Shown: positions 1 to 64,000 of the stretch, one piece after another
Layout: every line of letters begins with the position of its first letter
Position numbering within the stretch: position 1 is the stretch's first letter
NCBI GenBank assembly: GCA_964383765.1
Contig: CAYLHT010000002.1
Span: 62,774-126,773, forward strand
Direction: 5' to 3'
Length of the DNA: 64,000 nucleotides
Source: an uncultured Gammaproteobacteria bacterium
GTDB lineage: Bacteria > Patescibacteriota > Patescibacteriia > SBBC01 > CAIJZX01
The notes under the pieces: model-generated
Told to the model about the DNA's origin: nothing
Databases searched by the model: none
The model's input: the letters and a program-made list of their open reading frames with translations, nothing else
Program-made: the position numbers and the translations under genes

Positions 1-3000
1 GACGCGCCTGACATCTCGCCGGCGTTGTTTACTCTTGGGCCGTTACAAATTGGAGGAAATAGTTTTCAAGGCGCGCAGTGGCAAGAACCGCGGGAGTGGC
101 AATTAGCGTCGGACGCGATTTTAACGGTTGGCGACGCGGACTTTACGGCCGACCAAACTGATGTGATTGAACCGCTCAAAGCCTCGTATCGACGCGACGA
201 AACGGTCGACGTCAAGATTTACAAAAGTGGGTATCGGTTCAAAGGAGATAAAGTCAAGAATGGCGTCGGGAAGAACCGGCCGGCCGCCGTCACGAAAATT
301 TCTCTCGTCCGACTCGCCACTGGCGAAGTTGAGAACTTCACGACGACCACGAACGATATAGTACGGAACGGTCGGGGATTGGAGTTGTTTCACCTCGCCC
401 CGCCCAGTCGGGATTTTCACCCTGGGCAATACATACTTCAACTGACACTCAGCGACGGCGCGACGACCTCCGTCGAGAGCCGCCCCTTTGCTTGGGGTGT
501 ACTCGCAGTCAACCTTCGGCGCTCAATTGAACGTCCAAATACCGCCACCCAAATCGGCCTAGCGGTCTTGAACAAGTATGGCCATACCGAGTGCGCAGTC
601 CCAATCACCCTCGTGGTGACTGATCCGGATGGCCAGTCAAAGACATTGACGACTAAGGACGGAAGCATTGTCCGGAGCGACACATGCGCGAACGGGAACA
701 TTACGAATGATTTTGATTTCGCCGCACCCTACACCACCGGCGGAGTTGGAACATACAGCTTGCATGTAAGCTCCAATACGGGCGAAGGTGATTTTTCCAT
801 TGATGATACGTTTGAGGTGCAAAACCAGGTTGATTTCGATGTCCAGCGCACCAAGTTCTCGATGCGGATTTACCCGTACGGTGATCCATACGACCAGCAG
901 TTCACGATCGTGGCCAACAAAGACTATCAAGGCCCAGTCACCGAACGAGTGCCATTGAGTTTTGACATAACCGCGATTTCAGACAACGGCAATGTGGTCG
1001 TCAGTGCCGATCACCAAGACGTGACGTGGACCGTTGACTGGAAAGCCGGAGAAACGCATACCCTCGGCTACACCGTCGACTTCCCCGATGTGTCTCCAGA
1101 ATTCTACCAACTTGGACCACTCACGATCGGAGATTTTCAGGAAGCTCGACAATGGCAAATTGCTTCAGACGCGACGTGCACGATCGCGAGTGGAACTGGT
1201 CTGAACTGGAGCACGGCAGGCTGGTCGGGCTGTACTGGCGGTGGCTACCCAGGGCAAAACGCTAGCGGCGACTCCGTTCAAATTAACACCGGCGTGACCA
1301 TTACGCTTAATGTTTCCCCGGCCAACACCGTCGCCAACGTGACTATAGGAACAAGTACATTCAACACAATCACCACGCTCACCTTCGGTGCCGGGAATAC
1401 CTTGCACGCGACCGGTACCACCACCATTGGCGCTACCAACGAAACTGCCAACTATACGATTGACGTGGCGGGCGGAACCTATACCGCAGACGGGGCGATT
1501 ACCATCAATGGCGGTAGTTCAAGTTCGCGTTTAGGGAAACTGAATGTCGGGAATGGCGCACAAGCGGCTGGTACCATTACCGCGGGCGGGGGAGTCACGT
1601 GCGCCGGGACTGCCGCCGATGCACAGATTGCCATGACTGCGCCAAGCAGCGGGACGAACTTGTTCAACGTGACGAGCGGGGCTTTTGGATCTGGCGGTGC
1701 GGTTGAGTGTACGTTGAACGCCAGCGCATCTGGCAACGTCAAAATGAGTGGTAGTGCAACCCAAACGATGGTCAACTCCGCGAACTACCCCGCAGTTGAG
1801 ATTGCGACCACCAGCTCAGCCACGGCCCAAAATGCGACCACAGCCGCGGCCTTCACCTTTGCTTCTCTGACGATCGATAGTGGCGGGAAGTTCACAAAAG
1901 TTGGCGCCACGTCTGCCAACATGACCGTGACCGGCACGTCGTCAATCACCGGGACATTCACCACCGCCACCGCCGCGACCGGAACGCTGACGTTCACTGG
2001 CGCGGTCACCGTGAGTGATCCGGGGGTGCTTGATCTGTCCGGACAGAATCCGACAGTCACGTTTACGAATGCAACCCTGACCAACAACAGTAATACCGCC
2101 GGCTCGTTCAAAACTGGGACTGGCACACTGACGTTGGCAGCGAGCCCGACATTTGCTGGGAGTGGTACCGGCGGTATTAACCTGCAACAAGCGACCGTCA
2201 CGATTGCATCCGGATCAGTGTTCACGAATAGCATTACGAACGGCACCTTAACCTTCAGCGGATCCACCGGCTTGACGTTCTCCAATCCCACCGTCGCCAA
2301 TACGTTGTCACTCACAACCGGTTCAACCACGTCGGTCACCAATACGATGCTGTTCACCGCCAATTCCAGCGGCACCGTAAAGACTATGGTGCAAATGAAC
2401 GGTAATGCCAACATCACCGTCGGGACATTGACTTTGCAAGCTCCGTCCGGAGCTGGCAACACCAATGTGTCCGAACAAGTAACCTGTAATGCAGGTTCGG
2501 GCACCTTTACGGCGACGACGGTCAATGTGACTGGTAATTCGACCTCAACCGGTGATGCGGAACTCGATATGCAGGGCTGTACATTTACCGCTAATGGTCT
2601 TGTCACTCTAACCGGCGGGACGAATGCAACTGGAGTGGCCTTGCTGAAAGGTTCGAACGGGACCATGAACATCAATGCAGGGCTAAGCGAGGTGGCGGGA
2701 GGAACAATTACCAACGCGAAACTGACGACTTCAAGTACCGAAACGATCAATTTCGTCGGTACTTGGACCGGGGCCGGGACGTTGAGCTTAAACTCAGGTA
2801 CGCTGACAAAGTTTACTGGCGCGTCGACTGCGCTCAATGCAGCTTTCGGAACAAGCACCTGGGCGAAATGGGAAGTAGTGTCAGGTACTACCACGTTGGG
2901 CGCAACCCAGACAATTACCGGGCTACAAGTTGACGCAGGTGCAACCCTCGCGGGCGCGACATTCTTACTGACTGACAAATGCTCCGGTGCCGATACGTCT

Positions 3001-6000
3001 GGATTTAGAATTGATGGAACATTCAGTGGTACCTCTGGTGGGGCGGCCCTAGATACTGCGAGTTGTGTCATTGACGGTCGGACGAGCGGCGGCGGTGCAG
3101 CCTCGATTGCCTTCACTACCGGCACGGTGACTGTGAGTGCCACGATGTCGATCGGTTCGAATGCTAACTTATCAGTTTCAAGCACCACGAGCTTTGCGAT
3201 TTCTGGGGCAGTAACCCTAACGAACAACGGAACAGTAACGACTACTGGCACGAGTGGTATCACCGGTTCAGTTGCAGGTTCGACTTGGACCCAAGGTACG
3301 AATGCGGTTCTGCATTTTGGCGGTAACACTACCACCTTGATGTCAGGCGCTACCCTGGACGCTAACACGAACAGCGGCAACACAGTTGACTACAGTCAGA
3401 ACGGCGCACAAACCTGCAAAGTCACTAATTATCAGACCTTGAAATTCAGCGGGGGCGGAACGAAGACTTGTACCATTACGGCTGGAACGAATACCATTCA
3501 AGATTTGAAAATGACGGCTGGATCGTGGAGTCCTGGACAGAATGTGACGGTGGCGAACACCCTGACAGTTGAAGGGGGAACACTCACAACTGGAAACTTC
3601 AATTTAACTATTACCGGCACGACCAGCATCACCAGCGGTACTTTGCAGCTCGACGGAACCGGTACAAAAACACTCCAGGGTTTAGTTACGCTGAATGGCA
3701 CTGGCAACCTGACCGGAGCGAGTGCGGGTATTGTCTTGGGCAGCGGTGCAACTGCTGGTGGTATTACAAATACCTCCGGCACCGTGACGATCACCGGCAC
3801 AGTCACGATGAGCACGAACAACGGGGCATTGGTCTCGACGACCGCCATGTCAATTACGACCCTGACGGCAAATACGGCTTCAGCCTTTACCCATTCGGGA
3901 GCCGGCGGACTAACCGTCAGCGGAACATTGACGGTCACGAGTCCGGCGGTGCTGACCAACACCGGTCTCGTGACCAGCACCGGAACGCTCGCCGGCACCG
4001 GGAACTTTACCAATGGCAATGGCGGAACGTTGCACCTGGCTGCCACCCCAACCATTACAACCCTGAGCGCTAGTACGAATGCTAATACCGTCGACTTTAA
4101 CGGCGACGCGGGCATTACCATCCCCCTGGTGACCTACTGGAACTTGACGATGACCCCAACGTTCAATGCAACCGACCGAACCTATACAATGGGAACCGGT
4201 ACGACCACAATTAGCAACAACTTCACCATCAACCCGACCGACAGCACTGGCAGCGGAAATACCTTAACGGTCACCATGGCTGGGGCGATCAATGTGACTG
4301 GACTGACCACGATTGATGGTTCAGGCACAGTCAATGGCGTGGGCAAACTTGATGCCGTTGGCTCAAATAACTTAACCACCGGCACCCTTGATATTGAAAG
4401 TTTCGGTACATTCCTGGCCCAAACGTCAACAGTTACCCTCAACACCTCGACGGCTTCTTCGACGCTATTTACTTTGGCCTCGAGTAACGCGACGTTTACT
4501 GCCGGCACCTCGACACTGAAAATGTCATCTGACGCTGCCGAAACGTTAACCTCCGGAACGTTTACGAGCGGCAACGCGTTTAGCACACTCCAACTGGTTC
4601 CGGCCATTACGGCCAACCGGACCTACACCTTTGGTACAGGCGCAATCGCAGCTACAACGTTCACGATCCAGCCAACGAATACTGCGAACACGTTGACCGT
4701 GAATATGGCTGGTAACATCACAACCACCGGCCTGACCACGATTGACGGTACAACCGCCACCGGCAAACTCGATACCGTGGCTGATACAAACTCATTAACG
4801 TCGGGGACGCTGACGGTCGGCGCCAAAGGTAATCTGACGATGACTGGAACTGCGCCGGTTCTGACTCTGAACACCTCAACCGGTAGTTCGACGCTCTTCA
4901 CGTTGACCTCCGGCGGCGTGTTCAGCGCTGGTACCAGCACTGTCACGATTCAGTCTGATGGGGCGACCGAAAACCTGACCGGCGGCACCGGATCGTTCAC
5001 GTCGTCTAATGCGTTCAATACGCTGACCTTGAGTCCAACGATGACCAGCGGTCGCGCGTATTCCTTTGGATCGAATGCCGTCACTATCAATTCCGGGTTC
5101 AACGTTACTCCGGCCGCCGGCTCAGCTTTAGCACTGACCGTGAACCTTGGCTCAGGCGGACTGACGGTTAGTGGTACGACGACGATTGCGCCGACCAGCA
5201 GTGCCACCGCCAACCTGACAACGACCGCCAGTAACTATGCATTGACCACAAATGCTCTAACTATTTCGAATGCTGGCACATTCACGGGGAATGCAACGAC
5301 CACCGTGACTGTCACCACCGATGTGACGATCAACGCCGGTGGAACGTTGTCGAGCACGTCCGGCAACCTGTCCGTCGGCGGAAATTTCACCGTCAATTCA
5401 ACCGGCGCCTATACACATAACAGTGGCTTGCTGACGATGACCAATACCGTCGCCAAGAGTATGAACGGTACCTCGACCACAACGTTGTCTTTGTACAAGT
5501 TAACCGTCAATGTATCTGGCACCTCGGCCGTGACGTTGAATGGCAGTTATGACGTAACGGTGAATAATGCTTTGAATGTCGGTGACTCCGATTCCCTGAC
5601 GATTGCTACCGGTCGAACCATGACCGCTGCTAATACGATTACCATGAACACCAGTGGTACCATAGCCAGTTCCGGAACCGGGTTGTTTGTGATTAAGGAC
5701 ACATCCACCAGCGGCCCGGTGGGCGGGACGCTGAGCGCGTCTGTTCGGTTTGATGCTTCGGCGGCCAATATTCCGAGTACCATCTTTATCGCCCGCACTT
5801 ACGGCGGTGCAGTTGAGCTGTATAACAGCAGCGGGGCACACTCGATAACCGCGGCAGCTGGAGCCTACACATTCTCGTCTACATTAACAACGACGGAAAG
5901 CGGCGGGACATCACTCAGCGCAACTCTAAGCGCGGCTACCGGCAGCCCAGCCGTGGCTGTGACTGGTACTGTTACGATCGGCGTCAACACCACCCTGACC

Positions 6001-9000
6001 GCTCCGGCATCCGCGATCATGACGGCCGGCGGGGCTTGGTCAAATTCCGGTACCTTTACGAGCAATAGCGGCACGGTCAAATTCATTGGTACGTCGTCAT
6101 ATACGGTTGATGTCGGTGGAGGCAGCAATACTTTTAACAACGTTATTTTTGATGGCATTGGGGGAGCGTGGCGTCCAAATGCAAACAATTTTCGGATTGA
6201 TGGCGACTTCACCCTGACCAACGGAACCATTCAGGGTAACGGTGGCAACTGGATCATTGTGAAGGGAAATATTGCTTGCGGCGCCACCTGTGGATCAATC
6301 GACATGACCTTGAATTCCGGGACTGGTGTCTTTGAGCACTTGCTGACCAGTGGCAGTAAGAACTTCGGTACCAGCGTATCGGGCGACACGACGAACTGGA
6401 AGTTCTACGATTTGATGTTCGATGGTAACGCCACGGCAACTACCAGCACCACCCCCACCTCGCCAGGTACGATTACCATCACGCACCAAATGACGATCGC
6501 TATTGCCGGTACGACGTTAGATGCTGGCAATCGTACTTGGATTTTATCGGGTACTGGCACCGGCGCTTCTGCCCCGTTGATCAACGCCGGAACGTTGACT
6601 GGCAATGCATCGACGTTCAAGTACACCGGCGCAGACGCCACGACCGATATTAAAGGTACTACCTACTACAATTTAACCCTCGCGCCGACCATCACCACTG
6701 CCACCGCCTATAATGCCAATGGCGCGATCACCGCAACTGGCGCGCTATCAATCAACCCGACCTCCTCCGGTGCCAATGCGCTAACGTTCACCCTGGGCGG
6801 CACCACCAGCTTTACCGGGTTAACTACCATCACGCGTACAACTTCCGCCACGTCCGAACTGAATACAAGCGCTGCGTCACATTACAATTTTACGACCGGC
6901 GGCTTGACCATCAATGCCGGCGGGACATTTACCGGCAATACGAGCACGACGGTGACCGTGAACGGCGACATTACGATTGCTTCAAGCGGGACCTTGACCA
7001 GCACGTCCGGTAACGTAACCACCTCTGGGACATTCTCAAACAGTGGAGTATTCACCCACAACAGTGGAACGCTCACCATGACCGGCAGTGGCAAGACGTT
7101 AACCTCGGGTGGGAGCACCTTGAATAATGTCACCTTGTCTGGCTCGATCACCTTGGCGAACGCTACGCATACTATTGCCGGCAACTTGAGTTTGACCGGC
7201 GGCACGATTACAGCCGGAACATCGCTGATTGATATGACCGGGACCACGAAAACTATCGATGGTGGTTCGCAAACCTTGTACGATTTGACCATCGATGGGA
7301 CCACGACCTTGCAAACGGCGGCGATGAGTGTCTCGCATGTGCTGACGATTAGTGGCACAAAACAACTCACCATTAATCAGGACCTGACATTAACCAGTAA
7401 TGCTGGGACGCCATTTGTTTTATCCGGCACATTGGCCGGATCAAATTCACTGTATTACCAAAAAGGCGATACCTCATCGGCCTCATTCCCGACCTCCGGC
7501 ACAATTACAGCCAACATTGTGTTTGATACGATCAATGGGAACGGCGGAGACAGCTTTAGTCTGATCCCGAACCGAACCGCCTCGGCGCCATTCGGAGGCA
7601 ACGTCACCTGCTATGATAACCCCTCCGGCGTCACGCCGATTTGTAAATTCCTGACCGGCACGCCCACGATTTCTGGGAACTTGTTGGTGGCCGATAATGG
7701 TAACGGGGCGTCGCTGGATGCCAGTTCAAATCATCCGGATATAACCATTTCGGGCAATGTCTCGGCTACTGGCACGGGTGGATCATTGAGCATGGGTTCT
7801 GGTACCTGGACAGTGGGCGGTAATTTTGACCTGACGAATTTTGCTTCATTCGCCAACAATTCGGGAACCATTGTCCTCAACGGCAACTCGAAAACCTTAA
7901 CGACCAACGGCCAAACATTATTCAACCTGACTTTTTCCGGCGGCGGAACTGACACGCTCTCCGGGACTGTCACCGCCGCTGGCAACGTGGTGTTGAACAC
8001 GTCAGTGGCCGCCGGTTCGCTGACGATGACCGGGACCAAGAACCTGACCGGCGGAACGGCGACGCTCGACAATTTGACGGTCTCCGGTTCGCCCGTAACG
8101 CTGCAAACCAGCAATCTAACCGTTGGCACCCTGCTGACCGTCTCTTCGAGCAAGTCGTTAACCATTAACTCAGGGATCGTCCTGACCCTGTCTAAAACCT
8201 CGGGCACAAGCCTCACCATGACGAGTGCGACCATCAATGGCCCTGGCAAACTGATCTACCAAAGCACCTCGACCTTCCCGTCCGATGGCACGCTGGCCAG
8301 CATCCCGATTGTCCGGTTTGACCTGGTCAACGTGGCCGCGAATGGCAGCATGGTCATTCCGCAACGGTCAGACTATGGGGCGGTCGAAGTCTACAACAAC
8401 TCGGCGAGTAATAAGACGCTCAAAACCAATTCGAATACAACCTACACACTGAACGGTATCACCGCCAACCTGTACATCTACGCCGATGGCGGCGGCAACA
8501 CTACCTTCGATGCAACGGGCGCCGGAACCGTCAACTCGCCAATGACGGTTCCCGGTAACCTCGACTTCCTTGGTACCGGTGCGGGCAGTGAAATCATCAC
8601 CTCCGGTACGGGTACGTGGACGGTCACGGGTACCGTCGACTTCTCGGCGGCTGGCGGAGGAGCCGGAACGTACACAGCGACGAGCGGCAACACCTTTGTG
8701 ATGAACGGCCTGACCAAGACCCTGACGAGTAATGGCAACGCCTTTTCAAATCTGACGTTCTCAGGTAGCGGTACGACGACCATGGCGGATAGCATTTCAG
8801 CCAGCGGTGATGTGGTGTTGAATGGCAGTATTGGTGGCGGTTCCCTGACCATGTCTGGCGTCGGGAAAAACCTAACGGGCGGTTCGGCTACGTTGGCCAA
8901 CCTAACCATTTCCAATTCATCTGGGACTATCACCTTGACCGCCTCAAACCTGACCGTCAATACCGTGTTGACCATTAACTCGGGTGCTAACCTAACGTTA

Positions 9001-12000
9001 GGGTCGGGTCGAACCTTGACCCTGTCCCGCAATAACGTCAGCGCTTCCTTCAGCTTGAGCGGAACCTTGACCGGTACAGGCACCTTGATCTATCAGAATT
9101 TCTTGGCTGATAATGGCGGCACGTACTTCCCGACAACCGGGACCTTGGCTGCTTCGCCGAATGCTCCCACCATTCGATTTGATACTGCGAACGGTACGTT
9201 ACACGTGCCCGCTCGGACGGATTACGGGACGATTGAGGCCTACAAGAATGGCATCGCGAATGTCAGTGTCGTTTTGGGAACAGCCGCGTCTCAGAGTCTG
9301 AGTTTGTCCGGCAACCTCGACATCCAGAATGCAAATGCGACAAACACCTTGACGCTGGATGGAAACACCAACACTCCGGTGACCATGACGATCACCGGCA
9401 ACGTCACGAACTCAGTCGGCACCGGGAACACGACGTTCACCATGGGCGCCGGAACATGGACTGTGTCCGGCAACTTCGACCTGACGAATATTGATTCCTT
9501 CAGCAATAACAGCGGCACACTCGCGTTGAATGGCTCCTCAGCGAAGGCCCTAACCTCAAATGGCCAAACGGTCTTTAACCTGACCATCTCAGGGGCGGGA
9601 GCGACGACGCTCTCAGACGCCGCGATTGCGGCCGGGGACGTGATCCTGAATAGCACGGTGAGCGCCGGTTCCTTGACGATGAACGGCGCTGGCAAGAACC
9701 TGACGGGTGGTAGCGCGACCCTCGCGAACCTTACCATTTCGAATGGGTCCGGTACCATCACGTTGACTGGATCTGATCTGACCGTTAGTACCGTCTTGGC
9801 GATCAGCGCGAATGCCAATCTCACCTTAGCTTCCGGCCGAGTTTTGACCTTGTCTCGTAACAATGCCAGTGCTTCCTTTACGTTGCCAACGAATGCCACG
9901 CTGACTGGTCCGGGGACACTGGTGTACCAAAACTTCACCGCTGACAACGGCGGCACGTATTTCCCGACGACGGGGACTTTGGCTTCTAATCCCATCATCC
10001 GGTTTGATACGTTGAATGGTAACCTCCACGTCCCAGCCCGTACGGACTATGGCTCGATCGAGGCGTATGGTGACGCCGGAATCAGCGCCGCTCGGACCGT
10101 TACTCTGGGTACGGCCTCATCACAAACTATTACGACCAGTGGCTACCTCGACGTGATCGCCAACAGCAACACTGGCGGCCGGAACGTCACCCTGAACGGC
10201 AGTACCAATGATCCAACCTTGAACGTGGGTGGAGACTTTGCGTTCACCGGGACTGGAAGTACAAGTGAAGCCGTAACCGCGCCGGATGCAAGCGCGACCT
10301 GGACAGTGACCGGAAATTTCGACCTGACGAACGGCACGTGGACGGCTGGTGCTGAAACGCTGAAAATGAATGGAACGGCCAACTTGAAAGCCGCCGGTCA
10401 AACCATCAAGAATGTCACGATTGACGGAACGAATAGCACGGTCACGGTCACCGGATCAGACCTGACGGTCTCAGGAACGCTGACCATCGGCGGCGATGCG
10501 GCGGCGAATACCGACGTGCTCTCGATTGGCTCAGGTCGCCAAGTTCTGTCCGGCACGGCCGGGGCGGTGACGCTGACGGATGCAACCGATACCATTAGTG
10601 GATCTGGGACCCTGAACGTTGAGAATAGTAACCTTAGCGATCAGGGGACCTTGAGTGCCAATGTCACCTATACGATAGTTTCGAGTGACATCAACGCCAC
10701 CGCTCGCACGTATGGTGCGAATCTGACGTTTGATAATACGAATGGGGGAGGCTCAGTCTTTCTCAGCACTGGGACATTCGCGGTCACTGGGAACATGTCC
10801 TATGTTTGTAGCTTCAACTGTGACGCCGTCTTCCTGGACGGAGGAGATTTTAACCCCTTTGTGACGATTGGCGGATCCTTTAGTGTGACAGACCCAGGTA
10901 ACGCATCAAGCATGAGCATGGGCAACCAGACCTGGACAGTGAGTGGTAGCTTCAATTTGACCGGTCTGGGTAGTCTAAGCGCGACGGGCACGCTGCTTAT
11001 GAATGGAACCGGGACGCTGACCTCTAATAGTCTGTCTCTCAACAATGTTACTCTTGATACGTCGGGCGGAGGGACGATTACACTCGCGAACGCGGCTCAG
11101 AGTATTGCCGGTAACCTAGTGCTCACATCTGGCGGGACACTTACCGATGCCGGAACCTCGACCGAGGTCGACATGACGGGAACCAATAAAACAATTACCG
11201 GCGCCGGTAAAACGCTGCGTAACCTGACCATCGCCGGCACGATTACGTTACAAACGACTGACCTGACCGTCAGTACCCTATTGACCGTCAACACTTCGAA
11301 ATCACTGACGATCAACAGCAGCCGAACGTTAACCCTGTCAGGCAATAGCGGCACCACCCTATCACTCTCCGGGACGATCAATGGCCCTGGAACTCTGACC
11401 TACCAAAATAGCGCCACCGCCTTCCCAGCCGGAGGGGCGCTCGCCAGTATTCTGATTGCTCGTTTCGACCTGGTGAATGTCTCATCCGGCGGAAGCATGG
11501 TGATTCCGCAACGGGCGGACTATGGCGCGGTCGAAGCCTACAATAATTCTTCAAACAACAAGACCCTCAAGACCAATTCCAACTCGACATACACCTTGAC
11601 CGGCTCAACCGCCAATCTGTACATCTATGCCGATGGCACAGGCAATACCACCTTCGATGCGACGGGCGCGACCACGGTCAATTCGCCGATGACGATTGGC
11701 GGTAACCTTGATTTCCGCGGAACGGGGAGTGGCAGTGAAGCGATTACTTCAGGTACTGGCACCTGGACCGTCTCGGGCAGTGTCGACTTCTCAGCGGCCG
11801 GAGGCGGCAGCGGCACCTACACCGCGACGAGTGGTAATACACTGGTTATGAATGGTACCTCAAAAACGCTGACGACGAATGCGAACAGCCTCGACAACGT
11901 AACATTCTCGGGTAGCACGACCACGACCTTGGCTGACAGCGTGACAGCCACCGGCAACGTCGTCTTGAATAACACCATCTCAGCCGGATCGACAACCATG

Positions 12001-13488
12001 ACGCTGAGCGGCACGAGTAAAACCCTGACCGGCGGATCAGCCACGCTCAACAACCTAACCGTTTCCGGAACCATTACGATTCAAACCAGCGGCGTCACCG
12101 TTGGAAGCACCTTATCGGTGACCGGTACCCTAAGCGGCACGCAAAACGTCACGGTTAATGGTACCGCCAGCGGTTCAGGCACAGTCACCTTGACCGGCGG
12201 GACCTTCGAACAACGAGTCGGGGCCGCACAAAACTTCGGTTCAACCTCGGGGAGTAACGATTGGACGTTCAATAATCTGACCTTCTCGAACTCGTCTGGT
12301 TCCGATCGGACCGTAACTTTTGCCTCAACCGGATCAGGACAAGTGATTGTCAGCGGTACCTTGACCATCGGTAACGGGAGCGATTCGAACGTCACGACCG
12401 TGGATAATGAAACGAATGACCGGGTGATTGACGCGAATGGAGCCGTGGCGATCACGGCCAAGGGTTCGTTGACGGCTTCATCCACGGCCAGCTTCACCGT
12501 GGCTGGCAATTGGACCTTAACAAGCGGGGGAGTCTTTACGGCGGGAACCGGTACGGTCACCATCGACGGGGCCAGCCAGCAAACCCTCACCGGCACGATG
12601 ACCGGTTCGAACAAGTTCAATAATCTGACCATCACGAACAATTCTGGATCCGACCCGGATTCGTCACCATCCGTTATCTTCGCAAATGATCTTGCCACCG
12701 GCGCCACCTTGACCGCGGCGACCGCCGGTACCAAGTTGCGCTTCAACGCCGGTAGTACCTACACCCCAACCGCTATCAACCTGAATGGGCAAAGCACAAG
12801 CACGCCCGTCGTCTTACATAGTTCAAACGCCGGCACCACCTTTACATTCAGCGCCGGCACGGGGAGTCGGACAGTTTCGAATACGTTCGAAAAAGATTCC
12901 GACGCGTGCGGGAGCGACGGGGGAAAGATTGACGCTTCGGACGGAACGAATCATGATGAAGGGAACGATAAATGTTGGGTGTTTGGTAAACTGACCGTCA
13001 GTTTGTCGGCCACCAGTGTCAATTTAGGAGCGCTCAGCTCATCCACCAACAGTTTTGCTGGAATTAGTTCAACCGTCTCGACGACTGCTGCGAACGGGTA
13101 TGTCTCGTTTGTCAAATACGGAGCTACCTTGACTTTTGGCTCAAACACGATCGCGGATGTTTCCGGCTCCGGGGCGGATAATCAAACCGCGGGCATGAAC
13201 CCGGTTGTCAACGGCGGCGCCTTCGGCGTCAACACCTCAAAATCAGGCCAGACAATTACCTTGGCTGATTCCGACACTTCGGGATGCTCTACGAATGGCA
13301 CTGCTGCCACGACGAACAACGCGGTCAGTTCTAAAGCCTTGACCACCAGCTTCCAACAGTATGCCTCGAACTCGAGCGCCACTAACAATGATCCATCTAC
13401 CTTGTGTTTTATCTCGACCGTGGGCGTCTTGAACGTACCGGGTACCTACACTAGCACTGCCACGCTAGTCACGACTGCCAAATTCTGA
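1..13488 (+). CDS. Giant secreted repeat surface protein / adhesin-like, more than 4487 aa. 5' end lies outside the window. The frame is open from nt 1, and the tracked ORF starts at TTG 25.
   Basis: Single uninterrupted ORF. Composition is extremely T/G/S/N-rich with recurring GTGTWTVSGNFDLTN and LTGGSATLxNLT units typical of beta-helix or Ig-like adhesin repeats. The N-terminal ~360-aa domain motif LGPLxIGxFQxAxQWQ recurs at aa ~1 and ~365. Many overlapping antisense ORFs are spurious. Confidence 0.8.
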   Translation, partial: DAPDISPALFTLGPLQIGGNSFQGAQWQEPREWQLASDAILTVGDADFTADQTDVIEPLKASYRRDETVDVKIYKSGYRFKGDKVKNGVGKNRPAAVTKISLVRLATGEVENFTTTTNDIVRNGRGLELFHLAPPSRDFHPGQYILQLTLSDGATTSVESRPFAWGVLAVNLRRSIERPNTATQIGLAVLNKYGHTECAVPITLVVTDPDGQSKTLTTKDGSIVRSDTCANGNITNDFDFAAPYTTGGVGTYSLHVSSNTGEGDFSIDDTFEVQNQVDFDVQRTKFSMRIYPYGDPYDQQFTIVANKDYQGPVTERVPLSFDITAISDNGNVVVSADHQDVTWTVDWKAGETHTLGYTVDFPDVSPEFYQLGPLTIGDFQEARQWQIASDATCTIASGTGLNWSTAGWSGCTGGGYPGQNASGDSVQINTGVTITLNVSPANTVANVTIGTSTFNTITTLTFGAGNTLHATGTTTIGATNETANYTIDVAGGTYTADGAITINGGSSSSRLGKLNVGNGAQAAGTITAGGGVTCAGTAADAQIAMTAPSSGTNLFNVTSGAFGSGGAVECTLNASASGNVKMSGSATQTMVNSANYPAVEIATTSSATAQNATTAAAFTFASLTIDSGGKFTKVGATSANMTVTGTSSITGTFTTATAATGTLTFTGAVTVSDPGVLDLSGQNPTVTFTNATLTNNSNTAGSFKTGTGTLTLAASPTFAGSGTGGINLQQATVTIASGSVFTNSITNGTLTFSGSTGLTFSNPTVANTLSLTTGSTTSVTNTMLFTANSSGTVKTMVQMNGNANITVGTLTLQAPSGAGNTNVSEQVTCNAGSGTFTATTVNVTGNSTSTGDAELDMQGCTFTANGLVTLTGGTNATGVALLKGSNGTMNINAGLSEVAGGTITNAKLTTSSTETINFVGTWTGAGTLSLNSGTLTKFTGASTALNAAFGTSTWAKWEVVSGTTTLGATQTITGLQVDAGATLAGATFLLTDKCSGADTSGFRIDGTFSGTSGGAALDTASCVIDGRTSGGGAASIAFTTGTVTVSATMSIGSNANLSVSSTTSFAISGAVTLTNNGTVTTTGTSGITGSVAGSTWTQGTNAVLHFGGNTTTLMSGATLDANTNSGNTVDYSQNGAQTCKVTNYQTLKFSGGGTKTCTITAGTNTIQDLKMTAGSWSPGQNVTVANTLTVEGGTLTTGNFNLTITGTTSITSGTLQLDGTGTKTLQGLVTLNGTGNLTGASAGIVLGSGATAGGITNTSGTVTITGTVTMSTNNGALVSTTAMSITTLTANTASAFTHSGAGGLTVSGTLTVTSPAVLTNTGLVTSTGTLAGTGNFTNGNGGTLHLAATPTITTLSASTNANTVDFNGDAGITIPLVTYWNLTMTPTFNATDRTYTMGTGTTTISNNFTINPTDSTGSGNTLTVTMAGAINVTGLTTIDGSGTVNGVGKLDAVGSNNLTTGTLDIESFGTFLAQTSTVTLNTSTASSTLFTLASSNATFTAGTSTLKMSSDAAETLTSGTFTSGNAFSTLQLVPAITANRTYTFGTGAIAATTFTIQPTNTANTLTVNMAGNITTTGLTTIDGTTATGKLDTVADTNSLTSGTLTVGAKGNLTMTGTAPVLTLNTSTGSSTLFTLTSGGVFSAGTSTVTIQSDGATENLTGGTGSFTSSNAFNTLTLSPTMTSGRAYSFGSNAVTINSGFNVTPAAGSALALTVNLGSGGLTVSGTTTIAPTSSATANLTTTASNYALTTNALTISNAGTFTGNATTTVTVTTDVTINAGGTLSSTSGNLSVGGNFTVNSTGAYTHNSGLLTMTNTVAKSMNGTSTTTLSLYKLTVNVSGTSAVTLNGSYDVTVNNALNVGDSDSLTIATGRTMTAANTITMNTSGTIASSGTGLFVIKDTSTSGPVGGTLSASVRFDASAANIPSTIFIARTYGGAVELYNSSGAHSITAAAGAYTFSSTLTTTESGGTSLSATLSAATGSPAVAVTGTVTIGVNTTLTAPASAIMTAGGAWSNSGTFTSNSGTVKFIGTSSYTVDVGGGSNTFNNVIFDGIGGAWRPNANNFRIDGDFTLTNGTIQGNGGNWIIVKGNIACGATCGSIDMTLNSGTGVFEHLLTSGSKNFGTSVSGDTTNWKFYDLMFDGNATATTSTTPTSPGTITITHQMTIAIAGTTLDAGNRTWILSGTGTGASAPLINAGTLTGNASTFKYTGADATTDIKGTTYYNLTLAPTITTATAYNANGAITATGALSINPTSSGANALTFTLGGTTSFTGLTTITRTTSATSELNTSAASHYNFTTGGLTINAGGTFTGNTSTTVTVNGDITIASSGTLTSTSGNVTTSGTFSNSGVFTHNSGTLTMTGSGKTLTSGGSTLNNVTLSGSITLANATHTIAGNLSLTGGTITAGTSLIDMTGTTKTIDGGSQTLYDLTIDGTTTLQTAAMSVSHVLTISGTKQLTINQDLTLTSNAGTPFVLSGTLAGSNSLYYQKGDTSSASFPTSGTITANIVFDTINGNGGDSFSLIPNRTASAPFGGNVTCYDNPSGVTPICKFLTGTPTISGNLLVADNGNGASLDASSNHPDITISGNVSATGTGGSLSMGSGTWTVGGNFDLTNFASFANNSGTIVLNGNSKTLTTNGQTLFNLTFSGGGTDTLSGTVTAAGNVVLNTSVAAGSLTMTGTKNLTGGTATLDNLTVSGSPVTLQTSNLTVGTLLTVSSSKSLTINSGIVLTLSKTSGTSLTMTSATINGPGKLIYQSTSTFPSDGTLASIPIVRFDLVNVAANGSMVIPQRSDYGAVEVYNNSASNKTLKTNSNTTYTLNGITANLYIYADGGGNTTFDATGAGTVNSPMTVPGNLDFLGTGAGSEIITSGTGTWTVTGTVDFSAAGGGAGTYTATSGNTFVMNGLTKTLTSNGNAFSNLTFSGSGTTTMADSISASGDVVLNGSIGGGSLTMSGVGKNLTGGSATLANLTISNSSGTITLTASNLTVNTVLTINSGANLTLGSGRTLTLSRNNVSASFSLSGTLTGTGTLIYQNFLADNGGTYFPTTGTLAASPNAPTIRFDTANGTLHVPARTDYGTIEAYKNGIANVSVVLGTAASQSLSLSGNLDIQNANATNTLTLDGNTNTPVTMTITGNVTNSVGTGNTTFTMGAGTWTVSGNFDLTNIDSFSNNSGTLALNGSSAKALTSNGQTVFNLTISGAGATTLSDAAIAAGDVILNSTVSAGSLTMNGAGKNLTGGSATLANLTISNGSGTITLTGSDLTVSTVLAISANANLTLASGRVLTLSRNNASASFTLPTNATLTGPGTLVYQNFTADNGGTYFPTTGTLASNPIIRFDTLNGNLHVPARTDYGSIEAYGDAGISAARTVTLGTASSQTITTSGYLDVIANSNTGGRNVTLNGSTNDPTLNVGGDFAFTGTGSTSEAVTAPDASATWTVTGNFDLTNGTWTAGAETLKMNGTANLKAAGQTIKNVTIDGTNSTVTVTGSDLTVSGTLTIGGDAAANTDVLSIGSGRQVLSGTAGAVTLTDATDTISGSGTLNVENSNLSDQGTLSANVTYTIVSSDINATARTYGANLTFDNTNGGGSVFLSTGTFAVTGNMSYVCSFNCDAVFLDGGDFNPFVTIGGSFSVTDPGNASSMSMGNQTWTVSGSFNLTGLGSLSATGTLLMNGTGTLTSNSLSLNNVTLDTSGGGTITLANAAQSIAGNLVLTSGGTLTDAGTSTEVDMTGTNKTITGAGKTLRNLTIAGTITLQTTDLTVSTLLTVNTSKSLTINSSRTLTLSGNSGTTLSLSGTINGPGTLTYQNSATAFPAGGALASILIARFDLVNVSSGGSMVIPQRADYGAVEAYNNSSNNKTLKTNSNSTYTLTGSTANLYIYADGTGNTTFDATGATTVNSPMTIGGNLDFRGTGSGSEAITSGTGTWTVSGSVDFSAAGGGSGTYTATSGNTLVMNGTSKTLTTNANSLDNVTFSGSTTTTLADSVTATGNVVLNNTISAGSTTMTLSGTSKTLTGGSATLNNLTVSGTITIQTSGVTVGSTLSVTGTLSGTQNVTVNGTASGSGTVTLTGGTFEQRVGAAQNFGSTSGSNDWTFNNLTFSNSSGSDRTVTFASTGSGQVIVSGTLTIGNGSDSNVTTVDNETNDRVIDANGAVAITAKGSLTASSTASFTVAGNWTLTSGGVFTAGTGTVTIDGASQQTLTGTMTGSNKFNNLTITNNSGSDPDSSPSVIFANDLATGATLTAATAGTKLRFNAGSTYTPTAINLNGQSTSTPVVLHSSNAGTTFTFSAGTGSRTVSNTFEKDSDACGSDGGKIDASDGTNHDEGNDKCWVFGKLTVSLSATSVNLGALSSSTNSFAGISSTVSTTAANGYVSFVKYGATLTFGSNTIADVSGSGADNQTAGMNPVVNGGAFGVNTSKSGQTITLADSDTSGCSTNGTAATTNNAVSSKALTTSFQQYASNSSATNNDPSTLCFISTVGVLNVPGTYTSTATLVTTAKF
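7780..12100 (+). repeat. Intragenic tandem array of about five ~0.83-kb (~275-aa) repeat units, with near-identical blocks ~3.15 kb apart (8300-8720 vs 11450-11870; 8880-9250 vs 9705-10080).
   Basis: Peptide stretches recur with few substitutions, for example PQRSDYGAVEVYNNSASNKTLKTNSNTTYTL...GTGTWTVTGTVDFSAAGGG and LTGGSATLANLTISNSSGTITLT...TDYGTIEAY. The same periodicity is visible at nucleotide level. Confidence 0.7.
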
Positions 13489-13495
13489 TCGGGCT

Positions 13496-13524
13496 TTGAC
13501 CTTTTTTCAAAAACATGCTATACT
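13496..13524 (+). promoter_or_regulatory. Sigma70-like promoter candidate TTGACC-17 bp-TATACT upstream of the 13585 gene.
   Basis: TTGACC at 13496-13501, a 17-nt spacer, and TATACT at 13519-13524. The TATACT hexamer recurs upstream of several genes in the window. Confidence 0.5.
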
Positions 13525-13584
13525 GTGAATAAGTTTCAACATAAACAAAAAGAAAAAAGTTTTTTTATGGCTAATCTTAGCGTC

Positions 13585-14643
13585 ATGACCAAACACCAAC
13601 GGTTTGTACTCGCCCGTATCGTGGCTGGACTCAGTGCAGCGGCATTGTTGTTTTCGTTGAGCCCACAAGTCACGTTTGCGACTGGGGTTCTGACCACACC
13701 GCGTATTTATCTTGGCCGTGAGCAAGCCGGGTTAACGACCGGTGAATCGTTCCAGATTTTCTTCACCCCAGCCACCGCCGTCAGCGGGGGGGCCGGCAAC
13801 AATAAAGTTATCCTCGTCTTCACCGGTGCAAACGGGACCTGGTGTAATACCGTCGGAACTGGCGATTTAGTCGTCACCGGTATCGCTAACCCAACCGGTG
13901 CGACGGAAAGCGCCACGAGTTTACCCGGCGCCTCACTTACCGGAGCGTGTACGAAGAACCCTGACACCTTTACTCTCAGCGGGGTCAACAACCTGAGCGG
14001 CGGCGGAGCAACCAAGTATGGGGTCCAGGTTGTCGAAGCCAGCTCAACCAAGATCGGAAGCGCATCAGCGGCGAACGATATTCAAGTCACGATCAAGACG
14101 AACAACGGGTCAGCTGACGTCGACACCGGTACGCTTGCCCTATCGACAATTACTAGCGATCAAGTTGCCGTTACAGCTACGGTCAACCCCTCACTGACGG
14201 TCACCTTAAGTCCGACGTCGGCCGCCCTCGGAACTCTGGACCTAACCCATGTCAACCAAGCCGGCGTGACCAGTACTGTCACCACCAATGCCTCCAGCGG
14301 GTATAACTCATCGGTCAAATATGACGCCACCCTCACGTCCGGCTCGGATACCATCGGCGACGCTTCGGGTGGAACGATTGTGGCCGGTACCGATTCTGAA
14401 TTTGGCGCGTCCTCATCACAATCTGGAAATACTATTGCCCAGTGGAATCCGACGAGTTGTTCAACCACAACCACAACCTCGAACGCGACGGCCTTATCGA
14501 CCTCCTTCAAGACTTTTGCCTCGGGGACCGGTCCGGTGAACGCCGAAGGGACAACACTGTGTTTCTTAGCCGGAATTAATGTCAGCACTAAAGCAGGCAG
14601 CTATACCAGCACGGCGACGGTCGTCGCCACGGCTAAATTTTAG
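13585..14643 (+). CDS. Secreted surface protein (~352 aa). Its C-terminal ~150 aa is homologous to the C-terminus of the giant protein, and its N-terminal domain is homologous to the N-terminus of the 15653 protein.
   Basis: Signal peptide MTKHQRFVLARIVAGLSAAALLFSLSPQVTFA (alternative ATG at 13567). The C-terminus SLTVTLSPTS...AGSYTSTATVVATAKF parallels the giant protein SLSATSV...PGTYTSTATLVTTAKF. Confidence 0.7.
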   Translation: MTKHQRFVLARIVAGLSAAALLFSLSPQVTFATGVLTTPRIYLGREQAGLTTGESFQIFFTPATAVSGGAGNNKVILVFTGANGTWCNTVGTGDLVVTGIANPTGATESATSLPGASLTGACTKNPDTFTLSGVNNLSGGGATKYGVQVVEASSTKIGSASAANDIQVTIKTNNGSADVDTGTLALSTITSDQVAVTATVNPSLTVTLSPTSAALGTLDLTHVNQAGVTSTVTTNASSGYNSSVKYDATLTSGSDTIGDASGGTIVAGTDSEFGASSSQSGNTIAQWNPTSCSTTTTTSNATALSTSFKTFASGTGPVNAEGTTLCFLAGINVSTKAGSYTSTATVVATAKF

Positions 14644-14652
14644 ACCAAGTCC

Positions 14653-15645
14653 ATGTCACGGAGGATTGCCTGGCCCATCTCGGTACTGGCGGTTGTGTCC
14701 CTGGCGGTTGCTTTTAGCAAGCCGGCCCGAGCCTTAACCCTGGTCCCGCCGAGTCTTGAATTTTCTGTTCAAAAAGGCGAAACCGTAAAAACTGAGATTA
14801 AGCTCTACAATGAGACGAGTCAGCCTCAGACCCTCTTCCCGTCGACGGCCAATTTTACCGCCGGGGATGAAGACGGAACACCGAATTTTGATCCTGATTC
14901 AAAGCAGGTTGACCTAGCCAGCTGGATCAAAGTCGACAAAGCATCATACACGCTCGACAGTAATCAACAGGTGACCGTGGCAGTCACGATCGCGGTTCCG
15001 GCCAACGCCGATCCCGGCGGGCACTACGCCGCCCTGTTCTTTGGCAATGCACCGGCGGCGACCACCGGTTCAGGCGTGGCAGTCCAATCCAAAATCGGCA
15101 CCTTGGTCATCTTGCGCGTTGAAGGTCAAATTAACGAATCGGCCTCCGTCACGAGCTTTGTGATCAAAGGTCAGAAGAAAACTCTGACTCGGCCGCCGGT
15201 CTCGCTCGAAGCCGTCATCCAAAACCAGGGTAACGTTCACGTCCGACCCGAAGGCACCATCACGATTCACAATATGATTGGCGGGCAAACAACCAGCCTG
15301 GTCTTCAATAGTGCTCGGGGAGCAATTCTACCGAATTCGTCCCGGCGCTTTGACGTTACCTGGCAAAAGGGCACTATTGATGAAACCCCGGGCAGCTTCT
15401 TCCATGAAGTCGCGGCCGAATGGCACAATTTCGCCCTCGGGACGTACACGGCCTCATTGGCGGTGACCTACGGAACGAATCAGCAAGCCTTATCGAGTGA
15501 TGTCCGCTTCACGATTTTCCCCTGGCAACTCCTACTGGTCTTGCTGATTATCATCGTGGCGGTCGTGATCTTGCTGACTCTCGGGATTCGCAATTACAAC
15601 GCCATGATCATCAAGCGGGCCGAACGGGGTCCGGGCAAAGGCTAA
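14653..15645 (+). CDS. Signal-peptide protein with beta-sandwich-like domains and a C-terminal TM anchor (330 aa). The architecture resembles DUF916/DUF3324 (CscA-like) or PapD-like surface-assembly proteins.
   Basis: N-terminal signal AVVSLAVAFSKPARA. C-terminal hydrophobic stretch WQLLLVLLIIIVAVVILLTLGI followed by a basic tail. A beta-strand-rich sequence lies between them. Confidence 0.7.
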   Translation: MSRRIAWPISVLAVVSLAVAFSKPARALTLVPPSLEFSVQKGETVKTEIKLYNETSQPQTLFPSTANFTAGDEDGTPNFDPDSKQVDLASWIKVDKASYTLDSNQQVTVAVTIAVPANADPGGHYAALFFGNAPAATTGSGVAVQSKIGTLVILRVEGQINESASVTSFVIKGQKKTLTRPPVSLEAVIQNQGNVHVRPEGTITIHNMIGGQTTSLVFNSARGAILPNSSRRFDVTWQKGTIDETPGSFFHEVAAEWHNFALGTYTASLAVTYGTNQQALSSDVRFTIFPWQLLLVLLIIIVAVVILLTLGIRNYNAMIIKRAERGPGKG

Positions 15646-15652
15646 ATTTTCC

Positions 15653-16966
15653 ATGGTCGGACGGTCACGAGTCGCGTGGTCGCTCGTGGTTACCGCCGCC
15701 ATGTTGGTGTTGGCTCGACCGGCCATGGCAGGCAGTTTGAACCACCTGCGGGATTACGTTAGTCGTCAACAAGCCAATCTGACCAGCGGTGAACGACACC
15801 AAGTGTTTTTTAGTCCGATCACCTCCTTGCCCGGCAGTAGTAATACGGTGGTCTATCAGTTTCCTGATGCCGATGACGGATCGTGGTGTCGGGGCGCGGG
15901 CAGCGATCTGGTCGTAGTCGGAATCACCGATCCGGAAGGGGCAACTGAGGGTGCGACTGCCTTGCCCGGAACGTTGACCGGCGCCTGCACGATCGGGAGT
16001 GGGACGGGGAGTTTCGATACCATTACGATTACTGGCGTAGGGCCGCTGACCGCCGGAACTGTGTATGGGTGGTCAGCCAGTGATGGCTCAAGTGCCAAGC
16101 TCGGCACGCCGCCCCCTGCCCAAGGGATCATGGTCACACTCAGTACCACCAATGGCGTCTCCACCGTGGACACAGAAACCTTTTTTATCTCGGTCACCAC
16201 CAATGATCAAGTGCTAGTGACTGCGACGGTTGCCAATACCACGCCTCCATCACCCACCAATCCGGTGATAACCTTCTCTGGATTCAGCGCGCCAGATGCT
16301 CGCGTGACCATTAGCCGGGATGATCAAGCGCTGCAAACGAGTTCCGCCGACAGCCAAGCGAACTTTTCCATCACCTTGTCCGACCAGCCGACGGGCAGTC
16401 ATGTGTATGTGGTCAGTGGGCGTGATGCTGACGGCCATACCCTCGCCAGCGTGACCTTCGCCCTGAGTTTACAACTCAGCACAACGACACTTGTCAACGG
16501 TGTCTTTCTCGGGCCCTCAATCGGCATTGATCATGCTTCGGTTTTGCTCGGTTCACCGGTCACCATTTTTGGTACGACTGTGCCGTCGAGTGCGGTGACG
16601 TTGACGGTCAATTCAGTGTCGGCCAAGTCGGTGACTGTCACGGCTGGCAGCACCGGAGCCTGGTCAGCCGTCATTCAAACCAGCGACTTGAGCGTTGGAA
16701 CGCATACCGCCAAGGCCCGGAGCGTGTCGGCCGGAACAGTTTCCAGCTTTAGCCAGATCATTAGTTTTAGCGTGGGCAGCAATCCCGCCTTTGGCAAACT
16801 CCCATCTGACATTAATGTCGATGGCCACGTCAATATTGTCGATTTTAGTATCATGTTGTTCTACTGGTTACAGCGCGCGCCAGCCAATGTTCGCGTCGAT
16901 ATTAATGGCGACGGGATCGTGAACCTGATTGACTTTAGTATTCTCTTGTACCAATGGACCGACTAA
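15653..16966 (+). CDS. Secreted dockerin-containing protein (437 aa). It has an N-terminal domain paralogous to 13585, Ig-like middle domains and a C-terminal type-I-like dockerin.
   Basis: The C-terminus carries two calcium-binding loop plus helix segments, DINVDGHVNIVDFSIMLFYWL and DINGDGIVNLIDFSILLYQW, matching the dockerin D-x-N-x-D-G-x-x-N-x-x-D pattern. The N-terminus FFSPITSLPG...WCRGAGSDLVVVGITDPEGATEGATALPGTLTGACT aligns with 13585 FFTPATAVSG...WCNTVGTGDLVVTGIANPTGATESATSLPGASLTGACT. Confidence 0.75.
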   Translation: MVGRSRVAWSLVVTAAMLVLARPAMAGSLNHLRDYVSRQQANLTSGERHQVFFSPITSLPGSSNTVVYQFPDADDGSWCRGAGSDLVVVGITDPEGATEGATALPGTLTGACTIGSGTGSFDTITITGVGPLTAGTVYGWSASDGSSAKLGTPPPAQGIMVTLSTTNGVSTVDTETFFISVTTNDQVLVTATVANTTPPSPTNPVITFSGFSAPDARVTISRDDQALQTSSADSQANFSITLSDQPTGSHVYVVSGRDADGHTLASVTFALSLQLSTTTLVNGVFLGPSIGIDHASVLLGSPVTIFGTTVPSSAVTLTVNSVSAKSVTVTAGSTGAWSAVIQTSDLSVGTHTAKARSVSAGTVSSFSQIISFSVGSNPAFGKLPSDINVDGHVNIVDFSIMLFYWLQRAPANVRVDINGDGIVNLIDFSILLYQWTD

Positions 16967-18078
16967 AACTGCTTGCCATCGGAGTGGTTATCGGTGGGTT
17001 GGCAATCTGGACCCGACCGGCTATGGCGGCGACCCCGACAACCCGCCTGGTTGGACCAACCGGCATTATTCGGAGCGGTGATACGATTGCGGTGGAGGTC
17101 AGGATTGATAGCGCTGGACGACTGGTGAACACGATTGACCTCCACGTGGCCTATAGTCCGACCTATCTGCAGATTATCCGGGTGGAACGCCAAGATCGTA
17201 TCTGGACGCTGTGGCCGAATAGTCCCAGTTGGGATAACCACACCGGGCAACTCGAACTGAGCGCCGGTCGTCCGCATGGGTTAGTGGCGATTGACGCCAG
17301 CGTCGCGACCGTTTTGTTTCGAGTCATGGCCGCCGGCTTGACGTCTGTGATTATCTCCCAACCCGCTTCAGCCGTGTACTTGAATGATGGGTTGGGAACC
17401 CGAGTCGGCGCGACCGGCGCCCATCTAGATGTCCCGATTGGAGATAGTCTCGTGCCGGTCATTCAACTTGATCCCGCAACTACCCCAGTCCCGGATGCCT
17501 GGTCTGCCAACGATCGGGTCAAGATTGTTTGGCCGGTTGAATCAGGCACGGTCTATAGTTATCGCTGGTCGAATGTGGTTGAAGATCAACCGGACGATAC
17601 TCCGGAAACCAATCCCGGTACCTTTGTTCAAGACCAGGTGGATGATGGCGTCTATTTCTTTACCATCAAAAGCAAGCTCGGGGATGGGTTATGGTCGCGG
17701 GTCAGTCAATTTCGCTTTCTGATTGACCGCCAACCACCGGCCGCGTTCGAGATCTTCGCTCTCCCGGCCTATCAAACCGGCGGCCAAGCCACGATTAGCT
17801 GGTCAACCACAGACCAGACGTCTGGAGTGGCAGAGTATCGTGTATTGATCAATGGCCATGATCGGGGTTCGGTCACCAGCCCGTTGGTGCTCGATCCCGA
17901 ATGGTCGGGCACGCGGCTAACCATTCGGGCGCTGGATGGCGCCGGTAACGAACGTCTGGCTGAGTTCAAGGTACCCGGGATTCGTCAATCCTGGGCGGGC
18001 GCGATTGCCGCTGGGGCGAGCCTCGCGATCGGCATCAGCGCGTGGGCGATCAGGCGAAAATCTCGCCGGGCAGTGTGA
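16954..18078 (+). CDS. Membrane-anchored cohesin-like domain protein 1 (374 aa): signal peptide, cohesin-like beta-sandwich, Fn3-like domain, C-terminal TM.
   Basis: The N-terminal region TIAVEVRIDSAGRLVNTIDLHVAYSPTYLQII...ATVLFRVMAAGLTSVIISQPASAVYLNDG fits the cohesin pattern (x-I-x-V-x-I, a named interface loop, FxV at the end). C-terminal TM AGAIAAGASLAIGISAWAI followed by RRKSRRAV. Confidence 0.7.
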   Translation: MDRLKLLAIGVVIGGLAIWTRPAMAATPTTRLVGPTGIIRSGDTIAVEVRIDSAGRLVNTIDLHVAYSPTYLQIIRVERQDRIWTLWPNSPSWDNHTGQLELSAGRPHGLVAIDASVATVLFRVMAAGLTSVIISQPASAVYLNDGLGTRVGATGAHLDVPIGDSLVPVIQLDPATTPVPDAWSANDRVKIVWPVESGTVYSYRWSNVVEDQPDDTPETNPGTFVQDQVDDGVYFFTIKSKLGDGLWSRVSQFRFLIDRQPPAAFEIFALPAYQTGGQATISWSTTDQTSGVAEYRVLINGHDRGSVTSPLVLDPEWSGTRLTIRALDGAGNERLAEFKVPGIRQSWAGAIAAGASLAIGISAWAIRRKSRRAV

Positions 18079-18094
18079 TATACTCAAGGTGAGT

Positions 18095-19552
18095 ATGCGC
18101 CGACTCGAAAGCATCTTGACGCATCGCTGGTTGCTCAAACCAGCCGTAACTGGCGGAGTGGTCGCCGCAATTTTTTTGTTGAATGTCCACGGGGCTGACG
18201 CGACTGGAGCCAGTTTGAAAATTTCTCCGCTGACCGGAACCTATGAAGTCGGGAGTACGGTCGATGTTTCGTTTTTAGTAGACACCGGCGGCGACGCGAT
18301 CAATGCTGTCCAAGCTGATATTCAATTTCCGGCCGATAAACTCCAAGTGGTCAACCCGGTGGCCAGTACCTCGTTCATTTCGATCTGGGTGACGACGCCG
18401 ACTTATTCGAATACCGACGGGACCATTCACTTCCAAGGCGGTTTACCCAACCCCGGAATCAAGACCGGCGGTGGCGTCATTAGTACAGTTACATTTCGGG
18501 TCAAAACTCCGGGGCAGGCTATCATTAAGTTTGCGCCCACCTCGCAGGTCTTACGCAACGACGGTCAGGGGACCAATATTCTGACCAGCACCGGTACGGC
18601 CGAGTATACGCTCAAGACGCCGCCACCAGCCGGGCCGGTGGTCTCGAGTCCAACCCATCCGGATGGTAACCAGTGGTACAGCAATCCGGACATTCAGTTT
18701 ACCTGGGAAGCGATCGATGGAGCGGTAGGCTATAGTTATAGCTTTGATCAAGTAGCAAAATCGACACCAGATGAGAGCATTGATACGGCCCAGTCAGCCA
18801 CCAGCGTGAAAGCTACTGGCGACGGCGTCTGGTATTTCCATGTTCGCGCTCGAACGACCAGTTGGGGCGGGACCACAACCTATCCCGTGCAGATTGATAC
18901 CACGCCGCCAGCCGCCTTCACGCCGAAACTGGACAGTGAAACGATTGTCCCGGACGATTCAACCACCTTACGTTTTTTGACTTCAGATGCCGCCTCCGGA
19001 ATTGATCATTACGAGGTCAGACAGGTGACGGTTGATGCTGGGCCCGATATCAATACCTTGTTCGTCGAAGCCAGTAGTCCGTACGTCGTCAAACCCGTCG
19101 CGGCCGGTAAGTATGAACTTCAAGTCCGAGCCTTTGATCGGGCCGGCAATTCGACGGATGGGACCGTCCGTTTGTCCGTCGTGGCGGGAGGTTTGCCATT
19201 CTTTGCGCGCGTCCCACTCTTGAAGAATCCGGCCATTGCCAACGCCGCCATGTTGGGGTTGCTGATCGCGGTGGTCCTAATGCTCGGATATTTAGTCGTC
19301 CGGCGTCTCCGTCTGCGCACGACGGTCCAGCGTGACGTGGCGGCCCTCGAACGGGATGCCGAGAAAAAAGCGGCTGCCCTCCAACGCGAGTTGGATGCCT
19401 TGCGGCAAGCCCAGCAAATGATTCAACCGGCCGTCGGCGCTCCCGCCCCATCGAGTGGAACCATGACGACGACGCCGTCCGCCCCGGTGCCCCCAACTGT
19501 GCCACCGTCCGCTCCAGTCGTCCCACCCCCACCCCCAGTGCCATCGCTATGA
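18095..19552 (+). CDS. Membrane-anchored cohesin-like domain protein 2 (485 aa): signal peptide, cohesin-like domain, two Fn3-like domains, TM, coiled-coil and Pro-rich tail.
   Basis: Start chosen at ATG 18095 (MRRLESILTHRW...signal) with AAGGTGAG upstream, because the tracked ORF start at 17936 overlaps the previous gene. Cohesin-like region SLKISPLTGTYEVGSTVDVSFLVDTGGDAINAVQADIQFPADKLQVVNPV...VISTVTFRVKTPGQAIIKF. TM LGLLIAVVLMLGYLVV. Confidence 0.7.
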   Translation: MRRLESILTHRWLLKPAVTGGVVAAIFLLNVHGADATGASLKISPLTGTYEVGSTVDVSFLVDTGGDAINAVQADIQFPADKLQVVNPVASTSFISIWVTTPTYSNTDGTIHFQGGLPNPGIKTGGGVISTVTFRVKTPGQAIIKFAPTSQVLRNDGQGTNILTSTGTAEYTLKTPPPAGPVVSSPTHPDGNQWYSNPDIQFTWEAIDGAVGYSYSFDQVAKSTPDESIDTAQSATSVKATGDGVWYFHVRARTTSWGGTTTYPVQIDTTPPAAFTPKLDSETIVPDDSTTLRFLTSDAASGIDHYEVRQVTVDAGPDINTLFVEASSPYVVKPVAAGKYELQVRAFDRAGNSTDGTVRLSVVAGGLPFFARVPLLKNPAIANAAMLGLLIAVVLMLGYLVVRRLRLRTTVQRDVAALERDAEKKAAALQRELDALRQAQQMIQPAVGAPAPSSGTMTTTPSAPVPPTVPPSAPVVPPPPPVPSL

Positions 19553-21228
19553 CGAAGTCATCGGCAATCGTCATTGTGTCTGTGGTGCTCCTGTGGTTTG
19601 GCTTGCATCCTGCCCGAGCCTCGGCGGCCAGCCTGTATTTTAGTCCTAGTCAAAAATCAGTTGTCACCGGGGGTCGAGTAACCGTGACACTCAAGGTCAA
19701 TGCTCAAGGTCAAGCAATCAATGCTGCGGAGGGCAGTATCCGGTTCTCCAATTCGCTGCTGCGGCTGGTCTCCATCAGCAAAAGCGGATCAATTTTTACT
19801 TTTTGGCCAGTCGAACCATATGGTTCGACTACTGCAGGCACAGTCAGCTTCTCTGGCGGTCTCCCGAATCCGGGCTACGCTGGTTCAAGCGGCACACTTG
19901 TCAGCCTCAGTTTTGAAGCGCTCAGTAGCGGTACCGCCGAACTTTCCATTTCGGGCGCGAAAGTTTTAGCCAACGACGGTCAAGGCACAAATGTCCTCAC
20001 TACCTATGGTTCAGCTAGCCTGACCATCGGCGCCGCCAGCGCTCCTCCGCCCACCCCGCCAACTGACTCACCGCGACCAGCCCCAATCGTGAGTTCGACA
20101 ACGTTCCCAGACCAAAGTACCTGGTATACATCCGAGCAGGGGAACGTGAGTTGGACGAAACCAAGCGGAGTCACCGGCTTCAGCTTTCATCTCAGTCAGG
20201 ATCTGAACGATGTCGTCGATGAAACGGTTGACACCACCTCGACCACGACGTCGATTGATGTCTTGACCGATGGCGTGTGGTACTTTGCCGTTCGGGCCAA
20301 GTCTGCAAGCGGATGGAGCGCGCCCAGCCGCTTCCGCATTCAGCGCGACCATACTCCGCCCGCCGACTTCACCATACAGATCCAGCGCGATCGTGGAGTG
20401 ACCGACCCCTCTCCCCACGTTGTGTTTACCGCCACTGATGAAACCAGCGGGATTGATCACTACACCTTATCGCTTGATGGTGGGACGGCCACTGAAGTGA
20501 GCAGTCCGGCCAATTTGGCTAATCTGACTGCCGGCCACCACCACGTCATGGTCATCGCTTTTGATCGAGCCGGTAATCAGACGACTAGTCAGACTACTTT
20601 CGATCAGGTCGGTTATCCGGCTCCGATCATCACCAATCTGACGAGCCCACTATTGCTACTGGATCGACTGATTGTTAAAGGGACTGCCACGGCCGGCGAC
20701 ACCGTGACCGTCTTTATAGACAATCAACCGATTGGCCAAGCCATTGCTGGTCAGGTTGATACGAGTGCTCAGGCGGAAGGAGTGACGGTCCGGGCGCCGT
20801 GGATTCTGACGACCGACCATATCTTTCGGCCAGGGCACTATCAGGTGACCGCCCAAGCCGCGGGAGTCAACGGCGAACTCAGCGTAATGACCGATCCGAG
20901 CCCGCTCCTCGTATCGGGGCACTCAATTTGGCTGAGTGGCCAACCGATTGCGACGATCGCCCTGGCCCCGGTGGCCGCGATCGGGTTTGTGGTCTTAGTT
21001 GGTTTGATCACCTTGAGCATGGCGCAGCTACTGTGGACAGTCAGACGCATGCATCTGCGGGAAGTAACCGTCGAACGCGAACTTGAAGATTTACGACGGC
21101 GGGTCAAACGTGGGCAAACCACCTCGGTTGGCCTGGACGAATCATTGGAGGATATAGAACGAGACTTAGTTCGGCCTCGGCGCTCGACCGTTCGTCGGCC
21201 TCGACGCACTGGCCGTCGCCGATCGTAA
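19549..21228 (+). CDS. Membrane-anchored cohesin-like domain protein 3 (559 aa): signal peptide, cohesin-like domain, Fn3-like domains, Ig-like domain, TM and basic tail.
   Basis: Cohesin-like region ASLYFSPSQKSVVTGGRVTVTLKVNAQGQAINAAEGSIRFSNSLLRLVSISKSGS...TLVSLSFEALSSGTAELSI, paralogous to 16954 and 18095. TM AIGFVVLVGLITLSMAQLLW followed by an Arg-rich tail. Confidence 0.7.
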   Translation: MTKSSAIVIVSVVLLWFGLHPARASAASLYFSPSQKSVVTGGRVTVTLKVNAQGQAINAAEGSIRFSNSLLRLVSISKSGSIFTFWPVEPYGSTTAGTVSFSGGLPNPGYAGSSGTLVSLSFEALSSGTAELSISGAKVLANDGQGTNVLTTYGSASLTIGAASAPPPTPPTDSPRPAPIVSSTTFPDQSTWYTSEQGNVSWTKPSGVTGFSFHLSQDLNDVVDETVDTTSTTTSIDVLTDGVWYFAVRAKSASGWSAPSRFRIQRDHTPPADFTIQIQRDRGVTDPSPHVVFTATDETSGIDHYTLSLDGGTATEVSSPANLANLTAGHHHVMVIAFDRAGNQTTSQTTFDQVGYPAPIITNLTSPLLLLDRLIVKGTATAGDTVTVFIDNQPIGQAIAGQVDTSAQAEGVTVRAPWILTTDHIFRPGHYQVTAQAAGVNGELSVMTDPSPLLVSGHSIWLSGQPIATIALAPVAAIGFVVLVGLITLSMAQLLWTVRRMHLREVTVERELEDLRRRVKRGQTTSVGLDESLEDIERDLVRPRRSTVRRPRRTGRRRS

Positions 21229-21351
21229 ACGGGATGATCAAGGTCGCAACCACCTCAGGGTACCAGTCTTGCCAACGGAAGAAAAAGCTGATATCCTGTG
21301 GCTATTCTTGTGTCAGCTAAGGCATTTCTAACCTGACCAAGCCTGAACCGC

Positions 21352-21429
21352 GGGTGATTAGCTCAGCCCGGTTAGAGCGTTCCGTTCACATCGGAAAGGT
21401 CTCAGGTTCAAATCCTGAATCACCCACCA
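21352..21429 (+). tRNA. tRNA-Val (anticodon CAC) with genomically encoded CCA.
   Basis: Manual cloverleaf: acceptor GGGTGAT/ATCACCC, D-arm GCTC...GAGC, anticodon stem TTCCG/CGGAA with loop TTCACAT, T-arm TCAGG-TTCAAAT-CCTGA, discriminator A, CCA. The tracked ORF 21354 overlaps it and is spurious at its 5' end. Confidence 0.85.
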
Positions 21430-22127
21430 TGCCCACCCCCAACTCCCAGCAGCCACCCGAAAATCCCCTTGGCGACCCGCGCCGTTTTAAGGGCCTGAGT
21501 ACCGATCTCAAGAAATTGGCGGCCACCGAGCCGCGATCAGAGTTTTTACCAAGCTTTCAACGTTCAGTTGGCGGTTTTGCAAGTGAACTGATCAAGATTA
21601 TTCTGATCGCGTTCGCGATCATTATCCCACTTCGGTTTTTTATCCTGCAGCCGTTCTATGTCAAAGGGGCCTCGATGGAACCAAATTTTCACGATAATGA
21701 ATACTTAATCATTGATGAACTCTCCTATCGCCTGCACGCGCCCCAACGCGGTGATGTGATCGTGCTGAAAAACCCCAGCCAACCGTCAGAATTTCTGATT
21801 AAACGTATTATTGGTTTACCGAATGAGCGTCTGACGATTGCGGATGGTGCCGTCACGATTTATAACGCGACCTGGCCAGACGGCGGAGTGCTCGACGAAT
21901 CAAGTTACTTACCGACCGGTCGAGAAACCTTTGGGCAACTCGATGTCACCTTAGGGCCGGGAGAATACTATGTCCTGGGTGATAACCGGCCGGCCAGCTT
22001 GGACTCACGCGTATTTGGACCGGTCCTTCGGTCGGCGATTATCGGCCGGACGGCAGTCCGGGCTTGGCCGTTATATCGGGCGCGGACATTTAGCACACCC
22101 ACCATCGATCGAAAAGTCGTCAAGTAA
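21429..22127 (+). CDS. lepB: Signal peptidase I (LepB family).
   Basis: Catalytic and box motifs GASMEPN, GDVIVLKNP, IKRIIGLPNERL and YYVLGDNRPASLDSR. The start ATG overlaps the terminal A of the tRNA-Val CCA. Confidence 0.85.
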   Translation: MPTPNSQQPPENPLGDPRRFKGLSTDLKKLAATEPRSEFLPSFQRSVGGFASELIKIILIAFAIIIPLRFFILQPFYVKGASMEPNFHDNEYLIIDELSYRLHAPQRGDVIVLKNPSQPSEFLIKRIIGLPNERLTIADGAVTIYNATWPDGGVLDESSYLPTGRETFGQLDVTLGPGEYYVLGDNRPASLDSRVFGPVLRSAIIGRTAVRAWPLYRARTFSTPTIDRKVVK

Positions 22128-22129
22128 TC

Positions 22130-23542
22130 ATGCCCAAAGATTCTGCCGCTCCGCCGCAGTTATTACGGGGCATGAAAGATATCATGCCTGCCGACCAGTC
22201 CTACTGGTGGTGGTTATTTGACGTGGTGCGGGAAATGGCTGAACGGTACAGTTTTGAACGAATTGAGACCCCGGTGCTCGAAGCCACCAATCTTTTTACC
22301 CGTTCAGTTGGAGAAACGACTGACATTGTTTCGAAAGAGATGTACACTTTCACCGATAAAAACGGTGATAATGTCAGTTTACGCCCCGAGAACACGGCCA
22401 GTATCGCCCGGGCCTATATCGAGCACGGCATGCTCAACCTCCCGCAGCCGGTCAAGCTGTGGTACTTCGGGCCGTTCTTCCGACACGATCGACCGCAAGC
22501 CGGCCGCTACCGCCAGTTTTGGCAATTTGGATTTGAAGTCCTGGGTGCCCCGCAGTCGGTGATCGACGCCCAACTGATCCTGATCGGTCGTGGGATTTAC
22601 CAAGCCCTAGGTTTGGAGACGACGATCCAAATTAACAGCTTGGGTGACAAAGCTTCCCGCCAACAGTACATCAAGGCGCTGCAGAATTACTTCCGGACCA
22701 AAAAGTCAGAATTGTCTGAAGAACAGAGACTACTGCTCCAGAAAAATCCGCTGCGTTTGTTGGATAGTAAAGATCCGGCTGTGCAGACACTCTTAACCGA
22801 CGCGCCGCAAATGATTGATTATTTGGATGAAGCCGCAAAGCAGCACTTTCAAGAGGTGGTTGGTTACTTGGATGAAGTTGAGGTCGCCTTTACCCTCAAC
22901 CCGCGTCTGGTGCGTGGTCTCGATTATTACAATCGCACGGTCTTCGAATTCTGGCCGCTCGGGGACGACACCGGCCAGAGCAGCTTGGGCGGCGGCGGGC
23001 GCTATGATACCCTCGTTGAAACGCTGGGCGGACGACCAACCCCGGCCGCTGGCTTTGCGGGCGGCATTGAACGAGTGCTACTGAAAGCCAAGGAACTGCA
23101 ATTACAGCCCCCGACAGCGGCCCGCCCAGAAATTTTCCTGGCCCAGCTCGGCGATCCGGCTCGCCGCAAAATGTTGAAACTGTTTGAACAACTCCGAACC
23201 GCCGGAGTGCGCGTCGCAGAGAATCTGGTGAAAGATGGTCTGAAAGCCCAACTCGAAATGGCCAATAAACTTGGGGCGCATTACACGCTGATCATCGGTC
23301 ATAAAGAATTGATGGACAGCACGATTCTCATCCGTGACATGGAGAACGGAATTCAAGAGGTGATTGATTTTGCCAAAGTGGTTGGCGAAATCAAGAAGCG
23401 CCTGGAAAAATCCAAGAGTAATGGCACTGCGCCGGTGGTCGGTCAAGTTGCACCGGAACGTTTGGAGAAGTACAGTCAGCCCGACGACGACCAAGAAGAA
23501 ACCCGGATGCCGCCGATCGATGATGGCGCCGACGATGCGTGA
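22130..23542 (+). CDS. hisS: Histidine--tRNA ligase.
   Basis: Class II aaRS HisRS motifs: LRPENTASIARAY, WYFGPFFRHDRPQAGRYRQFWQFGFEVLG, GGGGRYD. The C-terminus carries an anticodon-binding domain. Confidence 0.9.
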   Translation: MPKDSAAPPQLLRGMKDIMPADQSYWWWLFDVVREMAERYSFERIETPVLEATNLFTRSVGETTDIVSKEMYTFTDKNGDNVSLRPENTASIARAYIEHGMLNLPQPVKLWYFGPFFRHDRPQAGRYRQFWQFGFEVLGAPQSVIDAQLILIGRGIYQALGLETTIQINSLGDKASRQQYIKALQNYFRTKKSELSEEQRLLLQKNPLRLLDSKDPAVQTLLTDAPQMIDYLDEAAKQHFQEVVGYLDEVEVAFTLNPRLVRGLDYYNRTVFEFWPLGDDTGQSSLGGGGRYDTLVETLGGRPTPAAGFAGGIERVLLKAKELQLQPPTAARPEIFLAQLGDPARRKMLKLFEQLRTAGVRVAENLVKDGLKAQLEMANKLGAHYTLIIGHKELMDSTILIRDMENGIQEVIDFAKVVGEIKKRLEKSKSNGTAPVVGQVAPERLEKYSQPDDDQEETRMPPIDDGADDA

Positions 23543-23888
23543 TCCGAATTGCCTGTTTTGTAAAATTGCGGGACACGACATTCCGAGCGAAATTGTTTTT
23601 GAAGACGACAGTTTGATCGCTTTCAAGGATATTCACCCAAAAGCTCCGGTGCATGTGCTCATCATTCCTAAAGATCACGTGATGAAATCGGTCGCCGACA
23701 TGACTGAAGATCAGGCAGCGATGCTTGGTCAGATGATGTGGCGGGCGAAACTGGTGGCGGCCGAGCAGGGGATTGAGGCCGATGGGTACCGGTTAGTGTT
23801 CAATGTCCGGAAACACGGCGGCCAAGAAGTCGATCATGTGCATTTGCATTTACTGGGCGGCGAGCCGCTCGGGCCACTTCGTGCTTAA
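23535..23888 (+). CDS. HIT-family (histidine triad) nucleotide hydrolase.
   Basis: CLFCKI N-terminus and HVHLHLLGG histidine triad. Start taken at the ATG overlapping the hisS stop (alternative ATG at 23523). The 5' part of the tracked ORF is out-of-frame overlap. Confidence 0.8.
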   Translation: MRDPNCLFCKIAGHDIPSEIVFEDDSLIAFKDIHPKAPVHVLIIPKDHVMKSVADMTEDQAAMLGQMMWRAKLVAAEQGIEADGYRLVFNVRKHGGQEVDHVHLHLLGGEPLGPLRA

Positions 23889-23894
23889 GACAAT

Positions 23895-23923
23895 TTGACG
23901 AATCATCGAAAAGGTGGTACAGT
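23895..23923 (+). promoter_or_regulatory. Promoter candidate TTGACG-17-TACAGT upstream of rpsU.
   Basis: TTGACG at 23895-23900, a 17-nt spacer, TACAGT at 23918-23923. RBS GAAGGAGG lies 8 nt before the rpsU ATG. Confidence 0.4.
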
Positions 23924-23974
23924 CGCACTGCCGAATTTCGGTTCGGCGTATCCTGTTGAAGGAGGTGTCCCTCA

Positions 23975-24256
23975 ATGATTGAAGTCAAAAAACGCGACAA
24001 CGAATCGAGTGAAAGTCTGGTTCGCCGCTTTACCAAGCGTGTCCAGCAATCCGGCGTTCTGCTGAGGGCAAAAAAACGCCGTTTTTACGAACCCGCGCCG
24101 AATAAGCGCGAACTTCGGGTTGATGCGCTGCGCCGCAACCACATCCGGCAAGAACGGGAAATTCTCCGCAAACTCGGCAAACTCGAAGAGTACGACCTGA
24201 AGAAACGGGGCAAACCGCGTAAGCGATTACCGTCAATTCCACGGACGACCGCGTAA
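23975..24256 (+). CDS. rpsU: 30S ribosomal protein S21.
   Basis: Basic 93-aa protein, ...RRFTKRVQQSGVLLRAKKRRFYEPAPNKRE..., typical of bS21, with a strong SD. Confidence 0.8.
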   Translation: MIEVKKRDNESSESLVRRFTKRVQQSGVLLRAKKRRFYEPAPNKRELRVDALRRNHIRQEREILRKLGKLEEYDLKKRGKPRKRLPSIPRTTA

Positions 24257-24258
24257 TC

Positions 24259-24699
24259 ATGCCGCTGCTACAAAAAATCGAGGACGACTACAAAGTTGCA
24301 TTTAAGGCACACCAGGATGCCAAGGTGAATGTCTTGCGGATGGTCAAAGCGGCTATCAAAAACGCGGAAATTCAAGCTCGGCACACCTTGAACGATGACG
24401 AAATTATCGCAGTCATGACCAAGGAAGCCAAGCGGCGGCGCGAAGCCATAGCGATGTATCAACAAGCTAACCGTCAGGATCTCGTCACATCGGAAAATGC
24501 GGAACTGCAGGAATTGATGTATTACCTGCCGACCGAGATGAGTGACAGTGAGCTCGATCAGGTTGTGACCGGAGTGATCGCGGAGCTCAAACCCACGCCC
24601 AAAGATTTCGGAAAAGTTATGTCGGCGGTGATGGCCAAAGTTAAAGGCCAAGCCGACGGTAGCCGCGTCTCCGCTCGCGTGAAAGCCAACCTTCATTAA
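24259..24699 (+). CDS. yqeY: GatB/YqeY domain protein.
   Basis: YqeY-like sequence: AFKAHQDAKVNVLRMVKAAIKN...FGKVMSAVMAKVKGQADGSRV. The rpsU-yqeY adjacency is common. Confidence 0.8.
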   Translation: MPLLQKIEDDYKVAFKAHQDAKVNVLRMVKAAIKNAEIQARHTLNDDEIIAVMTKEAKRRREAIAMYQQANRQDLVTSENAELQELMYYLPTEMSDSELDQVVTGVIAELKPTPKDFGKVMSAVMAKVKGQADGSRVSARVKANLH

Positions 24700-24726
24700 A
24701 CAGACGTAACGCCAATCCACCTCAGG

Positions 24727-27700
24727 ATGCTTGCCCTGAGAAAAACTACAATTTCAAGACTGTTCATCGTCGGTGTGATCACCGCCGCTGTGATCGTGGT
24801 CGGCGGATGGTTCGTGGTTCCGCGTGTCACGTCGGCCTTGAGCATCGAACCGGTTGGCAACACTCTCGGCCTGGCTTCGACTGACCTGGTTGATATTGCG
24901 ATCAATGTCGTCAAGTGGGCGCTCGGATTTGTGTCGCTCGTGGCTGTCTCATATCTTATCTACGGCGGGTATTTGTGGTTGACGGCGGCCGGCAATGAAC
25001 AGCGCGTCGAAAAAGCTAAACAAGTCATTCTCCAAGCCGTGATTGGGATTGTGATTATCATCCTGGCCTGGGCGATTGTCCTGTTTGCCGCGCGCACGGC
25101 CAGTAACGTCACAAGTGGCAGTAACACGAACTCCGGTGGCGGACCACCCTGCCCATTATGCACCGGCGGAACATTTAACCTGACCGCCGTGACGTCGTGT
25201 TCTGCGGCGCCGAACTATGCCGACAACGTACCGCGTTCGAGCGCGATTTCCATGACGTTCAATACTGATGTCGATAGTCAATCTGTCAAAAAAGCGGTGG
25301 AGGCGAGCGGTGCAGCCAACAATCCGAAGCTCCAGATTGAGTTTTGTGGAACTGACCCGAATTGCGGAACACCGAGCACGCCCAAACCGCTCAACCAGCA
25401 AATATACTCCGGCGCAACCACCACCGGTGCCCAGGGTAGTCCCAAGCAGGAATGGGTCGCCAGCGGTAATACCGTCACCTTCTATCATTTATCGTTCTCC
25501 ACCGATCCAGCCAGTTCCGATAACCAGTATTTTGAAGCTGGAAAATATTACCGCTTGACTATTCCCCGTCACACCTCGAACACGGCCCTACTCGACATGC
25601 AGTCCCGGGTGTTAGAGAACTGTGGTGACGATCCGCTGAGCGGGATCGTTGGCGATCACTGCGACACGTCGAATCCGGACCTGATCCGTTGGACGTTCCA
25701 AACCGGAAGTGATACCGATGGTCCAGCTCTGCAAGTCACGTCGACCCAACCGAGTTCCACGTACCTGGTCGCATCCTCCAACACCAAGCCCGATCGCAAT
25801 ATTCCGCGCAACGCCGCGCTCAATGTCAGCTTTTCCACCGCGATTGATCCGGCCTCAGTCAGCACGGCGAACTTCCGGGTCTACAAGTTTACAACTCCGC
25901 CTGACCCCAATACGGGCAACGGGGGCGTGACGGATACGAACCCGCTCGATCCGGCCACCTTTGACATTCGCGTCAGCCCTGATGGTCGGGGTGCTTGGCT
26001 GCAGCTGAAAACGACACTGTTTGAAAGTTTCACGTGGTATAAAGTCGTGGTTGAAAAAATTCGCAATTTGTGCGGAACAGCCATGGCGAATCCCTACACC
26101 TGGGTATTTGAAACGAGTGACGCCGCTCCGGGCGTGGCCCAAGTGTACCCGAGCGACCAATTTTCCCATGCTTGTCCGTCCACGAAAGTCTTCATTCAGT
26201 ACACCACCTCGATGTGGAAGGTGGGCAGCGGTAGTTTCAACTGTTCCCCCAGTGCAGCCGGTTCCTACGTGACGAATGGCGCGATGTCGCCGACTCCCGC
26301 CGGGCGAGGGTTTACTGTGGTTGATCAATTCAATCAAGCCGACCCCTATAACACCTGTAAGATGTACAGCTTCACGCCGGAGAGCGCGAACCTCACCCCC
26401 GGCACGACGTACCATGTTGGAGTCGACTCTTCCTTGGTGTATGACGCGAACGGCACGAAGCTCAACTATGGCGACACGCCGCCGGCCAGCACGCCGTCCA
26501 AGGGGCCGTGGAGTTTCACCGTCGACCCGGCCGACAAGTGCTACCAACCGCCGGTGATTACCGCCGTTCAACCCAACCAGGGACAAGCCGGGCAGTGCGT
26601 GTCCGTCATTGGCGATTACTTCCTCAAGCCGAATACCACTTCCCCGGGTACGAATGACAAGCTGACTCTTGGCAGCCAGAATCAAGCTGTTCAGTCCGGA
26701 GCCTGGAATCGACAATCGATTGTCTCGAAAGTCGACGCGACGAATTTAGCGGCCGGCCAATCCCATCCCTACCAAGTGACAGTTGATTACGGCGGGCAGA
26801 TTGGGTTGCTCAAGAGCAACGCTATGAACTTCTTGTTGAACAGCGGGACCAACACGAATGGTGTGTGCTTGTACTCGCTCAATCCCAACCAAGGTCAAAC
26901 CGGGTCAGGCCTAGTTGCGTCGGGAGAAGGTTTTGGGTCGTATGTTGTGAATCAAAGTAAAATCTTGGCGAGTCCGTCCACAACTGGAGCATGGCCAATC
27001 TCCAGCAGTAACGATTGGACTGCTACCCAAATCAATAATATTTCGGCGGCCACGAATGTACCCGTCGGACAAAGTCAGATTACTGCGCAGATTAGTGTTC
27101 AACGATCCGATGGGGCGACCAGCAATGCATTACCGTTTACCGTCCAAGCGCCAACCACCGGTACGCCCACGGTCGAAGAAAATGCTAGTTGCGACATTGC
27201 CCAAAACATCACCCCCAGTCCAAACCCGCGCCGGGGGGACACTGAGGTTTGTAAGAATGCCCTGGTCTCAGCCCGGTTTACCATGCCGATGGATTTAGCA
27301 ACCCTGACTGCTGCCAATATCACTCTGCGTTCATGCACCAGCTCAACGAGCTGCACAAATCCGGTCACCGCCCCGGTCAATCAGCTAGGGAATAATGGTT
27401 TCACGATGACTCCGAATGGGGGTTTTGGAAGAAATACCCTGTACGAAGTGACCATCTCGACCGGGGTCAAATCCGATATCTCCGTTGGGAATAAACCAAT
27501 GGCGAGTCCGTATACCTGGCAATTCAAGACGGCGGACACGAACGACAATTGTCCAGTCGCCGGGGTGACAATCACGCCAGCCGGACCGTTGGTCGAGCGT
27601 ACCACTCCATATGGGATCAATGGAAACGGTGAACCACTGACCGCGCTAACCGTTGATCAATCGTGCCGGGTCTTAAATCCTGGGACAGGCACTTTTACCT

Positions 27701-30700
27701 GGTCAATCACATCATCTCCGCACGTGGCTGATCTTCAACCCACGAACACGTCGTCGAGCAACGTGGCAACTGATCCACAACCCGGACCGCCGGATGTCGG
27801 ATCAGCTCAAATCAAAGTTGCGGTGGCCACCAAGACTTCAGCTCCAGTCACGATTACGTATGATCCGACGAGCTGCCAGACGAGCGCCGACTGTGCCAAG
27901 AATCGCTATGGCGAAACGTGCGGGGGCTCACAATGTGTGAACAACCATTGTACCCCAGTCGTGAATGGCGTCGATCCGACCAGTGGTTCAATCGGGACGT
28001 GGACTACGGTCAAGGGCTGCTGGTTTAGTGGATACGATCCGAACAAAAGCAAGGTGACGTTCCTCGGTGGCAGCGGAACGGCCGATGATCGAGATGGTGT
28101 AGTTCCGAGCACAACCATTTGTGGACCGGCCGGTTCAACCTGGGAGAACGAACGGATTATTACTGAGGTTCCGAAGGTTGATATCGGCCCAAATGACCCA
28201 AGTAATGATGCGGCCACTGGTCCAGTCCAAGTCACGCGCGATGATGGCAAAACCGCCGCCTCAACCGGCAGCTTTACCGTCAACACCACGGTCCACCCCG
28301 GCCTCTGTCGGATTGTGCCGGATAATGCCTTGCCAAATGCGAGTATCACCATCAATGGTATCCGATTTGGCCCTGACGAACCGGCCAAACGAACGGCCCA
28401 GGACCAAGCTAATCTAACCAAGATCGGAACATCGACTCCAGTGCTGATGACAACGTACACGGCCTGGTCCGACACCGGCACCAAAGCGTCAATTGACACG
28501 GCTGTACCGGCGACTGCCGGTTTGGGCGACAACGAAGCTCGGGTCAAGAATGATGGCCAAGATTCGAATCCCTGGCCGTTCCACGTCAATGACCCGAATG
28601 CAACTGGTCCGGGGAGCTGTCCGGCTGGTCAGCAATGTTTCACCGATAATGCGGCGAATTGCACGGCGCTGGGTTTGGGCTGTGGGTTAACCGACCAATG
28701 TTGCCACGCCATCCCCACGATTGTCAGCTTCCAACCGCCGCAAAACAGTACGAATGTCTGTCGGAATATCGCTCCCCAAGTCACGCTCAGTCAGCCGCTC
28801 GATCCGAGTACCGTCAACACCAACACCATCCGTTATTACAATGGCAATGCGCAAGCGTTACCGAGTGTGGGGCTCGATAATCAAAGCAATCAATCGACGA
28901 TTACGGTTAGCCCGGGCGTCCTCAGCCCGGGCGCGGCGCAAGAGCTTGATTTAACAACCGCCAACTCGGCCGCTGTGACCGTTGACAACCCGAGTTTTGA
29001 AAATGGCACGAATGGAGTGCCAGACCAATGGGGGTCAACCCTCGTCAAGCAATCAACTGATGTCCCGCCCGGACACTCTGGTGTATCCGCTTTAGGTGAT
29101 TGTAGCGCCTGCACCGGTGGTCAAGCGTTCGCTGCGCAAAATATTCCCGGTACATCGGCACCGAATATCACGTACCACCTGACCGGCTGGGTCAAGGCCG
29201 AGGTGTCGTTGGCCAGTTCGGCTGGGTTGATCACCCGATGCTCGGCGACTGGGAATGGTTGCGGTTATGACCTAGGCAGCTCTGCTCCGGGCTTGTTTGA
29301 CAGTCGTGGCAGCAATGGCTGGGTCAAAATTGATGTGATTATTTCTAAAACCCAAGCCAATACCGATCTGATCTCGATTGACTGTTTCGCGAATGCTGGC
29401 TCTAAGATTTGGTGCGATGATATTTCCCTGACCCGGGAAACTGGCGGCGGTACATTGTTGCGCAGTGACCATGGCGTATTGGCCGATGTCAGTGGCTCGC
29501 CGTTGAAATTTACTGCCGGAACAAACATCTGCACGATTGATCATGTTGGGGTGACGCAGAGTAGTTATCTGCTGACGGCCGTCAATCAACTGGCCAACCC
29601 AATTCCTCGGGCCTATGCGTACAGCCAGAATGGCTGGATACTCCAGAATTTATCCACCTATAGCTGGGATTGGTCGTGGTTGAGTGGGAACAGCACTATA
29701 GCCACCGCGACCATGACCACGTTGCCGAACAGTTCGACCAGTCAAGCCAACGTGACGGCGAAAGCGAATGGCCAAACAACCGCCCAAGCCAAGGCGAAAG
29801 TCACCTTTAACTCCGCCAACCAGAACGACAAGTCGGAGAGAACTGGACAATCGGACATCACCGTCAGTTTTTGCAACAACCCATGGATCTTCAAAGATGA
29901 TGTGAATGGGACGAGCTGCACGTCGGGAACCTGTAATGTCTATAACTATCAAATGTTCTATTGTCGGGATCAAAGTGGCTCCGCGTTGTTACCCGACTTC
30001 AGTTACAAGGTGATCGAGGGTGTCAACGCGGCTGATCCCACCCGGCTCAAAAGCTATTTCTTTAAAGAATCACAAACCAGCCGCGATACGATTGGGGTCC
30101 TGATTTTCAAGAATGATGCCTTGCTCTCACCCAGCGACTGGTTCGCGCAGCGGTTCCCGTTAGAAACCGGCGCCGCGTCAGCGACCGTTAATGGGTATCC
30201 GGCGGTGAAAACTGGCACGACGACCTATGTCGGCGTGACCAACAACACCGGTACAAAACTCCAAGGGTTAATGTTCGTCTTCGACTATAATTCGAACAAT
30301 GCCTCAGATACAACCAAGAATATCTACGGACAAATTATTGATCACCTCTTGTTCAATCGCAATGACAACTCGGCGAATCGACAAGCGATTATCAACGATA
30401 CCAAGCGGGGACAAGACTTGGCCAGCGTCAAAGTCGCTTTGGACAACTATAAAACTCTGCACGGCGGGTATCCAAAGCTCGACAGCGGTACCTATCTGCC
30501 CGGGTATTCGACCTCGGCTTGGCCATCATGGCAATCTACCCTTGGTCAGACCCTGAACAAGTCATTGTCGACGGATCCCTCGAATGACTTTGCGCAAAGC
30601 TGTCCGACCGACTATGCCGCCTCGACCTGTTGGAGTGAAGCCAACCACGCTTTCCAGTGTCCGGATGACTCGCACGTCTATCTGTATCATTCGGATGGCT

Positions 30701-30837
30701 CAACCTACAGTCTGTATGGTCACATGGAATACACCGGCGCGGGCGGCTTTGCCAACACCAACTCCAGCGATGACCCCTGTAGCAGTCAAGCTGGGTCAAA
30801 CTGCGGTTGTTTCAATTACAAATTGACGGGATCCTAA
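24727..30837 (+). CDS. Giant (2036 aa) multi-domain extracellular protein: N-terminal two-helix TM hairpin, SbsA-type Ig-like domains, IPT/TIG-like domains, a CBM_4_9-like carbohydrate-binding module, and a C-terminal pseudopilin/GspG-like segment.
   Basis: N-terminus VVKWALGFVSLVAVSYLIYGGYLWLTAAGNEQRVEKAKQVILQAVIGIVIIILAWAIV (TrbC/VirB2-like hairpin). Ig-like starts NVPRSSAISMTFNT and NIPRNAALNVSFST. IPT-like PVITAVQPNQGQAGQCVSVIGDYF. CBM-like NPSFENGTNG...WGS...YHLTGWVKAE...IWCDDISLT. C-terminus DLASVKVALDNYKTLHGGYPKLDSGTYLPGY, which is T2SS pseudopilin-like. Confidence 0.8.
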   Translation: MLALRKTTISRLFIVGVITAAVIVVGGWFVVPRVTSALSIEPVGNTLGLASTDLVDIAINVVKWALGFVSLVAVSYLIYGGYLWLTAAGNEQRVEKAKQVILQAVIGIVIIILAWAIVLFAARTASNVTSGSNTNSGGGPPCPLCTGGTFNLTAVTSCSAAPNYADNVPRSSAISMTFNTDVDSQSVKKAVEASGAANNPKLQIEFCGTDPNCGTPSTPKPLNQQIYSGATTTGAQGSPKQEWVASGNTVTFYHLSFSTDPASSDNQYFEAGKYYRLTIPRHTSNTALLDMQSRVLENCGDDPLSGIVGDHCDTSNPDLIRWTFQTGSDTDGPALQVTSTQPSSTYLVASSNTKPDRNIPRNAALNVSFSTAIDPASVSTANFRVYKFTTPPDPNTGNGGVTDTNPLDPATFDIRVSPDGRGAWLQLKTTLFESFTWYKVVVEKIRNLCGTAMANPYTWVFETSDAAPGVAQVYPSDQFSHACPSTKVFIQYTTSMWKVGSGSFNCSPSAAGSYVTNGAMSPTPAGRGFTVVDQFNQADPYNTCKMYSFTPESANLTPGTTYHVGVDSSLVYDANGTKLNYGDTPPASTPSKGPWSFTVDPADKCYQPPVITAVQPNQGQAGQCVSVIGDYFLKPNTTSPGTNDKLTLGSQNQAVQSGAWNRQSIVSKVDATNLAAGQSHPYQVTVDYGGQIGLLKSNAMNFLLNSGTNTNGVCLYSLNPNQGQTGSGLVASGEGFGSYVVNQSKILASPSTTGAWPISSSNDWTATQINNISAATNVPVGQSQITAQISVQRSDGATSNALPFTVQAPTTGTPTVEENASCDIAQNITPSPNPRRGDTEVCKNALVSARFTMPMDLATLTAANITLRSCTSSTSCTNPVTAPVNQLGNNGFTMTPNGGFGRNTLYEVTISTGVKSDISVGNKPMASPYTWQFKTADTNDNCPVAGVTITPAGPLVERTTPYGINGNGEPLTALTVDQSCRVLNPGTGTFTWSITSSPHVADLQPTNTSSSNVATDPQPGPPDVGSAQIKVAVATKTSAPVTITYDPTSCQTSADCAKNRYGETCGGSQCVNNHCTPVVNGVDPTSGSIGTWTTVKGCWFSGYDPNKSKVTFLGGSGTADDRDGVVPSTTICGPAGSTWENERIITEVPKVDIGPNDPSNDAATGPVQVTRDDGKTAASTGSFTVNTTVHPGLCRIVPDNALPNASITINGIRFGPDEPAKRTAQDQANLTKIGTSTPVLMTTYTAWSDTGTKASIDTAVPATAGLGDNEARVKNDGQDSNPWPFHVNDPNATGPGSCPAGQQCFTDNAANCTALGLGCGLTDQCCHAIPTIVSFQPPQNSTNVCRNIAPQVTLSQPLDPSTVNTNTIRYYNGNAQALPSVGLDNQSNQSTITVSPGVLSPGAAQELDLTTANSAAVTVDNPSFENGTNGVPDQWGSTLVKQSTDVPPGHSGVSALGDCSACTGGQAFAAQNIPGTSAPNITYHLTGWVKAEVSLASSAGLITRCSATGNGCGYDLGSSAPGLFDSRGSNGWVKIDVIISKTQANTDLISIDCFANAGSKIWCDDISLTRETGGGTLLRSDHGVLADVSGSPLKFTAGTNICTIDHVGVTQSSYLLTAVNQLANPIPRAYAYSQNGWILQNLSTYSWDWSWLSGNSTIATATMTTLPNSSTSQANVTAKANGQTTAQAKAKVTFNSANQNDKSERTGQSDITVSFCNNPWIFKDDVNGTSCTSGTCNVYNYQMFYCRDQSGSALLPDFSYKVIEGVNAADPTRLKSYFFKESQTSRDTIGVLIFKNDALLSPSDWFAQRFPLETGAASATVNGYPAVKTGTTTYVGVTNNTGTKLQGLMFVFDYNSNNASDTTKNIYGQIIDHLLFNRNDNSANRQAIINDTKRGQDLASVKVALDNYKTLHGGYPKLDSGTYLPGYSTSAWPSWQSTLGQTLNKSLSTDPSNDFAQSCPTDYAASTCWSEANHAFQCPDDSHVYLYHSDGSTYSLYGHMEYTGAGGFANTNSSDDPCSSQAGSNCGCFNYKLTGS

Positions 30838-31347
30838 ATGCCGGACGAATCCACCCCTGCTTCGGGCTATCCACAGCTGCCGGATGACGCGCCAACGTCT
30901 TGGTTGGCGCGGAATCGCCGATTCGCTATACTGAGTGGAGTAGTGGTGCTCTTGGGATTAGGCATCCTGATCCTGCCTCGACTGCGTAGGCATCAAGCCA
31001 ACGTCGCCAATCTCAACATCACGCCGACCGCCAACGCACCCATCGTCAACCGTCAAACCGCCCCGACCTTTGAACGGTTTACGGTGACCGCCTTACCCGA
31101 CCAAGATCGTGACGGTCTGACCGACGCTGAAGAAGAACGGCTGGGCACGAGTCCAACCAAATCGGACAGTGACGCTGATGGTTTGTCCGATTATGATGAG
31201 GTCAAAATCTACCACACCGATCCGCTCAAGTCTGATAGTGATAGCGACGGTGTCGCGGATGGAACGGAAGTTCGGCAAGGGACGAACCCCGCCGGTCCCG
31301 GCCCGCTCTACAATCTGAACCAAGCTATCAAACCAACCACTCATTAA
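30838..31347 (+). CDS. Membrane-anchored protein with thrombospondin type-3-like calcium-binding repeats (169 aa).
   Basis: N-terminal TM FAILSGVVVLLGLGILIL. Repeated D-x-D-x-DG-x-x-D units: DQDRDGLTDAEE, DSDADGLSDYDE, DSDSDGVADGTE. The ATG overlaps the stop of the upstream giant gene. Confidence 0.6.
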   Translation: MPDESTPASGYPQLPDDAPTSWLARNRRFAILSGVVVLLGLGILILPRLRRHQANVANLNITPTANAPIVNRQTAPTFERFTVTALPDQDRDGLTDAEEERLGTSPTKSDSDADGLSDYDEVKIYHTDPLKSDSDSDGVADGTEVRQGTNPAGPGPLYNLNQAIKPTTH

Positions 31348-31358
31348 ACCACCCGCCT

Positions 31359-32426
31359 ATGTTTGAAGATCAAACCCAACCCCAAGGTACGCCGCTCAAC
31401 CCGATCATGCCCGCTCCCGGCATGAGCCCCACTCCCACGCCACCGATGGCTCCGCCGGCTCCAACGCAAGCCGCGCCGATTCATACGATGCCGGAACGCT
31501 TCCGGGCCGCAGGCGGCGGCGGACAACCCAGCGGCGGGAAAGGTTCAACCAAGAAATTGGTGATTATTTTGGTAGTCGTATTGGTGGTCGGCGGTCTCGG
31601 ATTCGCCGGTTTGTATGTGTTCCGCAATGTCTTGAACAAGTCGAACGCGAACACGAATACGGTTGTCATCAATCGCACCAACCAAAATACGAACAATCTT
31701 AACTTGAGTAATTCCTCTAGCAACCTCAACCTCTCGAATGAGAATACCAATGGGAACGCGAATGCCAACGCGAACGGGAATCTGAATAGTAACACCGAAC
31801 CGAGCAATACGAACTCGACCGTCACTCCCGCCAGCCCGTTACCGTCCTCGTTGGACACTGATGCGGACGGATTGACCGACGTTGAGGAAGCGGTGTATGG
31901 CACGGATCCAGCCAAGGCCGATACAGATGGAGACACGTTTATTGATGGTGAGCAGAAGCGTTCAGACGGTTCAATCGTTGGAGAACTTTACCTTGGATAC
32001 AATCCTAAAGGCACCGGTCCGTTAGAGGGCTCAGGTCTGGTCAAGCGGGTTGAGAATGCCACCAAAACCTACAGCCTGCTCATGCCGAGTAGTTGGACCG
32101 GCACCGCCGATCAGTCCGGAGGCATCCTCATCAATCCGACTCAGCAAACTGGAGAATTCTTTCAGACCAACATCAGCGACAACCCAAACAAGCTCAGCCC
32201 GAAAGATTGGTACAAGACGAATAACCCAACGGCCAACGTCGATCAACTCATGACCATCGCGGTGAATGGCTTGGATGGAGTCTACAGTGAAGACCTGAGC
32301 ACCGTGTACCTGTTGAAAGACACCAAGGTCTACAGCATTCATTATGACCCAGGTTCGCTGACGCAGGTCAACTACCGGACGACGTTCGATATGATGGTCC
32401 GGAGCTTCCGACTTGTCGCGAGCTAA
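31359..32426 (+). CDS. Paralogous TSP3-repeat protein (355 aa) with Pro-rich N-terminus, TM, Asn-rich low-complexity linker and a C-terminal globular domain.
   Basis: TM LVIILVVVLVVGGLGFAGLYVF. Linker NLNLSNSSSNLNLSNENTNGNANANANGN. Repeats DTDADGLTDVEE and DTDGDTFIDGEQ, as in the 30838 protein. Confidence 0.6.
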   Translation: MFEDQTQPQGTPLNPIMPAPGMSPTPTPPMAPPAPTQAAPIHTMPERFRAAGGGGQPSGGKGSTKKLVIILVVVLVVGGLGFAGLYVFRNVLNKSNANTNTVVINRTNQNTNNLNLSNSSSNLNLSNENTNGNANANANGNLNSNTEPSNTNSTVTPASPLPSSLDTDADGLTDVEEAVYGTDPAKADTDGDTFIDGEQKRSDGSIVGELYLGYNPKGTGPLEGSGLVKRVENATKTYSLLMPSSWTGTADQSGGILINPTQQTGEFFQTNISDNPNKLSPKDWYKTNNPTANVDQLMTIAVNGLDGVYSEDLSTVYLLKDTKVYSIHYDPGSLTQVNYRTTFDMMVRSFRLVAS

Positions 32427-32856
32427 GACTTTCCGACCCGAGACCGTTGCCGTTCGACAACTCAGTCCGAGCGGTGTGAGTGACCGTACCATTGTGACGT
32501 GGGTCCGTTCAGCTCGCGAACGTTTACCGGCGCGGTCGGGAACGATTTCCGTGGTCATGGTCGGACCGAAGCAGAGCCGCCATTTGAATCGACACTATCG
32601 TCGACACGACCGAGCCACGAACGTACTCTCCTTCAGCTTAGGAGATCGCCTGGCCAAATTAGGAAATGAAGTCGCTTGGGGTGAGTTGATTCTGTGTCCG
32701 GCGGTTATTCGACGAGAAGTCCGACAGTTCGGCGGAACGTATCGTGCGTACCTGCGATTTCTCATTCACCATGGCATGATTCACCTCCTAGGACTCGACC
32801 ATCAGACACCGGTCCAACAGCGTCGGTGGAATGTCTTCGAACGACGTTTAGCATGA
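32413..32856 (+). CDS. ybeY: Endoribonuclease YbeY (rRNA maturation factor).
   Basis: Zinc-binding motif HHGMIHLLGLDH (H-x-x-x-H-x-x-G-x-D-H). 147 aa. Confidence 0.8.
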   Translation: MSRAKTFRPETVAVRQLSPSGVSDRTIVTWVRSARERLPARSGTISVVMVGPKQSRHLNRHYRRHDRATNVLSFSLGDRLAKLGNEVAWGELILCPAVIRREVRQFGGTYRAYLRFLIHHGMIHLLGLDHQTPVQQRRWNVFERRLA

Positions 32857-33212
32857 CGCCGATCAGCTGGTCCAGGTTTTGGAAAAGCTTCGGCTACGCC
32901 CGCCAAGGCTTGCGACGTGCCTTAGCCAGTGAAAATAGTTTTCGCATTCACGTGCTGGTAGCCGGGCTGGTCATCATTGGGATGTTTGTCTTCCGGGTGC
33001 CGCGAATTGAAGCGGCGATTCTGATTCTGGTGATTAGTACGATTCTCAACTTGGAGTTGGTGAATACCATTGTTGAGCGTTTCGTCGGTTTATTGGAGCC
33101 ACGGGTGCATACCTACGTTGGCATCATCAAGGACCTGATGGCGGCGGCGGTGCTCATCACGACGATCGCGGCGGTCATCATCGGGCTGCTGATTTTTTAC
33201 CCAACGCATTGA
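32853..33212 (+). CDS. dgkA: Diacylglycerol/undecaprenol kinase family membrane protein.
   Basis: Three TM helices plus ILNLELVNTIVERFVG and AAAVLITTIAAVIIGLLIFYP, typical of DgkA. The ATG overlaps the ybeY stop (ATGA). The tracked ORF 32694 overlaps ybeY in another frame. Confidence 0.75.
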   Translation: MTPISWSRFWKSFGYARQGLRRALASENSFRIHVLVAGLVIIGMFVFRVPRIEAAILILVISTILNLELVNTIVERFVGLLEPRVHTYVGIIKDLMAAAVLITTIAAVIIGLLIFYPTH

Positions 33213-33219
33213 CGAGGCC

Positions 33220-33236
33220 GAACACCAAAAGTGTTC
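33220..33236 (+). repeat. Conserved small hairpin family D copy (GAACAC-CAAAA-GTGTTC) after dgkA.
   Basis: Same stem-loop as 34577-34597 after ftsA. No strong T-run. Confidence 0.45.
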
Positions 33237-33319
33237 AGTTTGATTTATCCACAACCTCGTCAATTTCCACCCAATATTGTATACTAAAGCCACTATGCGA
33301 CAGTGGTTAGACCTTCACT

Positions 33320-34564
33320 ATGGCTCGGTCTGAACTCTATACCGGTCTTGACGTTGGTTCATCGGCCATCCGAGTGGTGGTCGCTCAACGCGAGCCCCAG
33401 CAGGAAGGTTTGCATATCCTCGGTGCAGCCGAAGGGCCGGCCGAAGGGATGAGCAAGGGGACGATCACGAGTATTGATGATGCGGTCAGCGCGTTGTCGT
33501 CAACGCTGGAGAAGGTTGAACGAATGACTGGCGTACCGGTCGAACATGCGACCGTGGCCATCAACGGTCCCCAAGTCGCCTCTCAGGAGAGTCATGGTAT
33601 TGTCGCGGTCGCAAAAGCGGACGGTGAAATTCGGCAAAACGATGTTGACCGAGTACTGGAAGCGGCTCAGGCGGTCGCGACGCCGCCCAATTACGAAATT
33701 CTGCACGTCGTGCCGCGCTCGTTCACGGTTGATAACCAACATGGCGTCAAAGATCCGGTGGGCATGTCAGGGATGCGACTCGAAGTTGATGCCCAGATCA
33801 TCCAGGGCCTGAGCGCGAATATCAAGAATCTTCAAAAAGCGATCTATCGCACCGGGGTCAGTATCGATGACCTGGTCTTGGCCGTTTTAGCATCGTCGGT
33901 GGCCTGCGTCAGTAAGCGTCAGAAAGAGCTGGGCGTAGCCCTGCTCAATATTGGTGCCAGCACGACCAGCCTGATGGTCTTTGAAGAGGGCGACGTGCTG
34001 CACACCAAAATTTTCCCGGTCGGTGCCGCCCACATTACGAACGACGTAGCGATTGGTTTGCGGATCGGCATTGACCTGGCTGAGAAAGTGAAAACAGAAT
34101 TTGGTACGGCCTTGCCGGAAGAGGTTGGTAAACACGATGAGGTGAATTTGCACGACGTCGGCGGTGATGATGCAAGCGTCTCCCGTAAACATGTGGCCGA
34201 CATTATTGCCGCGCGCGTGGAAGAATTGTATGCCTTGGCCGATCGCGAACTTCAACAGATTGATCGGGCCGGTCTCTTGCCGGCTGGAATTATTCTGACC
34301 GGCGGCGGCGCGAAGCTGCCTGGTATGGTTGACGTCGCGAAGCGATCATTCCGATTACCAGCCAGCGTTGGTTTCCCCGTCGGTTATCTGAGCGCGATTG
34401 ATAAAATTAATGATCCGGCCTTTACGACCGCCCTGGGCTTAGCGAGTTGGGCGGCTAGTACCAGCGGCGATGGCGGTGTCTTCAGTCGTTTACCAGGTCG
34501 CCTGTCAGCAGTGACGGACTCCGTCGACACCATGCGTCGCTGGTTTAAAAGTTTTTTACCCTAA
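33320..34564 (+). CDS. ftsA: Cell division protein FtsA.
   Basis: Actin-like ATPase. GLDVGSSAIRVVVAQ N-terminus. Conserved FtsA order, with ftsZ immediately downstream. Confidence 0.9.
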   Translation: MARSELYTGLDVGSSAIRVVVAQREPQQEGLHILGAAEGPAEGMSKGTITSIDDAVSALSSTLEKVERMTGVPVEHATVAINGPQVASQESHGIVAVAKADGEIRQNDVDRVLEAAQAVATPPNYEILHVVPRSFTVDNQHGVKDPVGMSGMRLEVDAQIIQGLSANIKNLQKAIYRTGVSIDDLVLAVLASSVACVSKRQKELGVALLNIGASTTSLMVFEEGDVLHTKIFPVGAAHITNDVAIGLRIGIDLAEKVKTEFGTALPEEVGKHDEVNLHDVGGDDASVSRKHVADIIAARVEELYALADRELQQIDRAGLLPAGIILTGGGAKLPGMVDVAKRSFRLPASVGFPVGYLSAIDKINDPAFTTALGLASWAASTSGDGGVFSRLPGRLSAVTDSVDTMRRWFKSFLP

Positions 34565-34576
34565 GGATTTATTCGA

Positions 34577-34597
34577 CTGAACACCGAAAGTGTTCAG
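34577..34597 (+). repeat. Conserved small hairpin family D copy (CTGAACAC-CGAAA-GTGTTCAG) between ftsA and ftsZ.
   Basis: Perfect 8-bp stem. The sequence is nearly identical to the 33220 copy. Confidence 0.45.
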
Positions 34598-34650
34598 CTC
34601 CCGTGGCCGGGGTTGCTGGCCTGAACTGAGTTTGATAGACTATCCACATC

Positions 34651-35823
34651 ATGCCCTCCCGTTCGACCATGGAAGTCAAACCTGAGATCGAAACCTTCGC
34701 CAAGATCAAAGTTGTCGGCGTCGGCGGTTCCGGCGGCTCGGCCATTAACCGGATGATGCAACATCGCATCCGGGGGATTGAATTTGTGGCGATTAATACC
34801 GATGCGCAGGCTCTGCACCACAATGCGGCTCCGACCAAACTCCACATCGGGAAGAGCGCCACGCGCGGATTAGGCGCCGGGATGGATCCGGAAGTCGGTC
34901 GGAAAGCCGCCGAAGAAGATCAAGAACAAATTCATGAACTGCTCAAAGGCAGCGACATGGTCTTCATCACCTGTGGCATGGGCGGCGGTACCGGTACCGG
35001 CGCCGCGCCGCTGGTGGCCGAGATCGCGCGCGACGTTGGCGCATTGACGGTGGCAGTCGTGACCAAACCATTTTCCTTCGAAGGCGCCCAGCGTCGACAG
35101 ATTGCCGATCAAGGTCACGCCGCCTTATCCGAACAGGTCGACACGATTATCACGATCCCGAACGACCGACTGCTCCAGATCATCGATAAAAAAACTTCGC
35201 TGCTTGAATCGTTCCAAGTCGTGGACGATGTCCTGCGCCAAGGGATTCAAGGTATCGCCGAACTCATCACTGTTCCAGGTTTAATCAACGTCGACTTTGC
35301 GGACGTCAAAGCCATCATGAAAGACCAAGGCACTGCGCTGATGGGCATCGGTCAATCCAAGGGTGATACCCGAGCCGTTGACGCCGCCAAAGCCGCGGTC
35401 GATTCGCCGCTGCTGGAAATGCCAATTGACGGCGCCAAGGGTATTCTGTTCACCATCACCGGCGGTCAGAACTTGAGCATGTACGAGGTCAATGAAGCCG
35501 CCCGGGTGATCACCCAATCCGCTGACCCGAATGCCAAAATCATTTTCGGCGCAGTCATCGACGAAGCCTTGAAAGATGACCTGAAGATTACCGTGATTGC
35601 TACCGGTTTCGGCAAAGGTGGCCGACCAGCCAAGAAAATCATGAGCAGCGGTCAAACCACACCGGCCGCGTTTGAACCGATGACCTTCCCGGAACGGCCG
35701 AAGGCACAGGCCGCGCCGGTCTCAACCCCGCTGCCAACCGTTCCGCGCACTCCCACCCCAGCTCCCAAAGCGCCGGAAGATGACCTGGAGATCCCAGCCT
35801 TCATCCGGAAGAAAATGCTGTAA
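34651..35823 (+). CDS. ftsZ: Cell division GTPase FtsZ.
   Basis: Tubulin signature GGGTGTGAAPLVAEIAR. IKVVGVGGSGGSAINRM N-terminus. C-terminal conserved peptide DDLEIPAFIRKK. Confidence 0.95.
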   Translation: MPSRSTMEVKPEIETFAKIKVVGVGGSGGSAINRMMQHRIRGIEFVAINTDAQALHHNAAPTKLHIGKSATRGLGAGMDPEVGRKAAEEDQEQIHELLKGSDMVFITCGMGGGTGTGAAPLVAEIARDVGALTVAVVTKPFSFEGAQRRQIADQGHAALSEQVDTIITIPNDRLLQIIDKKTSLLESFQVVDDVLRQGIQGIAELITVPGLINVDFADVKAIMKDQGTALMGIGQSKGDTRAVDAAKAAVDSPLLEMPIDGAKGILFTITGGQNLSMYEVNEAARVITQSADPNAKIIFGAVIDEALKDDLKITVIATGFGKGGRPAKKIMSSGQTTPAAFEPMTFPERPKAQAAPVSTPLPTVPRTPTPAPKAPEDDLEIPAFIRKKML

Positions 35824-35840
35824 AATTAGAAAGATCGTCT

Positions 35841-35864
35841 GCTCTCGGTTTGAGAGTTGTTTTT
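35841..35864 (+). terminator. Intrinsic terminator candidate after ftsZ.
   Basis: Stem GCTCTC / GAGAGT with loop GGTTT, followed by TTGTTTTT. Confidence 0.5.
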
Positions 35865-35883
35865 AGCTTAACGTGATATACTT

Positions 35884-36801
35884 TTGATCATGAAGACTGT
35901 ATCCGGAAAAGATATTTCGAAAATTGGTATCGGCAGTTACGGTGTTGGCGGGCGCGGCCATCGCGACATGGAAATCACCGAAAAGGGTGAAGATAAAGTC
36001 TACGTTAAAGCTCTAACCTATACCCTCAAACAGGGTGTCAATTTCTCTGAGATAGCTCTTGGGTACGGGCACGGTCAGTCTTTGAGATTATTCAAACGAG
36101 CTTTGGATCAGAGTGGCGTCGATCGCAGAGATATTTTTCTGACCCATTCTTTGTATCCGAGGGACCTTGCAACGGAGGACATCATTCAGAAGGATGTCGC
36201 CGATTTCTACACAGTCATGGACACCAGCTACGCTGACTCAACGCTGGTGACGGAATCACTCATACGTAAATTCGGCCAAGACCAAGTGTTCTCATTATTA
36301 CATCAACTATTAACTGAAAAGAAATCGCGATATGTCAGTCTCTCCAACGCTAGGCCGGAAGCAATTCAGGAATTTCACCGAGAGTTTGGAGAATCCTTTT
36401 GTGCCCACGAGGGCCATCTGAGTTTTGAAATCCGCGTACTGCAAGATAAGGGGATATTTGACCTATGCAACCAGCTCGGAGTCACGAATATTATTTGGCG
36501 CCCTTTACGACGCGGTAAAACATCACAACACAATTGGGACTTGCTGAGGGAGTTAGCCGAGACGTACGAACGGACGCAAAACCAAATTGTTCTGAATTGG
36601 ATGAGTCATTTAGGCTATCACCCAATGGTGATGTCGACCAACAAAAAGCACATCGATGAGAACATTGCGGCCACGGATTTCCTTATGTCGAATCAAGATT
36701 ATCAACGCCTAACCGACTTCCGGCCAAAATTTTCAAAAGACACCCTAGATGAGAATGACATTGTTACTCTGGCAAATGATTTTGAGAAATATGAGTCATA
36801 G
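35884..36801 (+). CDS. Aldo/keto reductase-like oxidoreductase (305 aa), in an AT-rich island.
   Basis: IGIGSYGVGG ... NFSEIALGYGHGQS resembles the AKR N-terminal signature. GC is clearly lower than in the neighbours. Assignment is tentative. Confidence 0.5.
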   Translation: MIMKTVSGKDISKIGIGSYGVGGRGHRDMEITEKGEDKVYVKALTYTLKQGVNFSEIALGYGHGQSLRLFKRALDQSGVDRRDIFLTHSLYPRDLATEDIIQKDVADFYTVMDTSYADSTLVTESLIRKFGQDQVFSLLHQLLTEKKSRYVSLSNARPEAIQEFHREFGESFCAHEGHLSFEIRVLQDKGIFDLCNQLGVTNIIWRPLRRGKTSQHNWDLLRELAETYERTQNQIVLNWMSHLGYHPMVMSTNKKHIDENIAATDFLMSNQDYQRLTDFRPKFSKDTLDENDIVTLANDFEKYES

Positions 36802-36810
36802 TTTAACAAC

Positions 36811-38400
36811 GTGATTTTATCTCGATTTTTCGTTCCCGATCTTCGGTCTGAGACGCTAACGCAGCCGACGTGGCGTCAACATCGCTGGCCCCAAATAGTC
36901 GTTTTCACATTGGCGACGATTTTTGCTCTCTGGTTTTCGTGGTTCACCATTCAGCGGGCCCAGAATTTCAACGCCGGGTGGTATGACTTGGGCATTATGG
37001 CCCAGACGGTCTGGCGGACTAGCCATGGGTTTGGATTTACGTTTACCAACCCAGAACTTGGTCCAGGTGGGGCGCATGGCTGGACAGCGCCGCGGACGAG
37101 TATTCATACCGACTATTTTCTGATTCTCCTTGCGCCGTTGAGTTGGTTTGGCAACACGGTCGCCGGACTACTGATCATCCAAGCTGCCGTGGTTGCACTC
37201 GGCGCCTGGTTTGCTTGGCGGATTGCGACTCGGTTGATTGGGCGGCCGTGGTTAGCTGTGATTGTAGCCGGGCTATTCTTGTCAGCGCCCCCGCTCGAGT
37301 TCGCGGCCATGTTTGAGTTTCATAGTGTCACGCTGGCGATCACGTTCATCTTGGCGGCCGTTGATGCACTATTGGCTCGCCGTAATCGCGCGTTTTGGAT
37401 GTGGGCAGGGTTAGCGTTGATCACGAAAGAAAACACAGGCATCACGCTAGGACTGATTAGCTGGTTGGTGTTGTGGTGGCAAAGTCGCCGAAAACTTGCT
37501 TGGTGGGCACTGGGCGTGTGTTGGGCGTGGGTGATCATCCAGATCGGCGCCGTGATTCCGCTCTCTCGGCAACATGTGTCCGCGAGCTTCACGAACAAAT
37601 TCTACGGCGGGGGAGAAGGGCAATCTGGTCTTGCCTTCTTGAAACGTCTCTTCAACCCCAGCCTGGCTTGGCACAAACTCGCCACAGCAGTTCACCTGAA
37701 CTCTGGTTTTCAATTACTCTTACCCGGCGGGCTTCTGTTAGCGCTGCTTAGCCCAATGATACTGCTAGCAATTCCAGAACTGCTGCTCTATTGGCTGTCG
37801 GACAGCCCGAACCAGCAAACGGTGGTATTGCATTATCACGCCCTGGTTATTCCAGTGGTGTTCTTGGCATCAATGTTTGCTTGGCGATGTTTCCGGACAG
37901 TGGGATTTGGGCGCGGGAGGGGAAAAAACTTGGTTGATGGAGTCTGGATTGGCGCACTGGTTCTGTCGACAAGCTGGGCTGCAGTCCGATTGGGGCCGTT
38001 ACCCGGCGCTGGACAGACGCGGTGGCCGTTGGTGGCTTGGAAAGAGCATTTGGCACCGAACGTTACTGAGGCGCTGAACATCATTCCAGCTCGCGCCAGT
38101 GTAGCCACGACCCAAAACCTCGGTCCAGCCCTGGCTGAACGGCCGACGGTGTATTTGTTGCCCAGTGGCGTCAAGCAAGCGGACTACATTGTCGTTTTAG
38201 AGCGCCAATTTCCAGCTGACCTGAAGACGAGCGACAAACGGTTGGCGGAAAAAATCATGCTGGAGCGGCTGCAGGACTGGCTAGCCAGTTCCAGCGCTTA
38301 TACCAAACGATATCAGGTCGACCGCGTCTGGGTTTGGCAGAGAATAGGGGATGAGCCTCGACCACTGCCAGCTTGGCCCGATCATTTGCTCGGTCAGTAG
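36811..38400 (+). CDS. Polytopic integral membrane protein (529 aa), GT-C-like / DUF2079-like putative glycosyltransferase.
   Basis: About 12 predicted TM helices with extracytoplasmic loops, and a C-terminal soluble domain. Family assignment is by architecture only. Confidence 0.5.
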   Translation: MILSRFFVPDLRSETLTQPTWRQHRWPQIVVFTLATIFALWFSWFTIQRAQNFNAGWYDLGIMAQTVWRTSHGFGFTFTNPELGPGGAHGWTAPRTSIHTDYFLILLAPLSWFGNTVAGLLIIQAAVVALGAWFAWRIATRLIGRPWLAVIVAGLFLSAPPLEFAAMFEFHSVTLAITFILAAVDALLARRNRAFWMWAGLALITKENTGITLGLISWLVLWWQSRRKLAWWALGVCWAWVIIQIGAVIPLSRQHVSASFTNKFYGGGEGQSGLAFLKRLFNPSLAWHKLATAVHLNSGFQLLLPGGLLLALLSPMILLAIPELLLYWLSDSPNQQTVVLHYHALVIPVVFLASMFAWRCFRTVGFGRGRGKNLVDGVWIGALVLSTSWAAVRLGPLPGAGQTRWPLVAWKEHLAPNVTEALNIIPARASVATTQNLGPALAERPTVYLLPSGVKQADYIVVLERQFPADLKTSDKRLAEKIMLERLQDWLASSSAYTKRYQVDRVWVWQRIGDEPRPLPAWPDHLLGQ

Positions 38401-38797
38401 GGTTGTCCACAGTTTTTGAGAAGTGAGTGTCGGAAAAGATTGTCGAATGAACGCCGTTGAGGCGCATTTGCGATCAAAATGGCCGTTTTGGCTCATCTTG
38501 ACCACCACAAGATCTAGTAGTATACTGCTTGTGAGATCCACTACATCTAGTAGTTGAACCACCCGCGCCAGTCTAGAACATCACAGGCTGGCCGGCGAAG
38601 ACCAAAAGGCGAGAACATTCAACAATTCAACGGCCTTCAACCGTCGTCCCGTCAGGGCCGGCGGGTCCTGTCGAGGCGAGGGAGGCTTGTTTTACTGAGA
38701 TTTTGTGATGGATTGATGATGGGCCTATGCCCTCAGCTACGTCTAACTCTCCACCCATTCAAGCTATGCTATACTGTTCAGCCCGCGAGCGCCGATC

Positions 38798-38936
38798 ATG
38801 ATCCCGTTAGAGGTTCGGCTTGAAATCGATGTCTCGACAACGCCTCAAGCCATGCCCGGAGGATAAGTACGGTGTTCAGTCATGCCGGCGGGGTACGCGC
38901 AAGCTTTGATCATCAGTCTGAACCTCTAACGGGATG
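38798..38936. repeat. Inverted-repeat element family A, copy 1 (~139 nt): ATCCCGTTAGAGGTTC ... GAACCTCTAACGGGAT.
   Basis: 16-bp terminal inverted repeats seen directly. The 3' arm ends ...CGGGATGAAG, supplying the nrdR start codon. Confidence 0.6.
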
Positions 38937-39407
38937 AAGTGTCCATCTTGTCATCATGCCGAAACTAGCGTCACGGACTCGCGCGTGACCGATGAAGGCT
39001 TGGCCATTCGCCGTCGCCGCGAATGCGATCGTTGCGGTTACCGTTTTTCGACGGTTGAGGAGGTTGAAATCCTCAACTTGACGGTTATCAAGCGCGACGG
39101 CCGGCGCGAACCCTACCATCGCGAGAAATTGGAGTCCGGGTTGCACAAGGCCATGGAAAAACGACCGATCACTGCTCAAGCTTTCAAGAAGTTGGTCGGT
39201 CAAATCGAACGCGATATCCAAGTTCGTGGTCGGACCGAGATCACCTCGCAACAAATTGGCGAGATTATCATGAAACGGCTGCAACGCGTCGATCAAGTCG
39301 CCTACATTCGCTTCGCCTCAGTCTATCGCCAGTTCCAAGACGTCCAATCCTTCCAACGCGAGCTCAGCCGAATGGCCAAAGGCCGCTCCAGCAAGTCGAA
39401 AACCTAA
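38934..39407 (+). CDS. nrdR: Transcriptional repressor NrdR.
   Basis: [18 protein letters not shown]...[10 protein letters not shown] zinc ribbon plus ATP-cone. It directly precedes nrdJ. Confidence 0.9.
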
Positions 39408-39438
39408 CCTCTTCTTCATTCACTCATCTTCCGGTCCC

Positions 39439-42400
39439 ATGCCCGAGACGACGACTACCTCTGAACGCTTGCGCCAAAGCGCGGCGATTGTTGATCAACC
39501 GGTTGCAGTAGTTCCGAAGCGTCGCGGACCTGGCATGAAAATCCAGCGAGTGTTCACCATGGCCGGGCAAGATCCGCTCGAGCAGCTCCAGTATGAGAAC
39601 CGCTCGTCGGTCATCAAGAATCCGGATGGAACGGTGGTGAAAGAGATTAAAGAGGTGGAAGTGCCGGTCACCTGGAGCCAGGTTGCAACCGACATTTTAG
39701 CGCAGAAGTACTTCCGCAAGGCCGGTGTGCCGCAAACCCATCCTGACGGCCGGCCGATTCTCGGGACCGATGGTCGGCAAGTACTTGGTTCAGAACGCAG
39801 CGCTAAACAAGTTATCCGACGCTTAGCCGGCACGTGGCGCTGGTGGGGGCAAGAGCATGGCTACTTCTTCTCGCCTGATGATGCGCAAGCCTATCAAGAT
39901 GAAATGGAGCACATGCTCATTCGCCAAATGGGCGCTCCGAACTCGCCGCAGTGGTTCAACACGGGCTTGCAGTGGGCCTACAACATCACCGGTAGTCCGC
40001 AAGGCCACTTTTTCGTTGACCCGCAAACTGGCGTCTTGAAAGCTTCCACCGACGCCTACACGCACCCGCAACCGCACGCCTGCTTCATCCAGAAAATTAA
40101 CGATGACTTGGTGAATGAGGGTGGAATTTTTGACTTGGTCACTCGCGAGGCGCGCTTGTTCAAATTCGGATCCGGCACCGGCTCGAATTTTTCAAATTTG
40201 CGCGGCCGCGGTGAAAAACTGTCGGGCGGCGGCGGGAGTTCCGGCTTAATGTCCTTCCTGCGAATTTTTGATCGCAGCGCTGGCGCGATTCAATCCGGCG
40301 GGACGACGCGTCGAGCGGCAAAAATGGTGGTGGTCGATGTTGATCATCCGGACGTCGAAGAATTTATTGATTGGAAAGTTCAGGAAGAACAGAAAGTCGC
40401 GGACCTGGTCGCCGGCAGCAAAATCAATTCGGTTGAACTCAACCGAATTATGGAAACGGCCGTAACGGAGAATACCATCGACTACCACAAAAATGTTCGA
40501 CTCGGTCAAACGGTTCGACATGCACTGCAAAGACACGTGCCGCTCAACTACATCATGCGGGCATTAGCCTTGGTTGAGCAGGGTCATGATCAGCTCGATT
40601 TCCCGAGCTTCACTACGCACTTTGAAGGGGAAGCCTACCAAACGGTCTCCGGTCAAAACTCAAATAATACTGTTCGCGTCACCAATGCCTATATGGATTC
40701 CGTTGAACGCGATCAGCCGTGGAATCTGCTGTGGCGCACCACTCGTGATGTGGCCAAAACCATTCCGGCCCGACGGGTCTGGGAAGAAATCGCGTACGCG
40801 GCTTGGGCCTGCGCAGATCCGGGCTTGCAATTTGACACCACGATCAACGAATGGCATACCTGTCCCGAGGACGGCCGGATCAATGGTTCGAACCCGTGTT
40901 CGGAGTATATGTTCTTGGACGATACGGCTTGCAACCTAGCCTCGATTAATTTAGCGCACTTCTATAATGCTGACACCGGGACGTTCAACGTCGAAGCCTA
41001 CAAGCATGCCACCCGGCTGTGGACGATCACCTTGGAAATTTCGGTGTTGATGGCCCAGTTCCCCGGAAAAGAAATTGCGCGGCTGTCCTACATTTTCCGA
41101 ACGCTTGGCCTTGGATACGCCAACCTCGGCACGATTTTGATGATGATGGGCGTACCGTACGACTCGCCCCAAGCTTTAGCGATTGCCGGTAGCTTGACCG
41201 CCATCATGTGTGGCGAATCCTACGCCGCCTCGGCGGAAATGGCCTCACACCTCGGGGCGTTCCCCGGGTACGATCGCAATAAAGAACACATGCTGCGGGT
41301 GATTCGCAATCATCGTCGCGCGGCCTACAACGCCCCGGCGAGTGAGTATGAGGGCCTGACCATTCTGCCGATGGGGATTGATCCGAAATCGGCGCCGGAG
41401 TATCTGGTCAAGGCCGGTCGCGACGCCTGGGACAAAGCCGTCCAGTGGGGGAATGAATACGGTTTCCGCAATGCCCAAGTCACGGTCATCGCTCCGACGG
41501 GCACGATCGGGTTACTGATGGACTGCGACACGACGGGTGTTGAACCGGACTTCGCGATTGTGAAATTCAAAAAACTGGCCGGCGGCGGTTACTTCAAAAT
41601 TGTGAACTCGTCTGTCCCGAAAGCGTTGAAGCGCTTAGGCTATGCCGATCAGCAGATCAAAGAAATTGAGCAATACTGCAAAGGCTCGGGCAGCTTGATT
41701 GGCGCGCCGCATGTGAATCATGAGACGTTGAAAGCTAAAGGCTTAACCGGTGAAGACCTAGCCAAGATCGAATTAGCCCTCGACGGTGCGTTCGATATTC
41801 GTTTCGTCTTCAACCGGGCCACCCTCGGTGACGATATGCTGGTGCGGATGGGGCTAGAAAAGCACATGGAGAACCCGGCCCTGAACGTTCTGGAAGCACT
41901 TGGATTCACTAAAGATCAGATTACGTTAGCGAATGAATACGTCGTCGGCACGATGACGATCGAAGGCGCGCCGCACCTGAAAGAAGAACACTACCCGATC
42001 TTTGATTGCGCCAACACGTGCGGCGTCAAAGGTAAGCGCTACATTGCCTATCCGGCGCACGTCAAAATGCTGGCGGCGACCCAACCATTCATCTCCGGCT
42101 CGATCTCAAAAACCATCAACATGCCGTCCTCGGCCACGATTGAAGAAGTCAAACAGGTGTACTGGGATTCATGGAAAATGATGCTCAAGGCTGTGGCCCT
42201 GTACCGAGATGGGTCAAAGTTGTCACAGCCACTCAACAGCGTCTCCGAAGATGATGAGATCGCGGCCTTGGGCGCGGCTGATGATGACGTGACCGAGGTC
42301 ACACCTAAGGTTGTGAACGATGCCGCGGCGATTCGTGCGGTCAAACAAAAACTTCCGCCGAAGCGCGTCGGCTGGACACAGGAAGCGATTGTCGGCGGCC

Positions 42401-42945
42401 ACAAAGTCTTCATCCGCACCGGCGAATATAACGACGGTCGCTTGGGCGAAGTCTTTATCGATATGTACAAAGACGGAGCCGCCTACCGCTCGCTGATCAA
42501 CTGCTTCGCGATTCTGGTCTCAAAGAGTTTACAGTACGGCATGCCGCTGGAAGAACTGGTTGACACGTTCACCTTCACGCGTTTTGATCCGGCCGGCCCA
42601 GTCATTGGTCATCCCAACATCAAGATGGCGACGTCAATTCTGGACTACATTTTCCGATTGCTCGGCTACGAGTACTTGAACCGCGACGACCTCGTTCAGG
42701 TCAAACCAAACACATCGGAACAACCTGTCCAAGCCCAACTTCCAGGCACTGCGGTGATTGAAAAACCGAAAAACGTAGCCGCCACGGCCATCTCCATGTC
42801 CCCGGCGCCGGACAACTCTTTGGCTGTCGCCAAGGCTCAAGGCTTTACCGGCGACACCTGTGGCAATTGCGGTTCGATGAAAATGAAGCGCAATGGGTCG
42901 TGCATGTTGTGCATTGAGTGCGGGACGACCACGGGGTGCTCGTGA
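39439..42945 (+). CDS. nrdJ: Class II (adenosylcobalamin-dependent) ribonucleoside-diphosphate reductase NrdJ (1168 aa).
   Basis: Active-site region [21 protein letters not shown]. Length and order match long monomeric NrdJ. C-terminal Cys-rich zinc ribbon [22 protein letters not shown]. Confidence 0.9.
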
Positions 42946-43040
42946 AGAAGGTTAGAGGTAACAGGTTGTAGGTTTTAGGTCGGATGGTATACTGAACCTC
43001 AACCCTTTCACCTATAACCTTTAACCTAAATCCTATTCCT

Positions 43041-43412
43041 ATGCCCGATCCAAAACCATCCGCCGCCGATAAAATCAAGGCTGAAGCCAAGAAAGCCGGC
43101 GCCGAAGTCAAACAAGAATTGAATAAAATTCCCTCGACTTCCGACCAGAATATGCTGGCGGCCTTGTCGTATGTGTGGTGGTTATCGATTGTCTTGTTGC
43201 TGATCAAACGCAACGACGAGTACGTTCATTTCCACGCTAAGCAAGCCGTGATTCTGACCTTCTTGACCATTTTCTGGTGGATCCCAATCCTCGGACAGCT
43301 GTTGTTCGTCCTCGCCATTATCGGGATGATCGTCGGCTTCATTCAAGCCTGGCAGGGGAAACGGTATCAGCTGCCCGTGGTGTACGGCTGGAGTCAGAAG
43401 ATACATTTCTAA
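43041..43412 (+). CDS. Small membrane protein, DUF4870-like (123 aa).
   Basis: Two TM helices around an HFHAKQAV motif. Preceded by a TATACT -10 at about 42987. Confidence 0.5.
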   Translation: MPDPKPSAADKIKAEAKKAGAEVKQELNKIPSTSDQNMLAALSYVWWLSIVLLLIKRNDEYVHFHAKQAVILTFLTIFWWIPILGQLLFVLAIIGMIVGFIQAWQGKRYQLPVVYGWSQKIHF

Positions 43413-43425
43413 TTTGTCATTTCGA

Positions 43426-43500
43426 CGAGCCTGCGAGGAGAAATCTGCGCGGCAGAATTCAGCAACATAGATTTCTCACCCGCCGCGGGTTCGAAATGAC
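43426..43500. repeat. Nested inverted-repeat element family B, copy 1 (75 nt).
   Basis: GTCATTTCGA...GGAGAAATCT...AGATTTCTC...TCGAAATGAC: outer 10-bp and inner 9-bp stems. Sits between the 43041 gene stop and the 43509 gene start. Confidence 0.55.
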
Positions 43501-43508
43501 AGAAGTCT

Positions 43509-44081
43509 ATGCGTCGCGCGCCAACCAAACTTCGTCCCGCTGATCGCGGCCTAACCCACGCCTACATCGGCGATGGCAAGGGTAAAACCACGGCCGCGGT
43601 CGGTACGGCGGTGCGGGCGGCTGGCTACGGTTGGAAAGTTTTGTATTTGCAATTCATGAAAGAACCGAAGTGGCCAAGCGGGGAGCGGGAGAGTCTGAGA
43701 AAACTTGGTATCGACGTTGATGTTCTCGGACAAGGCTGGTATAAAATTTTGAACGATAAGAAATCTGAACGCGAGCATAAAGAAGCAGCTTTGGGCGCAC
43801 TGAAAACCTTACGCGAAAAAATATTTTCCGGACAGTATCAACTCGTGGTAGCTGACGAACTGGGTTCAGCAGTGGAGGAGAAAATTTTGGATCGTAAACC
43901 CGTCGAGAAAATGCTCAAGGATCGACAGTCAAATGACCGCGCGAAGATAGTTCATCTGATTTGGACTGGCCACAAAAAAATCGGGTGGATGTTGAAGTAC
44001 GCGGATTTAGTGACGGAGATGAAGATGGTGAAACATCCGTATTACAAAGGGATTATTGCCACCCGAGGGTTAGATTACTGA
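43509..44081 (+). CDS. Cob(I)alamin/corrinoid adenosyltransferase (CobA/CobO/BtuR family).
   Basis: P-loop-like signature HAYIGDGKGKTTAAVGTAVRAAGYGWKVLYLQFMK. Size ~190 aa. Confidence 0.7.
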   Translation: MRRAPTKLRPADRGLTHAYIGDGKGKTTAAVGTAVRAAGYGWKVLYLQFMKEPKWPSGERESLRKLGIDVDVLGQGWYKILNDKKSEREHKEAALGALKTLREKIFSGQYQLVVADELGSAVEEKILDRKPVEKMLKDRQSNDRAKIVHLIWTGHKKIGWMLKYADLVTEMKMVKHPYYKGIIATRGLDY

Positions 44082-44902
44082 GCTGGCGCCGGTGGCGGAA
44101 CTGAAATCGATGTCTTGGCCTGGTCGGCCTGAAGTTTTTTGTGGATCGGCCAATACAGCAGAAGCATAATTCCCAAAATAATTGCGGTCCAGCTCGTTTT
44201 ACTGAGTGAGCCGATCGTCAGAACCATCAAGACGTAGAGAATTTTATGGACCCGTGTCGAAGTCATGATAATTTCCCAAAGAATCCAAACCGCAATCGCT
44301 ACATCGACGCCTGCTAGAATACTACCGAACGCACCGAGCGGCTTGGCCTTGTCAACCAAACCTTGTGCAGTTGCCAGTAATACGAGCAATGTCGCGAGGA
44401 CATACACTGACACAAAGAAAATATTAATGCCCCACAACCACTTGGTGTGATGGTCGGTTAATGCCACTCGGCGGCGATGGCGGACGCTTTCAGTTTCAAA
44501 ATGGGAAGCCGGTGACCAATACAGGAAGCGACCTTTCCAGGCGTACTGAATCAGACCAGCATATAGGATACATTCAAACAAAAATCCGAAGAGAGTATCA
44601 GTTGTCCAAAATGGTTTCCCATCAATTCGTGGTGAAAGAACGTTCAGGAAAATATCAACAATCGGAAATGCGACGGCATAGATTTTCCAGCCACGATCAC
44701 TCAGCCACCGGCGTCGGAACGCGATCAAGACTAACACGACATAGGAAGGAATTGAGACGAACACATTGGTCCAATCACTCCAATTGAGGTCTGTGTATGA
44801 AGCTGGGTTAAGGACATCGATCAAATACAAAACCGAAAAAATAATCCACGGCCAAGAGATTTTTTTGAACCAGCGGGTCGAGGGCAGCTGAGTATTCTCC
44901 AT
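44075..44902 (-). CDS. Hypothetical polytopic membrane protein (~276 aa).
   Basis: Start set at MENTQLPSTRWFKK. The first 64 codons of the tracked ORF run into a GC-rich hairpin repeat and lack coding character. About seven TM helices. Confidence 0.5.
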   Translation of the reverse strand: MENTQLPSTRWFKKISWPWIIFSVLYLIDVLNPASYTDLNWSDWTNVFVSIPSYVVLVLIAFRRRWLSDRGWKIYAVAFPIVDIFLNVLSPRIDGKPFWTTDTLFGFLFECILYAGLIQYAWKGRFLYWSPASHFETESVRHRRRVALTDHHTKWLWGINIFFVSVYVLATLLVLLATAQGLVDKAKPLGAFGSILAGVDVAIAVWILWEIIMTSTRVHKILYVLMVLTIGSLSKTSWTAIILGIMLLLYWPIHKKLQADQAKTSISVPPPAPAQ

Positions 44903-45012
44903 ACACTCAGTATACCATGGGTTCGTTGGAGCGACGTTGACGACCTCAATCGGGTCACGTACACTATCCACAAGGTAACCCGGCGCAATTCCGGGAGGGT
45001 CCCGCCACCGTG

Positions 45013-45086
45013 ACCTCACCCTAGCCCTCTCCTCAGGAGAGGAGAGGGGAGGAACTCGGACACCGTCTCCGCCTCGTCCGCGGAGT
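45013..45086. repeat. GC-rich hairpin repeat family C, copy 1.
   Basis: CCTCACCCTAGCCCTCTCCTC-AGGA-GAGGAGAGGG...GAACTCGG plus a second hairpin CTCCGC-CTCGTCC-GCGGAG. Homologous to 50700-50745 (CCTCACCTAACCTCTCCTCTGCAAGGAGAGGAACTGCGGG). Confidence 0.5.
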
Positions 45087-45174
45087 AAAGACAAGACCTT
45101 CGTGGAAAGGCTGGCATTCTCAGAATGCCTGCTGTTCTACGACGGCAGGGGATTTATTCATTAGCTTCACTCTT

Positions 45175-45588
45175 ATGAAGCTCCGCAAAATCCTGCTGCC
45201 CGCCCGCGCCAAGCGCCTGTGGCGGTTGGGCGGACCCGTCGTCCTGAGCCTGGTCGTGCTCGGCGCCGGTTGCAGCCTAATGCAAACTATTAACGTCAAC
45301 GGATCGGCCGGGAATACCAACACCGCAGTCAACGCCAGCGCCAACGCGAACATCAGCGCGTCAATTACCTACAGTGGACAAGCCGGCAAAAATGCTCTAG
45401 AGTTACTCACCGCCAGTCATAAGGTCGACACGTCCGCACAGGGCTTTGTCAACGCCATTGATAGCATCAAGCCGGGCGACCACCAGTACTGGGCCTTCTA
45501 CATCAACGGTAAATTATCCGATGTCGGTGCGAAAGACTACCAAACGAAAACCACAGACGCGATCGAGTGGAAACTCGAAAGCTTCTAG
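45175..45588 (+). CDS. Secreted or lipoprotein-like DUF4430-like protein (transcobalamin-like B12-binding fold candidate).
   Basis: Signal/lipobox-like VVLGAGCS. C-terminus GFVNAIDSIKPGDHQYWAFYINGKLSDVGAKDYQTKTTDAIEWKLESF matches the DUF4430 pattern (WxYxVNG...GA..Y.l.dGD.i.w). Confidence 0.55.
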   Translation: MKLRKILLPARAKRLWRLGGPVVLSLVVLGAGCSLMQTINVNGSAGNTNTAVNASANANISASITYSGQAGKNALELLTASHKVDTSAQGFVNAIDSIKPGDHQYWAFYINGKLSDVGAKDYQTKTTDAIEWKLESF

Positions 45589-45790
45589 GGCTGGAAAAAC
45601 GGGCGCCGCGCGCAGAGCGCGCGGCGCCCACAAGCCAATCCGTCGCTCAGTCCGGCTAACGGTTCAACGCGGATCACGGGCTGTGCCGATTGCACAAGCT
45701 CTCAGCAGCTTAGTGCCGGCAGTGCACCACCACGAAACCGTGACCGCCGAAGCCGTTCATCAACTCCCGACGTCGGTCGGATGGACGCCG

Positions 45791-46258
45791 ATGGTGGAGA
45801 ATCCACCCCGACCAACAGTCCAATTGAGCCAACCGCGGGCTTGGCAAATTTCTTGGATTGGGGCCGCGGTCGCTGTGGCTAGTCTGATGGTGATTTCCGT
45901 GGCGGTCGCCGGATGGTACCAGTCACCGCAGTCAACGACCCAAGGACACATTTTGGGTGTTTCAGCTACGCAACCACTGCAGGTCACCGTCACCGTCTCT
46001 GCGCCATTCTCACACGCTAGCGCCACGACTATTCTGTCGACGGGCACGTTGACCGAAGCACTGGCGCGAGCCGCCTCGGCTCTCAACTCATCACTCGGGT
46101 ACACCAGTCGCGGTTCGTCGATCTACCTAACGAGTTTTCTTGAGACTTCGAATAGTCCAGCTGGGCATTGGGGGATTGCCGTCAACGGGGCACCGGTGAC
46201 CGACTTGAGTCTAGTCACCCTGAATCAAGGTGACCAGGTGACGGCTACTTGGCAATGA
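45791..46258 (+). CDS. Second DUF4430-like protein with N-terminal TM anchor.
   Basis: Start chosen at MVENPPRP... because the upstream part of the tracked ORF overlaps the previous gene. TM WIGAAVAVASLMVISVAVAGW. C-terminus GYTSRGSSIYLTSF...GHWGIAVNGAPVTD...GDQVTATWQ. Confidence 0.5.
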   Translation: MVENPPRPTVQLSQPRAWQISWIGAAVAVASLMVISVAVAGWYQSPQSTTQGHILGVSATQPLQVTVTVSAPFSHASATTILSTGTLTEALARAASALNSSLGYTSRGSSIYLTSFLETSNSPAGHWGIAVNGAPVTDLSLVTLNQGDQVTATWQ

Positions 46259-46433
46259 TCCCGTTAGAGACTGTTCCAGCTGGTGGTCGCCAACTCAATG
46301 ACCAAACGAGTCCATTTACAAATTCACCTGTGTTTTCAGCCAACTACTCATCAGTCGCAACCTACGGTGGTCGTGAGTCATGCCCATGTTGTATGTTCAG
46401 CTTCTATTCATTCGAGCAATCTCTAACGGGATG
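46256..46433. repeat. Inverted-repeat element family A, copy 2 (~178 nt): ATCCCGTTAGAGAC ... ATCTCTAACGGGAT.
   Basis: Same terminal repeats as copy 1. Internal shared 9-mer AGTCATGCC. The 5' end overlaps the stop of the 45791 gene (TGATCCCG). The 3' arm ends CGGGATGAAA, supplying the start of the 46431 gene. Confidence 0.6.
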
Positions 46434-46982
46434 AAAATAATTTCTGCCCTGACCTGGTACGCCCTGGGACTGATTGTGATTGGGGCTGGATTACGTGTAG
46501 TTCGGCATTTTGGTTACCTGCCCTTGCCCCCAAACGTGGCACCGGTCAGCGCGCTGGCGATGTTCAGCGCTATTGGTTTGCCGCGGCGATATGCCTTTGT
46601 GGTACCGCTGGGATTAATGCTGGTAGCCGACATGGTCATCGGTTTTGATCTGCTACCTATCACCCTGAGCATTTACGCTTGCTTTGCCGTTAGTTACTTG
46701 ATTGGCCGTTGGATCAATCGACAGTTCAGCGTCACTCGTTTGGTGATCGGAACGTTGACTGGTTCAATTATTTTTTTTCTGGTCACCAACGCCGCGGTTT
46801 GGGCGTTCAGTTCGATTTATGTGCAGACTGGGACTGGACTACTGCAGGCATATATTGCCGGCCTGCCGTTTTTCCGCAACACGGTGCTCGGCGACCTCGG
46901 CTACACCGGCCTGTTCTTTGGCCTGTACCAGTTAGCCGTGGTATACTCTCGTCGACGGGCACCCGTCGCCGTGCATGACTGA
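46431..46982 (+). CDS. Small polytopic membrane protein (184 aa), ECF-transporter S-component-like (CbrT-like candidate).
   Basis: About six TM helices, size typical of ECF S components. Adjacent to DUF4430 genes. The start ATG lies inside the 3' arm of inverted-repeat element A2. Family call is contextual. Confidence 0.4.
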   Translation: MKIISALTWYALGLIVIGAGLRVVRHFGYLPLPPNVAPVSALAMFSAIGLPRRYAFVVPLGLMLVADMVIGFDLLPITLSIYACFAVSYLIGRWINRQFSVTRLVIGTLTGSIIFFLVTNAAVWAFSSIYVQTGTGLLQAYIAGLPFFRNTVLGDLGYTGLFFGLYQLAVVYSRRRAPVAVHD

Positions 46983-47865
46983 ATTTAAGCGCTATCAACC
47001 TCGTCGCAGTGCGCCGGCCTTTCCCTGGCGGAAATGGCTGGTGTGGGCGGTGATTGTCGTCGTCCTATTTCTGATTGGCAAGGCCATCTTTAGTCACGGC
47101 GGATCAAAGAAGCGAGCGACCACGAATAGGAACCAAGTCGACATTGCGTTGGTCAACGACAACACGAACGCCTCAGACCTACCACTCAACGGCAACAGCA
47201 ATGCCAACACCAATAGCGCACCGGTCGTGAGCGAGTCATGGGCGAATTTTTCGGTCAGCAGTTGCAGCGGAACAATCGGGACGGTGACGACCACCAAGAA
47301 GTATGTGGCTTTGACCTTTGATTTGGCGGCCGCCAACGATCAAGCCAAGCAGCTCATCGGTTACTTACAGCAACAGAAAATCCCGGCTAGCTTCTTCAGT
47401 AGTGGCAGCTTCGCCGACACCAACGCGGACTTCGTGAAATCAGTCGCCAGCTCAGGGTTCTCAGTCTACAGCCGCGGACAAAAAACCGTGGACATGACGA
47501 CGCTGGCTAAAGCCGAGGTGGTGACATCCCTAACCTCGGCTGAAGAGAACATTAGCGCCGCCACGGGTCAAACGACTAAACCTTTGTTCCGACCGCCGTT
47601 TGGCAACACCAGTACTGATTTGGTGGCTACTGCCAAAGAACAAGGCTACTGCGCGATCACCTGGACGGTGGATGGACTCGACTGGAAAGATGGGGTGACG
47701 GCTGACCAGGTCAATCAGCGGGTGGCTGACAAACTTCAAGCCGGCGCAGTGATTGACTTGCACGCCGGGTACGACGTTACCCAAACGGCAGTCACCATGA
47801 TTGTGGCCAAGCTCAAAACGCTCGGCTACACGCCGGTCAGTTTGGCCACCTTATTACAATCGTAA
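46975..47865 (+). CDS. Polysaccharide deacetylase (NodB homology domain) with N-terminal TM.
   Basis: YVALTFDLAA...ASFFSSG and PLFRPPFGNTS...AITWTVDGLDWKD are NodB-domain motifs. N-terminal TM plus an Asn-rich linker. Confidence 0.75.
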   Translation: MTEFKRYQPRRSAPAFPWRKWLVWAVIVVVLFLIGKAIFSHGGSKKRATTNRNQVDIALVNDNTNASDLPLNGNSNANTNSAPVVSESWANFSVSSCSGTIGTVTTTKKYVALTFDLAAANDQAKQLIGYLQQQKIPASFFSSGSFADTNADFVKSVASSGFSVYSRGQKTVDMTTLAKAEVVTSLTSAEENISAATGQTTKPLFRPPFGNTSTDLVATAKEQGYCAITWTVDGLDWKDGVTADQVNQRVADKLQAGAVIDLHAGYDVTQTAVTMIVAKLKTLGYTPVSLATLLQS

Positions 47866-47951
47866 GCCCAACGCAGCAGGCGGCGGCGTCAGAACCGCTG
47901 ATTTGACAGCTCAGCATTGCTACTACATACTGTAGTAGAAAGGACCACACC

Positions 47952-49154
47952 ATGTCTGAATTTCCACAACCGCCACGCGTTTCCCTCGGATTACCACTGC
48001 TGATTGCCGCGCTCGTCGGCGGTCTGATTGGAGGTGCCTTTGGCTATCGTTTAGCTAGTTCGGCCCTGGGTGGAACGCATTCTGCGGCCACCTCCGCCTC
48101 AACCAAGACTCAAACCTTGGCGGTGCAGGAAGACTCGGCCTCGGTGGACGTCGTCCAGAAAGCCAACCCGGCGGTCGTTAGCATTATCATCAGCAAAGAC
48201 TTCTCGAAAATTTACGGCCAACAACCGTCCTCGCCATTTGATAACTTTTTCGGATTTCCCCTCGGCCAGCAAGTCCCCCAAGGTCAACAAGATATTGGCG
48301 GCGGGAGTGGTTTCATTGTTGGGTCGGACGGGTTGATTGTCACCAATAAACACGTCGTCGACGATGACCAGGCGACCTACACTGTCGTCATGAACGACGG
48401 CAAACGTTACGATGCCAAAGTCCTGGCCAAAGATCCGACAAACGATATTGCCATTGTCAAAATCGAGGCAACCGGATTGACGACCTTGCAACTCGACGAT
48501 TCGGATAAGGTCGTGATTGGCGAAACCGTGATCGCGATCGGCAATGCCCTAGGCGAATATCGTAACACCGTCACGAAAGGCATCATCTCCGGAAAATCCC
48601 GAACCATCACCGCCGGCGATTCAACCACCGGCCAATCGGAAACGCTGGAAGATGTCTTCCAAACCGACGCGGCGATTAACCCCGGCAACTCCGGCGGACC
48701 GTTGCTGAACTTGGCTGGCCATGTGATTGGCATGAATAGCGCGGTCAATTCATCCGGTCAACTGATTGGCTTTGCCATTCCGATCAACGCCGTCAAACGC
48801 GACCTCGATAGCGTGAATGCGTCAGGAAAAATTGTAAAGCCGTTCCTGGGTGTGCGCTATGTCTTAGTCTCAAAAGCATTAGCGCAGAATAACAAACTGC
48901 CCGTTGATCATGGGGCGCTGATCCAAGCCGACGACAGTACGAATAATCCAGCGGTCGTGTCTGGTTCACCGGCCGATAAAGCTGGCTTAGTCGCCGGTGA
49001 TATCATCGTGTCGCTGAATGGTACGGACATTAGCACTGATCATACGTTGGCCGGCTTACTGGGCACATACAACGTCGGCGATACCGTGACGTTAAAGGTC
49101 TACCACCAAGGGAAGGTGAAAGACGTGCAGGTGAAATTGGAAGAGCGGAAGTAG
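47952..49154 (+). CDS. htrA: HtrA/DegP-family serine protease with PDZ domain.
   Basis: Trypsin-like triad context GSGFIVGSDGLIVTNKHVV, DIAIVKI, GNSGGPLLN. C-terminal PDZ-like domain. N-terminal TM. Confidence 0.85.
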   Translation: MSEFPQPPRVSLGLPLLIAALVGGLIGGAFGYRLASSALGGTHSAATSASTKTQTLAVQEDSASVDVVQKANPAVVSIIISKDFSKIYGQQPSSPFDNFFGFPLGQQVPQGQQDIGGGSGFIVGSDGLIVTNKHVVDDDQATYTVVMNDGKRYDAKVLAKDPTNDIAIVKIEATGLTTLQLDDSDKVVIGETVIAIGNALGEYRNTVTKGIISGKSRTITAGDSTTGQSETLEDVFQTDAAINPGNSGGPLLNLAGHVIGMNSAVNSSGQLIGFAIPINAVKRDLDSVNASGKIVKPFLGVRYVLVSKALAQNNKLPVDHGALIQADDSTNNPAVVSGSPADKAGLVAGDIIVSLNGTDISTDHTLAGLLGTYNVGDTVTLKVYHQGKVKDVQVKLEERK

Positions 49155-49242
49155 CCTGCGTTTCTTCTCTACCCTGCGGGCTTACGCCCGCCGGGTAGCT
49201 TTATGGTATACTCATATTGAAACCAATAACCAAGAAGGACCT

Positions 49243-50406
49243 ATGCATACCCGCCGAGGCAATCTGATTCCAGCGGTGATTGTGATTTTGGCGATCTCAG
49301 CATTGATTGCAGTCTATGCCTTTTCCATTTGGCCCAAGTCGGACGAGTTTAAGGTGAGTGTGCCGGTAATTAAAACCAAAGCTACAAATGCAGGGTCGAA
49401 TATTTCAACCGGAAACGCAAACACGAATACTACCGCTGAAACCCTGCCGGCTGGGGTGAAAAGATTTACCTCGGACGACCTAGGGATAACGTTCACTTAT
49501 TTGGCAACGGGTAAAGACTATACCACAACCGTTCAAGAAATCGGCGATAAAGTCTACGTCGCACAAAATCTTCGGGCGAACGAATCTATAACCACTGGCC
49601 AATGGGTTGAGGTGATATCAAAAGATACCAACGACACCCTCGCTCAAGCCATCGAAAAAAAATTCCTCGTCAACTACGACTCAAAGAAATGTTTTGTGAA
49701 AGCGACCGTTTCTACCGGTTACCCCTCGACCTATTCGACTGCCAGGATTTCTTTTCCATACGCAAATAACAACGTCGATCCGTGGTTTGCGCCCGGGGAA
49801 AATTGTCCGCCGAACTACACTGAAACGAATGGCGAGAACTACTTTATGATGGATAGCGCCCACCCCGATAGATTTCTATTTTTCAGTATCGGCCAATACG
49901 GTATTTGGGGGTCGAACGATCAGAAAACCACTTGGCAAGGAACGCTGAGAGTCACTCATACGAACCCCACCGCCGGATGGAAGACGTATACGAATACCGT
50001 GAATCATTATTCAATCCAGTATCCGCCGAACTACACGCAACAAGTTAATGGTGGCACGATAGAATTCGAAAAAAATGGTTCCCCGCAGCAAAGTGCGCTT
50101 CAAGCTGTGAATATTATTGTTTTCTCAGAAACGGATCAAAACATCAACTCCAACGAAGACCTCTACACCTGGGCAAAAAATGGATTTTCTAGAACAGCAA
50201 GCCTGGTGGCGTATCACAATAATCCTCGGGAAGTTACCCTCGGAGCCAACACGTTTATTCAGACCGATGGCGATCAAGGGAGCTCCGGCATCCCAGAATA
50301 TTTCATCTTCCACAACAACGTTTTATATGAACTAACCGATCTGCATGGTGATATAGTTGGAAGCGAAAACCCTAGCATTATTTCCACCTTTACCTTCACG
50401 AAATAA
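49243..50406 (+). CDS. Hypothetical secreted protein (387 aa), in an AT-rich island.
   Basis: N-terminal TM/signal LIPAVIVILAISALIAVYAF. No recognisable motifs. Lower GC than the flanks. TATACT -10 at about 49207. Confidence 0.5.
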   Translation: MHTRRGNLIPAVIVILAISALIAVYAFSIWPKSDEFKVSVPVIKTKATNAGSNISTGNANTNTTAETLPAGVKRFTSDDLGITFTYLATGKDYTTTVQEIGDKVYVAQNLRANESITTGQWVEVISKDTNDTLAQAIEKKFLVNYDSKKCFVKATVSTGYPSTYSTARISFPYANNNVDPWFAPGENCPPNYTETNGENYFMMDSAHPDRFLFFSIGQYGIWGSNDQKTTWQGTLRVTHTNPTAGWKTYTNTVNHYSIQYPPNYTQQVNGGTIEFEKNGSPQQSALQAVNIIVFSETDQNINSNEDLYTWAKNGFSRTASLVAYHNNPREVTLGANTFIQTDGDQGSSGIPEYFIFHNNVLYELTDLHGDIVGSENPSIISTFTFTK

Positions 50407-50409
50407 GAC

Positions 50410-50646
50410 GTGCGATCTCGAACTGAGTTAACTCCAATCCTCATCACTTTTCTAGCTGTAACAGCGTTTTTGCTCGTGCTGAATTTAGCCATCCCCGCAC
50501 CAGCCGCCACTCCTAAAACTATTTTTGGCTGGCGCACCTACACCAATCAAACGATTTATTGCGCGGCCGACGTCAAAACCTGCTCGGATGGATCACGCGT
50601 GGCACGCCAAGCACCAACCTGTGAGTTTGCGGCGTGTCCAAAATAA
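50410..50646 (+). CDS. Small secreted Cys-containing protein (78 aa).
   Basis: Signal peptide, then four Cys (CAADVKTCSDG...CEFAACPK). Followed by a GC-rich hairpin and T-run. Confidence 0.4.
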   Translation: MRSRTELTPILITFLAVTAFLLVLNLAIPAPAATPKTIFGWRTYTNQTIYCAADVKTCSDGSRVARQAPTCEFAACPK

Positions 50647-50688
50647 GTGCCGGCTAGAGAGATTACACCACGGGTGTTGAAGACGGTC

Positions 50689-50760
50689 GGCGGCCCGCTC
50701 CTCACCTAACCTCTCCTCTGCAAGGAGAGGAACTGCGGGCCGCCGCCCTCGACGTTTTTT
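50689..50760 (+). terminator. GC-rich nested hairpin (family C repeat copy) followed by a T6 run. Probable intrinsic terminator for the 50410 gene.
   Basis: Outer stem CGGCGGCCCGC / GCGGGCCGCCG (11 bp), inner CCTCTCC-TCTGCAA-GGAGAGG, then CCCTCGACGTTTTTT. Confidence 0.45.
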
Positions 50761-50783
50761 AGCAACTGTGATAATCTTGCGAC

Positions 50784-50873
50784 ATGAACGACCTGGTCAG
50801 AAAACTGGAGACCCTACGCGACAAAATTTCTGCGTCGCGTAGGCTATCCTTCGACAGGCTCAGGACAGCCTAA
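50784..50873 (+). other. Duplicated, diverged copy of the prfB 5' leader: 29-codon mini-ORF MNDLVRKLETLRDKISASRRLSFDRLRTA.
   Basis: Same reading frame and 102-bp spacing relative to the true prfB 0-frame leader MNDLVKKLEHLRERIGVSRRLL*. Protein-level similarity, but the CTT TGA C shift site is replaced by an in-frame TCC TTC GAC. Confidence 0.5.
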
Positions 50874-50885
50874 CGATTACTTTGT

Positions 50886-52005
50886 ATGAATGATTTAGTA
50901 AAAAAACTGGAACACCTTCGTGAGCGCATTGGCGTTTCGCGAAGGCTGCTTTGACGTAGATCAGAAACGACAACAGATCGGGGAACTCGAGGAGGCGATG
51001 AGCCAGCCAGACTTTTGGTCTGATCGGAAAGCCGCTGAGGCCAAAAGCAAACACTTGAGCGAGCTGAAAGAAGAAATCGAAGGTTGGCAAAAGATTGACC
51101 ATGACGTGACAAGTTGGATTGAGCTGGCGGGCATGGCTGAAGAGTCACAGCGCAAAGAAGTTGAGATGCATGTGGCTGAGCTGGAGGAACAGTATCGTCA
51201 ACTCGAGTTTCGATTGCTGTTGAATGCAGAACACGACGAAGCCAACGCGATCGTCAGCATTCATGCCGGCACGGGGGGAACGGACGCGCAGGACTGGGCG
51301 GAGATGTTATCACGGATGCTGCTGAGGTTTTGTGAACAACGTAAGTGGAAAGCGAAAATCGTCGACGAATCAAAGGGGAATGAGGCCGGCATCAAGAGTA
51401 TGACCTTCGAAGTCACGGGTCGCTACGCTTTTGGATATTTGAAGTCAGAGGCGGGGGTACATCGGCTGGTGCGAATTTCACCGTTTGATGCCGAGAAAAT
51501 GCGGCATACGTCGTTCGCGCTAGTGGAAGTTATGCCGGAGCTTGAAGATATGGAAGAAATTCAGATTGACCCTAAAGACTTGCGAATCGATACCTTCCTG
51601 TCTTCTGGCCACGGTGGGCAAAGCGTCCAGACAACGTATTCCGCCGTGCGCGTCGTCCACTTGCCGACGAAAATTATGGTCTCGGTCCAAAACGAACGTT
51701 CCCAAACCCAGAATAAAGAAACGGCGTTGAAAATTCTCAAAGCTAAACTCCACCACCTCGAAGAACAAAAACGTGCCGACGAAAAAGCCAAACTGCGCGG
51801 GGAGTATCATGAAGCTGCTTGGGGCAACCAAATCCGATCGTATGTTTTGCAACCCTATCGGATGGTCAAAGATCATCGGACCAAGCACGAAACGTCGCAA
51901 GTCGACCAGGTATTGGACGGTGACTTGTTGCCGTTTATGGAGGCGTATTTGAGATGGGTCAAGGCCGGAAGGCCAAACCTCAAAGGGGGTGAAGATGAAG
52001 CATAA
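50886..52005 (+). CDS. prfB: Peptide chain release factor 2, with programmed +1 ribosomal frameshift.
   Basis: The 0-frame leader ends ...AGG CTG CTT TGA C at 50943-50955, the canonical CUU UGA C shift site with an upstream SD-like AAGG. The +1 frame continues DVDQKRQQIGELEE. Downstream SPF and GGQ region (SSGHGGQSVQTT). Confidence 0.85.
50949..50955 (+). promoter_or_regulatory. prfB: prfB +1 frameshift site CTT TGA C.
   Basis: Seen directly. The in-frame TGA at 50952-50954 is bypassed by the +1 shift into the long ORF frame. Confidence 0.8.
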
Positions 52006-52504
52006 GATTAGTATCCCCACTGCAGAACAACACGTGAGGATGCGACAGATTGCCGAGCAATATTTTGGAACGGCTCAAGATCCGGATCAAATCTTGATTA
52101 ATCAGGCGGCCGAAAAGAAGTTACGACAACTCGACTCAAGTGCAGTTTTGTGTGCTGAAGTCGATGGTCAGCCGGTCAGCTGGGTCGTTGCAGTTCCGAC
52201 GACGAAAGAACTGGCCAGAAAATTTCTCGATGGCGGGATCACGGAACGAGAATTATTTGCATTGACGAAACCACAACCGCGTTACGAAGCACTGTACTTT
52301 AGCGCGGTCTTCACACTCCCGGAATACCGAAAACAAGGTTTGGCAGAAGATGTCTTGCGCGAAGTTGTGCAGCGGGTTCCCTTGGTCGATGACCCCCTCT
52401 TATTTGGGTGGACCTACAGTCAAGATGGCATCAGCCTGTATGAGGCGGTTACTAAAAAATATGGTCGCCACGTCGAACTTCGTCGAGACCAATCCGCGTC
52501 TTGA
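51989..52504 (+). CDS. Hypothetical protein (171 aa), possibly acetyltransferase-like fold.
   Basis: Overlaps the prfB end by 17 nt. No strong motif. Followed by hairpin TTGACGttcacgtgCGTCAA plus TTTT. Confidence 0.5.
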   Translation: MKMKHKISIPTAEQHVRMRQIAEQYFGTAQDPDQILINQAAEKKLRQLDSSAVLCAEVDGQPVSWVVAVPTTKELARKFLDGGITERELFALTKPQPRYEALYFSAVFTLPEYRKQGLAEDVLREVVQRVPLVDDPLLFGWTYSQDGISLYEAVTKKYGRHVELRRDQSAS

Positions 52505-52757
52505 AGAAGCTCTACCAGTATGGATTGCCGGTGTAGATGATCGAGTGTACATTGAATGTCTTTTCGACCGGAGGGAGAAAATTACAGTGTGTCAAGATAC
52601 CGCGCAGATTTCTCCTCGCAGACTTGTCGAAATGAAAGTTTGTATTACAGTTTGACGGACTCGGACAAGTCTGGCATTCTTAGCCGACTGTAGTTCTGGC
52701 TCGTTCATTGACGTTCACGTGCGTCAATTTTGACGCGACCTGAGAAGGGAGTAGTGC

Positions 52758-54656
52758 ATGTGCGGAATCATTGGGTATGTTGGCCATCAACCGGTGGTCA
52801 AGTTGCTGCTGAGGGGCTTGGATTTGTTGGACTACCGTGGGTACGACTCGGCCGGTATCGCGGTGCTCGACCACGACGAGTTGAAGGTAGTCAAGACGGC
52901 TGATCCTCCTCGCCCCGGCGGTCAGGGTGGCCAGGGCGTGACCAAGCTTGAGCGGCTGGTCGAGGCCAAGGAATTGGTCGCCACCGTTGGCATCGGTCAC
53001 ACCCGCTGGGCGACGCATGGACTCAAGACGGACCTCAACGCCCATCCGCATGCTGACTGTCAGGGTCGGCTGGCGGTTGTCCACAACGGCCAAATCACCA
53101 ACCACGCCACGCTCCGGATTCGTCTCGAGCGGCAGGGTCACACGTTCCGTTCGGAGACCGATACGGAAGTCATCGTGCACCTGGTCGAGCAGTTCATCCG
53201 CGAGGGCGATCAGTTGTTCCCGGCGGTTCTGAAGACCGCCAAGTTGCCCGAAGGGGCATTCGCTTTCGGGGTGATCCGTCAGGAACATCCGCGCTCACTG
53301 ATCGGAGCCCGGAACGGCAGCCCGCTGGTGATCGGCCTGTCGGACCACGGCACGTTCTTGGCCTCGGACGCCGAGGCCTTCCGCGCCTCGACCGACCGGT
53401 TCGTCAATGTGGCGGACGGCGAAGTCGCGCTGGTTGAGGACCAAGCGTACCGAGTCTTCACGTTCGACAATGCTGTGATCGAACGGTCGGTGCAGCAGGT
53501 GCAGTATGAACTGGAGGCGCTGTCGAAAGGCGCCTATCGGACGTTCATGGAGAAGGAGATCCATGAGCAGCCGGACGTCGTCGAGCGGGTCTTGGAAGGT
53601 CGACTCAGTCTGGATGGCACGATCCGGCTGGGTGGGATCGAGCGTCAGCCAGACTTCCAGCGTTTCGTCCGCGACGAGCTGACGGATATCGTCATCCTCG
53701 GCTGCGGCACCTCGCTCTACGCTGGCTACGCGATCACCCGGTTCCTGTGGGAACTGGGTTTCCGAGCCCAGGCCATCGACGCGGCCGAATTCACCTACGC
53801 GCCGATGACGCTTCATCCCGGAACTTTGGTGGTGCCGATCTCGCAGTCCGGCGAAACCAAAGATCTGCTCGAGGCTATGGATCGGGTGCGAGCCGCTGGT
53901 TTGTGGAGCTTCGCGCTGTGCAACAAGCCTCACACCCAGCTGACCAGTTTCGGCTCGGGCATGTACTTGATGGCCGGCACCGAGAAAGCCGTTGCTTCGA
54001 CCAAGGCCTTCATGGCCCAAGTCATCAGCGGCGGACTACTTGGTCTGGCCCTGGCGCAGTTGCGTCAGCAGGTCAACACCCGCACCGTCACCGAGTTCGG
54101 CCATGCGGCGACTCAACTCAAGGCGGCCGTCGCGCACCAACTCAACCGCGCCGACGACTATCAGGCCATCGGGGCATCACTGCGGGAGGTCCAGCGGATG
54201 TTCTACATCGGTCGGGGATTCAACCGACCGGTGGCGCTCGAAGGGGCGCTCAAGATGATGGAAATCGCCGAGATGGATGCCCACGGGATGTCGGCCGCGG
54301 CTATGAAGCACGGGCCGTTGGCCCTGGTCCATCCGGAGATGGTGGTCGTCGCCATCGGCATGCCCGACCCGCGTCGACCGGAGATCGAAGCGGCCACGCT
54401 CGACAACGTCAACCAAGTCCTCAGCAACGGCGGGCATTTGATCGCTGTCGGCGCTGAGCACAGTTCCTTCCTCAAGCAGATCGACGCAGCCAACTCGCAG
54501 GTGCGAGCAGTCATCTCGGTGCCAGATCTGCAGCATGGGCTCTTGTCCGCACTGGCCGTTGTGCCACTCCAGTTGATGGCGCTCGGCGCGGCCGAAGCCC
54601 GGCACAAGAATCCGGATCGACCGCGCGGCCTGGCGAAAGCCGTAACCGTGCGCTAG
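52758..54656 (+). CDS. glmS: Glutamine--fructose-6-phosphate aminotransferase (isomerising).
   Basis: N-terminal MCGIIGYVG Ntn nucleophile, DYRGYDSAGIAV, and two SIS domains. 632 aa. RBS GGGAG. Confidence 0.9.
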   Translation: MCGIIGYVGHQPVVKLLLRGLDLLDYRGYDSAGIAVLDHDELKVVKTADPPRPGGQGGQGVTKLERLVEAKELVATVGIGHTRWATHGLKTDLNAHPHADCQGRLAVVHNGQITNHATLRIRLERQGHTFRSETDTEVIVHLVEQFIREGDQLFPAVLKTAKLPEGAFAFGVIRQEHPRSLIGARNGSPLVIGLSDHGTFLASDAEAFRASTDRFVNVADGEVALVEDQAYRVFTFDNAVIERSVQQVQYELEALSKGAYRTFMEKEIHEQPDVVERVLEGRLSLDGTIRLGGIERQPDFQRFVRDELTDIVILGCGTSLYAGYAITRFLWELGFRAQAIDAAEFTYAPMTLHPGTLVVPISQSGETKDLLEAMDRVRAAGLWSFALCNKPHTQLTSFGSGMYLMAGTEKAVASTKAFMAQVISGGLLGLALAQLRQQVNTRTVTEFGHAATQLKAAVAHQLNRADDYQAIGASLREVQRMFYIGRGFNRPVALEGALKMMEIAEMDAHGMSAAAMKHGPLALVHPEMVVVAIGMPDPRRPEIEAATLDNVNQVLSNGGHLIAVGAEHSSFLKQIDAANSQVRAVISVPDLQHGLLSALAVVPLQLMALGAAEARHKNPDRPRGLAKAVTVR

Positions 54657-54778
54657 CTCCATACACCCCGACAGTTTCAGGGGTGTTTTTCTCTACGGCC
54701 CCGAACACTGTCCAGTCTTGACAGTCTGCAGGATTTCGTTTAGGGTCGAAGTGACTTTCTGGTGGCCGAATTGCGTCT

Positions 54779-56206
54779 ATGCGTCGGTCATTTTTGTTTT
54801 CATTACTGATTGGATTTTGCGGCGGGATTGGCCTGGCCGAGCTTTGGCATGTGCCGATGATCATCGTCGCGATTGGCGTTGGTGCTGGTTTGATTGTGAC
54901 GTCAGCTCCACGAACGAGGTTGATCGGATTACTGGTGATCGGGTTGTGTCTCGGATCGTGGCGGTGGACAGTTTCCACCAACCCGAAATCAAACAGCGTC
55001 GTTCAGTTCCTCGATCACTCTATCGAAGCGACTGGGGATGTTCTTGAAATGCCGATCGTCGACACCCAGCAGACTGTACTTCTAACGAATATTGAAACGA
55101 AGAATGCACGCTGGTCAGGAAAAGTACAAATCTCTTTGCCTCGATTTCCGGAATACCACCTGGGCCAACATTTGACCGTGCGCTGCACGCCGATGGGATT
55201 TACTCCGACTCAACGTTGGCGCCAATGGTCGCACGGAGTTCAAGTACGATGTTTCAACGCGACGGTTGTTCATCTGACTTCAGTTGCGCCGTCCCTTCGT
55301 TTACAGCTCGGAAAAATCGAAGCGGCGGTGGTTACGTATATTCATCGATCGTACAACGAACCACAAGCGTCGCTACTCGCCGGAATTATTTTGGGAAATC
55401 AGAATGGCATGCCGGCTGAACTGACTCAAGCATTCCAAGCCACCGGCACAACGCACATTATCGCCCTCTCCGGTTTCAACGTGACGATTATCGTCAGCTC
55501 AGTGATGGTCGTCTTGGTGCGGTTAATCGGCCGGCGGTGGGCCTGGATTCCGGGCCTACTGTTGGTGATCCTGTTTGTGGTTATGTCAGGGGCGTCGGCA
55601 TCGGTCGTGAGAGCAGCGGTCATGGCAGTCATTGTCCAGCTCGGTTTGTTCCTTGGTCGGCCGATTCATCCGGCACGGCTCTTGTCGTATACCGCCCTGA
55701 TCATGCTCTGGGAGAATCCGCTGATCCTACTCCACGATTTAGGATTTCAGTTGTCCTTTCTCGCGACTTTTGGACTCGTGTTCTTGTCGAAGCCGCTAGC
55801 TACGAAGCTGACAAGAATTCCTGAAACTCTAGGGCTTCGAGAAAATTTAGCGACGACGCTCTCGGCCATTATCGCGACTGAGCCGTTGTTGTTGTGGCGC
55901 TTCGGTCGGCTGTCACTGATTGCGCCGCTGGTCAATATTGTCGTCCTGCCGATGATCCCATTGGCGATGGGATTGGGTACACTGAGCTTGGTTGGAATGG
56001 CGGTTCCTCTGATCGCCACGCCAATCGTAGCAACCACGGACGCGTTATTGCGAATTATTCTCATATGCATAACGACCGGCTCCAGATTACCGATCGCGTT
56101 AGTGTACTTGCCAGCAGTACTGACGAGTTTGGCCGGTTTAGCATTCCTCTTGATTACCATTCGTCTTATTCATAGTCCATGTGTAGATGAAACTCATCCT
56201 GCTTAG
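54779..56206 (+). CDS. comEC: Competence protein ComEC/Rec2: N-terminal DUF4131 plus competence (channel) domains.
   Basis: Polytopic. Contains LSGFNVTIIVSSVMVV...SASVVRAAVMAVIVQLG, the typical ComEC core. It lacks the MBL domain, which is encoded by the next ORF. Confidence 0.8.
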   Translation: MRRSFLFSLLIGFCGGIGLAELWHVPMIIVAIGVGAGLIVTSAPRTRLIGLLVIGLCLGSWRWTVSTNPKSNSVVQFLDHSIEATGDVLEMPIVDTQQTVLLTNIETKNARWSGKVQISLPRFPEYHLGQHLTVRCTPMGFTPTQRWRQWSHGVQVRCFNATVVHLTSVAPSLRLQLGKIEAAVVTYIHRSYNEPQASLLAGIILGNQNGMPAELTQAFQATGTTHIIALSGFNVTIIVSSVMVVLVRLIGRRWAWIPGLLLVILFVVMSGASASVVRAAVMAVIVQLGLFLGRPIHPARLLSYTALIMLWENPLILLHDLGFQLSFLATFGLVFLSKPLATKLTRIPETLGLRENLATTLSAIIATEPLLLWRFGRLSLIAPLVNIVVLPMIPLAMGLGTLSLVGMAVPLIATPIVATTDALLRIILICITTGSRLPIALVYLPAVLTSLAGLAFLLITIRLIHSPCVDETHPA

Positions 56207-57050
56207 CCTGGTAGTGGTCGTGTTTTTAGCGGCCTGGGCAATACCCAAACCGCGGCATCAGGGCTGCGCGTTTACCGCGCTCGATATCGGCCAAGGGGAT
56301 AGTCTGCTGATTCAAACCCCTGATCACCAAGACATTCTGATTGACGGCGGACCGAGCGATCAGGTCGTAGAGAAACTAGGAAAATACTTGCCATTCGGCG
56401 ATCGTGATCTTGAGCTGGTGGTCTTAACTCATCCCCATGCCGATCATGTGAATGGTCTGGTGGCCGTGACGCAGAGATTCACGGTTCGACAGGTTATACT
56501 GACCGAGGTGAAATTTCAACAAGGCGCCTACGCCGCCTGGCTGGATGAACTTTCCCAGCAACATATTCCTGAGCACGTCGCCGTGTCAGGCCAACGCTAT
56601 GTGATTGGTGCGGCCACGTTGGATGTACTGTGGCCGAATCGTGATTTGTCTCACGACTCGATCGAGAAAGATAATGCGGCCAATGGTGGGGGAGTGAACG
56701 ACAGCTCGATTGTCTTGCGGCTGACCTGTGACCGTAGCCGGGCGATGCTGATGGGCGATGCATCGAGTGAGATTGAAGACAGAATTCTCGAACGTGGCGG
56801 AGATGTTCGGGCCGATTTGCTCAAAGTCGGTCACCACGGTTCTCGATTTTCGTCGGGTGTGAAATTCTTGGCGTCAGTTCAACCAGTGTGGGCGGTGATT
56901 TCCGATGGTGTCAACAACCGGTATCATCATCCACACCCGACTGCGCTTCTGCGCCTTCAACAGGTTGGAGCGAAGATTCTACGGACAGACCTAAGCGGAG
57001 ATATTAGACTAGAGACTGATGGGTTTGGGCATTGGCAAAGGCGCAAGTAG
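56187..57050 (+). CDS. comEC: ComEC C-terminal metallo-beta-lactamase domain, as a separate overlapping ORF.
   Basis: HPHADHVNGL and DGGPSD motifs. Overlaps the upstream ORF by 20 nt in another frame. This is either a genuinely split gene or a frameshift. Confidence 0.7.
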   Translation: MKLILLSLVVVVFLAAWAIPKPRHQGCAFTALDIGQGDSLLIQTPDHQDILIDGGPSDQVVEKLGKYLPFGDRDLELVVLTHPHADHVNGLVAVTQRFTVRQVILTEVKFQQGAYAAWLDELSQQHIPEHVAVSGQRYVIGAATLDVLWPNRDLSHDSIEKDNAANGGGVNDSSIVLRLTCDRSRAMLMGDASSEIEDRILERGGDVRADLLKVGHHGSRFSSGVKFLASVQPVWAVISDGVNNRYHHPHPTALLRLQQVGAKILRTDLSGDIRLETDGFGHWQRRK

Positions 57051-57077
57051 GGTGTTTGCCTACGTCAAAAAGTGCAT

Positions 57078-57103
57078 TGGCGGGCCCAAGGGGATTTGAA
57101 CCC
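57078..57103 (-). other. tRNA-Asp-like 3' segment (T-arm plus acceptor plus CCA) lacking an adjacent 5' half. Its complementary 5' half lies at 57283-57308.
   Basis: GGGTTCAAATCCCCTTGGGCCCGCCA (- strand) differs from the tRNA-Asp 3' end by one acceptor base. The matching 5' segment GGGCCCATGGTGTAGCCCGGTTAACC at 57283-57308 carries the compensatory change. Confidence 0.5.
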
Positions 57104-57151
57104 GTCTCGTTCCGCTGGGCGGAACTCGACTCCTCCGTGCCGCTTCGCTCC

Positions 57152-57229
57152 TGGCGGACCCAAGGGGATTTGAACCCCTGATCTTCTCCGTGACAGGGAG
57201 ACGTGTTAACCGGGCTACACCATGGGTCC
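57152..57229 (-). tRNA. tRNA-Asp (anticodon GUC) with encoded CCA.
   Basis: Manual fold of the reverse complement: acceptor GGACCCA/TGGGTCC, D-arm GTGT...ACAC, anticodon stem TCTCC/GGAGA with loop CTGTCAC, T-arm AGGGG-TTCAAAT-CCCCT, discriminator G, CCA. Confidence 0.85.
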
Positions 57230-57368
57230 CCAGGAGCGAAGCGGATTGAAAATGTGTTTGGCGTGCCTGCCCAGCTTCACATCGAGTCTCGAGATGTGGG
57301 GCTGGGTTAACCGGGCTACACCATGGGCCCAAAAAGAAATGCCGGACCAGCGTAGCACCGAAAGGCTG

Positions 57369-57408
57369 TTTTGTCTAGACAAAACACACCCCGCGAGGCG
57401 GGGTGTGT
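57369..57408 (-). terminator. Terminator hairpins downstream of the NHL-repeat gene, with bidirectional potential.
   Basis: Perfect palindrome TTTTGTCTAGACAAAA, then stem ACACACCCCGC-GAG-GCGGGGTGTGT. On the - strand the GC stem is followed by TTTTGTCT. Confidence 0.5.
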
Positions 57409-57420
57409 TTGTTGGCTGAA

Positions 57421-59424
57421 TTACTTCAGACTGATCGACCGGATCAAATCGTTCAGTTGGTCAGCCACCAAGACGGTCTTATTCGAGAGCAACAGGACGC
57501 CACGCGGGGTGTTGAAGGTGGCATGCGTTTGGTCAGCGTTGAAGTTGCCGCGCTTGCCTGACCCGGCGAGCAACGAGATCGTTTTCTTGGCGAGGTCAAT
57601 CACGCGGACGGTATTACTCCCCGTTTCAGTCAGCAGCAAGGTGTTGCCCAGGCCCCGGGCTAAAGTTTGAGGATAGGCCAGGACTGCCTGAGACCACTTC
57701 CCATTCTGCAATCCAACGTTGCCATTGCCCATGAGCTTCGTGACTTGCTTGGTCTTCAGGTTCAAGCTATCGACCGTATTGCCAGTTTCATCAGCGATGT
57801 ACAGGGTTTTCTGGTCGGTGCTCAAGACCAAGCTGTTCGGTCGTTTGAAGCGAGCTTTTGATCCGATCCCGTCTTTAATGCCAGCAGTACTGTTGCCCGC
57901 CAGAAGCTTGGTATTACCGGTGGCGACGTCGACGCTACGAATCCGGTGGTTAAAACTATCGGCCACGTAGAGAGTTTTCCCGTTGGCACTGATGGCGATG
58001 CCGGTCGGTCGGTCAAAGTAGGCACACCCAGCCACACCGGTGTCGGTCATTCCCGGGCAAGGGGTACCCTCAGCGTAGCCGTTGGCGGTACCACTGAAAA
58101 CATTGAATTTGCCGGCGCCAGTCAGCGTGGTGATTTCATTGTTGGCCAAGTTCAGAACCCGAATGCGGTTGTTATTTCGATCGGCGAAGTAAATTTTGGT
58201 GCCGCCCGGGTTGATGGCAATTTGCTGGGGACCGCTGACGCGAGCAAGAGTGCCGATCCCATCCACGAAGTTGTCGTCTTGATGTCCGGCTAAGAACGTC
58301 AGGGTTTTGGCGGTCAGGTCAATGACTTTGAACTGATCGTTTTCCAGCAGGTAGATCTTTTTCTTGTCCGTTGATAATACCATTGCGACTGGCCGACCAG
58401 TGAGCGCTTGTGACAATGCTCCGTCGCGCTGGTTGCGACGATGGGCTCCGGCGATCTTGATTGGGTTAGCGCCGTCGAGGTCAGCGGTATACACGCTCGA
58501 TCCGGACTTGAACAACAAGTACATTTTTCCACCGCAGAAGGTGAGATCGGAGGCGTGATTATACCATTCAGTTTCAGCCACGGCCTGCAGCTGGGTGATC
58601 ACACCAGTACCCGGCACGTATTTCCAGATGTAATTGGTGGTGCCGTTCGTTCCGGAGACGAAGTAGACATCGCCGTTGTAGACCGTCACCCCCTCAGCGT
58701 CGACCATCCCAGTTTTCAAGTCCGTCACACTGCCGGTCGTTAGGTCAACGCTGGCAAAGGTCGAGGAGTTGTTGTGCATGACGTACAGCGTCGAACCAAG
58801 GATGTCCATCTTGCCGGGAGTCGTCAACGTCGCAAGCGTACTGCTGGCTTGCGTGACCAGGTTGACTTTCAGGATTTTATTGTGTCCGGTGTCGGCGACA
58901 AAGAGTGAGGTGCCATCAGTGGCCACGCCCTGCGGATTTTTTAATCCCGTCAGCCAGGCTGAAACTCCAATGCCATTCATCTTTCGCACCCGGTTATTGT
59001 CGGCATCGCTGACGTAGAATTCACCGGCTGGCCCCATCACGATGTCAGTTGGGGTGGTGAATTTGCTGCTGGCCAGTACACCATTCTTGAAACCATACTG
59101 TCCGGAGCCAGCGTAGGTGGTGATGACGTTACTGGTGTCGATTTTGCGGATGACGAAATTGCCAGTATCAGCGATGTACAGGTTGCACGAACTGTCCGCG
59201 ACAAAACCCTGGGGGGTGTCGAGGAAGGCGCTGTTGGCGTCCCCACCGTCGCCGTCGTACGTTTTACTGAAATACGTCTTGACGTCACCGTACTTGGCCT
59301 GGGCCGGAATGGCGGTGGTGAGAGAAACCAAAACGACGGTCAGCAGGGCTGACGCGCGAGTGAGATGTCGCATAGGCATGTTGTTCGTTAGTTTGTAGAC
59401 GCTAGTATAGCATGGCGGAGACAA
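57421..59424 (-). CDS. Secreted NHL-repeat (six-bladed beta-propeller) protein (667 aa).
   Basis: Signal peptide. Repeated YxADxxNxRIRxx units: YVSDADNNRVRKM, YFADRNNNRIRVL, YVADSFNHRIRSV, and more. Confidence 0.75.
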   Translation of the reverse strand: MSPPCYTSVYKLTNNMPMRHLTRASALLTVVLVSLTTAIPAQAKYGDVKTYFSKTYDGDGGDANSAFLDTPQGFVADSSCNLYIADTGNFVIRKIDTSNVITTYAGSGQYGFKNGVLASSKFTTPTDIVMGPAGEFYVSDADNNRVRKMNGIGVSAWLTGLKNPQGVATDGTSLFVADTGHNKILKVNLVTQASSTLATLTTPGKMDILGSTLYVMHNNSSTFASVDLTTGSVTDLKTGMVDAEGVTVYNGDVYFVSGTNGTTNYIWKYVPGTGVITQLQAVAETEWYNHASDLTFCGGKMYLLFKSGSSVYTADLDGANPIKIAGAHRRNQRDGALSQALTGRPVAMVLSTDKKKIYLLENDQFKVIDLTAKTLTFLAGHQDDNFVDGIGTLARVSGPQQIAINPGGTKIYFADRNNNRIRVLNLANNEITTLTGAGKFNVFSGTANGYAEGTPCPGMTDTGVAGCAYFDRPTGIAISANGKTLYVADSFNHRIRSVDVATGNTKLLAGNSTAGIKDGIGSKARFKRPNSLVLSTDQKTLYIADETGNTVDSLNLKTKQVTKLMGNGNVGLQNGKWSQAVLAYPQTLARGLGNTLLLTETGSNTVRVIDLAKKTISLLAGSGKRGNFNADQTHATFNTPRGVLLLSNKTVLVADQLNDLIRSISLK

Positions 59425-59470
59425 AAAATCAACGCCAGTACTGCTAACTGACGCTGCTCACTTCGAATTC

Positions 59471-59815
59471 TTACTTGGCCGCTTGTTTGACGATGGCGGC
59501 GAAAACTTCCGGCTGTGTGGCGGCCAGATCCGACAAAACTTTTCGATCCAGTTCAATCTTGGCCACCTTGAGTTTATGCATCAATTGACTATAGCTCATA
59601 TCGTGTTGCCGGGCGGCTGCGCCGATTCGAATTTGCCAGAGGGCGCGGAAATCACGTTTTTTCAGACGGCGATGGCGATAGGCGTGCACGCCAGCGCGGG
59701 TGGCGGCTTGGCGACCAAGCCGAATCGAAGATTTCCGTTTCCAGCGGAAGCCTTTAACGCGCTTGAGAAGATTTTTTCGCCGCTTGAGGTGGGCGACACC
59801 GCGTTTGACGCGCAT
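59471..59815 (-). CDS. rplT: 50S ribosomal protein L20.
   Basis: MRVKRGVAHLKRRKNLLKRVKGFRW... is characteristic bL20. Confidence 0.9.
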   Translation of the reverse strand: MRVKRGVAHLKRRKNLLKRVKGFRWKRKSSIRLGRQAATRAGVHAYRHRRLKKRDFRALWQIRIGAAARQHDMSYSQLMHKLKVAKIELDRKVLSDLAATQPEVFAAIVKQAAK

Positions 59816-59818
59816 AGG

Positions 59819-60022
59819 TTACGACGAATAGGGTAACAAGCGCTTCACGGCTGGGACATTGACCTCAGCCACCGACTCATCGCGTCGTTTACTCATGGTC
59901 CGGACGCCGCGGTCGCGCGAGTTAAAGTGGTCCTGGCCGGCGTGCCGTTTCAGGAATTTCTTACCCGCGGTTTGGCGAAAACGCTTGGCCGTTGCTTGGT
60001 GGGTCTTGAGCTTCAATTTCAT
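59819..60022 (-). CDS. rpmI: 50S ribosomal protein L35.
   Basis: MKLKLKTHQATAKRFRQTAGKKFLKR... is characteristic bL35. Canonical infC-rpmI-rplT order. Confidence 0.85.
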   Translation of the reverse strand: MKLKLKTHQATAKRFRQTAGKKFLKRHAGQDHFNSRDRGVRTMSKRRDESVAEVNVPAVKRLLPYSS

Positions 60023-60062
60023 AGCCGCGCTAGTGTACCGGAACTGGAACTACCCGTCAAGT

Positions 60063-60554
60063 CTACTTCTTCTTGCCGACAATCATCGTCAGCCGGTTGC
60101 CGAGCTGGCTGAGCGCCGATTCGACCACGACTTTATCACCCAAGTCAGTCGCAAATTGATCCATGGATTTCTTGGCTACGTCTTTCAAGGCATTTTCTCG
60201 GCCGCGCAGACGCATTTCCAACTGGACTTTATGACCTTCCTCTAAAAATTTCAGGGCCTGGGCTTTGCGGGTATCACGATCGTGCGGACCCATTTTGAAG
60301 GTAAGACGAATTCCTTTGAGATCGACTTTTTTCTGATGCGCCTTCGCCTTCCGTTCTTTCTTTTCTTGCTGGAATTGAAAAGCACCAAAATCCAAAATCT
60401 TAACGACTGGCGGCTTAGCCATCGGTGCGATCTCGACCAAATCCAAGCCCCGCTGCTGGGCCAAGGCTAAGGCCTGAGCGGTCTCCATCACACCGGCGTG
60501 TTTTCCCGTTTCGTCGATGACCGAGACCGGGGAGACCCGGATCTGGGCGTTCAC
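60063..60554 (-). CDS. infC: Translation initiation factor IF-3.
   Basis: ...IRVSPVSVIDETGKHAGVMETAQALALAQQRGLDLVEIAPMAKPPVVKILDFG... The true start may be a non-ATG codon nearby, as is typical for infC. Confidence 0.85.
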   Translation of the reverse strand: MNAQIRVSPVSVIDETGKHAGVMETAQALALAQQRGLDLVEIAPMAKPPVVKILDFGAFQFQQEKKERKAKAHQKKVDLKGIRLTFKMGPHDRDTRKAQALKFLEEGHKVQLEMRLRGRENALKDVAKKSMDQFATDLGDKVVVESALSQLGNRLTMIVGKKK

Positions 60555-60736
60555 CCGATAGTGTTTAGGCGGAATAGTGTTTTTGTGATTGGCTAAATCG
60601 CCCCTTTGCAGGGCTCAGGGCGCTCGACCCGAAGAACGGATGAGGCGTCAAGCGGCTAATTGTCGTGCGGGTTACTAGTCAAGGCAGAAAAGGTGTAGGG
60701 AAAGTATAGAGTAAAGTCTTGACGATCGCAAGCTGG

Positions 60737-60765
60737 TTGACAAAATGGTGTTTTTGCGCTAGTCT
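60737..60765 (+). promoter_or_regulatory. Promoter candidate TTGACA-17-TAGTCT upstream of the tmRNA gene.
   Basis: TTGACA at 60737-60742, a 17-nt spacer, TAGTCT at 60760-60765. It would place element B2 in the pre-tmRNA 5' leader. Confidence 0.4.
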
Positions 60766-60801
60766 CAGCCGTACTGAACCTTCGCCGGCCTGCACTTATC
60801 T

Positions 60802-60881
60802 GTCATTTCGAGGAGCGTAGCGACGAGAAATCTGCTTTGGAACCTGTTGATCATAGATTCCTCGCTAGAGCTCGGAATGAC
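60802..60881. repeat. Nested inverted-repeat element family B, copy 2 (80 nt), 18 nt upstream of the mature tmRNA 5' end.
   Basis: GTCATTTCGAGG...GAGAAATCT...AGATTCCTC...CTCGGAATGAC. Same architecture as copy 1. The outer stem keeps pairing through a U-G wobble. Confidence 0.55.
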
Positions 60882-60898
60882 ACTATGGGTACTGGCCG

Positions 60899-61300
60899 GG
60901 GGATGTTCAAACGTCGAACGATCGTTGAGAACTCAAGACTATCGTGCCGACACGCCAACAACGTCGTAAAAATGTTGGAATGAGATACGTGCCAAAACAC
61001 TTCTCAGCAGACTTCGGGACAGCGTAGCTTCGGCTTTCGCCCAACCGTCGTTTGTTCCTGCCGTCGCCTAAACCGCGACTGCCATCCGTCCAGGCGACTC
61101 CGACTAGCCTGATCGCGGGTGTCATTTCTGTCGGGCCGGTGGGAGACTGTTCAGCGCTCTCACTGCGTACTGCCTGAACGCCGTCAGCAGGATTCTGGCC
61201 GACTCTGATCCTGGTGACGTAACTTGAGCCGGCTGCGCACGGGACCAGTAGTCTTCGGTTCTTCGTCGCCACGCGGGTGCAAGACCCGCCATCTCCACCA
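60899..61300 (+). ncRNA. ssrA: tmRNA (ssrA), ~402 nt.
   Basis: 3' end ACGCGGGTGCAAGACCCGCCATCTCCACCA parallels E. coli ACGCGGGUUCAACUCCCGCCAGCUCCACCA. The 5' GGGGATG pairs with CATCTCC including the G3-U70 wobble. A candidate tag frame ends ...FAQPSFVPAVA-TAA. An intrinsic terminator follows. Confidence 0.75.
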
Positions 61301-61304
61301 CAAG

Positions 61305-61335
61305 TCACCGTCTATGCTGACGGTGGTTTTTGTTT
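61305..61335 (+). terminator. Intrinsic terminator after tmRNA.
   Basis: Stem TCACCGTC-TATGCT-GACGGTG followed by GTTTTTGTTT. Confidence 0.6.
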
Positions 61336-61515
61336 GGGAGATAGTTTCTTAGGGAAAACATAGATCGAAGCCAACGCGATCACCGCGCTAATACCGCCGA
61401 AGAAAACGACATTGACCAGCAGATTCGCATCGGTACGCCAAGGCATCAACACCCGGCCCAAACCTGAGACAAGAAAGTAACATATGAGAAAAGTTATCCA
61501 AAATCTTTTTTTCAT
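61312..61515 (-). CDS. Small hypothetical membrane protein (67 aa).
   Basis: Two hydrophobic helices. Translationally coupled (ATGA overlap) with the upstream GNAT gene. Its 3' end overlaps the tmRNA terminator. Weak support. Confidence 0.35.
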   Translation of the reverse strand: MKKRFWITFLICYFLVSGLGRVLMPWRTDANLLVNVVFFGGISAVIALASIYVFPKKLSPKQKPPSA

Positions 61516-61994
61516 GGTTTGAGTCTTTTCCTTTTCGGCGCGCCCAAGCGTCCGCGTCGTGGTCGAGTTGCAAGTCCTTTAGTCCACTCGCGAGTCACGT
61601 GGTTGGATTGCCAACCAAGTCGACGATGAAGTTTTTGAATATATGGGTTGTTCGTGACCGCGTAGGCTAGCAGGAAGTAAGCTTTGCGTCGTCGTGCCTC
61701 GCTTTCCATCGCTTCCAACAACGTTCGACCGATTCCCTGACTGCGGTATTTTTTTGACACGACAATATACTGAGATAAATATCCGGCCACGATTTTTTCG
61801 GCAATCGTAAATCCAATGATTTGTTTATTCATCACCGCTATCAGAAAAATGTGTTTACCTTTCACTACGCGTTGGTAATATTCCAGCGGCAGGTACCACC
61901 CCGGCGCAATCGCGATTTCCGGAACTCGGCCGAGTCTTTCGACGGCACGGCAATCAGACAGACGGGCAGCGCGAATTGAAAATGTAATTTTCAT
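61512..61994 (-). CDS. GNAT-family N-acetyltransferase.
   Basis: Acetyl-CoA binding motif region VVSKKYRSQGIGRTLLE. Confidence 0.7.
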   Translation of the reverse strand: MKITFSIRAARLSDCRAVERLGRVPEIAIAPGWYLPLEYYQRVVKGKHIFLIAVMNKQIIGFTIAEKIVAGYLSQYIVVSKKYRSQGIGRTLLEAMESEARRRKAYFLLAYAVTNNPYIQKLHRRLGWQSNHVTREWTKGLATRPRRGRLGAPKRKRLKP

Positions 61995-62437
61995 GCTTTC
62001 ACCCTCATCGCCCGTCGAATTTTCCTTTCGACCTCACGTTTTTTGATCGATGCACGTTTATCAAATTGTTTTTTCCCCCGCGCCAACCCGAGTTCAACCT
62101 TCACTAATCCTTGCTTATCGTAAATTGAAAGCGGCACTAAGGTCAAACCCTGACTTCGTAAACTTCCAATGAGCCTATCGATGTCCCGACGTCGAACCAG
62201 TAACCGGCGACTACGGGTGGGATCATGTTTCATTTGTGAAGCCGGTTTGTAGGCGCCGACATGGGCGTTGATTAACCACAGTTCGCTATTGCGAATCGTG
62301 GCGTAGCTGCCTTTCAAACTGGTGTTGCCGCCCTTGATTGATTTGACCTCGGGTCCGGTCAAGGAAATGCCGGCTTCCATTGTTTCAAGTATCTGGAATT
62401 TATGGCGGGCGTCGCGATTGGTGGCGAAGGTAGGCAT
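61991..62437 (-). CDS. smpB: SsrA-binding protein SmpB.
   Basis: ...ATNRDARHKFQILETMEAGISLTGPEVKSIKGG...LLVRRRDIDRL... Start set at MPTFATN; the upstream 19 codons of the tracked ORF are unlikely. About 1 kb from ssrA. Confidence 0.85.
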   Translation of the reverse strand: MPTFATNRDARHKFQILETMEAGISLTGPEVKSIKGGNTSLKGSYATIRNSELWLINAHVGAYKPASQMKHDPTRSRRLLVRRRDIDRLIGSLRSQGLTLVPLSIYDKQGLVKVELGLARGKKQFDKRASIKKREVERKIRRAMRVKA

Positions 62438-62659
62438 GCGGAAAGTGTACCAGAAAAGTAGCTTCGCCGCTGTCATGGTGCCTGCCCGCCGCATGGCTTC
62501 GGCAGGCGGGAGCCCGCTCCACTGACCCTTCGACTAGGGTCCTCCGCTGTGCTTCGGACCCTCGCCTCTCGTTAGCCTCGGGTCGGCTCAGGGTGACAGT
62601 GGAGCGGAGCCACGCAGTGGCTAGTCGAACCATCAGCGGCGATAGTGTATACTTTCGGT

Positions 62660-64000
62660 ATGATTCTGCCCGACCAGCATCTCCGAAAACTTCTTGAGAA
62701 AGCCATTGCCAAGGCCTACTCGCAGGTGGGGGAGATTGAAATTCCGATCGAACCGACGGCTGAGGCGCGGTTCGGAGACTATACCTCAACTGTGGCTTTG
62801 AAATTAGCGAAGCAACTCAATGAACAACCGCGCGAAGTCGCTCAGCATTTGATCGCACAACTCGGAACCCTGGCCCCGATGATTGAAAAAGCCGACGTGG
62901 CTGGTGCCGGATTTATAAATTTCACGCTCAAACCGTTGTGGTTATTGAAGCAAATCGACGGGGTGGCCAAAGAAAAAAAGTTCGGCGCTAGTACGATTGG
63001 CGGCGGGAAAAAAGTGTTGCTGGAGTTTGTGTCGGCTAATCCAACCGGCCCAGTCACGCTTGGCAATGGTCGGGCGGCGTTTTCGGGTGATACGTTGTCG
63101 AATATCCTCTCACTACTTGGCTGGAAAGTTATACGTGAGTACTACATTAACGACTCGGGCAACCAAGTAGAAATCTTGGCTGAATCAGTGCTTCGCCGAT
63201 ATTGGCAACAACAAGGCATTAAAACTGAGTACCCGGACTACTGCTACCAAGGAGAGTACGTTAATGACTTGGCTAAGCACTTGAAGCTCCAGATGTACAA
63301 AGTGCAAAGTGTGGCGATCTTACGCGATCGGATCAAAGGCCGCGTTCTCGAAATGATGATTAAGGATCACATGCGCGTGATGAGAAAGATAGGTGTCAAA
63401 TACTCGACGTGGTTTCGAGAAAGCACTCTCCATAAGCGCAAGCTGACGGAAAAAATGATCGACTACCTCGATCAACACGGTCTGCTATTTCAGCAAGACG
63501 GCGCCGCCTGGTTTAAGACCACCGCTTTTGGCGATGATAAAGATCGGGTGCTTGTCAAAAAAGATGGCAGCATGACCTATCTGGTTGCAGACGTGGCGTT
63601 GCGCTGGAATAGATTTATGGAGCGCAAGATTGACCGGGAAATTATTTACCTCGGGGCTGATCACCATGGGTACATCGGCCGACTGAATGCGATTGCAGCC
63701 GCTTTGGGCCATGCCCGCGCGATCGATGTTTTGATTCTGCAACTCGTCCGATTAATGAAAGACGGACAAGAAGTCAAAATGTCCAAGCGAGCTGGAACCT
63801 ACGTGACACTGGAAGAAGTTGTTGATGAGGTGGGTGTGGATGCCGCTCGGTTCTTTTTCCTGATGCACGGCGGCAATACCCACATGGATTTCGATCTCAA
63901 CTTAGCCAAGGAAAAATCCGAAAAAAATCCAGTCTACTACGTCCAATATGCTCACGCGCGAATCGCGAGTATCCTGACGAAAACGAAAAAATTGCCGGTG
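62660..64000 (+). CDS. argS: Arginine--tRNA ligase, 5' partial (runs off the window end).
   Basis: Open frame from ATG 62660 to the window end. N-terminal Arg_tRNA_synt_N-like domain. Class I HIGH-like region SANPTGPVTLGNGR. HMDFDL and YVQYAHAR motifs. Confidence 0.85.
   Translation, partial: MILPDQHLRKLLEKAIAKAYSQVGEIEIPIEPTAEARFGDYTSTVALKLAKQLNEQPREVAQHLIAQLGTLAPMIEKADVAGAGFINFTLKPLWLLKQIDGVAKEKKFGASTIGGGKKVLLEFVSANPTGPVTLGNGRAAFSGDTLSNILSLLGWKVIREYYINDSGNQVEILAESVLRRYWQQQGIKTEYPDYCYQGEYVNDLAKHLKLQMYKVQSVAILRDRIKGRVLEMMIKDHMRVMRKIGVKYSTWFRESTLHKRKLTEKMIDYLDQHGLLFQQDGAAWFKTTAFGDDKDRVLVKKDGSMTYLVADVALRWNRFMERKIDREIIYLGADHHGYIGRLNAIAAALGHARAIDVLILQLVRLMKDGQEVKMSKRAGTYVTLEEVVDEVGVDAARFFFLMHGGNTHMDFDLNLAKEKSEKNPVYYVQYAHARIASILTKTKKLPV

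Follow-up and report, generated by a model that had tools for sequence, protein, structure and literature searches.

Positions 1–21228 of the window (the whole 64-kb stretch of DNA that was analysed), in which all features described here lie on the + strand, are a single tightly packed operon. This operon probably encodes a Pam-type pilus, a usher-less filament whose subunits are joined by donor-strand exchange. The bacterium is a monoderm member of the CPR, placed in the Kerfeldbacteria lineage by its FtsZ and pilus proteins. Homologies, folds, a motif distribution and gene co-occurrence, all observed in the operon and its relatives, are consistent with the following assembly. All pilus components would be secreted via Sec, and the membrane-anchored chaperone encoded at 14653..15645 would cap subunits as they emerge from export, at the open groove of their C-terminal acceptor domain. 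A giant protein would take the distal tip as a host-binding adhesin, the pilin would add to the giant and to other pilins, making the shaft, and the protein encoded from 15653 (15653 protein) would be a terminator that stops growth, whose dockerin would connect the completed fibre to one of three membrane-anchored cohesins (16954, 18095 and 19549). Strand insertion, polymerisation, subunit order and cohesin–dockerin binding we infer by analogy with Pam filaments solved by cryo-EM and with chaperone-usher pili. A conserved strand motif, V-x-V-T-A-x-V, would supply a valence logic of tip, shaft and terminator: the giant could only sit at the tip because it has an acceptor domain and no donor strand, the pilin could join both the giant and itself because it has a donor strand (in its interdomain linker) as well as an acceptor domain, and the 15653 protein would end growth because it has the pilin N-terminal domain and donor strand without an acceptor domain. 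The original prediction had pictured giant and small cargoes hung separately on the surface, in place of which a donor-strand-exchange filament with a giant tip is most likely; it had also let the system end at 16966, missing three cohesin paralogues (16954–21228) that belong to it as well.

The Pam pilus has been known only since 2026, from one cultured Saccharibacterium, Candidatus Mycosynbacter amalyticus, of which PamA/PamB filaments were solved by cryo-EM (10.64898/2026.03.03.709456). Its further parts are the PamC/PamD chaperones, the PamT tip and the PamR anchor (10.64898/2026.03.03.709456; NCBIfam NF058581, NF058579); the chaperones are PapD-like with a C-terminal membrane helix, the tip protein consists of the C-terminal domain only, and the terminator carries an extra N-terminal strand and a membrane anchor (10.64898/2026.03.03.709456). 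The preprint makes no mention of dockerin, cohesin, adhesins or WxL (10.64898/2026.03.03.709456).

The pilin gene lies at 13567..14643, where the start at 13567 is that of the database gene call (not 13525 or 13585) and gives 358 aa: a signal peptide (~1–38), an N-terminal beta-sandwich (~39–195), the linker or donor strand (196–209) and the acceptor domain (210–358). An AlphaFold model of the pilin (pLDDT 89.6) showed strands at 43–195 and 210–356, joined by a linker that is coil in the monomer, and this linker, SDQVAVTATVNP (residues 196–209; 14152..14193), carries the motif and is the proposed donor strand. Its residues D198, Q199, V202 and V206 are nearly invariant, and conservation within the pilin is highest in the linker and the acceptor domain. 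Of 158 proteins, 152 have the acceptor domain flush with their C-terminus and 155 end in F or Y. The pilin matched NF058581 over the whole model (E 4.8e-9), 33 of 34 pilin homologues also gave a match to it, and the C-terminal domain (CTD) of the giant (12991..13485) matched it at model positions 3–148 of 148 (E 7.2e-8); the scores of the two window proteins, 36.5 and 32.6 bits, respectively, fall short of the curated cut-off of 55 bits. The pilin of a locus with the same gene order as the window (L015) scored 67.2 bits, above this cut-off, another locus (L070) reached 78.3 bits, and a PamT-like, tip-like protein of 238 aa (in L004) scored 138.6 bits and adjoins a pilin 36% identical to that of the window. 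At the level of sequence profiles, homology of the window CTDs to the Pam pilin CTD is thus secure, and strict curated membership is not reached. When the whole pilin model was compared with the PDB in Foldseek, the matches were all generic tandem Ig-like structures of low TM-score (integrin legs, SdrD/E, PapG at rank 21, FimH at rank 45), and PDB sequence searches with the pilin, the chaperone, a cohesin protein and both family profiles yielded nothing significant, in libraries without PamA/PamB entries. In the 78-nt gap between the giant and pilin genes there is a promoter-like site, TTGACC-17-TATACT (13496..13524), which might raise expression of the pilin above that of the tip protein; it is a weak lead because such sites in this region do not exceed the number expected by chance.

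The giant gene occupies 1..13488 and extends beyond the window edge, so that the window encodes the last 4,495 of its 5,059 residues. The protein would be secreted, with a hydrophobic, signal-anchor-like stretch near its N-terminus (read by eye), and its composition favours T, G, S and N. About seven tandem repeats of ~270 aa can be seen at the protein level, and none were found at the DNA level by Tandem Repeats Finder; no domain was found in the body of the giant in Pfam or NCBIfam. Two relatives with full gene calls have giants of 6,290 and 9,711 aa. The donor-strand motif is absent ahead of the CTD, and the giant accordingly combines an acceptor domain with no donor strand, as a tip subunit would.

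Pairwise alignment confirmed that the giant and the pilin have homologous C-termini, as had been proposed from sequence (BLASTP with compositional adjustment: 42% identity over 169 columns, E 2e-25), far beyond chance. The proposed N-terminal homology between the pilin and the 15653 protein also held (BLASTP: 42% identity over 231 columns, E 1e-37), with a different extent: the shared part covers ~180 mature residues plus the conserved strand 'DQVxVTATV', not ~120 residues. These E values rule out a low-complexity coincidence of the shared termini, and the BLASTP homologies bear out the idea that three proteins are built from shared modules. The shared N-terminal domain would matter mainly through the donor strand that it brings.

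The 15653 protein (15653..16966; 437 aa), the proposed terminator or adaptor, consists of a signal peptide, the pilin-type N-terminal domain, the putative donor strand 'DQVLVTATV' (185–193), Ig-like domains and a dockerin (385–431), and lacks an acceptor domain. The dockerin named in the original prediction is a type I dockerin (Pfam PF00404, 31.1 bits against a gathering score of 22.9) with both calcium-binding repeats, and is the only one within the window. A PamR-type terminator combines a donor strand and FnIII/Ig domains with a C-terminal membrane helix. The 15653 protein, with its putative donor strand and Ig-like domains, ends in this dockerin and not in a membrane helix; the membrane helices sit on the separate cohesin proteins, and it is here that the window departs most from the Pam system. 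Cohesin protein 3 (19549..21228), with Ig-like domains, a membrane anchor and a cytoplasmic tail, matched Pfam Cohesin (PF00963) at 26.1 bits against a gathering score of 24.1. Its paralogues are cohesin-like protein 1 (16954..18078; Ig-like domains and a C-terminal membrane anchor), which shares 26% identity with it (E 2e-30) and matches a cohesin-module HMM, and cohesin-like protein 2 (18095..19552; Ig-like domains, a membrane anchor and a cytoplasmic tail), which shares 33% identity (E 3e-64) and likely starts at the ATG at 18095, because the listed ORF start at 17936 overlaps the preceding gene.

The chaperone (14653..15645; 330 aa), a likely analogue of PamC/PamD, has a signal peptide and, in its AlphaFold model, a two-domain PapD-like fold followed by a C-terminal membrane helix at residues 291–324, in agreement with the earlier reading of a signal peptide and a C-terminal TM anchor. 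Its top structural match was the Enterococcus WxLIP protein (DUF916/DUF3324; PDB 9i1y), so the guess of a DUF916 relationship proved apt; the protein matched Pfam WxLIP_PGBD/DUF916 (PF06030) at E 4.6e-5, as did 21 of 41 family members, and gave no match to DUF3324 (PF11797). WxLIP1 appeared in the PDB sequence searches at an E value of only 0.3.

The chaperone occurs in 139 stretches of a species-representative genome collection, and 76 independent loci found through it were compared; the co-occurrence looked for in related genomes was found, with an acceptor-domain protein in 74 of the 76 loci. A dockerin protein was present in 37 loci and both dockerin and cohesin in 35, and all 23 giants among these loci were in dockerin loci. 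Because the genomes compared are related, shared ancestry may explain some of this co-occurrence. The strand motif was found in 42 of 43 dockerin-protein homologues, usually immediately after the signal peptide, and in 77 of 91 pilin-size CTD proteins, as against 0 of 28 giants and 5 of 39 small first proteins, the motif being a loose pattern in beta-rich proteins and the giants and small first proteins its only controls. The ~2,000-aa 'INYQGKL' proteins encoded 3' of the chaperone in Uhrbacteria-type loci were considered as donor-strand anchors and rejected, as no strand motif follows their signal peptide. Sortase-type pili were also rejected, since no LPXTG was seen by eye and there was no sortase among the Pfam and NCBIfam matches of the operon.

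The valence logic of the strand motif would fit equally well if donor strands made a one-to-one connector, in which the giant is coupled to the dockerin protein through a single pilin, or directly, with no polymeric shaft. The window has one pilin gene, where many relatives have two, and a giant of this length could by itself span a long distance. However, a subunit with both donor strand and acceptor domain is self-compatible by design, PamA/PamB, which share this architecture, were seen by cryo-EM in long homopolymeric stretches, and conservation of the pilin peaks at just the linker and the acceptor domain; we therefore regard such a connector as unlikely, if the least so of the alternatives. 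A still smaller chance is given to the proposal that the cohesin and dockerin genes form an independent surface module that only happens to accompany the pilus genes, with the fibre anchored in some other way, for example by the chaperone helix. It could account for the 39 of 76 loci that have the chaperone and pilins without dockerin or cohesin, and M. amalyticus uses the membrane-anchored PamR instead; but we consider it very improbable, as the dockerin protein of the window carries the pilin N-terminal domain and donor strand, that of most relatives has the donor strand directly after the signal peptide, a cohesin was never found without a dockerin protein in the 76 loci, and the genes overlap or lie 7–16 nt apart (−13 to +16 nt from the pilin gene onwards).

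Between these two in probability, and hence also doubtful, is a WxL-type display, in which the CTD would bind the wall non-covalently, the WxLIP-like chaperone would stabilise it and the proteins would be displayed independently. The DUF916 match of the chaperone speaks for it, and Firmicute WxL clusters likewise comprise a small protein, a large protein with a C-terminal domain and a membrane-anchored partner predicted to donate a strand (PMC10599100). Against it, the CTD, which the original prediction had offered for comparison with WxL, gave no match to PF13731 in any of 34 pilin homologues (E up to 1) or in the giant C-terminus, neither CTD has a W-x-L motif, and both match the Pam pilin model instead; the pattern of donor-strand motifs and the dockerin–cohesin pair would also be left unexplained. 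Comparison of the CTD with the TasA (Peptidase_M73/TasA) and SCPU families likewise gave no sequence match, and of the suggested 'pilin/SCPU-like Ig-fold subunits with a dedicated partner' the Ig-fold pilin subunits and the partner essentially stand, and SCPU, judged by sequence, does not. The WxL and Pam readings may be one ancient system rather than true alternatives.

CPR bacteria presumably spend their lives attached to other microbes, and little is known of how a host is located and gripped. With the Pam-type pilus as the preferred reading, our data suggest that a Pam-related machine is widespread in Kerfeldbacteria, Uhrbacteria and relatives, that its tip can be a giant adhesin, that a strand-only dockerin adaptor can replace the membrane-anchored terminator, and that pilus parts are exchanged as modules; the donor/acceptor valence offers a simple, testable rule for reading such operons. 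The locus also connects the chaperone with the WxLIP proteins of enterococci, listeriae and lactobacilli, for which, to our knowledge, a strand-insertion model exists and a filament has never been proposed. If this homology is true, WxL clusters and Pam pili would be two branches of an ancient usher-less chaperone-plus-strand-exchange system of monoderms. We put forward only tentatively, as possible rather than probable, the conjunction that donor-strand-exchange pili in a large group of Parcubacteria-group CPR bacteria are fastened by cohesin–dockerin pairs and bear tip adhesins of several thousand residues, and that their chaperone is homologous to the WxLIP proteins of Firmicutes. No published description of a pilus anchored by cohesin–dockerin was found, nor one of CPR pili linked with cohesin–dockerin in titles and abstracts, nor one of WxL linked with donor strands in our literature search.

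Compared with the Pam pilus, the system predicted for the window, from an uncultured bacterium, shares a CPR host, a PapD-like chaperone with a C-terminal membrane helix, the lack of an usher, an acceptor-only tip protein and a donor-only terminator. It differs in its proposed tip, a 5,059-aa repeat protein as against the 240-aa PamT, in having one pilin and one chaperone as against three and two, in a terminator that bears a dockerin instead of a membrane helix, the membrane anchor being given by three separate cohesin proteins, and in scores below the curated NF058581 cut-off. The WxL/WxLIP (csc) clusters of Lactobacillales and Bacillales have a partner with the same two Ig-like domains and C-terminal membrane helix, predicted to insert a strand into the C-terminal domain, and a small and a large protein that have this domain in common (PMC10599100; PDB 9i1y), whereas the CTD of the window has neither W-x-L motifs nor PF13731 and its chaperone lacks DUF3324; moreover, the WxL system belongs to another phylum, and its descriptions present it as binding peptidoglycan rather than as forming a polymer. 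Chaperone-usher pili (Pap, Fim, Csu, CFA/I) have in common with the proposed filament incomplete Ig-like subunits completed by the strand of a neighbour, a tip adhesin with a C-terminal pilin domain (the layout of PapG and FimH) and a terminator unable to accept a strand. On the other hand, the window system has no outer membrane or usher (no ORF of the operon matched usher families in Pfam or NCBIfam), its chaperone is tethered to the membrane, and its putative donor strand is formed by an internal linker, not by an extension of the N-terminus, with the exception of the short dockerin proteins of relatives. Cellulosome-type anchoring resembles it in the type I dockerin with two calcium-binding repeats and the cohesin module, both above the Pfam threshold here, and in the membrane- or cell-bound cohesin protein that takes a secreted dockerin protein (binding being predicted for the window); in the window, a membrane helix takes the place of SLH domains or sortase in anchoring the cohesins, and a pilus instead of an enzyme would be the cargo.

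The locus is a predicted operon for a Pam-type pilus, the donor-strand-exchange pilus of CPR bacteria, and occupies window positions 1–21228 on the plus strand as a run of closely spaced genes (counted as eight, seven of them itemised here). These are the ORF of the giant protein (1–13488, running off the 5′ end of the window) and the genes for the 358-aa pilin (13567–14643; the mechanical ORF starts at 13525), the 330-aa chaperone (14653–15645), the 437-aa dockerin protein (15653–16966) and three downstream cohesin proteins (16954–18078, 18095–19552 and 19549–21228), all on the plus strand. The full giant is 5,059 aa long; read by eye, a hydrophobic segment resembling a signal anchor lies close to its N-terminus. 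Its N-terminal part within the window (1–1200, plus strand) carries two or more copies of a module of ~360 aa ending in 'DxPDxSPxxxxLGPLxIG' (residues 1–43 vs 360–395 of the window part: 49% identity over 43 residues, E about 1e-9), which stand ahead of the T/G/S-rich repeat region and gave no match in a Pfam search. The giant and pilin genes are 78 nt apart, and a promoter-like site between them, TTGACC-17-TATACT (13496–13524, plus strand; 10 of 12 matches, with TG), could allow more pilin than tip protein to be made; such sites are no more numerous in the region than expected by chance.

The original prediction held that the giant shares its C-terminal domain with the pilin, and the pilin its N-terminal domain with the dockerin protein. 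Both homologies were real: BLASTP gave 42% identity over 169 columns for the C-termini of giant and pilin (E 2e-25) and 42% over 231 columns for pilin and 437-aa protein (E 1e-37), and since these searches were compositionally adjusted, low complexity was ruled out as their source. The N-terminal homology had been drawn too short, as it reaches through a conserved strand ('SDQVAVTATV' in the pilin, 'NDQVLVTATV' in the 437-aa protein). The dockerin of the latter, the sole one within the window, was also recovered (31.1 bits vs gathering score 22.9). Overall, the observation of shared modules was confirmed, and its interpretation was right in part.

A Pfam search of the shared C-terminal module returned no match, and its proposed identity as a WxL domain was rejected, there being neither a PF13731 match nor a W-x-L motif. 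The C-termini of pilin and giant matched NCBIfam NF058581 ('CPR_Pam_pilin_C, Pam pilus system pilin subunit') over the entire 148-position model (E = 4.8e-9 and 7.2e-8, respectively), both scores falling short of the curated 55-bit cut-off. We nevertheless regard the link of this domain to the Pam pilin family, drawn from profile matches, as firm, because NF058581 was matched by 33 of 34 pilin homologues (best E 6.7e-14), by the pilin of locus L015, where the genes are ordered as in the window (67.2 bits), and by a 238-aa protein of locus L004 (138.6 bits; 182 bits on the model of PamT, the Pam tip protein), which adjoins a pilin and a chaperone 36% and 38% identical to those of the window. 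This acceptor domain runs exactly to the end of the chain in 152 of 158 proteins, and 155 of them have F or Y as their final residue; this recalls chaperone-usher systems, in which the subunit C-terminus is anchored. The pilin model (pLDDT 89.6) showed two beta domains joined by residues 196–209, a coil in the monomer; positions that hardly vary across the family include D198, Q199, V202 and V206 in this linker, as well as the final strand through to F358 at the C-terminus.

Related loci were collected by searching species-representative genomes with a chaperone profile (139 relatives; 78 loci fetched, of which 76 were independent, counts that overstate independence because related genomes share ancestry), and all their ORFs were searched with HMMs for the N-terminal domain, acceptor domain, chaperone, Ig-plus-dockerin region and cohesin module. 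The donor-strand motif, [VIL]x[VIL][STGAV][AGS]x[VIL], scored directly upstream of the relevant domain, was found in 42/43 dockerin proteins, 77/91 pilin-size acceptor proteins, 5/39 small first proteins and 0/28 giants. The N-terminal domain is missing altogether from the dockerin protein of most relatives, where the strand directly follows the signal peptide (e.g. 'AFAQ LSDQVIVTATVP'). From this distribution we infer that the giant, bearing only an acceptor, would form the tip, the pilin, with donor and acceptor, would polymerise into the shaft by strand exchange, and the 15653 protein, with only a donor, would be the terminator. An acceptor-domain protein occurred in 74 of the 76 loci and a dockerin protein in 37, accompanied by a cohesin in 35, the other two being cut by contig ends; cohesin without dockerin occurred in none of the 76, and each of the 23 loci in which a giant (>800 aa) was visible was a dockerin locus. 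Loci without dockerin and cohesin (L039–L080, Uhrbacteria type; e.g. L077:14377–20964, L004:12815–19207) encode downstream of the chaperone a ~2,000-aa protein in which an initial signal peptide precedes 'INYQGKLT..G..V.DG.Y...F.LY' and the donor-strand motif is absent; it may be the 'tail fibre-like protein' linked to pam operons (10.64898/2026.03.03.709456).

The three downstream proteins are paralogous (33% identity, E 3e-64; 26%, E 2e-30), each with a cohesin module at the N-terminus, Ig-like domains and, at the C-terminus, a hydrophobic stretch that by eye resembles a membrane helix; PF00963 exceeded its threshold in the 19549 protein. A dockerin-domain protein is also found in Southlakia epibionticum (SEML1_0315), and was among the essential envelope proteins in a transposon study of this cultured Saccharibacterium (Cell 2023; PMC10633639).

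The 14653 protein matched chaperone-usher chaperones over its whole length (CfaA 11.0, YadV 10.9, FimC 10.9, CsuC 10.8, SafB 10.5, PapD 9.6). Its suggested relation to DUF916 (WxLIP_PGBD) had substance, with E 4.6e-5, slightly below the gathering score, and matches in 21 of 41 family members. The WxLIP of Firmicutes has been predicted to fill a gap in the WxL domain with a strand (PMC10599100), which is what a pilus chaperone does. E. faecium WxLIP1 (PDB 9i1y) is also present as chain C of 9i25, which suggests that a complex was deposited, one that may include a WxL protein; a literature search found no paper on 9i25. WxL systems display a WxL domain, however, and the identity of the C-terminal domain here contradicts WxL-type wall-binding display, which we consider improbable and which may be a distant cousin of the Pam-type system. 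Somewhat less doubtful, though still unlikely, is that the same parts build a one-to-one connector with no filament. Least probable of all is that the cohesin and dockerin genes are an independent module; the presence of the pilin donor strand in the dockerin protein makes this unlikely.

Between the pilus operon and lepB–hisS lies a tRNA-Val gene (anticodon cac; 21352–21429, plus strand), which overlaps the first ~25 codons of the mechanical lepB ORF (signal peptidase I; 21354–22127, plus strand), whose true start is probably the ATG near 21429 ('MPTPNSQQ'); this neighbourhood is also kept in relatives L001 and L003. The remainder of the window holds housekeeping genes (HisRS, FtsA, FtsZ, class II RNR, HtrA, GlmS). 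A second surface cluster (24727–32426, plus strand) is unrelated to the Pam-type operon. One of its products, 2,036 aa long, combines a T4SS_pilin domain (PF18895) at the N-terminus with four Big_5 domains, and two proteins containing bacterial TSP3 repeats come after it.

The Pam family was defined in a 2026 preprint from filaments of the Saccharibacterium Ca. Mycosynbacter amalyticus by cryo-EM; in its pilins a nine-strand sandwich at the N-terminus is joined by a single linker strand to a truncated, Ig-like domain at the C-terminus, which receives the linker of the neighbouring subunit, and from predicted models PamC/D were proposed as PapD-like chaperones with a C-terminal membrane helix, PamT as a tip protein that has just the acceptor domain, and PamR as a terminator that is anchored in the membrane and bears an additional strand at its N-terminus (10.64898/2026.03.03.709456). 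Pam pilins were placed mainly in Saccharimonadia and Microgenomatia (10.64898/2026.03.03.709456). The window FtsZ is 72–74% identical to that of named Kerfeldbacteria, members of the Parcubacteria group, and named operon relatives include Kerfeldbacteria, Uhrbacteria, Moraniibacteriota, Parcubacteria and one 'Ca. Microgenomatus', along with 'uncultured Candidatus Saccharibacteria' from automated TPA bins. Whereas PamC and PamD are two chaperones, the window has only one; at least two tandem chaperone paralogues occur in 23 of the 76 related loci (L002, L003, L014, L017 and 19 others), and in L002 and L003, whose sequences were read, a shorter ~300-aa chaperone adjoins a ~335-aa one, as in PamC/PamD. 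The arrangement of the relatives' dockerin proteins, with the strand coming straight after the signal peptide, is also the one proposed for PamR. Here the terminator's dockerin would plug the fibre into the membrane cohesins, so that the function of PamR would be divided between two proteins. The preprint mentions none of dockerin, cohesin, giant adhesins or WxL (10.64898/2026.03.03.709456); compared with the known Pam pilus, the giant tip adhesin, the dockerin-bearing terminator and the cohesin membrane anchors predicted here are new.

Follow-up and report, generated by a model that had tools for sequence, protein, structure and literature searches.

In chaperone-usher P pili and in sortase pili, the last-added subunit (PapH and the basal pilins, respectively) stops further polymerisation and anchors the fibre on the cell; PapH remains at the outer-membrane usher, and basal pilins are covalently joined to peptidoglycan by sortase. 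Closer to the locus described here is the Pam pilus system of Candidatus Mycosynbacter amalyticus (Troman et al., bioRxiv 10.64898/2026.03.03.709456), in which PamA and PamB donate their linker strand and the tether, PamR, is made up of a donor strand, two FnIII domains and a membrane helix; the paper contains no mention of a cohesin or dockerin. Our locus, from an ultrasmall CPR bacterium (Patescibacteria), has much in common with that system: a CPR-specific operon, chaperones that are membrane-anchored by a C-terminal helix, a tip subunit with an acceptor domain only, and a terminal tether, with two Ig/FnIII domains, whose N-terminal strand would be donated. In addition, the NCBIfam Pam models match pilins of the locus family. 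The two systems differ in that the proposed tether of the locus ends in a dockerin and not a membrane helix and is followed by separate cohesin-FnIII-membrane-helix proteins (2 to 5 per locus in other genomes), and in that the proposed tip is a giant protein of >4487 aa, whereas PamT is small. The adaptor studied here additionally retains a pilin N-terminal domain, and the relatives of the locus are labelled mainly Kerfeldbacteria, Kaiserbacteria and Paceibacteria-type lineages, whereas the Pam paper stresses Saccharimonadia and Microgenomatia.

Seven genes of a single operon, which starts before nt 1 of the window (the 64 kb stretch of DNA that was analysed) and extends to nt 21228, probably encode a Pam-type pilus, i.e., a chaperone-assisted, CPR-specific fibre built by donor-strand exchange, with a cohesin-dockerin membrane anchor (Table 1). 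All are on the (+) strand, in the order giant protein, pilin, chaperone-like protein, dockerin adaptor, and cohesins A, B and C. An earlier note on this DNA had viewed the last four as a scaffoldin set with a dockerin partner; its domain calls were sound, but the set is not free-standing, since it is the 3' part of the seven-gene operon. The domain identities, folds, paralogy, motif conservation and synteny set out below were demonstrated in the analysis.

Table 1. Genes and domains of the pilus locus, with nucleotide positions in the window.
Feature	Position (nt)	Strand	Details
Giant surface protein, proposed tip adhesin	1..13488	+	>4487 aa; 5' end beyond window
Pam-pilin-type acceptor domain, C-terminal in giant protein	12991..13485	+	aa 4323-4487
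Pam-type shaft pilin, 372 aa	13525..14643	+	signal peptide, N-terminal beta-sandwich, linker strand, C-terminal acceptor domain
Pilin linker strand DQVAVTATV, presumed donor strand	14158..14184	+	aa 212-220
Membrane-anchored chaperone-like protein, 330 aa	14653..15645	+	signal peptide, two beta domains, membrane helix aa 294-312
Dockerin-bearing adaptor, 437 aa; proposed pilus terminator and tether	15653..16966	+	
Adaptor pilin-type N-terminal beta-sandwich	15731..16198	+	aa 27-182; 42% identity to pilin domain
Adaptor donor-strand motif DQVLVTATV, then Pro-rich linker	16205..16231	+	aa 185-193
Two complete Ig-like domains of adaptor	16265..16780	+	aa 205-290, 291-376
Dockerin module, two Ca-loop and helix repeats	16781..16963	+	aa 377-437
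Cohesin class A, 374 aa	16954..18078	+	signal peptide, cohesin nt 17029-17469, two FnIII-like, helix nt 17995-18051, 8-residue basic tail
Cohesin class B, 485 aa	18095..19552	+	cohesin nt 18206-18628, two FnIII-like, helix nt 19244-19300
Cohesin class C, 559 aa	19549..21228	+	cohesin nt 19624-20043, two FnIII-like, extra Ig, helix nt 20953-21009

The duplicated C-terminal dockerin that the earlier note had read in the adaptor was confirmed by Pfam Dockerin_1 (PF00404; 31.1 bits, the gathering score being 22.9), by its two loops (DINVDGHVNIVD, nt 16808-16843, and DINGDGIVNLID, nt 16898-16933), each with a hydrophobic helix after it, and by AlphaFold2, which modelled helices at residues 395-403 and 425-433 with pLDDT >90. 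By our own count on the sequence the two repeats are 59% identical to each other, and a scan of the 64 kb, translated in all six frames, for the pattern D-x-[ND]-x-[DN]-x3-[NDST]-x2-D plus a hydrophobic residue (less stringent than D-x-N-x-D-G-x-x-N-x-x-D) found their loops and nothing else. The adaptor family is present in 296 GTDB species genomes, and its profile matched solved dockerins (4fl4_A, 2y3n_B, 1daq and 2mte; E 3e-4 to 1e-3) and Bap-type Ig repeats (7dm0_A, E 8e-11). The Ig domains of the adaptor itself are seven-stranded, with block-mean pLDDT of 89-98 and weak matches to Pfam Big_6 and Big_13.

Judged by its sequence, the adaptor is derived from a pilin: BLASTP aligned its residues 15-236 with residues 39-256 of the neighbouring pilin at 42% identity (E 1e-36), the beta-sandwich was modelled by AlphaFold2 with pLDDT mostly >90, and the core of the strand behind it is identical to the pilin linker. 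Residues A191 and V193 of this strand are nearly invariant across the adaptor family, and 64 of 82 adaptors contain the motif, compared with 2% of control windows. In the monomer model the 10-residue block means of pLDDT were 58-60 over residues 181-200, with residues 188-191 <50, as is expected for a strand (and linker) that needs a partner. Within a genome, adaptor and pilin strands resembled each other more closely than when they were paired across genomes (mean BLOSUM 20.8 versus 19.0 +/- 0.55, p about 2e-4 from a permutation that ignores phylogenetic relatedness). The adaptor has no acceptor domain detectable with the pilCTD HMM or NF058581. Its common short relatives (about 285 aa) have the strand (e.g., AIDVTVSATV) as their mature N-terminus, then a Pro-/Gly-rich linker, two Ig domains and the dockerin, which is the layout described for PamR except that a dockerin stands where PamR has its membrane helix; a PamR-like protein with strand, Ig domains and membrane helix was found in none of the surveyed loci.

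Among the locus pilins, no segment is better conserved than the linker strand (consensus D[QS]VxV[TS]ATVDP). When the locus pilins, the window pilin and the C-terminal fragment of the giant protein (57 proteins) were scanned, CPR_Pam_pilin_C (NCBIfam) matched 46, with a best E of 9e-29, and CPR_pilus_PamT (NCBIfam) matched 25. The window pilin aligned with the whole of the former model at E 4.8e-9 and 36.5 bits, below the cutoff of 55, as was the match of the giant protein's C-terminus (E 2.3e-8, 34.3 bits, model positions 3-148 of 148), which is 42-45% identical to pilin residues 224-372 by BLASTP (E 1e-21 to 1e-24). No donor-strand motif was found ahead of this acceptor domain, where the sequence reads ...NDKCWVFG and not DQVxVTATV. 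An acceptor domain at the C-terminus, without a donor strand, makes the giant protein a candidate tip adhesin. Its reading frame is already open at nt 1, a hydrophobicity profile of the 4487 aa present showed no hydrophobic segment, and the same position in orthologous loci is taken by a gene for 2000 to >4400 aa. The chaperone-like gene lies between the pilin and dockerin genes, and its product has the architecture of PamC/PamD. It scored 23.9 bits against Pfam WxLIP_PGBD (threshold 27.3), its family profile matched EfmWxLIP1 (9i25_C) at E 0.003, and PF06030 was matched by 23 of the 44 family members.

Three membrane-anchored cohesin proteins had been proposed, each with a signal peptide, a cohesin, Fn3-like domains, a transmembrane helix and a charged tail. 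All but the last of these features hold throughout: each protein begins with a signal peptide and has, in its C-terminal part, a single hydrophobic helix with basic residues after it, so that all three have a type-I topology, and the tail is long in classes B and C (about 83 and about 72 residues) and only 8 residues in class A. Of the checks that had been suggested, the Pfam search, positive for Dockerin_1, was positive for Cohesin in class C only (26.1 bits versus a threshold of 24.1), and structure prediction supported both the dockerin helices and class A. The latter is the most divergent of the three and had no Pfam Cohesin match at all, yet it is still predicted to have the cohesin fold: its model has a pLDDT of 96.1, Foldseek gave only cohesins among its 50 best PDB matches (best 6kgc_A, E 4.8e-9, TM 0.75), and 26 of its 44 orthologues match Pfam Cohesin. 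The suggestion that the cohesins are paralogous but diverged was likewise correct (BLASTP E 1e-25 to 5e-63), classes B and C being 36% identical over 347 aa (E 2e-56). The spacer domains gave weak FnIII, PKD, Big_13 and OmpL47-type matches and, in the PDB, chitinase A1 FnIII, and the extra domain of class C matched an Ig-Ig HMM built for the analysis. The cytoplasmic tails combine a coiled-coil with a Pro-rich segment in class B, a tail type common to its orthologues, and with an Arg-rich segment in class C; sequence comparison indicates three old, orthologously conserved cohesin classes with class-specific cytoplasmic tails. The start of the class A gene overlaps the dockerin gene by 13 nt. 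The class B gene most likely starts at 18095, since this matches the start of its orthologues, and not at the mechanical ORF start of 17936 that had been given for it.

A search of related genomes had also been recommended, and among 80 GTDB species-level CPR genomes the dockerin-then-cohesin arrangement was universal: in all 73 loci that could be evaluated, the next gene downstream of the dockerin gene encodes a cohesin, and in 36 the two genes overlap. Upstream of the dockerin gene, the chaperone-like gene was present in 52 of 56 evaluable loci and the pilin gene in 51 of 56. Different CPR classes keep the order giant, pilin, chaperone, adaptor, cohesins, and the genes that flank the locus vary from lineage to lineage.

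In the mechanism that we infer, which concerns strand insertion, subunit order and cohesin-dockerin binding, Sec would export all seven proteins, and copies of the 372-aa pilin would polymerise under the giant tip adhesin, the DQVAVTATV strand of each entering the acceptor domain of the subunit above and the open groove at the fibre base being capped by the membrane-anchored chaperone-like protein. The 437-aa adaptor would join last, via its pilin N-terminal domain and DQVLVTATV strand, and because two Ig domains and a dockerin replace its acceptor domain, growth would end and the chaperone would lose its hold on the fibre. The dockerin would then plug, in a Ca2+-dependent manner, into the cohesin of at least one of the three type-I membrane proteins, whose FnIII-like spacers would keep that cohesin above the membrane. 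Such a plug and socket most likely tethers the base of the giant-adhesin-tipped pilus to the cell membrane. The adaptor may be regarded as the counterpart of PamR, its membrane helix swapped for a non-covalent cohesin-dockerin joint, an analogy that draws on the published description of PamR (bioRxiv 10.64898/2026.03.03.709456). A simple 1:1 plug and socket does not account for one dockerin versus three conserved cohesin classes, nor does it explain why classes B and C have long, conserved tails in the cytoplasm.

The system is not a cellulosome, and here the earlier note was right: the 64 kb window contains no glycoside hydrolase and, by Pfam and loop-motif scan, no second dockerin, and neither carbohydrate-binding modules nor a multi-cohesin scaffoldin were found at the locus. 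The note had also linked the module to the adjacent giant adhesin. That protein does appear to be involved, but probably not through direct display of its modules; since it has no dockerin and ends in a Pam pilin domain, and since the adaptor is pilin-derived with a donor strand and no acceptor, the connection to the giant adhesin most likely runs through the pilus shaft, the cohesin-dockerin pair anchoring the base and not displaying enzymes or adhesins directly. A free-standing, non-cellulosomal display system, with three membrane cohesins as scaffoldins for dockerin-tagged proteins and only neighbourhood linking them to the pilin, would fit the confirmed cohesin and dockerin identities, and we consider it quite unlikely. 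A third adaptor class, present in some CPR lineages with the same Ig-Ig-dockerin and cohesin neighbours, has neither a Pam pilin nor a chaperone upstream, which implies that the cohesin-dockerin module is not bound to Pam pili alone. A representative-library search gave 220 clusters at E <= 1e-30, and in the best 150 matches the Ig-Ig-dockerin unit was C-terminal, nearly always at the very end and otherwise no more than about 60 residues from it, behind N-terminal parts of variable length. Against this, the sole dockerin in the 64 kb is on a pilin-derived protein with a donor-strand motif, each supposed scaffoldin has a single cohesin, and the order from giant protein to cohesins is conserved across classes of CPR.

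It is unlikely that the cohesin-like proteins are instead a pilus assembly platform, a substitute for an usher that binds pilins or chaperones by its beta-sandwich or FnIII domains, with the dockerin a Ca2+-binding module attaching the fibre base to wall or glycans. The strict adjacency of dockerin and cohesin genes (73/73 loci, 36 overlaps) is what one would expect of a cognate pair, the cohesin has a canonical fold, and, to our knowledge, all characterised cohesin-dockerin pairs bind their partner module. Three ancient conserved classes with distinct cytoplasmic tails do resemble machine parts more than redundant sockets, however, and this reading would suit the report of no dedicated trans-envelope assembly machinery for Pam pili (bioRxiv 10.64898/2026.03.03.709456) and the speculation that an essential dockerin protein of a Saccharibacterium targets glycans (PMC10633639). 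Since the sequence does not fix whose cell's cohesin is bound, and M. amalyticus Pam pili reportedly detach easily, the adaptor could conceivably be distal or lateral, its dockerin engaging cohesins on sister cells or other fibres and so cross-linking cells or fibres. This is very improbable: on chaperone-usher pilus logic and the published Pam model (bioRxiv 10.64898/2026.03.03.709456), a donor strand without an acceptor groove fits only the last-added, membrane-proximal place in a donor-strand-exchange fibre.

The proposed membrane anchor of the pilus has parallels in several known systems. In cellulosome anchoring (C. thermocellum OlpA/OlpC, 3ul4 and 4dh2; the ScaB cohesin, 4ums), the same two folds are used and a single cell-bound cohesin receives a dockerin-tagged extracellular structure, and these entries were among the best fold and profile matches; here the anchor is a membrane helix and not SLH repeats or sortase, and the cargo would be a pilus. 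Non-cellulosomal modules from Archaeoglobus fulgidus (2xdh) and Clostridium perfringens (2jh2, 2vo8 and 2w1n), all among the fold matches, are precedents for cohesin-dockerin outside cellulose degradation, 2w1n also having FnIII after the cohesin, but they assemble toxins or glycosidases or lack a known partner, and none is tied to a donor-strand-exchange fibre. The chaperone-like family shares a C-terminal membrane helix and a weak match with EfmWxLIP1 (PDB 9i25, 9i1y; Pfam PF06030), a very distant relation, and WxL loci are without Pam pilins, cohesins or dockerins. Finally, unlike PapH and the basal pilins, the adaptor would hold its fibre on a protein of the cytoplasmic membrane through a cohesin-dockerin joint that is not covalent, and the cell has no outer membrane.

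The genes at 15653-21228, all read on the plus strand, are a tightly packed block of four, the dockerin-bearing adaptor and three cohesin membrane proteins (classes A, B and C), and this block continues an upstream series made up of a giant ORF, a pilin gene and a chaperone-like gene, with intergenic gaps across the seven genes of -13 to +36 nt. The mechanical ORF start of the third gene of the block lies at 17936, the later start in the table being the one backed by its orthologues. The tRNA gene at the end of the series runs across the GTG (21354) assigned mechanically as the start of a signal peptidase I ORF, and the true start of that ORF must therefore be further downstream. A promoter-like site coincides in part with the GTG assigned mechanically as the start of the pilin; in a promoter and terminator scan of 13300-22300, counts were at or below shuffled expectation.

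Features of the operon and of the rest of the window (window positions)
Feature	Position	Strand	Length	Remarks
Giant ORF	open at base 1, ends 13488	+		reading frame
Promoter-like site	13496-13524			between giant and pilin genes; TTGACC, 17 nt, TATACT, upstream TG
Pilin gene	13525-14643	+	372 aa	
Chaperone-like gene	14653-15645	+	330 aa	
Adaptor gene	15653-16966	+	437 aa	
Cohesin class A	16954-18078	+	~375 aa	short tail
Cohesin class B	18095-19552	+	~480 aa	cytoplasmic coiled coil and Pro-rich tail
Cohesin class C	19549-21228	+	~550 aa	extra Ig domain, coiled coil and basic tail
tRNA-Val(CAC)	21352-21429			directly after last cohesin gene; closes the gene series
Second large surface protein	within 24727-32426		2036 aa	N-terminal T4SS_pilin domain (PF18895), Big_5 repeats
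TSP3-repeat protein	30838-31347			bacterial TSP3 Ca2+-binding repeats
TSP3-repeat protein	31359-32426			bacterial TSP3 Ca2+-binding repeats
Further tRNA gene	57155-57229	-		
tmRNA gene	60899-61300	+		

Beyond the operon, the two TSP3-repeat proteins come after the second large surface protein, and the same T4SS_pilin gene also comes after the operon in a 50%-identical relative (L001). The remaining window is housekeeping, with FtsA, FtsZ, NrdR, a class II ribonucleotide reductase, an RF-1-type release factor, GlmS and ComEC.

The dockerin that the earlier note placed at the C-terminus of the adaptor was borne out. Two loops, DINVDGHVNIVD and DINGDGIVNLID, with a hydrophobic helix after each, stand at the end of the protein, and in a six-frame translation of the 64 kb they were the sole matches to a relaxed loop pattern (D-x-[ND]-x-[DN]-x3-[NDST]-x2-D and a hydrophobic residue). 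Pfam Dockerin_1 (PF00404) matched aa 385-431 at 31.1 bits, against a gathering threshold of 22.9, and the profile of the adaptor family matched solved dockerins. In the AlphaFold2 model of the adaptor (mean pLDDT 92), the dockerin helices were at aa 395-403 and 425-433 with pLDDT >90. The segment has the two tandem stretches of ~22 residues, each a Ca2+ loop (D-x-N-x-D-G-x-x-N-x-x-D) and a helix, that mark a type I dockerin.

The three downstream proteins, as had been proposed, were mutually paralogous (BLASTP, E 1e-25 to 5e-63), and each had a signal peptide and one C-terminal membrane helix with basic residues behind it. Their recognition as cohesins was uneven at the level of Pfam: class C matched Cohesin (PF00963) at 26.1 bits against a threshold of 24.1, and classes A and B of the window had no match. 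Among class A orthologues, 26 of 44 matched the same model (E <1e-3), many homologues carried a precomputed PF00963 assignment, and the family profiles matched solved cohesins weakly but consistently. An attempt to argue for conserved dockerin-binding residues from those alignments was dropped, as they were too weak (E 1e-3 to 1e-2). Class A, the least similar of the three, was chosen for modelling (aa 26-172), and its domain, predicted with a pLDDT of 96.1, is a nine-stranded jelly-roll of ~140 residues that could be superposed on solved cohesins. All of the 50 highest-ranking PDB structures matched by Foldseek were cohesins (TM 0.62-0.75, probability 1.00), led by 6kgc_A (E 4.8e-9, TM 0.75). 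Classes B and C are predicted by homology to have the same fold. Each of the three classes was orthologously conserved across related loci, as were the cytoplasmic tails of class B (19301-19549, coiled coil and Pro-rich) and class C (21010-21225, coiled coil and Arg/Lys-rich), which are unexpected in a passive anchor.

The genes upstream gave the block its context. Pam pilins are laid out as an N-terminal beta-sandwich, a single linker strand and a truncated Ig-like C-terminal domain; in the sequence of the window pilin the limits of the domains and a conserved motif in the linker can be seen. The window pilin matched the whole NCBIfam model CPR_Pam_pilin_C ("Pam pilus system pilin subunit") with E 4.8e-9 and 36.5 bits, and the C-terminus of the giant matched the full model with E 2.3e-8 and 34.3 bits, both scores being below the curated cutoff of 55. 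When the two NCBIfam Pam models (NF058581, NF058579) were run on 57 proteins, i.e., 55 pilins from related loci, the window pilin and the C-terminal fragment of the giant, CPR_Pam_pilin_C matched 46 (best E 9e-29) and CPR_pilus_PamT matched 25. At the level of the family, these profiles place the pilins with those of Pam pili. The acceptor domain of the pilin, i.e., the C-terminal domain presumed to take a strand from a partner (aa 224-372), shared 42-45% identity with aa 4323-4487 of the giant (BLASTP), ahead of which there was no strand motif. Being open at the first base, the giant is longer than 4487 aa; the part of it that lies in the window (1-13488) is Thr/Ser/Gly-rich and without a hydrophobic segment, with repeated modules of ~350 aa near its start. 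Like PamC/PamD as described, the chaperone-like protein consists of a signal peptide, a pair of beta domains and a membrane helix at its C-terminus. Searches of the PDB by sequence and by profile with pilin and chaperone queries returned no relatives. The alignment of the chaperone-like family (A7) pointed to a remote relationship with the enterococcal WxL-interacting protein EfmWxLIP1 (9i25_C and 9i1y_A, E 0.003), and 23 of 44 family members matched Pfam WxLIP_PGBD (best E 2e-9), which hints at a link between the Pam chaperones of CPR bacteria and the WxL loci of Firmicutes.

The adaptor aligned over aa 15-236 with aa 39-256 of the pilin at 42% identity (BLASTP, E 1e-36), a span that takes in the N-terminal domain as well as the linker strand, and a domain profile search found no acceptor domain in the adaptor. 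After the N-terminal domain come the strand DQVLVTATV (aa 185-193) and a Pro-rich linker, and then the dockerin preceded by a complete pair of Ig domains. In the monomer model, the block means of pLDDT covering aa 181-200 fell to 58-60, with aa 188-191 at <50, as would be expected of a strand that becomes ordered only in the groove of its partner. Adaptors and pilin linkers have the strand core V-x-V-[TS]-A-T-V in common; it was found in 64 of 82 adaptors versus 2% of control windows. Within a genome, the strands of adaptor and pilin resembled each other somewhat more closely than in cross-genome pairs (p ~2e-4, by a statistic that ignores phylogeny). The adaptor family is large: relatives are encoded in 296 GTDB species genomes, and its members in the databases go by Patescibacteria/CPR labels, among them Kaiserbacteria, Kerfeldbacteria, Doudnabacteria, Nealsonbacteria, Magasanikbacteria and Taylorbacteria. 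Most members are ~285 aa long, with a signal peptide, directly after it a strand (for example AIDVTVSATV or QQVTVTATV), a Pro- or Gly-rich linker, two Ig domains and a dockerin. A representative library held 220 adaptor-family clusters at E <= 1e-30, and in the best 150 of these the Ig-Ig-dockerin unit lay within ~60 residues of the C-terminus, and at the very end in nearly all. The records behind L007, L012, L013, L016, L017 and other related loci are titled "uncultured Gammaproteobacteria bacterium" (TPA assemblies), with one Pirellulales and one FCPU426; such contigs, bearing a CPR-type operon under a non-CPR title, look like mislabelled or misbinned records.

Per-domain HMMs were built and used to annotate 86 related loci, with counts taken on 80 species loci. 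Across the 86, gene order was nearly universal: an acceptor-ending giant, one or more pilins, one or more chaperones, the adaptor, and then 2 to 5 genes for cohesin-FnIII-membrane-helix proteins. A cohesin gene lay directly 3' of the dockerin gene in all 73 evaluable loci (with overlap in 36); the chaperone gene was upstream of the dockerin gene in 52/56 loci and the pilin gene in 51/56. Since the flanking genes vary between lineages, the cluster forms a module of its own. The analysis shows directly the identity of the domains, their folds and homologies, the conservation of motifs, and synteny. A third class of adaptor was seen in L005, L044, L050, L056, L065, L067, L069, L079 and L083 (adaptor gene near position 10000 or as otherwise recorded), in the order signal peptide, conserved N-terminal module of ~60 aa, FnIII, poly-Gly linker and Ig-Ig-dockerin, with cohesin membrane proteins next. 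Upstream of it in these loci there was no Pam pilin or chaperone, their place being held by a giant gene, an ~800-aa gene and an ~175-aa gene, which suggests that fibres of more than one kind make use of the cohesin socket.

We consider it probable that the whole series encodes a pilus with a giant tip, a pilin shaft, an adaptor as terminator and a cohesin-dockerin tether to the membrane. Having an acceptor only, the giant would be the tip adhesin. The 372-aa pilin would build the shaft by donor-strand exchange, which we infer from the shared motif and the low-confidence strand region of the monomer model, helped by the membrane-anchored chaperone. The adaptor would join last, donating its strand and offering no groove, so that growth would end and the chaperone could no longer hold the fibre; its dockerin would then plug into the membrane-anchored cohesins, and the pilus would be tethered. 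The insertion of the strand, the order of the subunits and the binding of dockerin to cohesin are the steps that we infer here; for the binding, the adjacency of the two genes in 73 of 73 loci is indirect evidence. More tentatively, across several hundred CPR species the cohesin-dockerin pair may be a load-bearing, non-covalent socket that joins a donor-strand-exchange pilus, or in other lineages other giant-adhesin fibres, to the cytoplasmic membrane, and the 2-5 paralogous sockets, by way of their conserved cytoplasmic tails, could link the fibre with the inside of the cell, whether to position it, to release it in a regulated way or to sense contact with the host. That would be a novel mode of anchoring for a bacterial pilus and a new biological role for cohesin-dockerin.

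Other uses of the same parts were weighed against the tethered pilus. The cohesin-like proteins might serve as a platform for assembly, and the dockerin might attach to the wall or to glycans; we regard this as unlikely. The earlier note had taken the four genes as the module and read them as a free-standing display scaffold; it was right about the domains and overlooked the Pam-type pilin and chaperone-like genes upstream, and we think the scaffold quite unlikely. That the dockerin and the membrane-helix-bearing cohesins cross-link cells or fibres to one another seems to us very improbable.

A large part of bacterial diversity belongs to the CPR, whose members live attached to host cells, and to our knowledge that attachment is largely unexplained. 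What is known of cohesin-dockerin modules comes, as far as we know, nearly all from cellulosomes; certain pairs of the two are among the most force-resistant of protein-protein bonds. If the tethered pilus is correct, many CPR lineages anchor pili through a cohesin-dockerin joint, which would broaden cohesin-dockerin biology, and the anchoring question would be directly testable with two small recombinant domains. It would also account for the labels "dockerin type I" and "cohesin domain-containing", of which CPR genomes carry dozens and which would otherwise suggest polysaccharide degradation. Such NCBI labels already stand on some proteins of these families, and it is not the domains themselves that are new; new is the functional link of cohesin-dockerin to a pilus.

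Among known systems, a cellulosome, whose hallmarks are glycoside hydrolases bearing dockerins and a multi-cohesin scaffoldin that includes a carbohydrate-binding module, was ruled out by there being one dockerin in 64 kb, borne on a pilin-like protein, one cohesin per protein, and no glycoside hydrolases among the annotated neighbours in the window, as the earlier note had also remarked. Chaperone-usher pili (Pap/Fim) have an outer-membrane usher and a periplasmic chaperone, whereas there is no usher-like gene in this locus and the chaperone-like protein is membrane-anchored; the likeness is one of mechanism only. Our literature search found no pilus anchored via cohesin-dockerin. A link to the essential dockerin protein of Southlakia (SEML1_0315) was rejected, since its gene stands alone, encodes 927 aa and has no cohesin gene among its listed neighbours (PMC10633639), and a preprint on an Omnitrophota "dockerin-type giant gene" was not relevant to this locus. 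The closest precedent is the Pam pilus of Candidatus Mycosynbacter amalyticus, first described in a 2026 preprint that never mentions cohesin or dockerin, in which anchoring hangs on a single predicted tether, the 32.8 kDa PamR, in which a strand at the N-terminus is followed by two FnIII domains and a membrane helix and which is predicted to stop growth and anchor the fibre (Troman et al., bioRxiv 10.64898/2026.03.03.709456). A PamR-like ORF (strand, Ig, membrane helix) was not found in the window or the 86 related loci beyond chance matches. Going by the description in the preprint, the short adaptors of ~285 aa are laid out like PamR, except that they end in a dockerin and PamR in a membrane helix, and by gene content the place of PamR is taken by the dockerin adaptor together with the cohesin membrane proteins. 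The proposed system would work in the manner of a Pam pilus held by a PamR-type tether, and also like the surface anchoring of a cellulosome.

Follow-up and report, generated by a model that had tools for sequence, protein, structure and literature searches.

The window analysed here, the whole 64-kb stretch of DNA, carries an open reading frame of 2036 amino acids that starts with ATG and runs from 24727 to 30837 on the + strand, exactly where the initial annotation had placed it. Public data contain an identical protein (P0001) together with 52 homologues, of which about 44 align colinearly from end to end; the reading frame is therefore not a chance one, and the earlier observation is confirmed overall. 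Judged by its sequence, the encoded protein (the giant) is a member of a conserved family of roughly 1.9–3.4-kaa proteins in the Patescibacteria class ABY1, found in Kerfeld-, Falkow-, Uhr-, Komeili- and Magasanikbacteria. The features of the locus are given below, with residue (res) numbers of the giant.

21354..24699, + strand: upstream block of S26 signal peptidase, HisRS, HIT and YqeY; order matches loci L001, L002 and L004
24727..30837, + strand: whole giant gene; 2036 aa, ~214 kDa, ectodomain pI ~5.0, Thr/Ser/Asn-rich, 52 Cys
24727..24840, + strand: leader, res 1–38; basic n-region and hydrophobic core, then a signal-peptidase site predicted after ...TSALS (hydropathy)
24847..25110, + strand: complete VirB2-type pilin module, res 41–128; two TM helices and loop WLTAAGNEQRVEKAKQ (PF18895 match)
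25111..25206, + strand: Ser/Asn/Gly-rich linker with conserved Cys pair (CPLC), beginning at the end point of free-standing pilins
25213..26520, + strand: first part of the stalk, Big_5-type Ig-like domains, res ~163–598 (Pfam, fragment scan)
26551..26790, + strand: IPT/TIG domain, res 609–688 (fragment scan: 24.0 bits, cut-off 20.9)
27223..27531, + strand: best Big_5 domain, res 833–935 (55 bits)
27874..28122, + strand: Cys-rich knot, res 1050–1075 (Cys positions), then weak TIG-like match, res 1077–1132 (E 0.035)
28714..28959, + strand: Big_5 domain, res 1330–1411 (30.6 bits)
28987..29526, + strand: region F, res 1421–1600, an optional insert, weakly CBM_4_9-like (E 0.048)
29857..30354, + strand: H domain, res 1711–1876, beta-rich with two helices (AF2 pLDDT 90.7; median identity 53%)
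30355..30834, + strand: I domain, res 1877–2036, type IV pilin-like head (AF2 pLDDT 91.5)
30838..31347, + strand: downstream partner 1, 169 aa; anchored by an N-terminal TM segment, with three TSP3 (Ca-binding type) repeats
31359..32426, + strand: downstream partner 2, 355 aa; a TM anchor followed by a low-complexity spacer, a single TSP3 repeat and a weakly H-like C-terminal domain

Inheritance of the giant gene is vertical, amid housekeeping and cell-division genes whose conserved synteny the initial annotation overlooked. The order S26 peptidase–hisS–yqeY–giant–two TSP3 proteins–ybeY–dgkA–ftsA–ftsZ forms a conserved block, and the synteny is maintained in Kerfeldbacteria and Falkowbacteria. 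The start codon of downstream partner 1 directly abuts the stop codon of the giant, and 28 of 32 giant loci have a gene with a TSP3 motif no more than 2.5 kb downstream. The C-terminal domain of partner 2 weakly resembles the second half of H (E 7e-6), a likeness detected in only four of 49 other loci. In shorter relatives the head is joined directly to TSP3 repeats (P0076; thrombospondin matches, E 1e-24). No T4SS genes were found in the 24 kb upstream of the giant or the 33 kb downstream of it, no type IV pilus machinery genes in the 64-kb window and no VirB4-like ORF in 84 related loci (crude Walker-A screen); the link to a T4SS is therefore one of family-level homology alone. A genuine type IV pilin gene occurs at one of the 84 related loci, 5 kb upstream of that locus's own giant. 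We also note that GT-C-like DUF2079 membrane proteins recur close to genes encoding the N-terminal hairpin, which could mean glycosylation.

The N-terminal pilin module

Hydropathy indicated three hydrophobic segments at the N-terminus, a leader (~11–32) and helices at ~54–83 and ~94–128, the two helices being connected by the loop TAAGNEQRVEKAKQ. Cleavage of the leader probably occurs at the predicted site after ...TSALS, where homologues carry AxA-type sites at the matching position; both cleavage and topology are assigned from hydropathy and alignment only. Residues 53–118 match Pfam PF18895 (T4SS_pilin) with 35.2 bits against a curated cut-off of 26.6. The proposal of a TrbC/VirB2-like N-terminus with two hydrophobic helices is thus correct as to family, but there are three hydrophobic segments, the leader having been missed.

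Free-standing pilins of 113–150 aa, encoded in tandem arrays with no adjoining T4SS gene in the loci examined, have this module in common with the giant and terminate at ...FVARTTADVT, the exact start of the giant's linker. The giant's module is 49–55% identical to free pilins of related genomes; giant P0008 reaches 61–62% with free pilins of the same assembly, and across 12 genomes the giant hairpin is 58–74% identical to a free pilin from the same genome. The median identity of giant to small proteins (48%) equals that among the small proteins themselves (46%), and the nearly invariant loop WLTAAGNE..KAK is common to both. At the level of sequence, the giant opens with a variable leader and an entire copy of the PF18895 (VirB2-type) pilin that its lineage also encodes as a free-standing protein. 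The hairpin is also fused to PG_binding_1 and to Big_5 bodies of 600–1,100 aa, and it is therefore a general display module in class ABY1.

The module is a domain-level member of the Patescibacteria VirB2-like pilins (PF18895) known from the T4SS loci of Southlakia epibionticum and TM7x (PMC12102498, PMC10633639), with which it has the leader, two hydrophobic helices and conserved basic loop in common (49–74% identity within the class). Those pilins are ~110–150 aa long and occur in tandem arrays, in many lineages beside virB4, whereas the giant has ~1,900 extra residues past the second helix and lies amid housekeeping and division genes with no T4SS gene nearby. PF18895 proteins are counted as VirB2 in these reports (PMC12102498, PMC10633639); giant fusions are unmentioned in the papers searched, and our literature search found no description of the hairpin–Ig-stalk–H–I architecture.

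The Ig-like stalk and the conserved head

Median identities between the giant and 33 family members are 67% for the hairpin, 34–42% for the stalk, 53% for H and 47% for I; the leader is unconserved and the sequence right after it is conserved. Big_5 (SbsA-type Ig domain) matches the whole giant with 96 bits over five stretches, in agreement with the SbsA-like Ig domains described before, and a fragment scan placed Big_5 at ~336–463, 544–598, 833–935 and 1330–1411. A Pfam scan of the whole giant reported no IPT/TIG domain, residues 609–688 passing the cut-off only in the scan of a 200-aa fragment. TIG also passes the cut-off at matching positions in four homologues (P0014, P0038, P0040 and P0041), which bears out the earlier assignment; in P0014 it is above the cut-off once more farther on, in the stalk block that matches the giant's weak TIG-like segment.

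Region F had been called a clear CBM_4_9 module. This was overstated; the match scores 14.5 bits (E 0.048), under the cut-off of 25.9. CBM_4_9 matches six of 20 homologous segments (best E 0.0011), and no solved structure was matched by the sequence of region F. Roughly one in four close homologues lacks the region, as do the ~1.9-kaa homologues and every distant one, thus carbohydrate binding cannot be the core function of the family. The carbohydrate-binding role proposed earlier has this sub-threshold match as its basis.

The giant ends in a conserved ~335-aa head of two domains, H and I, which occur together in 178 of 182 proteins. H, which the initial annotation passed over, belongs to no Pfam family and gave no confident fold assignment; its weak fold matches are BT_1490, MucB, PsbP and a phage lipoprotein. 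The I domain consists of a 31-residue helix, a short helix and a small beta-sheet, with conserved Cys. Comparison by hhalign gave probabilities of 95.4% for Patescibacteria type IV pilins (P 1.7e-8) and 82% for GspG; weak Pfam T2SSG matches were obtained for 12 of 31 family members. The alignment covers helix alpha1-C and the beginning of the alpha-beta loop of type IV pilins and GspG (PF07963 and PF08334; PDB 1t92, 3gn9, 5wda) through the motif DxKRxxDLxxIxxALxxYxxxxGxYP, and with relaxed settings extends colinearly through DPxN and YxL..ME. The predicted secondary structure is likewise pilin-like. Type IV pilins made up six of 12 Foldseek PDB matches, a fold similarity to solved pilins that is statistically non-significant (E 2.9–7.6, TM 0.22–0.28). 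Profile methods thus make the relationship of I to type IV pilin and pseudopilin heads a real one, as had been suggested for the last ~120 aa, although the domain spans ~160 aa. This second kind of pilin is unrelated to the VirB2-type one at the N-terminus. Unlike type IV pilins and GspG, I lacks a prepilin leader, the Gly-1/Phe+1/Glu+5 motif and the hydrophobic alpha1-N half, and such a motif is absent across the whole window; the domain lies either inside a giant protein or at its C-terminus and always follows H. It is therefore missing what entry into a pilus requires.

A profile of the I domain retrieved 1,675 representatives at E<=1e-3, and 125 of the 131 complete long proteins bearing I also have the hairpin, a tight coupling not remarked on before. 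Hairpin and head thus travel together, as far as sequences go, in a family comprising at least 1,675 sequence clusters. The six remaining head-bearing proteins have a different N-terminus, so the hairpin is not strictly needed for head function. Several paralogous giants occur per genome, with variable domain content.

A proposed tethered surface fibre and its alternatives

We favour, with slightly better than even confidence, a reading in which the giant is a core cell-surface fibre of an ABY1 Patescibacteria bacterium, tethered by its pilin module. The protein would follow the biogenesis route of the free pilins, with Sec insertion and leader cleavage after about residue 38, the hairpin loop being cytoplasmic and both ends outside; with this topology the whole C-terminal part would be displayed outside the membrane. 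If extended, the ectodomain would form a stalk tens of nanometres long, an estimate based on the number of domains; this would suffice to traverse the wall and expose the head on the cell surface. Since the hairpin is conserved like that of a working pilin, it probably interacts with the free pilins or with the platform that assembles them, and would be more than a plain anchor. Within this reading we lean narrowly towards a giant that stays membrane-tethered; its additional incorporation into a pilin polymer is plausible at rather less than even likelihood. The head is conserved above the stalk class-wide and may thus bind a conserved partner, most likely one that the cell itself encodes, for instance the neighbouring TSP3 proteins, rather than a variable host ligand; gene adjacency, one fusion architecture and the weak H-like match point to this partnership. 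The optional region F would give variable glycan contact. The fibre or tether originally envisaged agrees with the predicted leader and membrane hairpin followed by ~1,900 extracellular, mostly Ig-like residues. Its link to a pilus system is stronger than supposed at the N-terminal end (49–55% identity to free pilins; in homologues, 58–74% within a genome); at the C-terminal end, I is related to pilin heads but has neither the leader nor the hydrophobic helix. The family is large, conserved and unstudied, and may represent an envelope-spanning or contact fibre of the ultrasmall Patescibacteria.

Parallels to this arrangement exist. Pilin-type signal peptides tether non-pilus surface proteins in Sulfolobus, whose sugar-binding proteins form the ‘bindosome’. 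By analogy, the ABY1 hairpin would be a pilin-type N-terminus reused to display PG_binding_1, Big_5 bodies and giants; the Sulfolobus signal peptides are archaeal and type IV pilin-like, whereas the giant has a bacterial VirB2-type hairpin and no dedicated assembly genes were identified for it. Modular type IV pilins such as PilB and PilC of Streptococcus sanguinis have a functional module grafted C-terminally on a pilin module and displayed by the fibre. The giant appears similar in design, a complete pilin module with a C-terminal graft, but it has a VirB2 hairpin in place of a class III signal peptide and alpha1 helix, its graft is 5–20 times larger and its incorporation into a filament is hypothetical. 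With Big_5/SbsA-type and TIG-containing surface proteins and adhesins the giant has in common a long acidic Ig-like stalk, Cys-rich knots and an optional lectin-like insert. It differs in its anchor, a pilin hairpin instead of sortase/LPXTG, SLH, T1SS retention or an autotransporter, in having a distal head that is the most conserved part of the ectodomain, and in a gene that is core and syntenic rather than accessory.

The giant might instead be drawn from the membrane pool alongside free pilins into a T4SS-type pilus, at the tip (first) or as a sparse decorating subunit, which we consider unlikely. Its hairpin is as similar to free pilins as these are to one another, with 58–74% identity within a genome and the same WLTAAGNE..KAK loop; both ends of VirB2/TraA face the pilus exterior, and F-pilin tolerates C-terminal fusions. 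VirB2-like pilin arrays occur phylum-wide with no PrgB-type adhesin (PMC12102498), and Table S1 of the same paper records VirB4 for the Falkowbacteria genome containing family member P0051 and for most of the Kerfeldbacteria it lists. Were this reading true, the giant would be the adhesin that Patescibacteria T4SSs appear to be without. Against it, no T4SS gene lies close to giants or free-pilin arrays in the loci examined, and a conserved head encoded by a core gene syntenic with housekeeping genes does not resemble a host-range adhesin. In class ABY1, PF18895 proteins are themselves only putative pilus formers, and we know of no precedent for a pilus subunit with a 200-kDa extension. Rather less probable still is an S-layer-like scaffold, in which membrane-rooted pillars have distal heads that form an outer canopy with Ca-binding TSP3 proteins, the giant being a structural envelope part and not an adhesin. 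The core gene beside ybeY–dgkA–ftsA–ftsZ across the whole class, the acidic Thr/Ser/Asn-rich protein with SbsA-type domains, the head more conserved than the stalk and the Ca-binding-type partner genes, adjoining and in some relatives fused, would all suit such a scaffold, as would glycosylation by the recurrent DUF2079 proteins. Cryo-EM of Patescibacteria-type cells shows a surface layer whose protein is not known to have been identified. No lattice-forming or SLH-type domain was identified in the giant, however, and several paralogues per genome with variable domains are unusual for a lattice protein.

We regard as improbable the original proposal of a carbohydrate-binding tether whose pseudopilin-like C-terminus attaches to a type IV pilus or a system like the T2SS, or is handled by it. 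The weak CBM_4_9 likeness of region F, the kinship of I with pilin heads of the same phylum and the one related locus with a pilin gene 5 kb upstream are consistent with it. Region F is absent from about a quarter of close and all distant homologues, however; I is without the leader and hydrophobic helix half that are hallmarks of pilus subunits, a motif found nowhere in the window, and the window has no type IV pilus genes, a nearby pilin gene occurring at just one of 84 related loci. Very improbable is a scheme in which the pilin module serves as an export device and a peptidase cuts after the second helix, giving a normal pilin and a free 200-kDa exoprotein. The free pilins end exactly where the linker starts, an S26-family peptidase gene belongs to the conserved upstream block, and RP4 TrbC is trimmed C-terminally, partly by the S26-type peptidase TraF. 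That gene may nevertheless simply encode the housekeeping signal peptidase, the linker showed no conserved cleavage motif, and the fusion of the hairpin to a peptidoglycan-binding domain suits an anchored protein rather than a released one.

The giant gene, its family and its neighbourhood

The giant protein is encoded by an open reading frame with an ATG start, in a window of even G+C content (about 0.50-0.57):

24727-30837, plus strand, 2036 residues, the giant

One identical protein (P0001) and 52 homologues were located in public collections, their named sources being Candidatus Kerfeldbacteria, Falkowbacteria and 'Patescibacteria group'. About 44 of the homologues are colinear with the giant across its whole length, at identities from 67% to about 27-28%; the giant is therefore a real conserved gene. 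A chance open reading frame or a pseudogene is excluded by such full-length colinear relatives, as distant as 27% identity. Database annotation of the family reads only 'Ig-like domain-containing protein', and a phmmer search of PDB sequences with the whole giant found no match.

The protein ends in a head of two domains, H and I. A profile of domain I recovers at least 1,675 representatives of 50%-identity clusters at E<=1e-3 (1,380 at E<=1e-10), and the proteins bearing it reach 6,060 aa. Co-occurrence was counted in the best 150 matches to this profile together with the first homologue set. H and I occur together in 178 of these 182 proteins, and the hairpin, the N-terminal pilin module of the giant, is also present in 125 of the 131 complete long ones. 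Hairpin and head are tightly coupled in the giant family. A second architecture consists of a signal peptide, half of H, domain I and then TSP3 repeats. The same profile search returned short proteins of 700-1,100 aa (P0076, P0091, P0099, P0113, P0117, P0138 and P0139) with a plain signal peptide, the second half of H, domain I and a long C-terminal part. This part starts with thrombospondin type 3 repeats in P0076 (E 1e-24 to thrombospondin/COMP); P0139 gave no match in a PDB sequence search.

The gene order around the giant is:

S26 signal peptidase, HisRS, HIT, YqeY
the giant
TSP3 protein of 169 aa and TSP3 protein of 355 aa, two small membrane proteins
YbeY, DAGK, FtsA, FtsZ and, farther on, NrdR and RNR

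The same order is observed around the giant in three related Kerfeldbacteria loci (L001-L003) and a Falkowbacteria locus (L004). On the evidence of gene order, the giant has been inherited vertically in a core block. Cargo of a mobile element or a T4SS island is excluded by the housekeeping synteny, which is conserved across orders. The window genes besides ComEC encode housekeeping or surface proteins; neither T4SS genes (virB3, virB4 and virB6 Pfam families) nor type IV pilus machinery are found among them. A crude screen of the 84 related loci located no VirB4-like Walker-A open reading frame. A survey, in the part available, places VirB4 in most genomes of class ABY1, including the genome of the homologue P0051 (PMC12102498).

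The stop codon of the giant abuts the start codon of the next gene, with no convincing terminator between the giant and the downstream genes. Of 32 giant loci, 28 have a TSP3-motif gene no more than 2.5 kb downstream of the giant. The 355-aa TSP3 protein matches the second half of H weakly (E 7e-6), as is also seen in four other loci. TSP3 adjoins the giant and is sometimes fused to the head.

The N-terminal pilin module

The N-terminus of the giant had been likened in the initial annotation to a TrbC/VirB2 hairpin of two hydrophobic helices. PF18895 (T4SS_pilin) matches residues 53-118 with 35.2 bits against a curated cut-off of 26.6, covering model positions 4-68 of 71, which bears out the likeness. 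The NCBIfam model Mbov_0395 (Mycoplasma ICE pilin-like protein) scored 30.2, under its cut-off of 40. The two helices are indeed present, at about 54-83 and 94-128, but hydropathy gives three segments, the additional one being a leader at about 11-32 (segment 6-36). The loop between the helices reads TAAGNEQRVEKAKQ. The giant therefore has the PF18895-type layout of a leader followed by two hydrophobic helices with a short basic loop; whereas PF18895 pilins are about 100-150 aa and comprise the pilin module only, the giant has 2036 residues. Across an alignment of 53 family members the leader varies and closes with AxA-type sites, and cleavage is predicted after about residue 38. The stretch from ...GLGxADL through the end of the second helix, including the loop WLTAAGNExRVEKAK, is nearly invariant.

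Table. Regions of the giant, with median identity computed region by region against 33 giant-family members
Hairpin: 67%
Stalk: 34-42%
Big_5 domains of the stalk: residues about 336-463, 544-598, 833-935 and 1330-1411 (Pfam and fragment scan)
Cys-rich knots, separate stalk blocks: residues 1050-1075 and 1298-1326
Domain H: residues 1711-1876; beta-rich, two helices, no Pfam family; 53%
Domain I: residues 1877-2036; in the AlphaFold2 model a 31-residue helix (H6-36), a short helix (H60-67) and four to five strands; 47%

The hairpin is the best-conserved part within the giant family. This conservation exceeds what a mere membrane anchor would need, and thus the hairpin probably retains the contacts of a working pilin. 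A tblastn search of plasmids and phages with the hairpin found no match and hence no direct connection with known conjugative elements.

When GTDB species, each represented by a single genome, were scanned with the hairpin alignment, at least 595 stretches matched; the named sources are Kerfeld-, Falkow-, Uhr-, Komeili- and Magasanikbacteria. Those Kerfeld-, Falkow- and Magasanikbacteria that appear in Table S1 of a published survey are assigned there to class ABY1 (PMC12102498). The 84 related loci hold 125 complete hairpin open reading frames.

Table. Hairpin open reading frames in the related loci
113-250 aa: 51; free pilins, mostly in tandem arrays of 3-9
250-1000 aa: 27; mid-size fusions
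1000 aa or more: 47; 36 also with the C-terminal head

The free pilins of the class, stand-alone small proteins with the same module, are 113-150 aa long. Their C-terminus, ...AWAIVIFVARTTADVT, is the exact point where the Ser/Asn/Gly linker of the giant takes over. Compared with free pilins from related genomes, the module of the giant shows 49-55% identity. The homologous giant P0008 shares 61-62% identity with two free pilins from the assembly it belongs to, and P0045 shares 61% with one encoded on the same complete chromosome. In the 12 genomes with both kinds, the hairpin of the giant shares 58-74% identity with one free pilin of its own genome, and the median giant-to-small identity (48%) is no lower than the small-to-small one (46%). 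By profile match and by these identities, the N-terminal module of the giant is a complete VirB2-type pilin module.

The free-pilin arrays of Kerfeldbacteria are flanked by genes for an NTP-transferase, a solute-binding protein and DUF2079 membrane proteins; no VirB4 candidate lies within 10 kb of them. These arrays open with a hairpin fused to PG_binding_1. In locus L011 the first array gene (7990-9156, 389 aa) encodes a T4SS_pilin hairpin and a PG_binding_1 peptidoglycan-binding domain, and is preceded by NTP_transferase and solute-binding-protein genes; the first gene is also larger in L013, L016 and L017. Loci of Falkow-, Uhr- and Komeilibacteria type carry a hairpin protein of 575-1,100 aa immediately upstream of the giant (L004, at 7858-9963 and with a weak Big_5 match, L048, L067, L069, L075, L076 and L078-L081). 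Two giants stand in tandem in L003. DUF2079 membrane proteins recur by hairpin genes (window 36811-38400; L001 20838-25534; L011 10715-12727; L017 11155-13155): in the window a single one stands after ftsZ and an aldo/keto reductase gene, in L001 three follow ftsZ, and one comes directly after free-pilin arrays. This recurrence may hint at modification of the Ser/Thr-rich hairpin proteins.

The C-terminal head and the stalk

The last approximately 335 residues of the giant are kept as a unit in all homologues, despite a differing middle or extra sequence after them. The AlphaFold2 model of H-I, built from a 31-sequence alignment, is confident, with a pLDDT of 90.7 and a pTM of 0.88. Fold matches for H are weak: BT_1490 (E 5e-4), then MucB, TP0453 and PsbP, and a phage 'lipoprotein' (E 2.5e-4). 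The H-I model matched only 'lipoprotein' entries in the viral library, and Foldseek of this model against the PDB gave weak, mixed matches for H with pilins absent from the top 50.

Domain I was compared by hhalign with genuine Patescibacteria type IV pilins, using an alignment seeded from the pilin found in locus L078. The match (95.4%, P 1.7e-8) upholds the earlier suggestion of a type IV pilin- or pseudopilin-like C-terminus. The GspG alignment gave 82%, and under relaxed settings the domain I/pilin alignment is colinear over 113 columns. Pfam T2SSG (PF08334) does not match the giant itself; among 31 family members, 12 match weakly (best E 0.0098). Profiles of H-I and of I against PDB sequences returned four GspG/EpsG matches at E~1, always to the same motif. 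Type IV pilins make up six of the 12 matches, all non-significant, from Foldseek of domain I alone against the PDB. Judged by profile comparison and modelled secondary structure, the second domain of the head is type IV pilin-like and has the layout of a pilin head, with alpha1-C helix, alpha-beta loop and antiparallel sheet. The hhalign alignment covers domain I only from pilin residue ~39 on, just past the hydrophobic half of the pilin helix, and the domain begins with polar NRNDNSANRQ. A class III signal peptide (G/F(M)/E+5) with hydrophobic alpha1-N (PF07963-type) is absent from the giant, and no prepilin motif occurs in the whole window or in the first four related loci. Domain I, being without the hydrophobic helix half and the prepilin leader, is therefore not a pilus subunit in the usual way. 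The Komeilibacteria locus L078 holds a genuine type IV pilin gene (4573-5091, 173 aa) 5 kb upstream of the giant, the sole such case among the 84 loci.

The initial whole-protein and piecewise Pfam scans of the giant reported no T2SSG, CBM or TIG; these signals needed fragment scans, member-wise scans and profile-profile comparison. The SbsA-like Ig domains proposed for the stalk were recovered as Big_5 (PF13205), above cut-off at 96.4 bits in five stretches. An IPT/TIG domain, also proposed, is found at residues 609-688 (24.0 bits against 20.9 on the fragment); TIG (PF01833) is not reported when the whole giant is scanned. A weaker TIG match lies at residues 1077-1132 in the fragment scan, and TIG is above cut-off at corresponding positions in four homologues. 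The 'clear' CBM_4_9 module did not hold up: region F, an insert at residues 1421-1600, scores only 14.5 bits against a cut-off of 25.9 (E 0.048). CBM_4_9 (PF02018) matches six of 20 homologous segments (best E 0.0011), a profile of region F found no match among PDB sequences, and family members of ~1.9 kaa are without the region. Region F can at most be regarded as a divergent lectin-like insert, and an optional one.

Possible roles and other genes of the window

We consider it rather probable that the giant is a core, pilin-tethered surface fibre. It would be inserted by the Sec pathway with cleavage of the leader, as for VirB2-type pilins. Both ends would lie outside, and the ectodomain would therefore be extracellular. 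The Ig-like stalk would be long enough to span the wall, the hairpin may associate with free pilins or their platform, and the head would bind a conserved partner, probably self-encoded.

Patescibacteria VirB2-like pilins and their arrays are already described in the available parts of three reports (PMC10633639, PMC12102498, PMC12857230), and Southlakia, the one lineage tested, cannot do without its T4SS and the unusual VirB2-like pilins (PMC10633639). In these parts, that of the survey PMC12102498 included, the VirB2-like pilins are treated as small and no T4SS adhesin is reported. Were giants truly incorporated into the VirB2-type pilus, as modular VirB2 pilins that carry an adhesive fibre of 200 kDa and sit either at the pilus tip or on its shaft, they would supply the adhesin that the T4SS appears to be without, and the type IV pilin-derived head would link two fibre systems, physically or functionally; we regard this as unlikely. 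A place in an S-layer-like canopy seems decidedly unlikely, as the giant has no SLH or comparable Pfam match. The initial annotation had envisaged a carbohydrate-binding fibre or tether, possibly in contact with a pilus system; a glycan tether that docks onto a type IV pilus is very doubtful given that the CBM_4_9 match of region F is weak and the region optional. Carriage and release of the ectodomain we find barely credible.

Full-text searches of the literature turned up neither giant PF18895 fusions nor the H-I head. The small VirB2-like pilins of published work have the same module, whereas the giant adds a large extracellular body. The idea that comes closest is the modular type IV pilin, of another pilin superfamily. 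A large part of the uncultivated diversity of bacteria belongs to Patescibacteria, whose cultivated members live attached to other microbes. One and the same pilin module occurs fused to large extracellular bodies throughout class ABY1, one version being a conserved ~2-kaa putative fibre encoded in a core block beside ftsA/ftsZ, with a head from the other pilin superfamily. Given the ABY1-wide hairpin fusions and the at least 1,675 clusters with generic annotation, the family therefore supplies specific candidates, open to testing, for the contact or envelope fibres observed on cells of this kind. It is also a natural experiment in the capacity of a VirB2-type pilin to carry cargo. Should the hairpin prove to be a plain anchor, this would still be a new way of anchoring giant surface proteins in single-membrane bacteria; if the giant is a pilus subunit, it would be the first 'modular VirB2 pilin' and would link two fibre systems of epibionts.

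Four further features of the window were recorded:

1-13488, plus strand, second giant open reading frame, at least 4,495 aa, open at the left window edge
13525-21228, plus strand, six successive surface-protein genes
39439-42945, plus strand, class II ribonucleotide reductase, 1,168 aa
54779-57050, plus strand, ComEC as two open reading frames

The second giant frame has no Pfam match at E<=0.01 and no PDB sequence match; hairpin, H and I are all absent by local profiles. The six surface-protein genes include Dockerin_1 and Cohesin above cut-off, with weaker WxLIP_PGBD, Big_13 and Big_6 matches; L001 and L002 carry similar genes upstream, and a cohesin-dockerin assembly in a Patescibacteria genome is possible. 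The reductase has its barrel domain in two stretches and a TSCPD domain far downstream (985-1075), possibly reflecting an insertion. The two ComEC frames, Competence (54779-56206) and Lactamase_B (56187-57050), overlap by 20 nt and represent either a natural split or a frameshift. Many ABY1-type loci are titled 'uncultured Gammaproteobacteria bacterium' in third-party assemblies (L010, L016, L020, L025, L029, L031, L036, L041-L043, L045 and others), a label that looks wrong.
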